A DNA stretch of 64,000 nucleotides from Azolla caroliniana (lineage: Eukaryota; Plantae; Polypodiophyta), in NCBI GenBank assembly GCA_043228905.1, contig JBHGNT010000011.1, forward strand, positions 15,624,001-15,688,000. Reading direction: 5' to 3'. Each line of letters opens with the position of its first letter. Position 1 is the stretch's first letter. The translations under genes were made by a program, and so were the position numbers. This document shows, in pieces, positions 1 through 64,000 of the stretch. Below the pieces are notes generated by a model, which ran no database searches, was not told the DNA's origin, and saw only the letters and a program-made list of their open reading frames with translations.

Positions 1-3000
1 TCTGCTAATTCCTTCGCTATTGCCAAAGCCAGTTTGGTTTTCCCAGATGCCTGGTAATAAGAATTCATGATTTTCAGGAAGCACGACTATTTAGGATCTT
101 GAAAAAATAAACGCTACTTCAAAACCAAGAAGATACTAGTTCCATCTATAAAAGATACCCACTTCAAAGAATGGGAACTAGCTAGATTCCATATACGTGA
201 TTAGAAAATTATTGTGGCGTAGGACCAATTCAATCTAATCTTTCATCTGTGCTTCACGGTGAAGCAAAGTTAAGAGCAAGCTCTGACTAATTCACCCGAT
301 AATCAGCAAAAAGTACTAAATGTAAAAATAGAAACTACCATGAGAACCTTATACTACATAAAATATAGTTCAATACAACATGCCACATGAAGTTTTTTGC
401 ACCACACTAACAAATCTAAAATGTGCTGGAGTTGCAAAATAAAATTACTAATCCACATCTTTTGAAAGGAATAACCATCAAGATACTTAGCAGTAACATA
501 TCTTTGAAAACCTAGAGTTGGATCTCTTACCAAAAGTCAGTTTATAATTTCAGAAAACATGAAGTCTGTAACTTACAGGTGGTCCATGTAAAAGCACATA
601 TCCAGGTAAAGGGAGACCAAGGTTACGATATCTATCCTGAGCTTCAGAAGAGAGAGAAATCTGCAGTCCTTCATGAGTATATTTGCATTTTCAGAATATT
701 TATGATGTAAACAACAACCAAAAAAGCAAATACTAAGTAAAAGAAAACCTTCATAATCTCCCTAAAGCTTCCAAAACTGATGAAAATGCACTTACGTCTC
801 AAAGCATCACCAGCAGAGTCCATTAGCCACAGCAAAGATGATAAGCTTGGGCCCTCATTGCCTTTAGAAAACCCACTTTCAGGTAACAGAGGTATAACTT
901 GTGGCTGACCAATTTTGAAGCTAAGAGGTACCTCTTTTGGCATTTTAACATCTTCTATTTCTAATAAGTTTTGATCAAACATGAACAAACTACTATAAGA
1001 TGTTGACACTAATTTGGGCAGACCCCCTTCATGTTTCTTATCAAATTCTTCAGAATTCTGGAGAGACATTAGGAAGTATAAAACATCTGAGGAATTTTTC
1101 GTATCTGCTTCAGATGGAAATTGTTTAAGAGTATTTCTATTCTGTATTTGCTTTGGCAGCAAAAACTCCATAAGTGTTTCTTTTGAAATAGGTATACTTC
1201 TAGAGTTTTCAGTTTCACATTCAGAGATGCTACCAAACTGAGCAGCAGCCCACAATTTGAACAGCTCTCGCACTGATGCATTCTCCCCATCAGTAAGGAA
1301 TCCCCCATTCTCCACATATTCCGACTCTTCTTGTTGGAGAGATACAGATTTTAATACTTTCTTGTGTCTTTCCCAATCCGATAAAGTTTCAGACGCTGTT
1401 TTATTGGTAGCAGCATTTTCACCTTCTTCTTGCACATGCCTAAGACTTTCAGATTTGGCATGAGATATTTCTCCACCCTTAAAACTGATCGATGATAGTA
1501 CAATACCCGCATTCATCAGACTTGGGGTTCTATTGTAGCTTCTAATTTCTATACCTGTACAAATTCAAACATTCAGTTTGGTGAAATGAAAACATTAAAA
1601 AATCATCAACACAATTGTTTTAGTTATGAAGATAAAATAACATGCAGTGGTTTGTGGAATTTTTCGATAATTGCTAAACCGCTGTAAATTGTCAATTTTC
1701 CTTTGCTTCTTGCTTCATTGAATCTATCCAATTCCTGAATCAATAATGTTGTATTTATGTTTCAGGTCAGTTTTGCTAAACAATTTTAGTTTCTTTGTTA
1801 TTTGGCACCCAGGGGTGGAAGCTTGGATATTTATGTGAGTTTTATCCCATAGGTCAAGTTTGGCCTCTAGTGAGAATGAATTTAGTGTTCTTTCTTTCTT
1901 CCTTTGTTCTATGCCTGCCAACTTTTCATTTGTTGCATAAGCCCATGCATTCATGTGGTTTAGGAAGATTTTTTATTTGTTCGATATACTCTCTCTTGTA
2001 TGGCACATGGATATACTCTCTCTTGTATGGCAGATTTGAGGTGCCCCAAGGGGATTGCAATCCACTGGAGAAAACAGGCATTGACAATGATGACAAGATC
2101 ATCTGCAATTGAAGAGGGGGTATAGAGGATAAGGGTGGCGATGAATTCTTCACACTTAAGAATTTGCAAAGATGCCAATTGTACTTAGTCTCTAATGAGT
2201 TATCCTATAATCTGTTACTCACTCAATGCCAATTTACCAACTGTAATATGTTCAATCACGATGCAGACCAACTATTGGGGTGACAGACCCTGAAACATGA
2301 ACCAAAAGCATGGTGCAATCATTGCTTCATCGTGATGTCAAAATGGTCGCAGAGCTATGAGATATACAGGCCCGTCTATAATGGGGTATGTCAAACATAT
2401 CTATCATTTTGCTTGACCGCACAACACTGATAGAAAGTAGCAATCATTAGAACCATAATAGCTTGTGCAACTTCCAGTTGCACTTGAACAGCCATGGCTC
2501 AATTTTGATACGTAACTTATCAGAAATGCGACCTGAAATCCAGTCTGAGATACATCCATGGCCATCCAGTATCCCAAGTGCTGAAATACAGGACTAGGGG
2601 GTATCACAAACCAAGATCCCAAAGTCTATAATGGGGTATGTCAAACACATCTATCATTTTGCTTGACCACACAACACTGACAGAAAGTAGCAATCATTAG
2701 AACCATAATAGCTTGTGCAACTTCCAGTTGCACTTGAACAGCCATGGCTCAATTTTGATACGTAACTTATCAGAAATGGGACCTGAAATCCAGTCTGAGA
2801 TACATCCATGGCCATCCAGTATCCCAAGTGCTGAAATACAGGACTAGGGGGTATTACAAACCAAGATCCCAAAGTCTCTATCTATACAGGAAATGACTGA
2901 TTTAGATCTGCGATCTGGAGACCAGAACATACGAAGTCCAGATATTCATTGCCTTCTTCAATTTGCCATGTCCGGCATACAAAATAAGACCATAATTAAG

Positions 3001-4836
3001 GCATACACAAGAGCCTATGGAATTAGTTGCTTCCCAGACGGCAATATCCAGTAGCATTGGAGAATATTTTTTATTGAGGCAGCACTAGTTTTCGTACATT
3101 CGTTCAATGTTTCTTTTCACGGAGAGAATTTATTCACTGAAATTCTGAGTTTGTTTTTAAATTCTCACACATGTACCACTTTGTATCTTGAGACATGTCA
3201 TCGTGCCATTTCTTTCTTTCTTTAACTGGATGCAAAATCTATGTACCACTTTTTTTCATTGGCATGACTATCTATCAACATTTATCGGGTGAGCATCAGT
3301 TGTGAAGACTAGTATGTAATGAGAATTTGTTGAGAAGACTAGTTATACATACGTGTATGGATTTGAGCTCCAATGAAGAGTCGAATTGCGCTTGAAAGCA
3401 TAACATGTCCCTTCGCTACAAGATGAGAATACACCACCCGCAACACAACACTTTTTGCAGGCCTATCAATCTTCTCGGCATCTTTCTTTTCAGCCTCATT
3501 CTTTCCATTCTGGTCCTTCCATTTCAATGCGCCATCTAGACTTCTTACACTTACAAGCTGACCATTGATCAAAGGTATTTTCTTTGCAGTTTTTGCCGAT
3601 ACAAAAATACTTGTTGTAGGTGCTATGGAACACTTGAAGTTTTCCAGCTTACATGGCTGCAACAGTGAGGATTTCAGTTCTTGTACACGTAAACATGCCT
3701 TTACAATGGATGGCTCAACAATAGTGGTGTTTTGTCGTGGTGTAAATGTTTTACGAGGTTTTGGTGCTACGATCAGCTCAGTTCCTGGCACAAGCCGGAC
3801 CTGTTTAAAGCAAGAAACAGCATTGCCAAGTGAGTCGTGACCTCCTCTTAAAAAATAACTTGCGATTAGTTAGAGATCCAGACCACTTGTTTTGGTGCAG
3901 CTGAGATAACACGGAGTGTAAGGACAATGTCTCCATGAACCCAGATAGGAAAAAGCTGCCCTGAGCTAAGCACACCAACCTGTTAAAATAGAAATGTAAA
4001 ACTATAGAATCTTACATAAATTTATATACATAAAGCTTAGAAATTCATGAAGGAAAACAGTAATATGGAAAAGTTAATTTGGTCTACAACACGGTACTAA
4101 ATTAATACCTGACTAAGGATATGATCTTCAACAAAACCTGCATTAAGTTCCAAAATCTCCCAATCATCCTCTGTCGCTGGTTCTACTTCAACAGAGACAG
4201 CATTTGCAACATCTGTTAACGCCCTTAAATATAATGTCGCACCATCATGAAGCCCCACACACTCTGCTAGCTTCTTAGACACCTGTAAATAATAGACGTT
4301 TAAAACCAAAAGTCTATACTTTGTTATGTCTAAACACATACATCAGCATAAAATATACACCTTACGCTTGTTCCCTACCATATTCATGATTTCAAATACC
4401 ATTATATGGCTGCAAATGGTGTTATATATCAGTAAGAAAGGATATCATAAGGACTTCTAAACGAACAAGGATGCAGAAAATGACATTCTCTAACTACAGA
4501 CAAGAAAGAAAAGAAAAAAAAATTAAAAAATTAAAAAATAAAGAAAAGAATGCCTAATACAGATAGAGAGAGAGGAGAATCAAGATAAATAAAGGACAGA
4601 TTTTGATAGAAGGAAGAAGAAGAGATAACCTCGATAGAAGATGAGAGGGAAGAAGCGCCAGCCCAAGACAGATAGAAACGATCCGACAAATTAGAGCTCT
4701 TGGGATATCTGAGCTCAAGCGTAACAGAGAAGATATCATCATCTCTGTTTCTGCCTTGCAAGGCATCGATAGCATGGAGAGGTAATGCAACGAAGCAATC
4801 TCTCATCCCTGGCACAGTAGAAACCTGCAATTCCAT
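1..4836 (-). CDS. PEX1: Peroxisome biogenesis AAA-ATPase PEX1, 5' part (continues beyond the left edge)
   Basis: GT-AG exons join in frame: 4836-4630, 4282-4109, 3979-~3884, 3800-~3352, 1554-796, ~669-578, 50-1. PEX1 N-domain motifs CFVALP, YLSWAG, VEVEPATEDDWEILELNA, RLVPGTELIVAPK; first Walker A split by an intron: LLHGPP|ASGKT. Confidence 0.93.
2374..2877. repeat. Near-perfect 250-bp tandem duplication in a PEX1 intron
   Basis: GTCTATAATGGGGTATGTCAAAC starts at 2374 and again at 2624; only a handful of substitutions; explains the twin 72-aa ORFs. Confidence 0.97.
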
Positions 4837-7149
4837 GGGCGGGGAAGGGGCAGGGAGGAATCAGAGCTTCAATTCATAAGAGGGAGAGAGAGAATTAAAC
4901 AAATAAAGCAGAGAAAGATTTTGGGTTGAGAGTGGGATAGGTGGAAGAAGCAGGGGAAGAAGCAGGGGAAGAAGCAAAGGTTTTATATGTATGAATGAAT
5001 GAAGATACATATATGAAAAATAATAAGCCTTCTCTTTTATGAAGGATTGCTTTGGTTCAACGTTAGCCTCTAGGCTCTCCCTTAACATGAGATAATTTCT
5101 TCTTCCCATTTGGCACTTTACGTGCTATATGTACCCTCAATACCCACACTCATACAATGACCATGACCAACCATTAGCCAAAACATATCAATCATATCAT
5201 CATTCCATGTGTCGTTTATCTCAAACTTCATCTCCTCGAGCTCCTTGAGACTATAATGTTCCTATTGTGAAAATTACCGTCCATATCAGAAGAGTAGAAC
5301 AATTTTCATGGTGTTATCAATCTCTAACTTTGGTTGTGTCGGGATCTTTGAGATATTATTATGCACGTCAAAATGTGCAATTACCATCTATTACAAAATA
5401 ATAGAAGATTTCCCAACATCACGAATGTCCAACCTAGTTGTTTCAAAGCCATTTAGAGTATACGTCTCAAGAATTTCCCCAAAAAGCATGAAATCATCAC
5501 ATGTTTTCTTGAAGAGAAATAATCAAAACATCATTCTTCAATATCTAGTGTGGTTATGTTTGAGTTCTCAAAGATTGTGTTATGCGGCCTTATAGTCAAT
5601 CTAATCATGTATTAATGGATATGAGTGTGCTAATGATGACCATTTACATCTTTCTCAAGAGATGCTTTTGTAACATTGTCAACATGAGTGGGTTGTGATA
5701 TTCTATTGGCATCAAATCAATCCATCATCATGCATCATTGAAATCAATTAGCCCCATTACATTAGTAGTGCTGGGTCCCCAAGAGTTTTAATAGTTACTA
5801 TTGCTAACCAGTGTTCATATTACTCATGAGTTGTGATCCATCCTGCATTCTTTGTTATAGCATTTGGTTGGCCACAATTTGGGTTGTTATGGTCTTGATA
5901 CTTACATACTTGGTAATTACATATGTTTCTTCTTCTATGCCCTTGTAGCAAGGAAACAACCCTCTCATGAAGGTGCACCACTTTCTTATTATCTAGAACA
6001 TACATTAAGAACTATCCAATTCCACATTCAAGGACAGAAAATTAGACGATCAAATAACCAAATGCAAATTTACACACTCACTCAATATTGCCTACAAATT
6101 CCAATAGCATCAGTCAAGTGTTAATTTCGTAACAAACTGAGAACAGGTTCATAGTAGACAAAGGATTAAGCAACTAAGGGTACCCGAGTATGTAATGACA
6201 ACTGAATTCCTTCACACCCTTGAACTTCTAAAAGGAAGACATCCCTTAAGCGAAAAATAATACACTATCACTCGTTTAGAAACAGAACTATGAAAATAGC
6301 CAAAACAGGCAGACAATCAGTACAGGTATCGCTTTACAATACAAGAGGATTGATAGCATAATTTGTCTTTACATGCATAAAATTTCTGATAAGAAACTAA
6401 AAAAGTTTCTCATGCCTATCAGTATGCATGCCAACTGATTGAAGGGCTTGCAAAACCTTTTAGTTACATTTAAATTATGATTTTTAATCATGTTTACATA
6501 ATATTGTACCCCAAGTATATATATTAAACGAAGCAATGGAAAGCTTTAAATTATTAATCTCAATTACAAATAAATCAAAAGAATCAATGCTAATTAATTA
6601 GATTGTTAGACTTTGCCATCTAAACAATATCCTCAGCTTTGCAAACCTACTTCTCTCTAAGCTCTTTATTATTTTTGGATTTTCTTTGTCTCTCAGGTAT
6701 TAGAACATACGTTACAAATTGTAGCTAGCTGCTAAGATTTGGCTTGGCCTTGTGCATAATCAAGGATCTGGGCATGCTCATCTTCGCTACCAGGCTATTG
6801 AAAAAATTAACTTCAAAGCATCGCTTTATGAATGAGCCAGGTAATTTGTATCTCAATGAGTCAATTTGGAGAAACCTCGGCAAATATTCTCTGAACTCAA
6901 TCAAAAACATGCTTATGTATGTAGCACAATTGAAACACTGGGCTTAAAATGATTTTTTATTAAGCTCCTCTTTCCATGCCTCCCAGTAAAAATACCAAGC
7001 ATTAAGACTTTTTGTATATATTCCATTGAGTAATATAACCTTATTTCTGCAAGGGCAAATACATTATGGTTGTGTTTAGAATCAAGCAAAACAAATATAG
7101 AATCCTATCACAATATACTGAAATTTAATCTAGAGATACACAGCATACC

Positions 7150-10100
7150 TTAAAGTTCTGAAACCCCCACTTTCCTTACTTGAATGAGGTGTGTGGATTC
7201 AGCTCGCCAAATTGGTGTTCGGCCACTTTGAACAATTGTAACTTCCTCTCCATCCTTCACAAGTCCATGATCCTGACATAGCATGTGGAAGTTAGAACCA
7301 ACGCAACATTTTTCAGAAGAAAAGAAGGACACTTATTTAAGACTCAAATCAAAATGTACTAACCTGCAGAAGGGAAAGAGCATTAATAAAGGTGTTTTCT
7401 CCATCATCTGAAAAAGGCATGATGATAGGCCGGACACCCCGATAAAGTGCTAGTTTTCTTTGAACTTTTTTCCTACATAAAATAGATATCTATCTCTAAT
7501 AATAATTTTCAAATATAATGATTATCCATAAGAAATGCAAGATTGAAGGACATATGTTACAAGCATGAAAATTCAAGCACATAAAAGAATATATGCCAGT
7601 TGATACTCCCATTCAGTCATCCTCAGGAATTCAAATTTTGAACTTTTTACTATTATGATTTGAAAGTAATAGATTCTGAAACTCACATTCTTGCCCGTTT
7701 CCTCAATGAATGATGAGTTTCACAACTTTTTGCAGCCTCAGCTTAAAATAAGCCAGACGTACATCATCTTGAGTAAATCAGAAACAATACTGTGAAATGC
7801 GCATGGCTGATTTTGGATGAACTCTTCTAGTTGGTCAGTGCAAAGAGAGAATGGATTACGTGATAAAGGACATCCTTGTATCAAAGATACCTAGGAGAAA
7901 GAATGACATATTAACATCCTTTTAGAAGCCAAAATGTCTACAAGAAAGGACAAGAGATTATATCTGGAAATGTTGTCAATCTTGGGGAAGACAAACCAAA
8001 ATAAATATAACCAGATTAGGAAAAACTCCCTAAAGTAGTAGATATTCCCATTAGCTAAGCATTTAATACTGTAAGCTTAGATAACTGAAACTTTTTCATT
8101 TGAAAGATATGCAGGCATGGGTTGATCCAAGTTGGACACATCTACAAAGAAAGTAAAGCACCTTCGATGTGATAATGGCCTTGATTTGTTGTGGCACAAA
8201 AGGATTCAACCTACATTCAGATGGAGGTGCAATCATCAAGCCTAAGGGCCCCCAAGTAGCTCCAATGTTGTACCCTATGAAGGCTTGTTTACCTTGTTTT
8301 GACCCTGATTGTGGTACGAATTGCGTCAGGTTCACCCATCCATCCATGTAATCTGAAATTCATAGTGGGTGATAATGGTGCTACACACCTTGTTTGATAC
8401 TCTTGGTGCTCCAACCTTTCTCCCAACACCAACTCATCGTGTGCACAAACCCCCACTGCATATCCTTTTGTACCTTAATAGTTTGCAATTGTTGCATGAG
8501 TTTGGCGTATGGCACTGTATCAAAGGCTTTGGCAAAATCTACAAAGCTGAAAAATATCCTCTTTCCATGGACTCTACCCTCAACAAGAGCTTATAATTAC
8601 TGTGTGAGAAAAGCTGTTAATAGCAGCAGTGGAACAGTTAGAACAAAATAGACACAGCCAAGCTGTGAGAAGGCTGTTAGACAGCAGTAGAAAAAATGGT
8701 TGCAAAGACTAGAGACAGCCAAAGTGTAGAGCTTGTTTTTTAAGTAGCAACAAAAGTAAAAGTCTTTACAAAAGAGGCTGGTATAGCCTATGTAAAGAAT
8801 CTAGCTCTAGTAGAGTTTAGTATTCAGAAGCGTAGTGTGTGTGTGAGAGAGAGAGTGAATGTATAAGCAAGAGAAGGAATTACAGAGAATAACCAGAAAA
8901 ATAAGAAAACACGCAGTAGGGGGATGACAGCTTATGCACTTAAGAGAGCTATATTAATTATCTAAAAATCATCAACTAAACTGAATGGCCAAAGGGGGTT
9001 TTATATACAAGTCCTCAAGGGACTATTAAATGTGTTGGTGGAATCTAACCAAGATATCCACTTGAGGACGATTTTGTCATAAGAATATCTAATATTCTTT
9101 GACCACACTAACACTCGACAACTACACGGATTACAATAAAGTGTGCTCACACACTTTTTCATACATCGTCCTTTTCTTCACAAGCACATGTTCACACAAG
9201 TTGAGCTTGATTCTCAACAGCCTATTTATACAAAATTAGGGAAAGTGAAAGTGGGTGAAATGGTTGTTTGGTAGTTAAGTGACTCTTGTACTACCAAACA
9301 GGTACAATAAACTAGGAATAAGAGGGAATATCTTGGAAAGAGTGGAAGAGAGAAAACGCATTTAAAGCGTTGCAGATTCTAGAGAGCGAAGCCATTTAAA
9401 GAGTTGCCGATTCTAGAGAGAGAAGAATCTAGGAAGAGAGAGAATGTAGAACAGAGATAATAAAGATGAAAGAGTGCAGGTCTGGAGCTGCCACCCTCCT
9501 CTCAACTCCAAAACGGCAGTCCAACATTGAGTTGACGGAGGAGTTGATCAATAGATTGCCTTGGAAGTGGCTTAGTAAATAAATTAGCCACATTTTCTTG
9601 AGTAGGGTAGGACAATATGCCAAGTTGATGACTTGTGATTTCACTAATTCACAAACAAAATGGTAGTGCACTTTGATATGTTTTGTTCTACCATGAAATG
9701 TTGAGCTATGTGTCAAGGCATGGGCACTTTGTTTGTTGGTGAAAACTGCAATAGGAGAGTCTTGCAAAACACCAATGTGAGAAAACAATTGCATTAACCA
9801 TAACAACTCACAAGTATCCAAGTAGGCTCGATATTCAGCTTCCGTCAATGAAGTAGAAACTGAGTTTTGCTTCTTTGATTTCCAAGAAATCAAGCCTAAA
9901 CCTAACATAAAACAATAGCCAGATGTGGACTTTCTAGAATCAATATCACCTACCCAATCCGCGTCCGAGTAGCCAACAAGCTCAATGCCGTCTCTAAAAG
10001 AGAGACCATAGTCGAGTGTGTTGGCCAAATACCTAAGAACTAAAATAGCTGCTTGCAAATGACTTTGTCTCGGAGCACTTGAGAATTGGCTGAGAATACT

Positions 10101-13100
10101 CATGCTATAGGACAAATCAGACCTGGTGTAAGTTAAGTGAAGAAGAGACCTTTTGTAGAGAATCGTAGTTGAGGTGACCGAACCTAGCATGTCACAACGT
10201 GGGATCTTCTTGTGCCACCAAGGCATGAGAGCCTTCAAGAAGATGAGATTTGGATTTTTCCAAGGGGCTATGGGAACTTTTCAGGCGATATAAACCCCCT
10301 TCTTGTGTGCCACTAGCTACAATTTGTAGGCTGTTGAATGATTTCCAAAATTGAGCTATCAAAGTAGACTACATAACCTTGCTTAGTGATTCAGTAGACC
10401 GAAAGTAGGTTGGCAAAGATGCGAGGCACATGTAGCACATCTTGAAGAATGGTAGGTTCATCATTTGAAGAAGTGTTAACAAACACATTACCCACACACG
10501 AAGCCTCAATGCTTGAGGCATCTCCTATGGAGATTTGGGGGGAGCTAGGCTTCACATCATGCAAAATGGATTTGTCATAAGTCATGTGTGTAGTGGCACA
10601 ACTATCTACTAACCACTCATCAATGGTTGAGGTAGTTGTTCCAGCCAAATGTGAAGAATGTTCCTCAATGCCAAGGAAAACTGTTTCTTTGGCTGAGTGG
10701 ACCGAGTTTGATATTGGTGTAGGTTGACTTTCGGTAGACGAAGATTTATTGGCATTGTCCCTTTTCTTTTTCCGACAGTCAGGCTGAATGTGACCTTTGT
10801 AGCCACAATAATGACAAGTGAGCTCCTTGTGGGCTGGGTTGTTTGGTGGTCTTGGATTGGGTTTGTTGTAGGAATTGCCATTTTGCTTCCACTTGCCTTT
10901 ACTTTTCGCATGTAGAAGCGTCTCATTGGAAGTTTGAGCACTTTTCTTCCTTGTTGCCCTGTCTTGTAGCATGCCAAGAAATGTATTCATATCAGGTGTG
11001 TTGGGAAGAAGAGAAATTGCGTCACAAAAGGCTGAGAATGACTCAGGCAACTTTATCATTAGACGATGCACAAACTCAACTTCAGTTGACTTGTTTCCCA
11101 AAGAAACTAGTTCCTTTTGGAGAGTAACAAATTGCGTTATTTGATCCATGATGTTGGGAGTGTCATGAATCTTGAGATTTGCTAGTTGGCTCTCAATAGC
11201 TATCATTTGAGCATGATTAGCTCGATGATACCTCTTTTTGATGGCTGCCCATAGCTCATTGGCTGTCTCGTCATCTGTATCTTGAAATTGACGAGCGATG
11301 CTCGGTTTAATATTAAACATGAGGAAAGAATGCACGAGAATCCTTATCTAGCCAAGCTTCAATCTCAGCATTAGATGAGCCAGTAACGGATTTGGTTGAA
11401 GAGGATGAATTTACTGGTGGCTTCTTGTCACTACCATTGACTACATTCCATAGACGATAGTACTGTAGCAAGGTCTTTATTTGCAGTTCCCAATCCAAGT
11501 AATTGTTCCCATCCAAGATGTACTCTTTGGGGAGTTGGGGAGTTGGGGAGTTGTTGATGAAACAATGGCGGCATGTGAGGCCATGGATATTCTCCTCTTG
11601 AGCTACAACTGGACAATTTGCAGCAGCTGTATGGAGATGCTCAGGGTCTTCCTACTCCTCCCTAGATGCTAGGCAAGGCTCAAATGAGGGGGAAAGAAAA
11701 AAGAAGAACCTCCTCTGTAGGAGGGGAGGGAGGGATAAAAGAAGATAGGTCTGTGTGCTCTTTTGCAAAAAAAATCAGCCTGAGGATATGGAGACCTCAT
11801 TGCTCTGATACCATGTGAGAAAAGCTGTTAATAGCAGCAGTGGAACAGTTAGAACAAAATAGACATAGCCAAGTTGTGAGAAGGCTGTTAGACAGCAGTA
11901 GAAAAAATGGTTGCAAAGACGAGACACGCCCAAAGAGTAGAGCTTGTTTTTAAGTAGCAACAAAAGTAAAAGTCTTTACAAAAGAGACTGGTATAGCCTA
12001 TTTATACAAAATTGGGGAAAGTGGGTGAAATGGTTGTTTGGTAGTTATGTGACTCTTGTACTACCAAACAGGTACAATAAACTAGGAATAAGAGAGAATA
12101 TCTTGGAAAAAGTGGAAGAGAGAAAAGGCCTTTAAAGCATTGCAGATTCTAGAGAGAGAAGAATCTAGGAAGAGAGAGAATGTAGAACAGAGATAATAAC
12201 GATGAAGGAGAGTGCAAAGCCTGCCAACTACAGTGTCCAATATCCATGTTTCTATGCCCATTCAATCAACTCTAACTCCAAAATTGAACAATTTAACATG
12301 GCCAAATAATGGCCCATCATCATTGTTCTGTAGGTACTCGATAAAAATGAACTTCCGATTTTTCTGTGAGAAATATTGATGTGAACAGCTCATTCCTTTC
12401 ATTGAGGTTACCTGCTCTTTTAGGTACAATTATCATCAGACCTGGCACATTAGAAGATCACAGCCTTGCATCACGGTGCCTCCTTTATGCCTTGACAAAT
12501 TTCATGAAATTATCACTAACAGGTTCATGCTTATATATGTCAACACTACAATAAAGAAGGACATTCATTTATCCTATGGGCTCAAAAACACACTAGTGAT
12601 GAGATAAATACTTCTAGTATCAGCTGCAAACTGGGAGTACGAAATATGTACCTTTAGAGCCTACAAGACCAGATATGAGATTGGTGAGATTGAGATGAAT
12701 GATATTAAATTTGCATGCGCAAAATCATCTACCACAGGCAGGAGAGGATTTTAGATCTTTAGATAACTTCACGGCCTGATTCTAACCACAGATGTTTGCT
12801 GTTGAATAACTTAATTTCCATTTTGGGAACTTCTCTAGATCATAGAATAGGGCTAGAAAATTTTGCAAAATATAATATCAGATATATCTAGTCAGCAGAC
12901 AATAGTATTCTACTTCATACAATATGGCACACTAAACTCCCCCTCAGCTAGTTCTTTCCAAATGGATCAAGTTTACCATTATTATCAATGTCCGTGCTTC
13001 ATTCATTTTAACAATCTATTTTGATCAGTTGTTCTCAGGCAATTGTGTATAAAGTAAATAAAATGAGAACCACACAATGTGTTCCCATTCATAAATATAG

Positions 13101-16100
13101 GGAACCCCAAAAATGTCTTCATTAACAATGAAAAAAAATTAACATGTTTCAAAGCTCATTTAGCGATAATTTCTCAAAAGGATTTGAATGCTTTCATGTG
13201 AAATTATCACAAACTTCAAATGCATGTTTGATGACAATGAAATTTTCAGACAATAACATTCCATTTAAATAATTGCTTACTCATCAGTGAAAGCAAATAT
13301 TGTTCCGATTGGTCTATAATGGCTAAGTAGCATTGCCATGAATCCTGATCGTGTGAAGACCAAAATGGATGTACCAAGTGTATTTGACATCATTGTGGAA
13401 TGGAAAGCAAACATTTCACTCATGTGTATCTGCAATGAACCATAAAGTTTTAACAGTTTTACTCTGGCTTCAAGATTCCAGGTATGAAACTATGAGAACA
13501 ACTAAACCACACAATCACAGTTAAATTATCCATCACAGGGAGTAACATTAATCCACTCTATACTTCAATTAATTGTTGTTTCTTGCTTTTCAAGAGGCCA
13601 GTATACATGAGAAACTCAGTTGGATATCCATGGTCCAATATGTTTTCTAAACTCAACTCTAATAGTCAATATTATGTCATAGTACTCATATTTATATGCA
13701 AGTGAATACCTCCAAAGCTCAGGCTAATTTAGGAACCAACCCTAGTAGGGAGACATAATTCTACCCATGTTCAAGATCAATCCATTAAATAGAGTCACTG
13801 GCTCAAATGTGTCTAAACAGCTCATCTACCCTAGTGGTTAGGGAACTTGGAAAGAAATTGGGATACAATTGTCTGACTGGATTTAGTTCAGATAGTTGAA
13901 TTTAGATCAATATTATGAAGAAAACTTAGTTGGCTATGTAATAAATCGGTTCAAACTTGAGTGAACAAGTCAAGTTTACTTTCTTTCTTTCAGGCAGAAT
14001 TCTGTATTAAATAGAAAAAAATCACAACACAAAAGAAACTTCCAGGTATAAAAATGTGAAAGATACCTTTGCAGCAGGGCCAAGGTTTTCCGGGGTCTGG
14101 CCCGGAGACATAGTTGCTTCTGTTCGCAAAGCAACTGTATGCATCACCTTCACAGCTTTTAATGGATACCTGAATAGATACAGCATCAAACATTCAAAAA
14201 CATATATACAGATCAAAGATTTCCAAACAGTTATGTCATGCTTACTTTCCGTGTGCCGTCTCTCCAGATAACATCACTGCATCAGCCCCTTCACGTACAG
14301 CAATGGCTATGTCAGAAACTTCTGCCCGGGTAGGTGTAGGATGATTAATCATGCTCTCAAGCATATTAGTTGCCACTATAACTGCTTTTCCTGCACTTCT
14401 ACAAAGTCGGATAATCTCTTCCTAAATAAGAGAGGTATGTATTATTTCTTTGTACACATACACACAAACAAATGCACTTGCATGTATGATATATATGTGT
14501 GTATGTATATACATATGTACGTAAATATGTATGCATACATGTATATCGGCATGTTAAGAAGGTGCAAAGATAGTTCATACCTGAAGCAAAGGAACTTCTT
14601 CTATTGGTAATTCTGCACCAAGGTCCCCTCGGGCAACCATTGCCTGCAAATATCAAGACTTTATAGAATGGATAATGATATTGTCCAACTTGGATATAAA
14701 CATTCAAGTATTTCTTAACATAATTTGACCTCACTTGCACAATGCTGAATGCATGCTTTGATACGAAGTGATTGGAGACAAGACAATTAACAAATTCGCT
14801 TGCACGTATTACACTTTTTTCCTTCAGGTTTCGCACTTAGAGAGAACTTAGCTCATGAGTACTTTGCGTTTATCAAGGATCAGAGTAATTCACTATGACT
14901 CCATAGGACTCAGCAAAGCAAAGATTTGGAGCATTGATTGAGGTAGTAATAATGAGTCCATATGAAGCTTGAACAAGCAGAGAAGGAGAAGTGAAGTAGT
15001 TGATCAAAATGTAGGCAAACACGAAGATTAAGTAGAACATAGCAAAACCATGGGGATGGAGCTTACATGAGAAATGGCAGATGAAGACAAAGGAATCCAT
15101 GATGCTAGAGGGATTCCAAGTGTCAAAGAGGAAATCAAGCCCACCACTTTCCTCTTTTATTTTATTTATTGAAAAATCTATATCACAATAGATGAAAGCA
15201 CACAAAGTGCCAACAAATTTGCCTGAAAAATATGAACTAGAACCATTACCAGGACCATAAAAGATTCTCTGAGCGTTATATGCAATAATCCATCATGGAA
15301 GGTCATGTGATGTGTTAGAAAGAAAGAGGGTAATGCAGTTATATAGGCCCAATTCCAAAGGATACATTCCTAAGATTTGCTCCAAATTCTTTCTCTGCTG
15401 CAACAATTTTGACTCTTATTTCGATGGACTTGATCAATACTCTCCATAACCTATGGAAAGCATTTGCTAGTTCCTCTCATGTTGCTCAAGACAGCAATGC
15501 ACTCATTTCATTTTCTTAGTTTGAGGACGTTTTTGTCCCTGTGTTTTACACATCAGATGAATGATTGTTAATCTAGGCAAGATATATTCTTTCGGTTGAG
15601 TTTTGCATTTGCAAAAGCAACATTTCGACTAATTCTCCTCAAAAAACCATAATCCCTATATATTTTGGTTTGTTTTGCTGAAAGATAAGACAACAGGTTA
15701 AGATGTGATTGTTCTTTCGGGTCTCATGGGGCATTTCAGCATCTCAAAATAAGTCGATATATCTTTATTTCCTTCTTCTTCTCTCTAGATTTTAAGCGTG
15801 ATTTAATCTCTTTCTTTCTCATGTTAATCAATTGGTTTTTCAGACTTCACAACCTGTTTGGATTTGCATTGTATTCTTCTAAATGACAATGTAAGGGATA
15901 TGATATTAAATATTTGTTCTATTAAGACGGATGTCTTCATGAAATTTAACAAATTCTTCTGTCGGTCAATAGTGCATCTAAAACATAATTGACTAGATTC
16001 CACATTTCTTCATAGATATAATATTTGTAGTTTAATGTGTCTTGTCTAACAGTGAACCTTAATATATTTTACTTGAAGTACAACTCACTCCATCAGATGC

Positions 16101-19100
16101 ATCAATAATGGACGGAAGGTTCTGGATTGAGTCAGCACTTTCAATCTTTGCAATAACATGGATATCAGCAGCACATCCTGCAACGAGACATGGCAAAGCT
16201 TAAACTCTCATGTAATATCTTAAAAGAAGAATCATTCACCCAGAAATCAATTATTCATTATAAAATGAACCATAGTCATTAATAACCAGAGTTAAAACTC
16301 TAACATAGTGTATCTTAAGAGAATTACAATTCATCCCATGATTTAATTTTTTAATTTGAAATAAAGCATAGTTAGAACCTCTTATTAGCGTAGGTCAGAT
16401 TACCTTTGAGGTAAGCTTTCAATTCACGCACCACTTGCGCATCTTTGACAAAGGATACCGCATAGAAGTCGACTTCATTATCCACTCCAAATTTGATATC
16501 TTCCCAGTCTTTCTCTGAGATCAAAGAAAGAAAGAAAGCTATATTAACGTTTTCTAAGAGGTCAAAATGTCCTACAGGACCAAACAAGAGATTACATCTT
16601 ACAATGTTTTCTCGTCTTTGAGAACAACAAACCAAAATAAACACAACTGAACATATGGTATCAAAGAATCTAATACATTAAAATTACACATTAGTATATA
16701 ATCCCCACTTATTCTGATTGACAAATAGTACGAAAAATATTTCACCCATGACTTACAACCCAGCTCTCTACCAGCAAACTTTGCCTACTATCTTCTTTCA
16801 TAAGGATGTGAATGTTCCCCGCCTGCCCCTTGACCTCATTTAAAAGCCTATTTCCACTTATCATCATCATTTTAGTCATTCCTTATCCTGATATTCTTGC
16901 TACTTTCATATAGTAATACCTTCTACCTCCTATCTTCTGATACAATTGATGTTTTCTGTCAAATGCACCCACCAGTTATAGAAGGCAGAGTGGCACTTTT
17001 CCCTCGAACATTGAGATGTCTGCGTGACTTCAACTCTCCACCATCAACAACTTCGCATAAGACTGAATCGCCTGTTTTGGACTTGACTAACAAAGACATC
17101 ATTCCTCCTGTATTATTTCACATGCCAGATTAAGTCCCCTAGAAGTCTTTTCTCAATATGAAATGAAGCAAAAACTGGTTGGCACAAAATACCATCAACA
17201 AGTAAGGTGTCTCCTTTCTCCACATCATTAACAAAGTCATCATAGTTCACACTCACGCAGTTCTCTGTACCAACCCCTCTTTTGATGGTAAATGTGAATT
17301 CTTGCCCTTTCTCAAGCTGTATAGGCTGCGGTAAGTCTCCACTCCTTACCTCTGGACCCTGAAACAAAGAAAAATGGGAGATTAGTACATGCAAGTACAA
17401 TATCTAATTCCCAGGGACAATCCTTTTTAATAAAACAAGGCATTCACTAAAAGCATCTCTATCCACACATTTTCACAACTTATAAAACAGAGCAATGAAT
17501 GAGCATCTTCAGATGTAGTTTGTGTTTATATGTAAACTCGGTGGAAGAACCCAATATCTCCTCAACCTAGATAGTAACATCTTACATCTTAGAATCTGAT
17601 ATTGCAAACTCCAAACAAACCACCAGGGCTGTATTGATTAACCAAGGAAACTGTGCCACAGGGGTGGAGAAACACAGAAATATCCAGGGTTTGTTGACAG
17701 TATAATATATTCCCAAAACTGAGTGGCCCAAAATCATGAGAATGAGCAGTTGGCTAAAGTTACCTTTCCTTTTACATTAATGCATGAATAATGGTTTCAT
17801 GACTGTCTAAAGACACATTGATTGTCCTTATGCAATGAAATATATAGAACATAGAAAACATGTGAATTCATGAAAACGCTTTTCAGCTTCAACTTTCTTG
17901 AAGCTTTGCAGAGTATTTATATGCGGCGCATAACACAAAACACAAACAAGCCCCTGCCCGAAACTACTTCCAGAACTTGGTCAAAATTATCAGTATCTCA
18001 TCTGAATGGCTGATTCAAATCTTGCATAAATGAACATCACATCTACCATAATGAATAATATATCTATCACGATTAGGTACAAGAATGACATGTCCGTGGC
18101 TTCAAATGTTGGTGATCTTTCCGAGGCAAAAGTTTCAGTTCATCTAAAGAAGCTCACAATGTTTTATGTTATCTATCATGGATATATGCACTCTTCCTTC
18201 TCAAGTGCATGGAATGTCTATGTGTATGTATGGCCTCAAGAATTTTTACTAGTTTATTTAGATTTTTACATTTATTTTGGTTTGCTCTACGAGATGAGAA
18301 AATATATTCGGATGTACTCTCTTATTCAGACTCATAGTCCAGTTTGACCTCATAAGGAACAGTAGCAAAACTTTCTTTCTATGTTTGGCTTCACTGTAAA
18401 CAATGAGGTTCAGAATGGGCACTCACCTTTGTATCCACCATGATGGCAATTGCATTTTCTGGTGACTTGGCATTGTATTCCTTGATAAGGTCGATCACTT
18501 TCTGATGAGAACTATGATCCCCATGTGACATGTTTAAGCGTGCTACATTCATTCCTGCCTCTGCAAGCTTCCAGATCATGTCTCTTGTCCAGGATGAAGG
18601 GCCAATGGTGCAAACAATTTTCGTCTTACGTTGGAAAATCGGCTTATCCCTCAATACATCAGAATCATGTAAGGCAAGAAGTTGATCTGCTGAATAATTT
18701 ACATCCCCCTATACAAAACAGAAGGGGACGAGTTCAGGATGACAATATGTGAAATTTTCAGATAGGGAATTTAACATTTTACTACCAGAAGACTAATGAT
18801 TAGGTTTTGGGATTGCTTGACTCATGTGAAACTTCTAAACGATACAAAGAAAGAATCAATACTTCAATACAAATGAAGTGATGAAAAGCTTCAAACTTGC
18901 AATGTCTGGAAGTTTGAAAGTTTAAACAATCATGGAAAGAAGTAATGCACAAGACAGACCAATCATTAGTTTCAGGATTACAACCGAAGCAGCACTTAAT
19001 AATACAATGAAAATTTGGATTATTTTAATGCAAACAATTTGATTTTTGACCCACAATGGAATGAAACAAATGAGATTGAAGGGAGGTCAAGAAGGGAACT

Positions 19101-19835
19101 AGTCTTTTGGGATCAAGACATCCATTAAAACATGCTTTTCAGTGCCTAGCTATTGATGCCAAACATGTTAAAAGTTTCCAAATATGGAAGAGTTTTCCAG
19201 CTCGCAACTTGTGAAATTTGAAAATTGATGGTTACAACATGTGAAAATTCAGTTGATTCTACGAAAGAATTGTGGATGCTTCAACCAGAAGGTTTCAAGC
19301 ATACAGCATGTGAAATATAAAAACTAACAATTTACAACATGTGAAGTTCGATTAATTCTATGAAAAAATTAAGGATGATCTCAAGTGCAAAGAGTTACAC
19401 AGCAGTGAATTATCTGATTTAAAGCAGTGTTCATGATCCATGATGTTTTCTGATACCGTTAAGCAGGAGACAAAGTGATATTGGAAGGAGAAACACACTT
19501 ACAATGAGACGACCAGATCGGAGGCTGAGAGAGGTTCGATCTTCTGGAGACACGGGGAGAAGCAGGTCGGATTGTTGGACAGATCGTCCACGAGCTCTGA
19601 TTCTGATTCTTCCAAAGTGGAAAGAAGACCTTTTCTGGCCGTGGAAGCCTCTAGAAGTAAGAATATGAAGAGATCGTAGGGGGAAAGCCATGTTTGTCGA
19701 TCCACAGAGAGAAAGAGAGAACCAGGAAGTTGTAGCAGTAGTAGTAGTAGTAGCAGCAGCAGCAGCAGCAGCAATTGGTGAAGAAGAAAAAGGAAGAGGA
19801 AGATGCGGCATGGTCACCAGAGAAGACGACGCCAT
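7150..19835 (-). CDS. Plastidial pyruvate kinase, beta-type subunit (PKp2/PKp3-like), about 12 exons
   Basis: S/T/A-rich transit peptide in exon 1 (19835-19503); in-frame GT-AG exons encode [98 protein letters not shown], and C-terminal [10 protein letters not shown] with stop at 7150-7152. Confidence 0.96.
8360..8600 (-). mobile_element. Degraded LINE (RTE-like) reverse transcriptase fragment, downstream part
   Basis: Minus strand reads [23 protein letters not shown] and a broken SIKQG..PLSPT motif. Confidence 0.75.
8601..12226 (-). mobile_element. Internally deleted Ty1/Copia LTR retrotransposon in a pyruvate kinase intron
   Basis: LTRs 11814-12226 and 8601-9493; PBS TGGTATCAGAGC (tRNA-iMet) at 11802-11813; PPT GAGAGGAGGG at 9494-9503; frameshifted gag with [14 protein letters not shown] knuckle, protease [11 protein letters not shown], RNase H GYSDADW..RKSTSGY..WKSKKQ..EAEY; integrase and most of RT absent; near-TSD ATTAC/ACTAC. 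Confidence 0.93.
8791..9219. mobile_element. Solo LTR of another family inserted into the Copia 3' LTR
   Basis: 429 bp with TG...CA termini, perfect 5-bp TSD GCCTA (8786-8790, 9220-9224); absent from the sister LTR, which reads GTATAGCCTATTTATAC. Confidence 0.92.
12227..12400 (-). mobile_element. Degraded LINE (RTE-like) RT fragment, upstream part
   Basis: Minus strand reads [26 protein letters not shown], the RT segment that normally precedes FVDF..AFD; contiguous with 8360-8600 if the Copia is removed. Confidence 0.65.
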
Positions 19836-22800
19836 AGCTCGATCAGATCAGTAAACTGGAATCAAAATCATTCGGATTCTCGATCGAAGACAGACAGATG
19901 GAGGGGGGGGGCTGTTTTTGACGATTGATTACTGGCCATTCGTCCAATGGACGCCCACCCAAAGCCAACTCATCGAGAGAAAGAAAGAAAGATATATTAA
20001 TGTCTTCTAAGGCCAAAATTTGGCCCACGAGACAATTGGTGTACAATAAAATAGGGTGTCTACCCATTCATTGAAATACAATCAAAAATAAAAACAGAAC
20101 TTCAGCTAAAAGAGTTCTAGTATTTGTACAAAACATGTTATGGTGTAACATGTTCTAGTATAGAGAGAGATGGGTGTCTATTCTTGTTAAATCAAGGAAG
20201 CCATGTATTTTATTGTTTACACTCTCAGAGATGACATTTCTGGCACCTACTCGAGAAAATATTAGTAAGACGAGAGATGTGTGGGGAAATATTCTCAAAT
20301 CCTTGAAGGATGAGAATTAAATGCATAAATCCGTGATCATTTCATGTACATAACAAATTATGTTTGGGTTGGGGCGGTTAGGAAGGATAATACACCCTGG
20401 TATGATTTGTCGTCATCATCTTTGTTATCCAATTGGGGTCGGTATTTGAAAAATCAGAAGATAAAGTTTATGTATTGAAGGTCTCAATTATGGCCTTTTC
20501 ATGTATGGCTTAAGGTGGTCCAATTGATTGTGGTCTCTATTGTATATTATTATCTTCCTTTACTAGCATTGTCTAAGAAAGCTCTTGAATTGGTGACACC
20601 ATCAATGTGGACGTTGTTATGGAATAGAAAAGGGAAAAGTGTCATGTCATGATTGTCATGTGATAATGTTTGTACTCCAAGCGTCTTAATGGGGCATCAA
20701 TATTGATTTTGTATTGATTTGCCTTCATTTGATCAATGTTTGAGGATACACAACCTTGGACGGAAATGGTGGCATATTTGATAGAGAATATAAGAATTTA
20801 ACTTGGAAACATGACTGGTGATTGAAGCTAATTGGGGGGGAATGTCATTAATTTTGAAAGGATGTCAAATGTGCAAGGTTTCTGATAGTTAATCATTTGT
20901 TGACATATTGGCAAGGTATGTTGGATTTTGTGATATGTCATCCTTCACAAGAAAGGAGATGTGTCAATTCATTACAAATGGAGGTTTTGGCAACATCAAG
21001 GTTGTTGAGGTGGGAAGGTAAACATCTTCTTAACCTTCAATTTAATTTGATGGCTTGATTGGGTTTGGTAACAATCAAGGATGTTATGTTGGTCTCATAA
21101 AGATGATTAATGGTCTTTCAAACAACAAGATTGACATTTCATATTCCAAGAGGGCATACATTTATCTAGGATAAGTTACAAGGATTATTATCATCGTATG
21201 AGTCAATTCATGATTTAGATGGGAGATCATATTTGACATTTGAAGCGGTGTCTAAGGTGGGATTGAGTTTGTAGCCATAATAATATTTAGATCCATAAAA
21301 GAGCTCTATACTTTGTTGTAAATTAGTCATGGTGGTGTTTTTTCTTTCATAATGAACACCACTATTTACAAAAGAATAAGAGATATGGGCACCCACCCCC
21401 TCCTCCTCCTCATGGTTTCATCTCAATAGGGAAACCATAGCGAATACAATCGTCAAAGGGCGTGTATGAATACACCAAGATAAATGCATGAGGGTCTCGA
21501 TGACCAAAAAAGATAGGCACAAGCAAGCTTCCAAGCCCACATGAATATTTGGAATCCATTATGATAATGTGTGATAATGTGTTGTAAGTACATGTGAATG
21601 GTGCATAGTCCACAAAGTCTAAAGTTAATTGAACTAAATTTTAGTTGGAATGTGTGTGTGTGTGGGCTTGTGGATATTTAAATACATGTGGTTGGTGTTA
21701 ATGTTTGCGGGGGAAGGGGGGGGCGGGTTAGACTTTAAAGCTTTAGGCTATGCCTAAATTGACCTTAGCTACAGTTTATCCCTATAGGAATCAACCATAA
21801 CTAGGGCTAATTTAAAAATTGCATTTAGTTATGAACGATTTCCTAAAGAGGTTATAAGACTCATAGAATCCAATAAGAGGTTGATTAGTTTAGGAACTAG
21901 TCTTAACTAAAACCTAATCACCACATTTATGACTTGTAGTTAATCTAAAATTGAAAATACCTAATCATCACATTCATCAAGAAACATTTTAGTCTTAATT
22001 AAAGAAGTTATTGATACATATGACCATGTTTCTTGTATACACTTGGCCTATGACAAATATTCTAGTCTGGAAACAAGGTTGTTTAACTGAAGCATATGAC
22101 ATGATTTTGCTTAGAAGTTTTTCTCCCAATTCACTACCACCACATCACAACATCTACCTCCACTTAACCAACACATCCTCCAATATATGCCAAAAGATGC
22201 AGTATGACAATCACCTTCTTAATTGACTGATTTTCTGTTATTTACATCCGACCTAGTTACAAGATGGACCCATAAGGTTCATCCAATTCAAGGGCCATTT
22301 ACCTTTGGCCTTTTAACTCTACCATGACCATTCCTCCCACCATATCCATGTTGACCACCCAATCTACTTTCAACTATTGTGTGTATAATTCCCTTGTTTC
22401 TCGGAGGCAAGTCATTTTTATCTTTTCCATTGAATTGTATCTTTGCATTGGCAGGAGTTACATAGCTTAGATTTAATAACTAACTTGAGTTGCCACCAGA
22501 TGTGAAATGTTATTTATTATGTAATACCATTACAAGTGTGCCTAAATTTACATGTCCAAACAATGAACTAACTCATATAGAGAGAATCAACCATAAAAGT
22601 AGGGTTAGAGTGAAGGGCATGATAACCACATATTTGCACACTAGATTCAAAAGCATCAATCTCTTGTACCAAGAAAATTTACGCATTCCATGTTCTCTCT
22701 GTACCGATAAAACCCTAGATAAATGTCCACTTTGTTTTCTTTGAATTCATGTAGTACCATAAACATCTTATATCTTTATACACCTCGGGTTTTAGGGTGG

Positions 22801-23377
22801 TCAACCTTCAGATACACACTGGCTGATGGTATAACGCAAACTGAGATTAACAGCCAATTAAGGAAGTTAGTTGCTTTAACATGAATTAGACGAGGCCGCC
22901 TGATTACAAGACAATCCTCGGTTTTTTTCAGAAGATGAAACAAAAAGACCTCAATTTGTAGAGTAATGACTATCTTTTTGTTTCCATCACAAGTCATACA
23001 GACGCCAATTGGAATTTGAGATACATACCATGTAAAAGAATGAAAATAGTACGAGAAGCACATACAGACTACGGCGAGAAAGCTGAAGGCAGAAGCGGAA
23101 AAAAAAAATACGTTTCTGAATTTGTTCGTTTTCTTCTTCATCATCATCCTCTTCTTCTTCTTCCTTCCAATTACATATAATGTTAAGAAATATCATCATT
23201 CACACCAGAGTGATATACCATATAAAAAAAAGTACATATTGGTAAGAGAAGCACATCTAGAAAGGACAAAGCAAGAAAGCAAACGCAGGGAAAAACAAAA
23301 AGCAGATGATGGTGGGAGAGAGAGAGTAAATGTTTTCCCATTTACTCTTTCTGCTTTCCGTTTCTTCTTTTTCTGAA

Positions 23378-23770
23378 TCAATCCTCTTCGTCGGGGCTAA
23401 AGAGAGCACCTGCATCGGGGTCGGGTGGGGGGTTGTCATCTTCCGGTACCATATCGTCATCAAAATCCGCGTCCGCCGCCGGAAAATCATCAAAATCTCC
23501 CGGAGGCGGGGTAGGCAAAGGATAATCATTAGAAACCGGATCCGGATGAGTCGTAGATTCTGTTGCTACCGACTCGGATGAAAAACCTCGTCTCCTCGTA
23601 GTCATGGTTCGCCAGAGGAGGACTGCTACAGAAGGAGGAGGAGGAGAAGGAGAAGGAGCGGGAACAGACCTTACATTATATGTACTCCTCTCGCAGTGAT
23701 AGCTCCGGGATAATGAAGAAGCAGAAGATTTCAGACGCAGAGCGCGAAGACTCCTGTAGAAGTTCGCCAT
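23378..23770 (-). CDS. Small 130-aa protein, organelle transit-peptide-like N-terminus and acidic/proline-rich tail; unknown family
   Basis: ATG in GCGATGGCG context, GC-rich relative to flanks, R/S/L-rich nearly acid-free N-terminus, C-terminus similar to ORF 39942-40361. Confidence 0.72.
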   Translation of the reverse strand: MANFYRSLRALRLKSSASSLSRSYHCERSTYNVRSVPAPSPSPPPPSVAVLLWRTMTTRRRGFSSESVATESTTHPDPVSNDYPLPTPPPGDFDDFPAADADFDDDMVPEDDNPPPDPDAGALFSPDEED

Positions 23771-23926
23771 CGCTGAGCTTCAGCGACCGTCCAAGCCTAT
23801 TCCGCTGTGTTCCTCTCTCTCTCTGTCAGCGTTTTCTTTCTTCTACATCGTCTTGCGGAACCTTCCAGAACCTCTGCTAAACCCTCGACATCGTTCGGAA
23901 TTTACAAATCTGACCCTCTCATTCAT

Positions 23927-24013
23927 AAAAAACTGAGAATTAGGGTTAATGTTCCACAAAAAACTGAGCATTACGGTTAATGTTCCACAAAAAACTGAAC
24001 ATTAGGGTTAATG
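23927..24013 (-). promoter_or_regulatory. 31-bp unit x ~3 carrying telo-box-like AACCCTAA upstream of ORF 23378-23770
   Basis: Unit AAAAAACTGAG(A/C)ATTAGGGTTAATGTTCCAC repeated in tandem; TTAGGGTT intact in units 1 and 3. Confidence 0.6.
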
Positions 24014-25453
24014 AAGTTTTTGACGATTCGTGTGGGGTTTCCATTTGTGTTTGTGTTTGAGTGCACACTTTTATCGAATCATCATTTCGATGTAGAACTA
24101 GGTTAGATTACATGGTCGATTAATTTGCTCTTCTTATGTGGATGTAGAAGCTCTTACTTATGTGTCGATGAAATCAACAAATATACGAGACAACAAGAAA
24201 AGCCTCCCGTTCATTATAGCCTACATTAATTGTTTAATTTGGTGCAATGCAACTTGAGCTAGTTTTTGACATCTTCCCGAGTTCGAGATAAGATGGCATA
24301 GAAGATCTTATCAGGACATCGGAGTGAATGATACATAAGAATAAGAAACATTTCGTGGTAAAACCTTGTAGTCGAGATCAAGAAGTTAATTTGGGGTAAC
24401 ATATGTTCATTGGGGCAAGTTTTAGCTTCCTACACAAAAAGAGGAGTTTGAAGCTCTAACTAGGCATTACAATAATAAGGCAATGATAATTGCATCCATA
24501 GTCTCATAGACTAGGTTAATTTATTGATTTTTGGCACCTTTTTTGTTCATAGAAATAGGTAGGCCTTGGGTTCATAAAGATATATGATAGAAGCCTTTTA
24601 AGGAGGTGTATTTGTTAACAATGCCTACATAAGGAGCAATTTCAGATATCAATATCACATATTGGAGATGTGTATATTCCAAATTTGTATGGATTGTGAC
24701 TTTAGAAATTAGGAGGCTCATAAGCTAAGCTATTGGTCAAAATAACAAAACAAAAAATGACATAGATTGCATGTAGAACGAGCTAGTGAGTAAACTTAAA
24801 GTGAGAGAAGTAGTTCTGTAAGGAGTGAACAACAATCATCAAGATTGGTAAAAATGGTAATTCTGCATATCTTCTCATAAGCATATGTACCTAGAGAGGT
24901 TTGTATGGATTAGGCATTTGATGATTGTTGGATGATTAGGATTCCACGCGTACTTACAGTAGTAGTTGCTTATCATTGTCCTAACTCACCCTTAGGGACC
25001 ATTATACTTCTTTTTGTAAAAATAAAGGTTCACCTTGGTATTAATGGAAAGATCATTGCACTTTTTTAAGAGTGTGGTTTTCCGGTAAAGACTTTAATCC
25101 GTAGATAGTACATGAAGTCTAGTCTCGTGAGAACTAGGATAATTTAGTAATAAGACCATGACAAACCTAGCATGTGTTGGGTAAAACAATAAGGAACATT
25201 CTCCTCAATCGCCATAAGGCAAGGTAATTGTTAGTTTAGCATATTGTTAAATGGATATGGTAAAGGATAGTTGGATGTTGTAGTGCATTGAAAGGGGAAG
25301 TTTGGTTGACAAAGAATATGGTGTTATAAAAGACATGTAGTGAAGATCAATGTTGCGCGGGGGAAACTTTTGAACTTTTTAAAACATGGCATGTATCATG
25401 TATGGGTGGGTGATGGGAATATTTACGACAAAGAAACTAGATGGCATAAAAGT

Positions 25454-25945
25454 TGTTACGGGCATGACCATATAATATCCTGTGGTAAGATTGTACCGTA
25501 GTATTCTATACACGTGTATAGAATACTACGGTACAATCTTGCCATGGGATATTATTTGGTTTCGCACATTATTGTAAAATAATTAGCATAAAAAACGTGT
25601 AGAATAATACGTATTCTAAGTATTCTAACTTCTTCTTTTTTTGATTGAATTTCTTTTGAAATGATAAATACTTGTTAAATACATAGAATACATCAAAATT
25701 TAAAAAACGGCAATTTTAAAACATAGAATACGTGTAGAATACTTCAAAGTATTCTAAAACGTAGAATACACGTTTTTTTAACAACTATGGTTTCACACTT
25801 AGCCTTAATGGATTGTCTTAATCCCAAGGATTAAAAGTAATCATTCCCTTCTTTACACTCTCGTTTAACACTCACACTTTATCCATATGTATAGAATACT
25901 ACGGTACAACGGGATATTATATGGTCATGCCTGTAGGCTGTAACA
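25454..25945. mobile_element. Rearranged Gypsy-LTR relic with U3-terminus sequence at both ends and a long palindrome
   Basis: Starts TGTTACGGGCATGACCATATAATATCC like the LTR at 38818; 25790-25935 is the reverse complement of ~38822-38970; ends TAACA; flanks AAAGT/GAAGT. Confidence 0.8.
25567..25789. mobile_element. Degenerate hAT-type MITE inside the LTR relic
   Basis: 8-bp near-TSD GTTTCGCA/GTTTCACA; termini CATTATTGTAAAA and TTTTAACAACTATG; repeated TAGAATAC/GTATTCTA subterminal motifs. Confidence 0.55.
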
Positions 25946-26129
25946 GAAGTGGTGTTAATTAAATGGCATATTGTTGGTGTTGGGTGACAATGACATTGGA
26001 GATTTTGGCAATTGATTCTCTCATTTTTTGATATAATGGGGTAAGTTACTTGTAAATTACTAGGCTACAACATAGAATCATGAGTCTAAACCCTTACTTT
26101 TACATATATTTACTACAAGATGTATCTTC

Positions 26130-28195
26130 TTCTTTTTTTCCCAGAAAAATTCTACTTCCATTAGTTAAGAAAAAGTACATAGAATAATATACAACTCATA
26201 TGTTACAAGCCACTTTGCAATGGCTACAAGAAAACATCATGTATAAATGAAGCAATAAAGCCTCATCACATAATTACTCGACAGCCTCCCATCAACATGA
26301 CCCTCACACAACCCACATTCAGCAAAGACACCCTCCAATCACTTCACAATTCAGCACCTACCTCTATGTTTGGTACCCTAGGAGGGAACAACCATCGGGG
26401 TGGCTAATATATCCACTTTGCATTGCCATCCACCATCTGTAACATCAGAGAACCTCTCCATTTAAGAAGGAAGCGGTACCTAGCTTATTCACTCGCATCA
26501 GAGGGCCCCTGAAGGCTGTCAAACTTACCTTGTAGCGTAGAAATCAGATTAAACCAAATCATCATTAAACTCTCAGCCGATGGGGTTCGCTTCCCGGTAA
26601 ACGACTCCTTACACCTTGATACCCCACTTGCCAAACAGTAAGGCCAACCACTAAAAACCAAACATCTAAGTATCGGTCCTATATGAAGAATGAATCTCCT
26701 TGAGCTGCAGGTTGAATTGTACCATTCACCACCTTTAAAGAAGGGCTATTCCATTCCACCCACGAAACCATGCAGCTGATTCAGTAGCTAACCAAACAAC
26801 GACTGCACTTGATACCTGAACTTCAACCCCACATTGAGCCAGAATTCTTAAGCTCCTCATCCAAACTTCTTGGGCTCGCGGGCAGCTCCATAAACAATGT
26901 GCGATGTCCTCCAAACTCGCTCCATAGGCCTTGGAGTTACTCATGCCACCCCTTTTCCCCAGCCACTCTCCGGTTGGAACATCCCGATGGGTGATTAGCC
27001 AAAAACCACCTTGACCCTCTCGGGGAGGGAAGAGTTCCATATCCTGCTCCTGGTTTTATCTACAAAGACCGAATCGATAACTACATGGGTCCATTTGTTG
27101 ACACACTTCTCACGGTGCAAGCATAAATGTCTCCCCAAGCGAGTTGAGAAGTCAAAGAAACCATGTGATTTACCTTGTTCATCCCTCCACATATATTCTG
27201 CAGGATCCCATTCTAAACACTCAAGGGGCTTGCCTTCAACTACATACAAGATCCAATCCTCCTCAACCTCATCGACTGATGGATTCACCTTCCATTTCTT
27301 ACCGTCTCGTGCCACAATTCTAATCGATGACCAACAAGCACTTGCAACTACAGATCCCAACTAGATGATCTTCCCATTCTTTCCTATACCCTTTGCATTG
27401 ATAACTTTTCCAACATCATCACATTGTCTAAACCATTCACCCTCATCCCCATTACTAATAGGAACAGAGTAAACAACTTTATCGACTAGATCAAGCATCT
27501 TCCTACCATTTCTAAACTTTATCGCATCTTCATACAATTTATCCCGATTACTAGGGAACAACTGCATCCAATTTGCCATTGATCGAATGTCAACACTGTG
27601 CAATATAGCCCACGACATACCCTTGCGTTGGCCAAGCATCTTCCCCTCGGTCGACTTTAAGGTCTCGTTCCACAATAGGGCTTGGTGCATCCATTCAACA
27701 TTAGTACTTGGACCTATACGCCTAAGATGCCCACGGAGCAAATCCCACACCTTCATCATTGACATACATGTGCGATCAGCCAACCAATTAGATTTCCTAA
27801 GATTTAAGTCCATACAAAAGAGCCACAATTTATGTGGCTTCCAATGCCCACCAAGTTGTGGACTCCAAAGGATGCTCCTATTAAAAATCAATGTTTTCCA
27901 TAACTCATTTCCAAGCAACAAGCTCCTTACCAATACCTTACATAGCAATGATTGACTTTGTATTCCAGGGTCGATCAATCCTAAACCCCCCTTACTTTTG
28001 AGAAGAATCAACGTAGACCATGACACTTTAGCTGCCACGTTGTCTTTCCTATTCCCAACCCATAGAAAGCCCCTAATACACGCTTTAACAATACGAATAG
28101 CATGCATGTCAAACATCCACACTGAGATCGCATGCCACATAGTAGACAAGAGCACATGTATAATTTTATACGCTACATTGGTGCATTGAACTAAC
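26130..28195 (-). mobile_element. 5'-truncated L1-type LINE (post-RT region and zinc-binding domain), with stops and frameshifts
   Basis: KVSWSTLILLKSKGGLGLID and EDIAHCLWSCPRAQEVW motifs typical of plant L1 ORF2 C-terminus; short T-run near 26133 may be the remnant tail. Ends approximate. Confidence 0.8.
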
Positions 28196-28299
28196 AATCC
28201 CCACACAACTCTCTCTCTCTCTCCCTCCCTCCCTCCCTCTCCCTCTCTATGCATTGATTAATTAGAACAAATCATTGCCACGCTTATAAAGGGAGAAGG

Positions 28300-28700
28300 C
28301 ATCATAGAAGTTGTCATTTGGGAAAATAGGCATCATGTTTTTTATGTATGCAAATGATATGGTACCTTGTGCAAATACTTTAGGAGATGTACGAAAGCTT
28401 ATGAGGGCATTGGAAGAGTTTTGTACGCATACAAAGTTGATTATCAATAGCTCTAAAACAAATATTACGTTTGTGAAGAGCCAAACTAAGGATAAACCAC
28501 ACATTATGTACAATAACAAGCCACAAGCTTTAAATACTCTGGCCTTGAAGTTCTTCAAATCATAGATGGAATGAATGTGTTGTTCACCGCCTGCATGTGG
28601 GAACGAGAACATGTTATGCATTTGAAAACACATGCAATCATGGAGAATTTAAGTGTGACACAATAGCATCCCTAAGTCCACTTGAAAATCATTTGAAGAA
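28300..28700 (+). mobile_element. RTE-like LINE RT fragment
   Basis: FMYANDMV (decayed YADD box) followed by ALEEFC..TKLIINSSKTNI. Confidence 0.7.
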
Positions 28701-29019
28701 TGTCCAAAAGCATAGAGACTTAGGTTTGTCAATTTCCAAGAGAAAGGTATCATAAACTCACTCAACTTGCATGGTTACTATTTATAACTCCACTGTGAGT
28801 ACCTAAATGTGATGATATCCAAAAACTAAGTTTTTATGAATGTCATGATACATCTAGAGTAGAAACCCCATTACACACCGAGGTTGACCTTGATTATTCA
28901 TTAACGTTATTCCCTTGAGTGAATTAAATCTTGTGTCAAAATAAACACACGTAATGTCTTCAATGCCAATGTAATAAAGTTGAGAGCCACAAGATAGTCA
29001 AGCTATTATGTTTATCTAT

Positions 29020-29260
29020 TGTAGATTCCAAACAACAAATGGTCAAGCATCTCGATGGATTTTGTCATGCATTTACTAACTTGAACATATGGGAAACGAT
29101 GTGATATGAGTTTGGGTTAATCAACTCATGAAAGCGGTCATTTAATTCCTACTAGAACCATTGGTAAGAACCACAAGTTGGCTCAAATGTTTGTGGAAAC
29201 AATGTACAATTTATGTAGTTCATTTGATGGAATTGTAAATGACACCGATCTCGATTCAAC
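29020..29260 (+). mobile_element. Decayed Gypsy integrase fragment
   Basis: Reads IPNNKWSSISMDFVMHL, matching [17 protein letters not shown] of the intact element. Confidence 0.7.
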
Positions 29261-30003
29261 TTTATTATTGCCTCAAGGACACGTTATGAATCAATAAAAT
29301 CATCAAGGAATGCTTTTCGTTGATGATGCTTTTTGTCTTTCATTATTTGATAGTGAACTATTGATCCATGTGGAGATATCTTATTTTCTATTATGTGTGT
29401 AACTTCTTCATACAAGTATTAGTGTTGAATTTTGGGACCGTAATTGGTTACTCAAACAAGTAACAAAAAGAGATTGATGATATCTCTATCATAACGTCAA
29501 TTTTCATCTATTCATAAACATGGTATAATGACTAACGTAAACTTATCAATCTTCTATACCATAGACTCATCCAATATATTATATATGAGATAGTAAAAGG
29601 TGGCATCTTATCAATTTATACCTTTCTTATAAAGTCTGTTTAGGTTGCTTCATGATAGAAAAGTGTTATTTATATTCATTAGTTAATATGAAATGTGGGG
29701 ATTCCCGATGCCAACAAAGTGTAAAAAACCTTGAGAAGAGTAGAATATTGATGGAGTCTTGTGTGAAGTGGGATGTATCATGTAAGGAAGAAGAAACACC
29801 CCCTTTAGTAAACCAATTAAAAACCACCAAATTCTAACTACATGATATAAGAGAATCAAATTAAATTGTTATTATTTTCCGTTGTGGTAGAGTAAATGAA
29901 AAGAAACTCATTTAGCATATACTGTTTGCACATCACTCAACCTTAGCAATTGAATTGCAATAAATCTTTAGGAACATCAATTGTTGAACCTATCCTCCAA
30001 AGA

Positions 30004-31678
30004 ATGGCTAGCTCTGGACCTAACATTGGCTCAAGTAGTACCACTACCACCACCACAACTATGCATGGTGGCAAATCAGGGATTCCTAGCTTTGCCACCC
30101 CTTGGATAGAACTAGGTAAACTTGAGGAGAGGGAGAAATGGCAAGCGCTCGCTATCAATCTTGTCGAGACGTCAATAACATCTGAGTTTCTAGACCTTAA
30201 GCGAGAAGTCGCAGAAACTTTACCGCCTCGACTCCCGGAGCTCAAATCCAAAATCAACGATAAAGTTGAGGAAGCCCAAGTCAATATATCTAAACTTATA
30301 TGTACGTACCTTTTTTAAGTTCCATAAATCCTTCCTTCTTCTTGTAGAAACAAATGTTGGTCTTACATGAAGAAATTTATTGTCTCTTCTTCAAATAAAG
30401 CCCACCATTTATTGTGATATTCTCATAAATGTTTTCAAATTGAAGTTATACATCGAGTATTTAAAATCTCACTAGATAAGTTGATCATGATTTTGCTTCA
30501 ATTAGGTTAACCCCCGTTTGTTCTAATGTCGCATGTAAATAATGTTTTCATTGTGGATTAAATGTGTCTATGAAATCAATGAGGTCAAATTGTTGTTTGT
30601 CAATCTACAAGTTAGATCTATGATGAATTTAATGAAGTTCATTCTTTTCTCATTCCAAATTACAGCGGAATATCGCAAATTGATATTTGTTGAGACCCCA
30701 TACATAGAAAAACAGGTATGAACAATCATCATGTTGTTATTGATACTTGACATAATTCAACATTAATACTATGTTTACTATGCATGAAAATGAAACGGAG
30801 TAGGCAATGATCCATGCATTACAATACCAAGCATGTGGATTCGAAGACAACATTCCAAGCATGATAGAAGGTTCCCCCCTATCCCTACTCCCTCTCTACA
30901 AAACATGAATGCACACAATATCTTTTTCATGTTTATGACACACGGGTTACAATTCAATCAACTTTTATCTCACCAAAACAATCCAATAACTTCAATTTGT
31001 ATTTGTACCCTAACAACTTTTAATTCATAATCTAGGAATTTTTGGAAGACGGTGACAAAAAGATTGTAGAAGCAATTCACATAAGCTTTCAAGACTTATT
31101 TAGCCAATTGCATGTGAACGAAATATTCAAACATTTCAAGAATGATGCAAATAAATAGACATATATTGGTGTACCATATCATAAAAGCATGCATATATTG
31201 ATATAGATTTATATAGAACAAGCAATAAGTTATTATTACAAATGTGTAAAGTTGTGACATTCGTGTCGACAATTCAACTAATACAACATTAGGGCTATGT
31301 ATGTAATAAACATATAATCTCTTATGCGAATAAATAAGCATAGCTCGCCACATTAAACATACCATGTGTGTGTGTGTGTACTTGTGTTTATACATGCAAG
31401 GACGAAGGGGCAAACATTATGTTTTGTACACCCATGCAAGTTCCTTGGCTATACAAGAATCTATGTTTTTTTTGTCTCTGCGTACATGTTCTACATACAT
31501 CCTATTTATGATGTATATCTTTGTTGAGGTTTTCATGTTGCACAACATATGCATGCACACACATCTAATTTGTCTTTGACGATGTTTTCAATAATTAATT
31601 TTTTCCATGCTAGATTTCACGGCAACGGTTACAGAGGAGATAATGATGGAAGAACCTACAAATGGAAAGAGAACTTAA
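30004..31678 (+). CDS. Spliced orphan gene, 3 or 4 exons, with in-frame TAG near the end of exon 3
   Basis: Exons 30004-30301, 30666-30715, 31036-31168, 31614-31678; all GT-AG with compatible phases (1,0,1); TAG at 31156-31158. Confidence 0.68.
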
Positions 31679-32179
31679 AACCTTCTGCCTTCCTCTATTA
31701 TTTCAATAATTGAGTGATACATTCTCGCAATATTATGACTTGGAAATCACGAGTCGATGCAAGGCCTCATTGTTTACATTCAAATTTCATGAAGTTTTTA
31801 AGGCATTAATGATAACGATATATTATCATGTGTAATAGATCAAAGGTCATAACTACATATTAAAACAAAATGTATGCTCGGTTTTACATTATTGATATAT
31901 TCGATAAAACTATCACTTAATCAGCTTAACATGTCAATTGATTGTAGCTTTTAACATATGCAACAAGACGTCACACGTGTTAAAACACATATTGAAAGCA
32001 TTGCCATCGCACATAGTAAAAGCAAACTTCACACATCCCATATATTACTACGGTTTACCTATAATTTAGTTTATATTGCTTGAATGGAACTCTAAAATTC
32101 AAAAGTATAAATATAGGTCGTGAATTTGGTTTCTGGGCAATGAATGATCCCAAAATTTGGGTTGTGTCTATACATTACA

Positions 32180-32390
32180 GGGGAAAACTTTGAGATACCC
32201 CCAAATGTTTTGTTTATCTCCCCAAATGCCCCAAACTATTTGTTGTTTCCCCAAATACCCTTGGTTCATCCCCCTCTCGTGCAATTATATGGTCAATTCG
32301 TCTTCGTGTTTCTCCCTTTCGAGGTTAACTAAGGGTATATGGAGAGATAACTAAAACTCTAGAGATTTAGTGAAATAAACAGAAAGTCAC
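32180..32390. mobile_element. Probable degenerate Mutator-like MITE
   Basis: Begins GGGGAAAACTTTGAGATACCCCC with repeated CAAATRCCCC motifs like the 62367 MITE; only a partial inverted partner at ~32326-32370. Confidence 0.4.
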
Positions 32391-33774
32391 GTGCATTTCA
32401 AAATGAATATAGCACTAGTGCCATACCATCTACCTTAAAAAATAAATGATTTTAAAGCCTTCTTGGACATATTAGTTGATATGTCATCATTTTGTTCATA
32501 TACACATAAGGGTCTAATTTTTTAGTTAGGTTCACAATAAATAGTTCAACCATAATATCATTTATAATTAACTCATTCTTTTCTTTAGTAATGATGTTAT
32601 AATTTCTCTTTCCACAGGCGAAGATTGAAACAATAGCGCCTAAAAAGGCATGCTCATAAACCTAGGAGGCAAGTCGCTTGACCTCTTTCCTCCACTCACG
32701 AAGAGTTGTGAGCAAATATACTATGATAGAGCTTCCGTTTTGTTAGCTTATGGATAACCTTAAATATAAACAGAAAAATCCTAATAAATTTCATTGCAAT
32801 TTCTAGAAAATTTCATCCTCACCTAAAGAAAGTATAATTCATAAACTATGAATCTCGTGAACATTATCACGCATGCTTAGTTCAAGGCCAATGAGTAGAT
32901 GGGTCCTTGACCTCACCATATTACTTCTATGAAAAAATCAACTAATATGTAAATGAAAGAAACTATTTAAATCACAGATTAAACAATTGTATACATTTCA
33001 AAAACACTTCGTAATTAGTTTGACTACCATGCATACTAACAAACTGCCGCTAAATTTTATAGCTTCACCATGGTAACTTTTCCCACGGCACATAGAGAGG
33101 AATGTATGTATAGATGAATGGTAATTGCAATAAAGTTGGCCGGTTGGTGGAAAACCACGTTAGCTTATGCTACTCCATTACAATCATTTGTCAATCAAAA
33201 AGCAAAAGGGAAAAAATACAATTAGTGCAAAACTTTCATGTGCATGCGTCCATCATAGGTTCTTGTAGAGTTTTATATGATAAAAATAATCTAGATGAAC
33301 CCAATTCCATGAAGAATCTATGTTCTCCTGTTATGTGATGCAATTGGTGTATTTTGCTCGAGGAGATAAAAAATTGGCTTCCTTAACACCTATAGCTCAT
33401 TCTTACTTCATTGAAGGATCTAACGCACCAATTGAATATGTCGACCATTGTCAATTAGAAACATCAACTTGTTTAAAGGCTTCTAAAAGAACTTTGAGAT
33501 GTGAGCAAAATTCCATTGCTTTACACACACTTGATTTGAAAGAACTTGCAATTAGCATTTATATTATACTCTACTTACCTCACCATAACGTAGACCTCAA
33601 TCATCGACTCCTTTTCTCATAACCTCATCAATGTCAACATCCATGTTTTATGAAAATTCCCTTCATTCTAATAGCCACATTGCCCATAATTGATTTCATA
33701 ACAAAAAACTCTACCTAGTTTTAGTGTTCGCATGCGAAGTTTTTAAAGATTGGCCCTATAAAATTTGACAACAC

Positions 33775-36700
33775 TGTTACGGGATATTATATGGTCATGC
33801 CCGTCATATATGTTCTTTTAAAAAAACATATATGATCAATTGCCTCGCATATCTCTTATACGCATCAAACATTAAGCATTCGAGAAGAGCAACTTACTTG
33901 GTTGGCTCAAGTGTTTAATGTATTTGTTCTCGAGGTCTCGAGTTCAAATATGACCAAGACCATACAACATCCTTGATACATATGACTATAACACATGTTT
34001 AGACTTAAGGTCTAAGTGCACCTCGGGGTCCTCGTAATAGGACTTAAAGAGCCGAAACCACATATGTGGGCACAGAAACATAGTTATTGTTAACATTTTT
34101 TTCGTGTATAAACTATTCATGACGCGAACATACATGGTTGAGCCTCGGGGAGCCGCCATGAAAAAAATCGATATAGAGATCAGGGAAAGGCATTCATTTG
34201 TCACCCCCATGGTTTTTAAAACACCTCTGTGTTACCATAGTAACCTGATCTTGAACCTCATCTCATACGTCTAGAGGGGTATTGACGTGAGATCATGATA
34301 TCGATTAATGTTTGCCCATGATATGTTTACACCACAACAAGATGTTATGACTATTTGTCTGACCTTATCTTATTTCTTTGCCAGAAATAATCATTCAATG
34401 GCTCAGAATAACGACCCGATGCCCTCCGCTCAAGCGGAAAGACCTCAAGGAAATCCTCCTGGGACAATGTCCATTGAGGCGTATATTTTACAAGTACAAC
34501 ATTTCCTTAGTTCAACCGCGCAGCAGTTGACCGAATTTCGGCAATCTCAAAGTGCTCTCGAGGCACGAGTCATTAGTCTCCAAAATGAGATTAATAGACC
34601 TGATGAGCGTCAGGGTGAACCATCATTTGTCGTAAAGCCATTTACGGGAGATAAAAAGGAAAGAACCGAAGAAGCAATCTGCACGTGGCTGGGCCGATGG
34701 GAGTCTCATTTTGAGCTCTATCCCACGCCAGATAGTACGAAGATTGCATATGTTGGCCGAGAACTAGGGGGTAAGGCCGCCGCTTGGTGGCGTGGGCTCC
34801 GAACTTTGGGGAGATTGCCCGAGACCTGGACAGACTTTGTCACAGTTTTCAAGGGTCAATTTCTACAACCTCCCTCTCGAACCGAGGCAGCACAAGCTTT
34901 AATGAACCTCTCTAGCAGGAAGTTTTCCTCGCTAGAAGATTATGTCCACCATGCTAGAACCCAAATCCAAAAATCGGGTCTAGAAGGGGACAATTGGTTA
35001 ATAGCTTGTTTTGTCAATGGCATCCCCAATTCGGACTATCACTGGATAGTGCACGATAAGGATCCAAAATCCTTCGAAGAGGCCGTTGAGATAGTTCTTC
35101 GCTATCAACGCACTTCGAAGAAGGACCATAACAAACCCAACGAAGCGCCCGAGACTAAGCAGTCACAATTCGTTGGGAAACGCAAGACACCCAACGAATT
35201 CATGGATCGCGATTATAAGCGACAACATCCTTTTTGCGTATTCTGCAAAAAGAAGGGTCATACAAAAGAGCAATGTCGTAAGCTCCAACGAAAAGAGCAC
35301 GACGCCAAACCTAAAGCTACAGACCATAAAGGTCAGATTCCTAATGTCCTTCAGGTCTATACACATCATTTGAGTAATTGTCAATGTTCTTTCCCTCATT
35401 ATGTATTGGGTCCCAATGATTTACTACGTGCAAACGGGTATATCAATGGATCTCCCGTACAATTTTTATTTGATTCGGGAAGCTCACACAATTTTGTGAA
35501 TGATCGTTTGGTACAGATATGGGGAATCCAACCCACCGTAAGTGATCACACCTACACGGTGCACTTGGCTGATGGAAGAGTACAACACATCAACGGGGCG
35601 ATTCATTCTTTAGGAATTTCTATTGATACCTATATAGAGGAAGTAGACTTCCATGTAATGAATCTTAGTACCACCGATGTAATACTGGGTTATCCCTGGT
35701 TTTATAATAAAAGCTCTTCTTTATTTATTGATTGGGTTCGCCATTCCATTTCTTTTGTACTCAACGATTGTACGCATTTTATTCAATGTGTAACAAAACA
35801 ATCCCTCTCGATTGTTTCCTCGTGTCCATCAATATCCGAGTTGTCTTGTTCTACGTTATTTTATTGTGTACTTGATCCGGACATTCACGTTTACAATATC
35901 GATAATGTCTCGGGTCAATTAACATATTTTGAACAAAAACAACTTGATGAAATCGTAAACGATTTTCGTGATGTTTTTCCGAGTGAACTACCCGATGGTT
36001 TACCTCCTAAACGTAATATAGACCATCGTATAGATATTGTACCTGGCATTGCACCCATTAGTATACCTCCGTATCGCCTAAGTCGATCTGAAGAGGATGA
36101 GGTAGCTAAGCAACTTAAGGACTATTTACGAATGGGTTATATACGTTATAGTAAATCTCCATGGGGTGCACCAGTTCTCTTGGTTAAAAAGAAAGAGGGC
36201 ACATGGCGTATGTGTATTAATTACCGACGCTTGAATAAAGTGACGATCAAGAATTCGTACCCATTGCCCCGGGCTGACGATCTAATTGACCGTCTCCAGG
36301 GAGCTCGGTATTTTACGAAACTTGATCTCCGTACTGGCTACCATCAAATACGAATAAGTGAGGACGATGTTCCTAAAACAGCATTTCGTACGCGCTACGG
36401 CCATTATGAGTTTTTGGTTATGCCTTTTGGTTTGACCAATGCTCCGGCTACATTTCAACAAGAAATGAATGACATTTTCCGAGAACAACTTGGAAAATTT
36501 GTCGTTATCTTCTTAGATGATATTTTAGTTTATAGCCGTACATTACAAGAACATGCTAGACATGTCCGCTTTGTTTTACAAATATTGCGTGACAAACAAT
36601 TTTACGCGAAGATCTCAAAATGTGAGTTCTTCAAGAAATCAATTACTTATCTTGGACATCTCATAACCGAACGAGGAGTTGAAATTGATCCTTCTCGCAT

Positions 36701-39282
36701 CGAGAAAATCAAGCTTTGGCCCACTCTTCGGAATATTCGAGAAGTTCGCTCATTCCTTGGTTTTGTCGGATTTTTGCGAAAATCTCTTCGTAATTACTCA
36801 CAATTGACGACGCCGTTTACTGATCTTCTAAAAGGTCAAACGCGTAAGTCTACAAAACCTATTGTGTGGAATGCTACACTAGACCTCGCCTTTAAGGAAC
36901 TCAAGGACTTGGTATGCAAGGCTCCTTCACTTCTTTTACCCGATCCTTCAAAACCTTTTGAGGTTGAAACCGACGCAAGCGATTATGCTATAGGTGCTGT
37001 CTTGTATCAAGATGGTAAACCAATAGCATTCGAGAGTAAGAAACTTGATTCTGCTCAATGTCGGTATACCGTTCAAGAAAAGGAATTATTTGCGGTTATA
37101 CATGCGCTCAAAACATGGCGCCATTATCTTTATGGAAATCGCTTTGTGGTAACTACGGACCACGAGTCCTTGAAATATTTTTGTGACCAACAAGACCTGA
37201 AAGGTCGTAAGGCACGATGGGCTGATCTCATCCAGGACTTTGATTTTTCCATACGATATCGTAAAGGTTCCATGAATACTGTCGCTGATGCACTAAGTCG
37301 CATCCGTGAAGTTAACATGCTTAGCTTCACTGAAATAACATCAGATCTTTATGATCACCTTCGAGGAAAGTATCCTGATGACAATTATTTTGCAAAATAC
37401 TGGGCAAGAGTCGAGTCTGGAACAGACACCACCACACCCTCGAAGGAATACTTCCACATTGCTAACGGTCTGCTCTACCGTAATGGGAAGGTTTGTGTTC
37501 CAGATTTACCTGAGGTCAAAAAGAGAATTCTTTTTGAATGCCATGATGCACCCTCAGCAGGGCACCCTGGAATACATCGTACACTCGTTCTCATCTCCAC
37601 TCAATTTTATTGGCCTAAGATGCGTCCTGACATACATAGCTATGTGACTAAATGTCACCAATGTCAGGTTAACAAAGCCGAGCGACTTAAAGCCGCAGGA
37701 CTTTTACATCCCTTAGACATTCCCAATAATAAGTGGGAAAGTATATCCATGGATTTTATTGTTAGCCTTCCTCGCACCCAAAAAGGTCATGATGCCATAT
37801 GGGTTGTGGTTGCCAGACTAACTAAAATGGCCAGATTTATTGCTACTAAAACCACGGTAACAGCTCCTGAATTGGCTTACCAATTCGTTGATGAGTTATT
37901 TCGTTTTTACGGGTTACCGATGGATATCGTGAGTGACCGAGATCCGAAGTTTACTAGTGACTTCTGGACGCAAGTCTTTAAGAAGTTAGAAACTACGTTG
38001 AGCATGAGCTCCACGGATCATCCTCAATCCGATGGACAGACAGAACGAGTAAATCAAATTATTGAGGACATGCTTCGAGCATACGTTGGTGCAAAACCAA
38101 CAAAATGGGAACGTTACCTCCCAATTTTGGAGTTTGCTTATAACAGCTCCAAGTATACGTCGACGGGATATAGTCCTTTTATGTTGATGTATGGATTTCA
38201 GCCACGAGCCCCGATTGATGTTAATATACATCATGATGAGTTGCGAAGTACGCAAAACTTTCTTCGGGATATGCAAGATATGTTGCATATTGCACGGGAT
38301 AATATAAAAACAGCTCAAGATAGAGCGCGTTTTTATGCCGATCATCACAGGCAACCTCGTGTATTCAGCCCTGGACAGAAGGTATTTTTACGTGTACCTC
38401 ACAATTCTAAGACATTGTCTACGGGTAAGTGCGCTAAGTTAGCCCCACGGTTTTGTGGACCTTTTACAGTCCTCAAACGCATTGGATCATCAGCCTATCG
38501 TCTCGCTCTTCCCGATGGTGTTGGAATCCATCCAGTCTTTCATGTAAGTCGTCTAAAAGAACTTCTAGGTTCTGGCGACAATACAGTTACAACTGAAACT
38601 CTGGTTACTTCTGAAGATTTATCTTCTAAACCACACGTACCAGAAAGAATTCTCGATGTTAAAACAAAAAAATTACGTGCTAAGGAAATCCGAGAATTTA
38701 AAATAAAATGGATGGATAAATCAATCAAAGATGCCACATGGGAACGCGAAACGACTCTAAGAACTAACTTCCCTAACTTTCCATTGCAAGAGTGCAATGT
38801 TTTAAAGAGGGGGAGTATGTTACGGGCATGACCATATAATATCCCGTGGTGAGAATTGTCGTAGTATTCTATACACGTGGATAAGTGTGAGGGTTAAACA
38901 AAGAGTCTAAAGAAGGGGAGGATTACTTTTAATCCTCGGGATTGAGACAACCCATGAGGCCAAGTGTGAACATGGCTGGGGGCCTTGAGAATTACTATAA
39001 ATAAGAGGCCTAGCTACCCTCATTGGGGCATGCATTGACTACGTCGAGACTCTGTCCGTGAGTGGAACGACTCTTGTAGCAAGCGCGCTATCGTCCAGGT
39101 ACGACTCGACGCCAAGGCGGTGGTATGGGACGCCGATCGAGGCTCGAGTCCGTCTCGATCCCTTCGCTCGGGGGTGGTCGGGTGGATCGGCACCCTTCTT
39201 TCTCTCTTTTCTCTCTATTCTTTCTAGATCTATCATTGATATATCCTTATTTTATGCTTACTTTAGTACCTAATCTCTAATA
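33775..39282 (+). mobile_element. Ty3/Gypsy chromovirus with intact polyprotein, full 3' LTR and truncated 5' LTR
   Basis: Perfect TSD AACAC (33770-33774, 39283-39287); PPT AAAGAGGGGGAGTA before 3' LTR 38818-39282 (TGTTA...TAATA); 5' end TGTTACGGG stub only. Confidence 0.92.
34308..38831 (+). CDS. Gypsy gag-pol polyprotein: gag, zinc knuckle, protease, RT, RNase H, integrase, chromodomain (start may be the ATG at 34398)
   Basis: [14 protein letters not shown]; [10 protein letters not shown]; [32 protein letters not shown]; [13 protein letters not shown]; [20 protein letters not shown]; ERILD..FKIKW..ATWE. One uninterrupted frame. Confidence 0.97.
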
Positions 39283-39748
39283 AACACCAAGAATGAAAGC
39301 AATAACTCATGAATCAGCAATAATAATGTCACCCCACGTCACTAATAACATGAAAGTCACAAATAAAACCGATAAAACCAAATGTCAACTCAACCCCATC
39401 TTCCTAGATGTTGCTCTTGAGTATTGTATTGATTTCCTTCTTCTTACATTTTCTGTCATAGTTCACTACAACCCAGATCTCGCCCCCAACACGAAACTTG
39501 ACATCTCAAAGTTTTCAACATTTTGTAATGATATGCGAGAATGGAATGGGCTCGGATGGTTGCCATGTGCGTCACCATGGGGGACATATTCGGTGTCCAG
39601 TGGACGTAATGATATCTATCACTCGAGAAAATTTGTTTTGGGGCCGATTCCTATGGACCAAAGAATTGTAGGGGCATTTCTAGAAATTTCTTTAATAATA
39701 AATTTAACACAGCCTTTCTTTCCTTGAAACTTAAAACCCTCTCCCCAT

Positions 39749-39890
39749 AAACCCTAAAAACCACTGTAAACAGAAACCATCTTAAAGAAGAAGAAGAAGA
39801 AGAAGAAGAAGAGGAAGAGGGACCACGAAACCCTAACAGTCAGGAAGAAGAAGAAGAGGGACCACGAAACCCTAACAGTCAGGAAGAAGC
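39749..39890 (+). promoter_or_regulatory. Three telo-boxes (AAACCCTAA), two within a 39-bp tandem duplication, plus (GAA)n, upstream of ORF 39942
   Basis: AAACCCTAA at 39749, 39828 and 39867; GAAGAGGG(G)ACCACGAAACCCTAACAGTCAGGAAGAAG duplicated. Confidence 0.6.
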
Positions 39891-39941
39891 AGCAGCAGAA
39901 AGAGAGATAAAGAGACACACGCACAGAAGGAGGCGCACGAC

Positions 39942-40361
39942 ATGGTTCGTGTGAAGATCAGTGCGAGCAATATCTCCCAGAAGTGTCGCTTCTTCTTCGT
40001 CACCACTTCCCCCCATTCCCATCGGTTGCTACTCTCTCGACCTTCGTCGCCATCTCAATACCTGCAGAAACCACCCTCCTTCTCTTCCTCCCTTTCCTTG
40101 CTCGTTCGTCCCTGGTCTTCCGCTTCCACTGCTCCCTCCTCGTCTGTCTCTGAAGCGAGATCGAGCTCCAGCTATAAAGCTTCTCCTTCTCCTTCTCCTT
40201 CTCCTTCTCCTTCTCCATCTCCTTCGGAAATGGAGTCTTCCAAGCTTCCTCCGGATTATGACGATTGTGTATTCGACGCAGATGATAAAGATTACAAAGG
40301 AGAACCAGAGAGCGATCCTGAAGAAACTTACCTCTTCAGTCCTTCTGATAGCGAGAATTAG
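39942..40361 (+). CDS. Small 139-aa protein, transit-peptide-like N-terminus, (SP)n linker, acidic tail; probable paralog of 23378-23770
   Basis: ATG in GACATGG context; first ~70 residues S/R-rich with no acidic residues; tail PPDYDD..DADD..DPEETYLFSPSDSEN. Confidence 0.72.
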   Translation: MVRVKISASNISQKCRFFFVTTSPHSHRLLLSRPSSPSQYLQKPPSFSSSLSLLVRPWSSASTAPSSSVSEARSSSSYKASPSPSPSPSPSPSPSEMESSKLPPDYDDCVFDADDKDYKGEPESDPEETYLFSPSDSEN

Positions 40362-41884
40362 CTAAAGAATCCTCCTCCTCTTCATTTGCTTAGAAATCCT
40401 ATGAGATATATTAGCTACGGGGGAGAGAGGTTTTAGGTATATCTCCACTTGATTATCCAGGTACCATTATGATGACTGTAAAGTTTCTTTCTTCCAATCA
40501 ATGGCTTTCTTGTAGAGTGTTTTTTCATGTGATTTTCAACAATTGTTTTGAATTGTTTATAAGTGTTGATCTGTGTTCGTAGAGTAGTAGTCCTTACTCT
40601 AATTTATAAACCGTGACTACACAAAACCGTTCTGGTCTTCCATTCACCTACAAAGCTAAATCTGAACTACCTGAACTAACACACCCCCTCCATGTATTAC
40701 ATTTTCTCAAAATGGTGTTTTGAGGTTGGATACTTTTTTTGAGAGGTCATAATTTTCCTTCCCCTAATCCGTACGCTAATTTATAAGTAGTGTCTACACT
40801 AAACGGATTTGGTCTTTAATTTACCTACGAAGTTAAGTCTGCATTGCAAATGCATTTCAAGGATTGCATTTTCTCAAAAATGATGTTTTGAGATTATATA
40901 CGTTTTGTGAGGTGATAATGGTTGTGAAATATTCAATTTTATTCGATATGTTTTCAAAGAAAACAATGATTATGTAATAAGGGACAAACTAAGCCGTACT
41001 TAAAAAGAGGTGGTGAAATGTTACAGAGGATCGTTTTATGTTTTCAAAGTAAACATTGATTTTATAGTTGAAACAAACCAATGCATGCATTTGCAAGTGA
41101 AGATCAAGTGTGAGTAATTTGACATTGATTTGAAACTATTGATTATACATGTTATGCATTGGGTAACGCATCACATGTGAAATCTTAATGTGATCTGCTT
41201 TGTAATTACAAGATTACAAAATTAATATTAACAACATGTCACCATGAAGTTGCAACTCTTGTTTTCCCATGTTATATACCAAGCAACCTTTCCTACACAA
41301 GAACATGTTATCTCCACCTTTAGATGATCTCCTACACACACATTCAATCAGCTAACTTAATGCATATATGACGGATTTTGACTCTCTCCAATAATGTATA
41401 TATACTCTAGTAGACAGCACAAATAATCAAGTGATTTTATTGTCCACGGTGGTTGGAGATTTCAAGCTCAGCCATACACTTATGGGGCCAAAGTGGACAA
41501 CATAAGTAATCAAGTGATTTCATTGTTCACGGTTGTTGGAGATATCAAGCTCGTACACTTGTTGGGTTACAAACACACACAAGGCAACAAATCTTGAACC
41601 TATAAAGAAAAAAAATGCTCAAATGGACAAAAAAGGAAACATGTGCCCATATAAGTGATGTGGCGAATGGTGCATTGCAACATGGCATGCCCCATAAGTA
41701 GAACACGAATTAGATCATACATCAAATCAACTTCTCCCCAATGAGCAGAGTGCACATATTACATTGTGGGGCTTATACCTCATGTATTATGTTGCATATG
41801 TTACCAAACTACATAACCAGTCTTCTATGAACATGTAATTCTATTTTTGTGTTATATCCTATTTTTATAAGATAGTTTTACGAT

Positions 41885-42112
41885 TGTTCTTGTTGTGAAT
41901 GCAAGGATTGTTATCATAATGGTTATCAACACATTCACCAAGATAGTGAATTGCACTTAAAAAGCCACAAGCAACAGACAGAAAATTGACTCTATAATCA
42001 GGTATATGTTCTTGTTGTGAATGCAAGGATTGTTATCATAATGGTTATCAACACATTCACCAAGATAGTGAATTGCACTTAAAAAGCCACAAGCAACAGA
42101 CAGAAAATTGAC
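41885..42112. repeat. 106-bp exact direct repeat with 16-bp spacer
   Basis: 41885-41990 matches 42007-42112. Confidence 0.95.
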
Positions 42113-42470
42113 ATAAGAGAGTTGCTTTGTTTTTAATGGGGATTGAAATTGACACCATTTTCCAGATTAAATATGAACACAATAGTTGTGTATATGTTCA
42201 TCATCAAATTGAGTGTTGATGACGTTGAGAATTATAATAACGTTGGCATGATAAAACAGTACATATAATTAAAAGGTTTTTTTAGTACAAATTTGTTCGA
42301 ATGTATAAAAGAGTAGAAATGGTGGCTGAATAGTTCATTATGTGTGGCATTGAAAATGATAATGATGTTAGCTCCTTGTTAAATCAGTAAAACTAACGAA
42401 TGTTAGAACCTTGCTATATCTGTGTAAAGAAATGAGATGGCTGCAGACTTTGCCAAGGTGAATAACGGTG

Positions 42471-44002
42471 TCAACAAATGAAAGGTGCTTTGGCATTCTC
42501 ATCAGAGCAATAAAGCCCTGGTTGTTGAGTAAATCCTTGCTTTTTGAGGATCTCCCTTATTTTGCTAACAAGCTCATAGTTAGTGATAGAACCATGGTTT
42601 TGGGAGAGCACAATTTGAATAGCATTACTCATGGCTCCATATCCTTCATTCCCTAATTGTCCAGAAGCATCAGCTGAAGTCTCATGTGATTGGCACCCAC
42701 TTACCAACACACCCATATCTGCCCTATACTTCATTGTTTTTTTATTATTCTTGCGATTTACATTAGCAACAGCTTTCTTTGGCCCGACTACATGATCATG
42801 ACTATGACTGCTACTTTTGTCCTTGTTCTTTTCATTTGCTAACACTCCTCTCATAAATATCTTACCTTCTGAGGTTCGATCCTGGGGATGTATATCAATT
42901 ATTGATGCACGGATGTTATGTACATACATGTCCTTCCCTGTCTTTTGTTTTAAGATGGTCATCAATGTGGAGAGGGGCAGAGCTCTACTCTTCACATTGT
43001 ATTTCTCGTTACCCATGTAGGCAATGTTCTGGAAATGTTCATCATGTGCTATGTATTGATGGTCTAGATGAATACCACGTTTCTGAAGTTTCTCACGCAT
43101 TTTGTTATGAATCTTGTGAAAGGTCAACTCATCGTCACTTGACGAATTATCACAATCACGATCCACATCACCATTACTCATTTCAAGATCTCTCTTTCCC
43201 TTACCTTTAGATGGTTTTTTTGCACCACCATTTTCCTTATGTTTCCTGGCAGGTTTCTTTATCGTATGAGCACTCACTAATTCTGGAAGTGAACTTTCGC
43301 CAATCTGTTCTTTCTCATTTTCGATTAAACCTCCGCTATGGCATGAGTCTGAGATCATAGTGAGGCCAACACCCAAGGGCAATTTGTCAACAACCTCTCT
43401 GAAGTCATCATCTGCAAATGTTGGATCAATCAATGGTCAAACGAATAGGACGTAAGAGGATTGATCTCACTAGGGCACAATAAAATTTAGACACTTTCCA
43501 ATGTAGGAAAATGTCCACTCTTCACCATTACAATATTCAACATGATGAACTCTTGAGCCTCTCTTTTTAGCTCATAAGAAGTTTTTGATATCCTTTTATT
43601 TCAGAAAAGAGGCTACCCTGCTTACACTTTCAAGTTCAATCAACTCTGAGAGCTTTTGGAAGTGAGGTGGGTGGAGCCTAGATGTCTGACAAGATTAGGA
43701 CTTTCTTTGCCCACATTTCCAAACCACAATATGAACTCAATTACAAAACACTTCCCGCAGTACACACAAATGTTTTCTTTGTTCCAATATGATGTTATCG
43801 CGTCCGACGAGGATAACAAATTACTATATGTCAGTCTTTGTTGGATGGATGTAATAAAACCTATCCATCCATTAATCTCTACTATGACAAGTCCACAGGT
43901 AACCAGTACACAATAAATCCATCCATCCATCTAGTCATTCATTGATCCATCCATCTATCGATCTTTTCATTTCTTCTTGATGTGAATGGATTGAGCACAT
44001 AA

Positions 44003-44043
<41 letters not shown>

Positions 44044-44429
44044 TAAGGTTAGCGCAGGAAACCAAGAAGATTGGGCTTACCAGAGATGAGGTTCATGTCA
44101 CATGGAACGATGCATTCATCAAAACCAGTGGTATCAGGGTCACCAGGCTCGACAGGTAAGCGGACACCATGGCCACTATAGTGGAAGAAGAGAACATCAC
44201 CACTTTTTGAACCTGAGACAAGGTCATGGAGGGCTTGTTTGATGTTGAAACCTGTTGGTTTTAAACCTGAAGAACTATCTGTGTCCACGAGGATTGAGAT
44301 GTCAGTCTCATTGAACCCAAACCGATCCATGAGGCTTTGTTTGATTCGCTTCACATCAGTAATGCACCCACTGAGCTCTGCCTCAGTGCCCGGATAGTTG
44401 CAACCTACTAGCACTGCTTTTTTTGCCAT
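42471..44429 (-). CDS. Type II metacaspase, two coding exons
   Basis: Exons 44429-44081 and 43411-42471 (phase-1 GT-AG intron); [15 protein letters not shown], catalytic HYSGHG and [10 protein letters not shown], linker KSRALPLS, p10 [26 protein letters not shown]. Confidence 0.96.
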
Positions 44430-45485
44430 ATCTCTCAATATATTCTTTTACTCTCTTTGGGTTTAAATTGGGATTTGTAGACCTTGTTCTTGTTCTTTTT
44501 TCTGTGTAAAACTAGGATTTTCAGATCAGATAATTTAAGGATAGCAAAACTTCTTCTTCTTTCTGGATGTGTAAAATTAGGTTTTATTGATCAACTTTGG
44601 AAGAGTTTTTTGGAATTAGCGAATAGTATTCTTCTTTCTTCTGTGCTACAAAATTACAGTTTGTGGATTCAGGGAGCTAACATTTTTCTTCTGCTACTCG
44701 TCCTCATTGTGTGTGTGTGTGTGAAAGTAGGGTTTTCAGATGAGCTTTTGCATGTGTGAAGCCCACTCAGGCATTTTTTTATTATTCTTTCCATTTCTAC
44801 TTCTTCGTTATTCCTTTTCTATCTTTCTTTCTTCTTCTTCTTCCCGTGTGTGGCATCAGGGGTTAGAATTTAGCTGATCATCATCTTCTTTCCTCTTGTT
44901 CTTCCTCACGCATTCTTCTTCTTCTTCTTCTTCTTCTTCTTCTTCTTCTTTATTTTCTACTCCTTTCTTCTTTTAACTTGTTTCCATTATAACAGAAACA
45001 AAACTATAACAGAAACAAAGGGGGGAGGACAACATGCGATCTTACATTCAAAGGGTCGATACGAAATACGAATGAGGGGATGGAACCCAAACGGTGGGGA
45101 GCCAACCTGATGTTTCTTCTTCAAAATTAAACCTGCACAGACAAAAAAGGTAAAAAAGACCCGGAATTAAATCGACAGAGAAGTAGAAATGGGAAGGGGA
45201 ACAGAGAGGAAGGGAACCATGGATGGAATGAATGAATTGATGGTAAAATGCAGAGAGAGAGGAAGGAAACAGAGGGAAGGAGAGGGCGATCGATGGTCAC
45301 GACGCTCGCTCCCTCCCTCCCCTCCGGTGTGAACCGCCCCTTAAATCTCTTTCTCCACTTCCTCCCTCCCTCTCCGGTGTGAACTACCCCTTAAATCTCT
45401 TTCTCCTCTTTTGGTTATTTCCTTGCCATACCCCTCCCTCACTCTCTCTCTTCCTCTTTTTTAAATTTTTTATCACAATTACCTT

Positions 45486-45676
45486 ACCCTAGTGGTAAGT
45501 TGTTTACACTACAAGCCTTGCGTTGTGGGTTCGAAACCCAACTTCCTCACCTCTCTATTATATATACCTCTTATATATCTCTTAATTCACTAGATGCCAC
45601 TGTGGAATGTAGGGGGTTGAACCCATGACCACCTAGTTTCCATTGGGCAACCTTACCAACTGAGCTACATCCATCT
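45486..45676. mobile_element. tRNA-derived dispersed repeat with two convergent tRNA-like modules, copy 1
   Basis: Minus strand: A box TAGCTCAGTTGG, B box GGTTCAACCCC; plus strand: CCCTAGTGGTAAG and GGTTCGAAACCC; homologous to 59159-59342 in reverse orientation. Confidence 0.75.
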
Positions 45677-45678
45677 AG

Positions 45679-45710
<32 letters not shown>

Positions 45711-45874
45711 GGTCTTATAGACCATTTTGTCCTCTTAAAAGACTTTAATTTTTCTTTCTTTCTTTCTCTCATATATAATATATATATATACATAAACACT
45801 TAAGATGTAATCTCTTATTTGGTCTTATAGGCCATTTTGGCCTCTTAAAAGACGTTAATATATGTTTCTTTCTT

Positions 45875-45928
<54 letters not shown>

Positions 45929-46746
45929 TTAATATACTGTTATACATAAACACACACACACACACATATATATATATATCTTCTTCAAGTGATTCAACAA
46001 GACAAACTATGTATTACATAATACATTCTATATGTCAATGACATCAGACATCCTATGTATTACATTTTGTATGTTAATGATACATGCTTGCTTGAAACAA
46101 CACAACCTATGCACGTATGTTTGGCAGCCCCAAAGTTGCTCGTCGTACTTACGTATGCGCATACTTGTGCAGTACTAGCCAATTTGATGTCTCCAAATCT
46201 TCAACCTTATGTTGAGAACTGTCGAGCACAATTGTGGTGTGGAAGGCCTCATTCTTACGTACGATGACCAACAACCCGCTTTTTATGTTAGTTTTGTTGT
46301 CGACTTTAGCGAGGCTTCCCGAAAGTCAGAATTTATCATATGCTTGATAGATCCACTTATGTAAAAAATGCTACGAAGAATTTGAGTTTGGAATTTCAAA
46401 ACAATTTTGTCAATATGATTATAGTTACATATTTGATCATACATTCTTGCATCATGTTCTCATTGATCTCGATTGTTTTCAAAAGGATACTAATAATTAT
46501 CCAACAAATCCTCATTACAATGGAGAAAAATGAATGATTTGTAGGTTGAATGAGGTACAAAAAACGATGGTGCGTATGAAAACCTTATCATGGATAGAAG
46601 TACCGTAATAACCTAGTTGACACAATTAGGTTATCACTCTATTGATATATTCTATGGAATGTATAAGTATCAAAGCACATAAGATTTTGGGACGAATGAA
46701 TTAAATGAACTTACATTTTTATGGTGTTGAAAATTTCCATCAAGTA

Positions 46747-47221
46747 TAACAATCGGCAACGGTTCGGTTTGAACCAAACCGGACCGTGAAACCGCGGTTT
46801 AACAGCTTAACGGTTTCAACGGTTCGTTTCGGTTCAGGCTTAGGTTTTTTTTAACGGTTTGGTTCGGTTTCGGTTTGGTTTCAACAATCAAAAACCGTAG
46901 TTTTAACAGTTTAACGGTTTTTTATTTTTTATTTTTAAAAAAATTTAAAAAATCCTAAAAAAATTTAAAAATTGTTTTTAAACAATCTTTTCATTTTTAC
47001 ACCTTATTCTCACATTTTAGGAACATCTTAAAAATTCTAAAAATTCTAAATAATGAAATATTATAAATTTTAAAAAATTAAAAAATTGACCTATGTTGAA
47101 AACCGAAACTGAATCACGAAACCACGGTTTTTACGGTTTCGCGGTTCGATTCAGGTTTTTTAAAAATTAAACAGTTCGGTTTGGACCTTCTCAAACCGAA
47201 CCGAACCATTGCCGATTGTTA
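46747..47221. mobile_element. hAT-type MITE
   Basis: TIRs TAACAATCGGCAAYGGTTCGGTT, perfect 8-bp TSD ATCAAGTA (46739-46746, 47222-47229), many AACCG/CGGTT subterminal motifs, AT-rich centre. Confidence 0.93.
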
Positions 47222-50153
47222 ATCAAGTACAATGCATTTGCTCCTATTATTGATGACAACAAAATTATACGATGAATATGTTGCCTTCGAGAGGCAATCT
47301 AGCTAAATGGCTTGGATTAGAGTTTTTAGATGCTACTTGCGCTTCTATTGATTTCATTGCCCAATTTGGTTTAATGCAACATATGAGAGAGAGAAGCTTT
47401 TGTCATGTAAATATCATAATAATAAGTTTTGAAATAGGGTAAACATAAACAAAGTAAGTGAACTTATTCGTATGAATAGACTTGGGCTAGAAAAACATAA
47501 CTTTGATGTTAGTATTTTGATCCTATTTCACAAGAATTCTTCATGATAATGTTAATGACTTTATAGAAGTAATTTTATGCTCCGAATGTACTTGATGTAA
47601 AGGAGTGATTGTGGCTAAACTTTCTCAGCACAGAGATTTATGGTCATCGTTTACCAAGAGACTGAGCCATAAATATTTTGTTTTGTTTTGTTTTGTGCTT
47701 GTTTTGATGCATCATGCAGTAGTGAATTTTTACAAAAAATATGTTTTTTTTTGTTTTTTCTTCGTATATTTTTTAGGTGAATGAACAATAACATGTTATG
47801 GCCGATGGTAAATCCAATCAATTGACTAGATCGAGGAGTTGGAAGGGAATTTTCCAGTATGTGATTTGCCCAACATTGTACAAAAAGGGAGGGATGAGCT
47901 TTGGTTTATAGAAACCATTATATGTGTACTTCACATTTCAGGTTCCAACAAATCTCTCGTTATGGAAGAGTGAGTGGGACATCTGAAGTTATCCACTTTA
48001 TTTTTTGATACAAAGATATCTCTCTCACACATTTATTATTGCAAAGGCATACATACTTTTACCACATGCAAGCCCCTAATGAATGTGTGCCTTCATAATA
48101 GGTGAGCTTGATATCTCAACAATTTGTGATAGATGGCGATAAAAACAAGCATGTTCTCCAAAAGATAAGAATAATGTAACACATTGAATACCACGATCCA
48201 CATCTATGCATAAAAAATAGACACAATAAAAACATTCAAGTTTTTTACATATTTACATGATGTTGAGTTTGCCATCTCTAAAATTTTGGAGCATGTTATA
48301 TTTAGATATTTCTATAGTAAAGTAAATCTCCCAACCATGCATCTATAGTCTTTATCCCCTCAAGCAAATTATATTTATATTTTTAAAACATGGGGCTATA
48401 CATTGACCCCATACACATCTACAATTAGTCCAAGTTGGAACTACCATAATATTCGTGCAGTGAAACATTGCAAAAGAAACTCGGTATACAAACATGTTGG
48501 CTGAGAAAATGATCAAAGAGTAATGTGAAAAAATGAAGATAGGAAGGTCATTCAATCCAATACTACGAAGTGTTATGGAATTTCTTTTGTGAATGAAAGA
48601 TAAATTTGCAAAAATATAAATTAATTCAACATCAATATCAGATTTGTTTCACATATTGATATATCCAATCAAGAAATTAAAACATTCAATCAATGTTGAT
48701 GCTTTCACATGTTGTGTTTCTATCTAGATGCCCATTTGTCCCTCAGGATTGGTTGAACTAAAAGTCCTACTTTACACCTACTAGGATTGCTAGTAAGCAA
48801 TAAAGTGGAAAAGAAAGAAGTTAATACTCGTCGCCATAAAAAGATAAAATACAAATCTAAAAGTCTTGTGCATCATCAATCCTTCTTTGTTTGATGGAGA
48901 ATTACCATGTCAATCATTCAAGTGCTCTATGTTGATGAGGAAAGACTAAAATAGATGTGGTATGTCATGTCACTATTTTGATAAGTTTTTTTTATTAGGA
49001 TTACAATGTAGGACCATTGTTGAAACAACATTATATATTGCTTACTACTCACGTACAAACAACAATATTTATTTATTTTGTCCAAAAAATATATTATATT
49101 AGCATTAAGGGATGTCGTAATGCAATACATAAAATATGTACATTTAGGTAATGAACCCCTTCCTAAATTATGATTGTTGGTTGAAATAAATACTTCGGTG
49201 TAGAGTTGAGCCACTCCACCTTATCAGAAATCCATCTATAAAATATTCGTTTGCCCCATATGGCATGAAACTCCAATCTTTGTAGCTCTGCCTATTGCGC
49301 ATTACCTTTAATGTTGTCCAAAGAACCTCTGAGATTATGCACAACCTTTGTCCAAATCCTAGATTTGATATAGGCATGGCCTTCACTCACATCTTACAAA
49401 CAACCATATATTTGATGCCCCTAAATGCTTTAAATGTAATATCTTTGACCAAATATATCTAAAAAAGAAGTAAAATCATCCTCCAAATCATGAGACTCCT
49501 ATCGTAAGAGGGTAACCACATTCAAGAGTCATGCTACACTATAAAAACATGCAAGGTTATGTGTATAATATATGCTATTAAGTTCAATGACAAAAAAAGG
49601 ATGGTGCACATGATGGCATATAATAGATTATAGGAAAAGAAAAGAAAAAACGCCTTTCATTTCCTAGACATAGTTAAACACCAATGATGTGAGAAAAGCA
49701 GTGAGTGGAATAGTGAAACCATGGAAATATAATTGGTCATTGTTCAAAACGTAAAACTAGAAAGAGATGATAATTACCACAATTGATGATGGTGTTGGAA
49801 GGCTCAACCTTAACACAACCTCGTATATTGCCATCATCATATATTTGACACAATGAGATGCAATGAGAAAATAATAGTGCGATGTGATGAGATGATGAAT
49901 CTAAATAGTTGCTTATCCATGTATTTGAGTATATACGAGAATAAAGGGATTTTAAGTTACATGGAAGCAAATTATATTACCCAACACATAATTAATACAA
50001 CAACAAATCAGTATGGTGGTTAATAAGAACAAATAAGAAACCACAAGAGAGTGAGGCAAATAATCAACCGGGAGCAACTCAAGAGCTGACTCACAAAGTA
50101 TATTTGAGAAAGAGTATGGTACACAATGTATGTAAAAAACATGAGCTCTACCA

Positions 50154-50196
<43 letters not shown>

Positions 50197-50539
50197 GTAG
50201 ATCACGCCTCCCGACCACATAGGAGATGCTTGTACTCGATCAATGAAATCATATCCACACAACACAAAGGATGACTTGTAAGCTCAACACGAAACTGTCA
50301 CGAGTAGAAATCACAAAATAACCACGAAATCATGGTATTGCAGGCAAACTTGGGTCAAGCAGACCCAAGAGAGAGTTACGCCTACATTCCAACGAAGAAC
50401 GTGGTTGTATGTGCAATATCGAGATATGCCATGCATGGTTATTACTACTACTACTACCAAAGGGACTTCACATACATATGTTGACTTGACTATACACATT
50501 ACATATATTGTTCTTTTACTCTTCCCTTCCTTTCCTATA

Positions 50540-50594
50540 TGTACATACATACATACATACATACATACATACATACATACATACATACATACAC

Positions 50595-50627
<33 letters not shown>

Positions 50628-50876
50628 TACATACATATATTCACATACAAATAAGAGTATAAAATACACACATACAAATAAGAGTACAAAATACACACAT
50701 ACAAATAAGAGTACAAAATACACACATACAAATAAGAGTACAAAATACACACATACAAATAAGAGTACAAAATACACACATACATATATGTACATATTCA
50801 CATACAAATAAGAGTACAAAATACACACATACATATATCATATGTACATATTCACATACAAATAAGAGTACAAAAT
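50540..50876. repeat. (TACA)n and (CA)n microsatellites followed by a 27-bp minisatellite (~7 units) upstream of the KUP gene
   Basis: Unit CACACATACAAATAAGAGTACAAAATA; five adjacent copies then two separated by short spacers. Confidence 0.95.
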
Positions 50877-51180
50877 AGTGAACGAAGCGAGAGACAATTG
50901 CAAGGAAGAAAAAGACTTAGACAAATACATACAAATACATAGAGAGAGAGAGAGAGAGAGAACGAAGAAGCCACGGAAGTCGAAGGTGGAAACGACCGAG
51001 CGATGTCTTTTCCCTCTCGTTCTCCTTCTGCCTCTGCAATTCTGCAGGATCTGATTGAATGCAGGATTCGTTAAGAAATAGGTCGAGATATTCTTTTTCT
51101 CCTTCTCCTGCGAAGATCCTTGTTGTGAAATCAACAACTGTCTATTTCTTGCCGAAGAAGGAAAACCAGAGTATTTACAC

Positions 51181-54100
51181 ATGGAGAGATCCGTGTTTCA
51201 TAACACGAAGGAGGAGTTAGAGGAAGAGAAGAAGAACGGAGAGGGTAGTAGCAACGATTCTAACACTCCTACGGATAGGGATAATGGTGATGGTGGTGAT
51301 GATGACAGTGCTGATGATAAGGGTGAAAACTTTGATGCTGAGCTAATGCGTGAGGGCTTGACAGTGTCTCATCCAAAGCTGAGAAGGGCTGAACCTCTTG
51401 TCGACTCACTTGATGTGGAATCTATGCAAGTCACGGGTCTCCCTGCCTCTCCTCTTCCTCAGGTTAATTGTCTCTTTCTTTTTCCTATATATTTATATAA
51501 TCGTGAAACAAATGTAATCATATTCTCTCAAATAATATGAAATTCTATGTTTTAATTTCTATCTATCTGTTCATTTATTTATATTTAATGATGTTTACAT
51601 TTTTCCTTGATATGTTCTATTGTTTTCTCTCTGTGTATGTACTACGTTGAAGCAATGTGTTCTAGGATGTGTATCTAAACTAGAAAGCAATCATACTATC
51701 CCCCAGAAGATGAACTGCTATGATGTTTTTCGCATATACCTTAATGATTCTCATTTATTTTGATCTCTCTTTCTCTACATGAGATAAAGTGGTATCTTAT
51801 GATCACCAAGTTAAATAAATATAGATGTAATCTAAAAATACCAGCATTCATGTCCTTTTTTTAAAACTTTATATCTAAATTAGAAAATGGTATTTTTTGA
51901 TCATTTTGATATATGATGAGGTCTTTGATTCACTGTGTATATGCATTCGGAAAAGAAAATGGCTCTTTTCAAATACACGATCTAAGTATTAGAATGGGTT
52001 CATCCATGCTTTGAATCATAAGTCTAATTCGGAAAACAGTATTCAATGATCACCAGGTCTTATTTTGACATGTGATGTAAATGTTAGCATAAATAAATAT
52101 TCATGGTTTAGTTCTTGAATGAGAAATTATAGTTTATTTGTGAATATATTTTCAGGATCCATCATTGGTCCTGGTACTTCAGCTAGCATTCCAAACAATT
52201 GGGGTCGTCTATAGTGGATTGGGAACGAGTCCTCTTTATGTTTATGGAAATGCATTCAATGATGTCGAGATTGGTAGCACATCAGATATCTTGGGAGCCC
52301 TTTCGATTGTGATTTACACGCTCACGCTCATCCCACTCATCAAATACGACTTCGTCGTTCTTCGTGCCAATGGCACTGGGGAGAGTGACTTCAAAGGTCA
52401 CTGGTTATTGGTCTTATTTGTTTTTGGATCATAGCTTAGTAAGTCTCACGATGTCATAAAGTTTAGCAACATTTTAGGGTTTGGAAAAGGCAATAGGTTT
52501 AGATTTGGAAGTTTCAAAGTTTAAAATACTCCTAGATTTGGGCAGTTTATATCTGTAGATGCATATGATATAGCAGAACGATTATGATATAATGACTTCT
52601 TTAGTGTTGCATGAATGAAGTAGTTCATTTTCATCTGTATGTGATGCTTGTTTACTCTTCTTTATAATTGGGTTGTGCATGACCTGGGGATATTGCGTGT
52701 GCCTTTAGTTTGGTAAATGAATACATGCCCCAAGATCTAGATCCTTAAGGTGCACTGATTTGACTGTAACAGGTGTATGTCTTTCTTATACCTGATTAAT
52801 CGCACTCTACTCATTGAACAATAAGCTGGTTTGAGTTTCTCCTAAGTTCTAGATGCTCTATATTGTGCATGTAAATTGTTTCCTTGTCTTACATTCACTC
52901 ACTATAATATGCATTCATTTCATCCCTGACATTTGAATTTCATAAGTTGATTTATTTATTTTAGTTTATATGAGAAAGTTCAAGGTGTCGTACATCATAT
53001 TTCTATTTCTATTTGGAATCTCAATGTCGAAGCATGAAAAGAATAGGGATCTCATTTACTTTGCTACAGAATTTCGTTTTTATAGAATAATGAAGAAAGG
53101 CAAGTCTAGATATTGTCCAGCACACCTTCATTTCTCTCTATTTCTGTAAGATCATGTAATATTTCATGAGATGTTCTATAAGATTCACTAGATGTAATTG
53201 TTTGATCTTCTGAAAATGTTAATATTATATTTCATTTCATTTCTCTTTTACACATTTCTTCACTCACTCAAACACACGTGCGTTCTGTATATGAGTTTTT
53301 TTGAGAGGTTTTGTATTACTGGAGTCCAAAAGGAGGTGAGAAAATGTCTTTCCTGACTTTTGTAGTTGGACTTGCAGGTGGGTCATTTTCCTTGTATTCG
53401 ATAATTTGTCATTATGCTAGAGCAAGCTTGATACCCAGTAGGCAGCCGACAGATGAAGAACTATCAAATTTCACCATTGAAACGCCGACAAAGCGTCTGG
53501 AAAGAGCGATGACAATTAAAGGGCGTCTAGAGAAAAGTGTGTTTTGGAAAACTTTTTTGTTCGTGGTTGCACTTATAGGAGTGAGTTTAGTCATCTGTGA
53601 TGGAATCCTCACACCATGCATTTCAGGTATGGCTCATTTATTATTGTATATTTTCAATGGTTAAGAGGAGTAAAATAGGGGCATCAATTTGGACTTAAAA
53701 TTGGATTTTATTTTTGTAAGGTAACTATTTTGGTGGCAATGGGTTGAGAGTTTTTCAAATTACGTTTTTCTTGAAAAATCTCAATATATCCTTGAAAGCA
53801 ATTCACTGTTTTTTTCCTCTTTCCTTAAATTTGTCCCTTCTCTTGTTGAAAATTTATAACCATTATGAACTATTGGATTTTGAGAAGTAAAGTTTACCAT
53901 GAAAAATCCCCCGTCCTCTTTTTCTTTATTTGCAGTGATGTCTGCTGTAAATGGACTTAGTGTGGCATTTCCTTCAGTTCCACAAGGTTATCTAACATTT
54001 TATTTTGATGTAATGGGTCAATGTTGTGAATCTTTTGTTATATCTTCACAATCTTTGTTTTTGTTTTTTGCTGCACAGAGTCAATAGCGATGGTTGCAAT

Positions 54101-57100
54101 TATACTTCTTCTTACTCTTTTCAGTGTCCAAGGACTTGGCACTGGAAAAGTCAAATACTTTTTTGCACCACTATTATGTTTATGGTTCGTAGCAATAGCT
54201 GCGATAGGCATTTACAATATTGTCAAGTATGATCCAACCATCTTTAGAGCCTTCAATCCTGCATATATCTACTACTTCTTTGCAAGTAACAAGATGAATG
54301 CGTGTTATGTACTTGGAGGGCTAGTGTTGTGCATTTCAGGTTATCATACAAATCCTTTATCCAGATTTGGTATAAATCAGGTTTTAAACTTTCTCTTAAC
54401 TATGATTTTGTTTCTCAGGAGGGGAGGCAATGTTTGCAGATCTCGGAAATTTTCCACTAAGATCCATTCAGGTGACGGTTAAAATTTTAAATTATGATTT
54501 TTTTAGGTGTAAAAACTACTAGGGTCGAATCTCTTATCTAGGCATTTACACAACAACAGGTTGTAATCCTATTGTGGATCATGACGTCCTTTGTACCAAG
54601 TTTATTATGACAAGATAACCAACAAATGAAGTTTAAATAACCTCAAAGTAAGAGCCCTGCCCTTGCTCTCCAAGTGCGTAGAGAGCTGTAGATGCTAGTA
54701 GTAAGAACCAATAAGACACGAGGATGAGTGCATGATGAGATAGCTTAGTCCTCACTACTACTAGAAGTTTCAAACTTCAAATTTATCTTGTTGAAGGCCA
54801 TGCGATAATGCAAGAGGGAGAGAAGGATAGGGAGAGGGAGGATGTAATGCTTTTCAATGAAACGGTTCTGAAAGAGCTGATGAACACTAAGGCGTCCAAA
54901 AACTTCTTAGTATATTTTTTCTAGATTTTGACAATTTTCCTCATCCAACTGGTGCAAGCTGTCATGACATCCAGCTCAAAAGTGTTTCTCAATCATGCAG
55001 ACAAGAAGGCCTATTGGAATCGGACCTATGAAGGTGGCTGATCTTGCGTCGACAATTTGGCCCACCATTGCAACATTACTATTCAAGAATGTAGATGGTG
55101 CAAGTTTGCAGACTCAGTGAACTCTACCCTCAATGTGTGCGCTGCATCAAATTGTTGTATGGAAGTTAAAGCCTTCAACTTATCCTGCATACTTCCAGAA
55201 GTTCCAAACTTCACTGTTGCACTGCCTTCCTGATTTTCTAAAGGTGCCAAGTGGTTCTAAATAGGTGCATATAAAAGTTGCACTCCACCATTTATCATTT
55301 AAGACCTCATTATATGGCCTTCAGCCATATTAGAGCTGCTCATATGTGGTTGGAGCAAAACCAGCTATTCCTTGATAATCTGGTTGCATGCCAACATTTT
55401 TGTCCATGGTATTGGCCATGCCTTTTTGCATTGCCCCAAACATATTCCTCGTGTAGGAATTCCAACAATATCCTAGAATACCAAACCACCTCGAAAGTAA
55501 CCATAATGTGGAAAGGGTGGTTGTGGAGGAATTGTCTGGTAAACAATCTGCTCACCACTTCTCTGACAGCTCAAAGAAACATATTGTCCTTGCAAAGAAG
55601 GTTGAGTTGCATTTGTTTGACTAATGGGGGTCTCAACATCTTGTTTTCTGAATTGGCCAGTTACCTCTGTGGCTCACAGGACTCGAAGATACTCCGTTTC
55701 CTCTTGAGAGATGGAAGGAACTTGCATGTACTCCACTGTTTGGGTTTTGCATCAGCTCCTGAAATGTATCCACAGAGTTTGAGAGTTGTGTCTGAAATAA
55801 AGTCATTTAGAAGAGTAAACCTCTTCTCTTTGCTAGGGATTGGCTAATTTCTTTTCTTGTAACTTACATGCACAAGTAACCAATTGTTACATATGAGGAG
55901 AAAGTCATCAAATCCTCTAGATAGAACCATGAAACTGGCTTGTGGAAATTCCAGATAGTGGTAAAACAACCACTGATTTAGCTATAATTTCACCACCAGA
56001 GAAATCTTATATAAAAGAATAATCACTTCTTCAAGGTTTTGGACTTTGTAAGACTTTGACATCCACTAAAGTTAGATTGCTCCTCAAGGAACTTAAAACT
56101 CTGTTGAGCCTTGGCTGGTTGACTTTGGTCAGGACATTAATAAGCAGTCCCAGTGATAGTTTGAGCTGCTACGTCTATATCTTTTGCACATTAATGTATG
56201 TTACACTTATATCCATAACAGAGATATGGCTTGTTTTGGTGACATAATTGTAGCTTCATCACCAGAAGGATGTAGTAATTTACGTACTTGGTAAATGGAC
56301 AAGATGATGTGGGATGTAAAAGCATTGTCTTTATGCCTCCAATCAAAATATTACTTTTCACAAACAAAATTAGTCTTGTGTCATAGTGGCAAAGCTATGC
56401 TTTATATCCTTAAAGCCACAAGTTCAAGTGAGAAGCAATGGGTCTAAGGTCATGTTCATTTTTAAAAGCATTCATATGTTATAACATTCTGATTATTATA
56501 CTAGAAATTTTCAAAATCACTCGTTTTAAATTTATCTGTGATTCTTTGTCACATCATTTTGAGAATTTCTCCTGTTAACATTACTATAGATAATAATGCT
56601 TGATGTATTGATCTTCTAATATGATTCCAGATTGCATTTGGAGTGGTAGTTTATCCCTGTCTCCTGCTAGCATACATGGGTCAAGCTGCATACCTTGTGA
56701 AGTTCCCTCTTGCGGTTCATGATGTTTTCTATCGCTCTATCCCAGGCGAGAAAACTTAAAACTCTACTTGTGTTTACGGTTTGTTTTCTATTTGGATGTG
56801 TTTCACATTCATACCATGGATACATCGTGATGTTCAACTTGTTAGTCTCCATCCTAATTGTACACAATTTTAATCATGATGTTTCATAATATAAAAAATT
56901 TACATATATAAACATATAAATTTTTCTGAGGATGAGACACAAGGAATATGAGCAATCCTTGACAAGTTTTTATTGAAAGAAGAGTTTTCATTTTTTTTTC
57001 TCAATTCTCCAGTCACTCTTTTCTGGCCGATGTTTATACTCTCAATCTTAGCGGCAATGATTGCAAGTCGATCGATGATTTTGGCGACGTTTTCTGTAAT

Positions 57101-58803
57101 AAACATGGCATTGGCGCTTGATTGCTTTCCAAGAGTCACTGTGATTCATACATCTAGACGTTTTATGGGGCAAATGTATATTCCCACAATCAACTGGTTA
57201 ATGGCAATCATATGTGTGCTTATCATAGCTGGCTTCAAGAGTACAGACTTTATCGCTCATGCTTTTGGTAAGGAAATATTTGATTTTCTTTTTATACTGC
57301 ACAGTGAAAGCTATTGTAAACCCTATCTATATATTCCAGGACAGAAGTAGTATTCTCTTATTTGTTAGGTAGTCACGGATTTTGGTAGAATTGGTAGAAT
57401 AGTTAAGTTTTGTCTTTTTATGTTCGTGTAAGTCTGTCTCCAAATCTAGAGGCATAATAAGTTAAGGAAAGCAATTTTCAGGATATCAATCTATTTTGCT
57501 ACACAAAGTTCACATCCATTTAATCTATTGTTAAAAACTGCTAGCACAACTTGTATCAATTTTCTTACAGGAAATCATATTGATTGTCTTACACAAGATC
57601 TACTCTGCTTGAAATATGTCATTAATATTTGCTAACAATATCTCATTGATATATTCACAACTAAAAGACCTATTAGTTCATGCCATTGTACCATGCATGT
57701 AAAAAATATATTGTTTACTAGTAGTTTTAATTAACTTTTGGTGCTGTGAATTTTTAGGCATCGCAGTTCTAGGTGACATGCTCATTACAACTGCCTTTGC
57801 TACATTGATTATGATCATGATATGGAAAACTCGATTGGTATTGTCTCTTACTTTCTTGGTCATTGTTGGAGGTGTGGAGTTGATATACCTTCTTGCAGTT
57901 CTTTTGAAAGTATCTGAAGCTGGTTGGGTCACCTTGGTTCTAGCCATATCTCTTGTCAGCATAATGTATATATGGCATTATGGTACCCGTATGAAATATC
58001 AAAGCGAAGTGGATCAAAGAATCTCAATGGATTATATGCTAGAGTTGGGGCCCAATCTGGGGACTGTAAGAGTAGAAGGTGTTGGGTTGCTTTATAACGA
58101 GCTCATTCAAGGAGTGCCCGCTATATTTGGATATTTCATGAAAAAACTCCCGGCAATACACTCGACCATAGTATTTGTTTGCATAAAGTATATAAATGTA
58201 CCTGCCGTACCACAGTCACAAAGGTTTGTCTTTCGGCGTGTCTGTCCCCGGGATTACCATATATTTCGTTGTGTTGCAAGGTATGGATATAAAGATGTAA
58301 GGAAAGAGGACCATAACTTATTTGAGAAGCTGCTTTTGAAGAGCCTCAAGACTTTTATACGAAGAGAGGCTCAAGAATACGCGTTAGAATTTGGGAGCTT
58401 TGAAAGGCTTTCGGATAATATCGATGATGACATTTCTTCACTGGTTGGTAGAAATGGACAAGATTTAGGTGAACTAATCCAACCTTTATTATCAAGGAAT
58501 TTATCCGGAAATATCGAGGACATTGATATATCTGAATCTCTTCATTCTCTACATTGTAACGAAGTTGTGCTTGATGAGATTGCTTCAACGGAGATTTCCT
58601 TTTTGAAGCAGGCAAAGAAAAGTGGTGTGGTTTATCTCATTGGACATGCTGCTGTGAGAGCCAAGAAGGATTCATGGTTCTTTAGGAAACTTGTCATAAA
58701 TTATTTCTATGCATTTCTATCAAGAAATTGTAGGGCAACTTCAGATATACTGAATGTTCCTCAAACGAACCGCTTACAGGTTGGAATGACGTACATGGTT
58801 TAG
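51181..58803 (+). CDS. KUP/HAK/KT potassium transporter, cluster III-like (KUP5/7/12 type), 9 exons, divergent
   Basis: Exons about 51181-51461, 52156-52384, 53378-53626, 53936-53987, 54079-54339, 54419-54471, 56631-56745, 57013-57267, 57758-58803; acidic N-terminus with [60 protein letters not shown], terminal QVGMTYMV. Confidence 0.94.
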
Positions 58804-59158
58804 AGCTTCAATGCCTAAGGTGTACAATTGTATCTTCTGGTTGCTTCGAGAAGTGCTAAGCTTAGATATAGAGAGCCATTGGAGGATTCTTCATCTTAAC
58901 AACTAAAAAAACATTTGTTGGATCTTTAAAGCTTGAGAAAAGAAAAGACGAAAACTTGTAACTGAAAGTGAGGCATGATCTTGTGTAAAAGAGAGCCTTG
59001 TATTTTCACATGCTTTTATTTCTTAATATTCTCTTTCACCCTAAATATTTGAATGTGTATAGAAAGCTGTTTCTCAATAAGTATATAATGTTAAGAGGGA
59101 TTGAGAGCTCAAGGGCGAGGAAGGGGGAGAGTGAAAGGTATTGAGGTTGAGATTGCCA

Positions 59159-59342
59159 AGATGGATGTAGCTCAATTGGTAAGATTGTCCAATGGAGACT
59201 CGAAGGTCAAAGGTTTAACCCCTACATTCCACATTGGCATCTAGTAAACAGGATATTTATGAAGTAATAGATAGATAGGTGAGAAAATTAGGTTTTGAAC
59301 CCAACATGTAGGGTTAATATTCTAACAACTTACCATTAGGGT
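59159..59342. mobile_element. tRNA-derived dispersed repeat with two convergent tRNA-like modules, copy 2
   Basis: AGATGGATGTAGCTCAATTGGTAAG...CCCCTACATTCCACATTGGCATCTAGT...GAACCCAAC...AACAACTTACCATTAGGGT aligns end to end with the reverse complement of 45486-45676. Confidence 0.75.
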
Positions 59343-60152
59343 TCTTGAAGTTCTAGTACACATGGCATAATAATATTCTTTATATAGCAAAAATAAGTTC
59401 TTTAGGCTTACAAAATTAGTCTCTAGGTTTCATGTAGCTCAATGGCCATGATCTTAATGCTTGTGATGGAATAATTTTGGAGATTGCTACGAGCATTACA
59501 TGCATAACAAACATGGGTGGATTTAGTAGTGGTGATTAGACTTTATATTTGAGGTTTGTTGTGGAATGAGGCTATAATGGAGTTCAACAAGTTCATATAC
59601 ATGTCATTGTTTGGATGGAACCATGCTCTAGAGATGGTATGCCCCATGTATCTTATATTCTAGTACTTGTCTACATTCTTAACATTACTTCGCTCACTCT
59701 ATGGTGACTTCTTAGTATGTTGTTAGTGTAGCTATGGTGCTGTGGAAAATAGCAATATGCGATTGCCTTTGCGTCAAGTGTGCTAATATAAGGGTTTGTT
59801 CCTTATACCTTTTGAAGCTAAAGCCAGATTTTCTTGAAGTGTCATAGTTAGCCTCTCTATAATTTGTGGAATAGTAATGGAGTCCATGTAGAGTTTGACA
59901 TACTTATCTTTGATGCATCATTAACTAGGTACGGCACACAAAATGTTCATTGATTTTGGACTCGCTTTCAAATCCCTCTTCCTTAATTCAAGACCTTAGT
60001 GGTCACTCACATCTCTCACACCCTTCTTGCGGATTCTTGTAGCATGTGTTGTTAATGTGTCATGGAGGTATTACTTGAGAAACCAACATTTGATTTCTCC
60101 ACCATTGTAGTAAGCCCATTTTCAGGCTTCAACAAGATGGACAACACATTCG

Positions 60153-61538
60153 TGTTATGTACACATAACGTAGGTGAGGATAGGTCACTAGTATTTACAT
60201 AAGTGGAAGGTATGTTCACTAATGTTAAAAAGGGACTAATGTGATTGGATAGAAGGAATGATAGGTGCATGCACTATCACGATTTGGACAACCAATGAAT
60301 GGAGTGTCTTTTAGAAAGGCACATCTATTCAAGGGGCTTCAAAAGAGGTATAGGCTTAGCTACCCTCATAAGCAAATTACGTTGGAAGGCTGTTGTCTTA
60401 GACACGGGTGGTGCAGGCTAAGCTTTTGTCACGATGATCGTGTTATCTCTTCCAAGGTATTATTTATCCTAATATCCGGTTGTACGGGACGTCGATGGTA
60501 GGTTTGCTATGTCTAGATCATGAATAGCTTGGGGGTGGTCGGGTAGAATGGGTTCTTCAATTCAATCTATTTACCTTGTTTTAACTTTATTTTGGTCTAA
60601 TGATTAGTAATACTCTTAATAGTGGTATTAGAACATTTATTAACATTTCTTTTTGTTGTTTTGATGTTTTGTGTGTGAACGATGGGGATCTAATCAAGTT
60701 TGTTACCTCGTGCCGATGATTTGATTGATCGTTTGCATGGGCCCCGATATTTTACGAAAATGGACTTATGAACAAGTTATTATCAGATTCACATTGCCAA
60801 AGATGATATTCCTAAACCTGCTTTTTTGTATGCGCTATGGCCATTATGAATTTTTAGTCATGCCTTTCACGTTGACTAATGCTCCAGTCACATTCCAACA
60901 AGCGAAGAATGAGTCAGACATTTTTCGAGATAAACTTGGTGGTTTTGTTGTCATCTACTTGGATGATATTCTCATATATAATCGTACCTTGCAAGATCAT
61001 GTTCAACATATAGTTGTGTGACAACTCTTTCTATGCAAAACATTCAAAATGTGTTTTTTTCCAAAAATCTATTATGTACCTAGGTCATTTAATTATGGAA
61101 AATGGTGTTGAAATTGAACCTTCTCATATTGAAAAGGTTAATCTTTGGCCCATTCCCCGTAATATTTATGCTCATTCTTAGGATTTGTTGGATTTTTACG
61201 TAAATCAATTCGTAACTATTCCAAATTGACTACACCATTAACTGACCTTTTAAAAGGTCATCCAAGTAAGTTTGTCAAACAAATTTCCTGGATATTGTTA
61301 GTGATTGAGATTCCAAGTTAGAAATTGAACGAGTTAATCAAATTATTGAGGACATGCTTCGAGCTTATGTAGCAAAAACCCCTTCTAAGTGGGAGCAATC
61401 CCTTCCTATCTTAGAATTTGCCCATAATAGCTCTAAATATACATCCATTGGATATTATTGTCCTTTAAATATGTTGATGTATGGTTTTCAACCACGTGCC
61501 CCAATCGATGTCACGATTCTTCATGATACATTAGATAG
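60153..61538 (+). mobile_element. Degenerate Gypsy, 5' part: LTR, PBS, deleted RT and integrase pieces
   Basis: LTR 60153-60621 (TGTTA...TAATA), PBS-like TGGTATTAGAAC at 60623-60634, [40 protein letters not shown]. Confidence 0.88.
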
Positions 61539-61976
61539 TGTTGAATATGGGATTGGCCACAACCGATTGATTACCAAGCACAAACGAGAAAGACAAAAAA
61601 ACTGAAATAACAGAAGATGATGCACTGACACAAAGACACAATATATTAACGTGGAAACCCTGAAATGGGAAAAGCCACGAGAGCCCACAGACTCCGAACA
61701 GAATCACCATATCGAGAGGAAATACACAAAACAAGAATCTCAAGGCAACGACCTTGAGTTCTTCTTCGTCTGACAGACAATTGCAGAGTTACAACTCTCT
61801 CTCTCTCTCACACACACACTCTCTCTCTTACACTCTAGTTACAGAGGCAACTAAACACTATAACCTTTTACAACAACAATGATGATCGTCATACCTAACT
61901 ACTTGCCCTAAATATATTTATAGAAATCTTTAAAAATTCGTGCTCAAGTATCCCTCCAATCATAGTTGTAATGAAT
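61539..61976 (-). mobile_element. LTR-like segment of an unrelated family
   Basis: Minus strand has TATAAATA, GA/GT runs, CGTGGCTTTTCCC..GGGTTTCCACGTT and ends TTCAACA exactly where the Gypsy integrase sequence stops. Confidence 0.5.
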
Positions 61977-62965
61977 TGTTAAGAGTCTATTACAGTAACT
62001 AATCATTAGACCAAAATAAAGTAAAAACAAGCTAAATAGATTGGATTGAAGAACCCGTTCCACCCGACCACCCTCGAGCTATGATCTAGGATATTTGGAT
62101 GACCAATACCTTGGAAGAGATAACACGATTGTTGTGACGAAAGCCTAGCCCACACCACCACGGTGTAAGATAGCAACCTTGCGACATAATATGCTTATGA
62201 GGGTAGCTAAGCCTCATATTTATACCTCTCCCTAGGCCCCTATCTAAAAGACTCTCCATTCATTAGTTGTCCAAATCATGATAGTGCATGCACCTATCAT
62301 TCTTTCTATCCAATCACATTAGTCCCTTTTTAACATTAGTGAACATACCCTTCACTTATTTAAATAGGGAAAAGTACCAGGATACCCCTGGAAGTTTGTC
62401 TATTTACCAGGATGCCCCTAAAAGTTCCAAATTTACCAAACTACCCCTATGTCCAAAAAATTACACTTTATAAAGTAATTATACACTCAAATCTACAAGC
62501 CCTATTTACCAAAGATGGAAGAAATGGACCTGAACTAGCCCTATTTGCCAAAGATTTGAGTGTATAATTACTTTATAAAGTGTAATTTTTTGGACATAGG
62601 GGTAGTTTGGTAAATTTGGAACTTCTAGGGGCATTATGGTAAATAGACGAATTTCCAGGGGTATCTTGGTACTTTTCCCATTTAAATATTAGTGACCTAC
62701 CCTCACCTACTTTATGTGTACATAACATACTCCCCTAGTTTCAAAATATTGCACTCTTGCAATATAAAGTGAGGAAATTGTGCCTTAAGAGTATGTTCGC
62801 GTTCCCATGTGGCATCATCAATAGGTTTATCCATCCATTGGATTTTGAATAGCCGAATCTCTTATAACGTAAAAGTTTAGTACGAGAATCAAGAATTCGT
62901 TTAGGAACATGAGGTTTGTAATAAAAATCCTCTAATGTTACAACATCCTAGACTGTGATGGTGTT
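61977..62965 (-). mobile_element. Degenerate Gypsy, 3' part in inverted orientation: chromodomain region, PPT, LTR
   Basis: Minus strand KPHVPKRILD..QWMDKPIDDATWERE, PPT ending AGGGGAGTA, LTR 62727-61977 homologous to 60153-60621. Confidence 0.88.
62367..62679. mobile_element. Mutator-like MITE inserted in the Gypsy LTR
   Basis: ~125-bp TIRs starting GGGAAAAGTACCA, perfect 9-bp TSD ATTTAAATA (62358-62366, 62680-62688). Confidence 0.95.
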
Positions 62966-64000
62966 CAAGTACCTCATTATTGTCCATGATGCGTGATTTT
63001 TTCTTATTTTTTATCTTTAAATTAAAGTATAATCTTCAAATGAATTCGATAGATTGCAAGCATATGTTCAATGGGAGTTGATATCTTGAGTTCTTCCTCT
63101 ATCTCCAAATATGCTCAAATGGCATCATATCAAAAGCTTTCTTAAAATCTCCGAACCAAGAATATAATCATTTACTGTTTAAACAATTTTATTCCATTAG
63201 CACTAAAAGAATAACAAGGTTATCGATGGTACTATAGTGTTTCCAAAAACCAACTTGTCTATAAGCCCTCTCACCAATCTTTCCTTCCCATGAGACACGT
63301 TATGTTACAATGCACAATTACATGCATCTCTTATACAAACATGTGCTTCCTTTCCTATCCATTTGAGCATTCTATCATGATACCTTGAAGATATTCTACC
63401 TTGTGCGAGGCCAATTTCTTAAGCACAAAGCATACATCCTTTCTAGTAAAGAAAGAAGGCATGTGTGAAAGAGAACATAGCACATAATATTTCCAACATT
63501 CGATTTCTTGTATACCTTTGTACAACTGATATGCAAATCTAAAACAATTAAGTTACCATATTCTCAAAGTGTTTCTTGTTGAGATTTCTCAAAAAAATTC
63601 CACATATATTTTGCTCTCGCTCTTTTTTAAACTAAGTCTTTTGCATGCATGTCGATAAATTTGCCGGTTTCCGTTTCTTTGACTACATCTAAAGGTGTAC
63701 GGTACTTTCGAGTTTCATGATATTTCTACTCTAACCATTTTTTTTTTTCGTGAGCTACATTTCTTGGCACGATTGCTAGGCATATGGTTAATTAAAAAAC
63801 ATTTCTTTGTGGATGAGAAAGTGACTTTTATGAAAGCTTCCTAGTGTTGGAAGATGTACAATTTTTTTCTCTCTTGTCATATAACCTAAATCATCTTAGT
63901 GTGCATGTGTTTTTTTTAGTCTATGCCCAAATATAATTGTTTTGCGTAGTGATTTGACTTCATATACTCAAAGTCTTCTAGACATTTATAGATATGATCC

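Follow-up and report, generated by a model that had tools for sequence, protein, structure and literature searches.

Two divergent genes for small, predicted mitochondrial acidic proteins with a shared DPxxxxLFSP tail in Azolla caroliniana

Two small genes, A and B, identified in a 64-kb window of Azolla caroliniana DNA (the whole stretch of 64,000 nucleotides analysed here) are best read as an undescribed pair without a match to any described family. In the model that we favour, with a probability of about 0.5, they are old paralogues with a mitochondrial presequence cut at a -3R site, and their products would be disordered acidic motif-peptides docking on a basic partner. Judged from the reading frames and their evolution, A and B are almost certainly real protein-coding nuclear genes.

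Genes A and B and their orthologues

The two genes have the following positions:

23378..23770, minus strand: gene A, intronless ORF, 130 aa, pI about 4.4; orthologue P0001, 84% identical, on L001/L010/L011
39942..40361, plus strand: gene B, intronless ORF, 139 aa, pI about 5.1; orthologue P0002, 84% identical, on L002-L009

Translation confirmed the coordinates, strands, lengths and divergent orientation given in an earlier sequence-only reading of this DNA, and in-frame stops are present 5' of the ATG in both ORFs. The N-termini are R/S-rich and acid-poor, as that reading had described, with one (A) or no (B) Asp/Glu in residues 1-60, and the last 45 residues contain 17 (A) and 16 (B). This architecture of a basic, acid-poor N-terminus and an acidic tail was found in two of the 48 ATG-initiated ORFs of at least 80 aa in the 64-kb window (A and B only), and a third A/B-like paralogue was not found within it. 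The spacer between the genes had been called mostly TE DNA; about 9.5 of its 16.2 kb are indeed TE-like or recently inserted, but it also contains a probable three-exon gene. A metacaspase gene and a KUP gene flank the two loci. A 134-aa frame overlapping B was rejected: it lacks an ATG, and read in the frame of B the substitutions in the tail are silent.

A and B each have one orthologue in a related plant, and the analysis of selection is a comparison with this one other species, which is about 10-15% diverged at silent sites. Start and stop codons are kept in the orthologues and all coding indels are multiples of three; the 3' flank of A has 1- and 2-nt indels. In the acidic tails (49 codons in A, 44 codons in B), we found eight silent changes and no replacements; pN is 0 in both tails, and pS is 0.16 in A (Fisher p 3e-4) and 0.13 in B (Fisher p 5e-3). 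The probability that eight of eight tail changes are silent is 2e-6 to 6e-5, the value being about 6e-5 when a 10-fold transition bias is allowed. With invariant tails and silent changes only, the proposal of protein-level selection on both genes was borne out. The tail motifs are likewise retained in the homologues, the tails of A and B being identical in P0001 and P0002. P0004, which comes from one 1.7x-coverage contig, has LFST in place of LFSP, a single-base difference and probably an error.

Predicted presequences and mature peptides

The features predicted within the two proteins and upstream of B are listed below (an arrow marks the presumed cut):

23582..23770, minus strand: predicted mitochondrial presequence of A, aa 1-63, net charge +10, first 11 aa amphipathic, with the probable -3R site RGF↓SS at its end (RSF↓AS in the orthologue; motif as in PMC4986872); 13 replacements in 59 codons, in-frame indels
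23381..23581, minus strand: predicted mature peptide of A, 67 aa, 7.1 kDa, net charge -21; no difference from the orthologue in aa 82-130
39942..40115, plus strand: predicted presequence of B, aa 1-58, net charge +8, without D/E; its probable end, RPW↓SS, comes close to the -3R consensus but has a non-canonical W
40116..40358, plus strand: B predicted mature peptide, 81 aa, 8.5 kDa, net -12; aa 96-139 (40227-40358) identical in the orthologue
23393..23422, minus strand: A terminal motif DPDAGALFSP, aa 117-126, four residues before the stop
40314..40343, plus strand: B terminal motif DPEETYLFSP, aa 125-134, five residues before the stop
23630..23658, minus strand: (TCTCCT)n-like microsatellite coding the Pro/Ser run of A, four codons shorter in the orthologue
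40180..40225, plus strand: (TCTCCT)n microsatellite coding the PSPSP run of B, six codons shorter in the orthologue
39749..39874, plus strand: three telo-boxes (AAACCCTA) upstream of the start codon of B, at -193, -114 and -75; the orthologue keeps the one at -75

The -3R motif has been defined as RX(F/Y/I/L)↓(S/A)(S/T) (PMC4986872). The site of A fits it in both species, whereas that of B is a near match with W at -1; a comparable cleavage motif turns up in about 15% of shuffled N-termini. The basic N-termini have a net charge of +6 to +10, and the amphipathicity of the B N-terminus is modest (0.43-0.47). A dN/dS-type comparison of the orthologues gave a pN/pS of 0.83 for the codons preceding the predicted cut and 0.11 for those following it (p 8e-5), the boundary having been chosen by motif, so that it could sit some residues off. 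This switch in constraint at the -3R site fits a presequence followed by an acidic, disordered mature peptide of 7-8.5 kDa. It also supports the earlier suggestion that the N-termini resemble cleavable targeting peptides, with traits that fit mitochondria better than plastids. AlphaFold2 run without an alignment produced no fold (pLDDT 48, pTM 0.12), a low single-sequence pLDDT being a weak sign of disorder. The ESM Atlas pTM was 0.10, and the GRAVY value is -1.1. Taken on these predictions, A and B are quite probably targeted to mitochondria or dual-targeted.

Other readings of the two ORFs concern their integrity and the location of their products. It is hardly credible that they represent the first exons or 5' remnants of spliced genes of greater length, or frames that are non-coding or derived from a TE. 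A has a weak donor-like site at 23412 and the surroundings are TE-rich, but past 23412 the codons still show silent changes alone and include the shared motif. The stops are conserved, B has no in-frame donor, and neither gene is associated with a TE domain, a repeat copy or a terminal repeat. Acidic microproteins of the nucleus or cytosol (activation-domain-like or DSS1/CSNAP-like), with a loose basic segment at the N-terminus or a start at an internal Met (Met56 in A, Met97 in B), would account for the acidic stretches with spaced F/Y/L, which recall activation domains and DSS1, and for the conserved internal Met codons, at one of which in A the gene callers began one copy (P0003). We consider this very unlikely, since the 55-95 codons upstream form an open frame in both species, with indels that preserve it, constraint starts near the -3R site, well upstream of Met97 in B, the basic cluster of A is not kept (RRR vs GRR), and no DSS1/Sem1 or CSNAP match was found in PDB or Pfam. 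Acidic regulators sent to plastids or dual-targeted, such as linkers of stromal enzymes in the manner of CP12, are a somewhat less remote but still improbable alternative to mitochondrial proteins. S-rich, acid-free N-termini suit transit peptides as well, the RX(F/L)↓(S/A) motif is common to dual-targeted proteins (PMC4986872), and LEA5 is sent to both organelles (PMC9244843). Against this reading, Arg or Lys in the first 12 residues and the -3R sites favour mitochondria, there is no CP12 match in Pfam, and telo-boxes are typical of cytosolic and mitochondrial ribosomal-protein genes but depleted from plastid ribosomal-protein promoters (PMC3229498). The window background for telo-boxes is 0.12 per 600 bp, and a canonical copy was not found upstream of A.

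Relationship of A and B to each other and to known families

A and B are likely, though not proven, to be homologous. BLASTP aligned them with an E-value of 0.013, and shuffling gave p 0.003 for the similarity of the tails and about 0.01 for the shared motif. Silent sites are saturated between the two genes. The earlier proposal of old paralogues is probable but statistically weak, with a modest excess over chance, and two of its arguments do not stand as put. The PSPSP linker is present in both proteins, but it is a variable-length (TCTCCT)n microsatellite, located before the predicted cut in A and after it in B. The terminal DP..LFSP motif and the count of five in six differing codons are right for the window, but only two of the six differ in the orthologues, so that the higher count reflects recent silent changes.

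A less probable, but still serious, reading is that A and B are real organelle-targeted genes that are unrelated and form no family, their likeness reflecting a composition common to both, with presequence, Pro/Ser microsatellite and D/E/P-rich tail, and a coincidental LFSP. The marginal BLASTP score suits it, as do an hhalign probability of 2.6% (E 0.018), two alternative alignments of the tails, and the fact that the pair was chosen after the fact. Non-coding DNA similarity between the genes was not found beyond the microsatellite, and several aligned serines use different codon classes. Shared composition alone fits less well with the global alignment score, which exceeded that of local-window shuffles keeping local composition in all four cross-comparisons (p 0.001-0.046). 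It also leaves aside the similar length, the lack of introns, a motif anchored 4-5 residues from the stop with an AGY-type Ser in both, and a distance of 16 kb in a window without a third such ORF. Derivation from LEA_3 (LEA5/SAG21), with the Trp lost and the spacing of the W-motif shifted in stress-linked mitochondrial disordered proteins, is very doubtful. LEA_3 proteins are disordered plant proteins of small size in which a mitochondrial presequence, cut at an RRG[YF]-type site, precedes a variable spacer and a short, conserved motif of the Pro-Asp-Pro/aromatic/Pro kind (PMC7410210, PMC9244843). A and B are laid out alike, with a predicted presequence, a variable spacer and a short C-terminal motif with a partial D-P..aromatic-x-P match (P-D-P-x-x-G in A), and size and GRAVY lie inside the non-angiosperm LEA3 range. 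The predicted cut sites read RRGF↓SS in A and RPW↓SS in B, the former of the RRG[YF] type, which is a general -3R motif. However, the defining W-motif fails: its Trp at position 1, 100% conserved by definition, is absent from both mature tails, and P3-D4-P5-x-T7-G8-x-aromatic10-x-P12 is matched at best at 4/8 (A) and 3/8 (B) positions, with a one-residue insertion that makes the P5-to-P12 spacing one longer. The DAELR and EDVMP motifs are missing, and the mature part is far more acidic, with the pI of A (4.4) below the reported 5-10. The Pfam LEA_3 profile gave no match at E 0.1 or 10. LEA3/LEA5 (SAG21) are the closest functional analogue, and A and B may work in a similar way without being members of the family.

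Searches of Pfam (E 0.1 and 10) and NCBIfam returned no match for either protein or tail, and the one PDB match, TAX1BP1 (E 0.3-0.7), was rejected as chance level; this agrees with the sequence-only reading, in which the family was unrecognised. A word-indexed search of 5.8 billion proteins with A, B and their joint alignment, and an exhaustive HMM search of 1.84 billion representatives with a tail profile, both retrieved P0001 and P0002 only; P0001 and P0004 served as query stand-ins for A in part of the searches. No distant relatives were found in these two collections, where relatives as divergent as A is from B would escape detection. A translated metagenome scan added only two further copies of the A orthologue. 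Translated scans of viral contigs and prokaryotic genomes revealed no A/B relative and thus no sign of horizontal origin. In the ESM Atlas, A retrieved two Streptophyta clusters without a name, of 129 and 147 aa, which scored 0.80 and 0.78; shuffled proteins score as high in one case out of three. For B, the Atlas gave no usable match. No description of such proteins was found in the literature searched.

Several other acidic proteins show partial likeness. CP12 is a plastid acidic disordered linker of GAPDH/PRK with conserved Cys pairs. It resembles A and B in its precursor of about 130 aa, acidic disordered mature peptide and C-terminal docking segment, but their mature parts lack Cys pairs (0 Cys in A, 1 in B), there is no Pfam match, and their N-termini look more like those of mitochondrial precursors. 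DSS1/Sem1 and CSNAP/SMAP1 are acidic microproteins of the nucleus or cytosol that have no presequence. Like A and B, they are short D/E-rich disordered peptides, with Phe anchors binding basic grooves, and F-D-D-F-P-A of A recalls DSS1; however, this segment is not present in B, and neither protein has a Pfam or PDB match to them at E 10. A also contains an acidic D-F-D-D-D-hydrophobic-P stretch similar to the C-terminal acidic tip of bacterial SSB, but it is internal rather than at a free C-terminus, there is no OB fold, and no bacterial or viral relative was found.

Proposed role of the acidic tails

In the favoured model, A and B probably arose by local inverted duplication. The fast-evolving presequence of 58-63 aa would be removed by MPP/ICP55 at the -3R site, as the motif and the rate switch suggest, and the remainder would be a disordered polyanion of 7-8.5 kDa with a Ser/Pro spacer and an invariant tail of 44-49 aa. 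The tail holds two hydrophobic-anchored motifs, P-x-D-[FY]-D-D..F and D-P-[DE]-x3-L-F-S-P. Most likely, these would dock on a matrix protein, for example an RNA helicase or a protein of the ribosomal, PPR or nucleoid kind, at a basic surface that binds nucleic acids, with the acidic residues competing with RNA or DNA. On this view the peptide could act on organellar gene expression as an adaptor, a chaperone or an inhibitor, much as LEA5 binds the RNA helicase RH22 and modulates organellar translation (PMC9244843). That every residue of the tail is invariant speaks for binding that depends on the sequence and not on bulk charge, and a specific protein-docking role for the tails appears somewhat favoured. 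A partner in organellar gene expression is proposed tentatively, by analogy. More speculative, and rather unlikely, is a fern-restricted family of mitochondrial acidic microproteins with the invariant DPxxxxLFSP tail as a new docking motif. By mimicking RNA or DNA, these proteins would gate one component of gene expression in fern organelles (helicase, ribosome or PPR editing machinery). If true, this would be a class of trans-acting regulators as yet undescribed in plant mitochondria.

Catalogues of the small disordered proteins in plant organelles are poor, and most of these proteins evade homology searches. In A and B, the predicted presequence drifts freely while the low-complexity tail is fully conserved, a pattern suggestive of a specific binding partner, and the mature peptides are short enough for synthesis and use as bait, which makes their function directly testable. 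If the partner does not lie in mitochondrial translation or RNA processing, A and B would be an ordinary pair of lineage-restricted orphan genes; if it does, they would represent a second class of small regulators beside LEA5, in a lineage with little-studied organellar biology.

Coding status and distribution of A and B

The open reading frames A (23378-23770, minus strand, 130 aa) and B (39942-40361, plus strand, 139 aa) have the coordinates and translations given in the sequence-only reading, and in both an in-frame stop codon lies 5' of the ATG. The acid-poor N-termini described there were also confirmed, as residues 1-60 contain one acidic residue in A and none in B, together with 10 and 8 Arg/Lys, respectively. 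The last 45 residues hold 17 (A) and 16 (B) Asp/Glu. The 48 ATG-initiated ORFs of 80 aa or more in the window include no third one that begins basic and acid-free and ends strongly acidic. That the window comes from a plant is shown by its chromodomain Ty3 element and copia fragment, and by its metacaspase and KUP potassium transporter genes.

Homologue searches of protein and DNA collections returned only two orthologues and matched no described family, in line with the earlier view of a candidate undescribed family. These relatives, P0001 (A) and P0002 (B), show 84% full-length identity and are located on short metagenome contigs, whose flanks also align (80-91%); sample ERZ1034395 contains both. 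Word-indexed and exhaustive profile searches found no relatives beyond these two orthologues, and none were found in viral or prokaryotic DNA. The mutual score of A and B is only ~19 bits, far under the reporting level of a billion-sequence search; since similarity at this level escapes such searches, they do not confine the family to one genus. Two Streptophyta clusters in the ESM Atlas, both unnamed, resemble A and B in length but are no more than a chance-level lead.

In comparison with the one other species, start and stop codons are kept and all coding-region indels are multiples of three, whereas the 3' flank of A has 1- and 2-nt indels. The acidic C-terminal tails, which share a terminal DP[DE]xxxLFSP motif, have accumulated silent changes only: five in the last 49 codons of A (Fisher p 3e-4) and three in the last 44 codons of B (p 5e-3), with a joint p of 2e-6 to 6e-5 according to transition bias. 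The sole exception, LFST, arises from a single base in one contig of 1.7-fold coverage that is otherwise identical to the others, and is probably an error. Invariant tails bear out the proposed protein-level selection, and on this comparative evidence A and B are coding genes.

Predicted targeting and mature peptides

The first 11 residues of A are amphipathic (moment 0.62-0.70). Its putative cleavage site, RGF|SS after residue 63 (RSF|AS in the orthologue), fits the plant consensus RX(F/Y/I/L)|(S/A)(S/T) (PMC4986872), and the putative site in B, RPW|SS after residue 58, is a near match. By itself such a motif is weak proof, because it appears by chance in ~15% of shuffled N-termini. Stronger evidence for targeting comes from the switch in constraint at the predicted sites, with 19 replacements in 116 codons before them (pN/pS 0.83) and five in 142 codons after them (pN/pS 0.11; p 8e-5). 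Telo-boxes are frequent in promoters of cytosolic and mitochondrial ribosomal proteins, but not plastid ones (PMC3229498). Three were found 5' of B (one conserved in the orthologue) and none upstream of A, so they would lend only minor support to a mitochondrial location. The predicted mature peptides comprise 67 aa (7.1 kDa, net charge -21) for A and 81 aa (8.5 kDa, net charge -12) for B, both with a GRAVY of ~-1.1. Single-sequence models, which are weak evidence, predicted a fold for neither.

Relationship between A and B and their neighbourhood

Direct comparison of A and B gave a BLASTP E of 0.013 and an hhalign probability of 2.6%. Shuffle tests put the tail similarity at p 0.003 and that of the terminal motif at ~0.01; global alignments reached p 0.001-0.046 against shuffles that preserved local composition. 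Identical residues use the same codon in 7/36 cases in the window pair and 13/36 in the orthologue pair, silent sites look saturated, and no non-coding similarity remains; thus any duplication far predates the split of the two species. The claim that five of six motif codons differ is true in the window, but only two of six differ in the orthologues, and these figures favour common descent of the motif more than they demonstrate selection. The PSPSP run fails as evidence of homology, because it is a hexamer microsatellite of variable length that precedes the predicted cleavage site in A and follows it in B. The similarity signal for old paralogues is thin, but the two genes are neighbours of equal size, both lack introns and both carry the end-anchored motif, which makes paralogy likely.

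Features surrounding A and B
4531-4836, minus: first exon of another gene, presumably resembling the PEX1 N-terminus
19431-19835, minus: first exon of another gene, 3.5 kb downstream of A, encoding a transit peptide of plastid type
25454-25935: LTR fragments in inverted orientation, akin to the LTR of the Ty3 element, including a 94-nt palindrome (25467-25560)
26.7-28.25 kb: decayed LINE-like stretch (by eye; no Pfam hit)
30004-30301, 30666-30715, 31614-~31645, plus: probable small three-exon gene (~125 aa) between A and B, GT-AG junctions frame-preserving; exon 1 alone gave no Pfam or PDB match
33775-39300, plus: chromodomain Ty3/gypsy element (~5.5 kb), uninterrupted 1507-aa gag-pol ORF at 34308-38831
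42471-44438, minus: metacaspase (Peptidase_C14), directly downstream of B
51181-58803, plus: KUP/HAK potassium transporter, beyond the metacaspase

A and B are separated by 16.2 kb and were probably once closer together, because ~4 kb (24300-28360), in which the inverted LTR fragments and the LINE-like stretch lie, is missing from L010, the orthologous contig on the A side, and the Ty3 element is inserted next to B. Its 3' LTR, from ~38818, ends ~650 bp 5' of B, and homology to the B-side contig L003 begins just past it. A matching 5' LTR is absent, with only a 32-nt inverted match at 33779-33810.

Upstream of A, 23770-23951 is 91% conserved with L010 732-942, with three indels (6, 21 and 3 nt), all multiples of three; no conserved upstream ORF was seen there. 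Three tandem 31-bp repeats close upstream of A, at 23924-24016, have telo-box-like cores TAACCCTA (minus strand), with fewer copies in the orthologue. The metacaspase and KUP/HAK genes are useful synteny anchors. Long nested inverted repeats at 60153-62727 (arms 48-135 nt, 83-94%) around Ty3-related sequence suggest a rearranged or fold-back element.

Known analogues and proposed role

Presumed resemblances of A and B to CP12, DSS1/Sem1, CSNAP and the SSB tip are without support in Pfam or PDB. Their nearest analogue is LEA_3, and the comparison standard was its W-motif, the conserved motif with an invariant Trp that defines the family (PMC7410210). Membership was rejected: this Trp is absent, the spacing differs, at most four of eight positions match and there is no Pfam hit.

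We propose that the precursors would be imported into the mitochondrial matrix and lose their presequence, and that the product would act as a free acidic disordered peptide docked on a partner, a model to which we assign a probability of about 0.5. Bulk charge is an insufficient explanation, because every residue of the low-complexity tails is conserved, and the Phe/Tyr/Leu anchors in an acidic, Pro-containing context look like short linear motifs. Such polyanions usually bind basic nucleic-acid-binding surfaces. LEA5, the only small disordered protein of organelles with a similar build to have been characterised, binds the helicase RH22 and changes organellar translation (PMC9244843). These binding habits and this precedent favour a role as adaptor, chaperone or inhibitor on organellar gene-expression machinery, although this partner class is only tentatively assigned. 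The most far-reaching interpretation, that A and B represent a new family with its own docking motif which regulates gene expression in fern mitochondria, is unlikely. A and B are a real and previously undescribed pair of acidic, probably mitochondrial microproteins, a variation on an already known kind, the small organelle-targeted disordered motif proteins.
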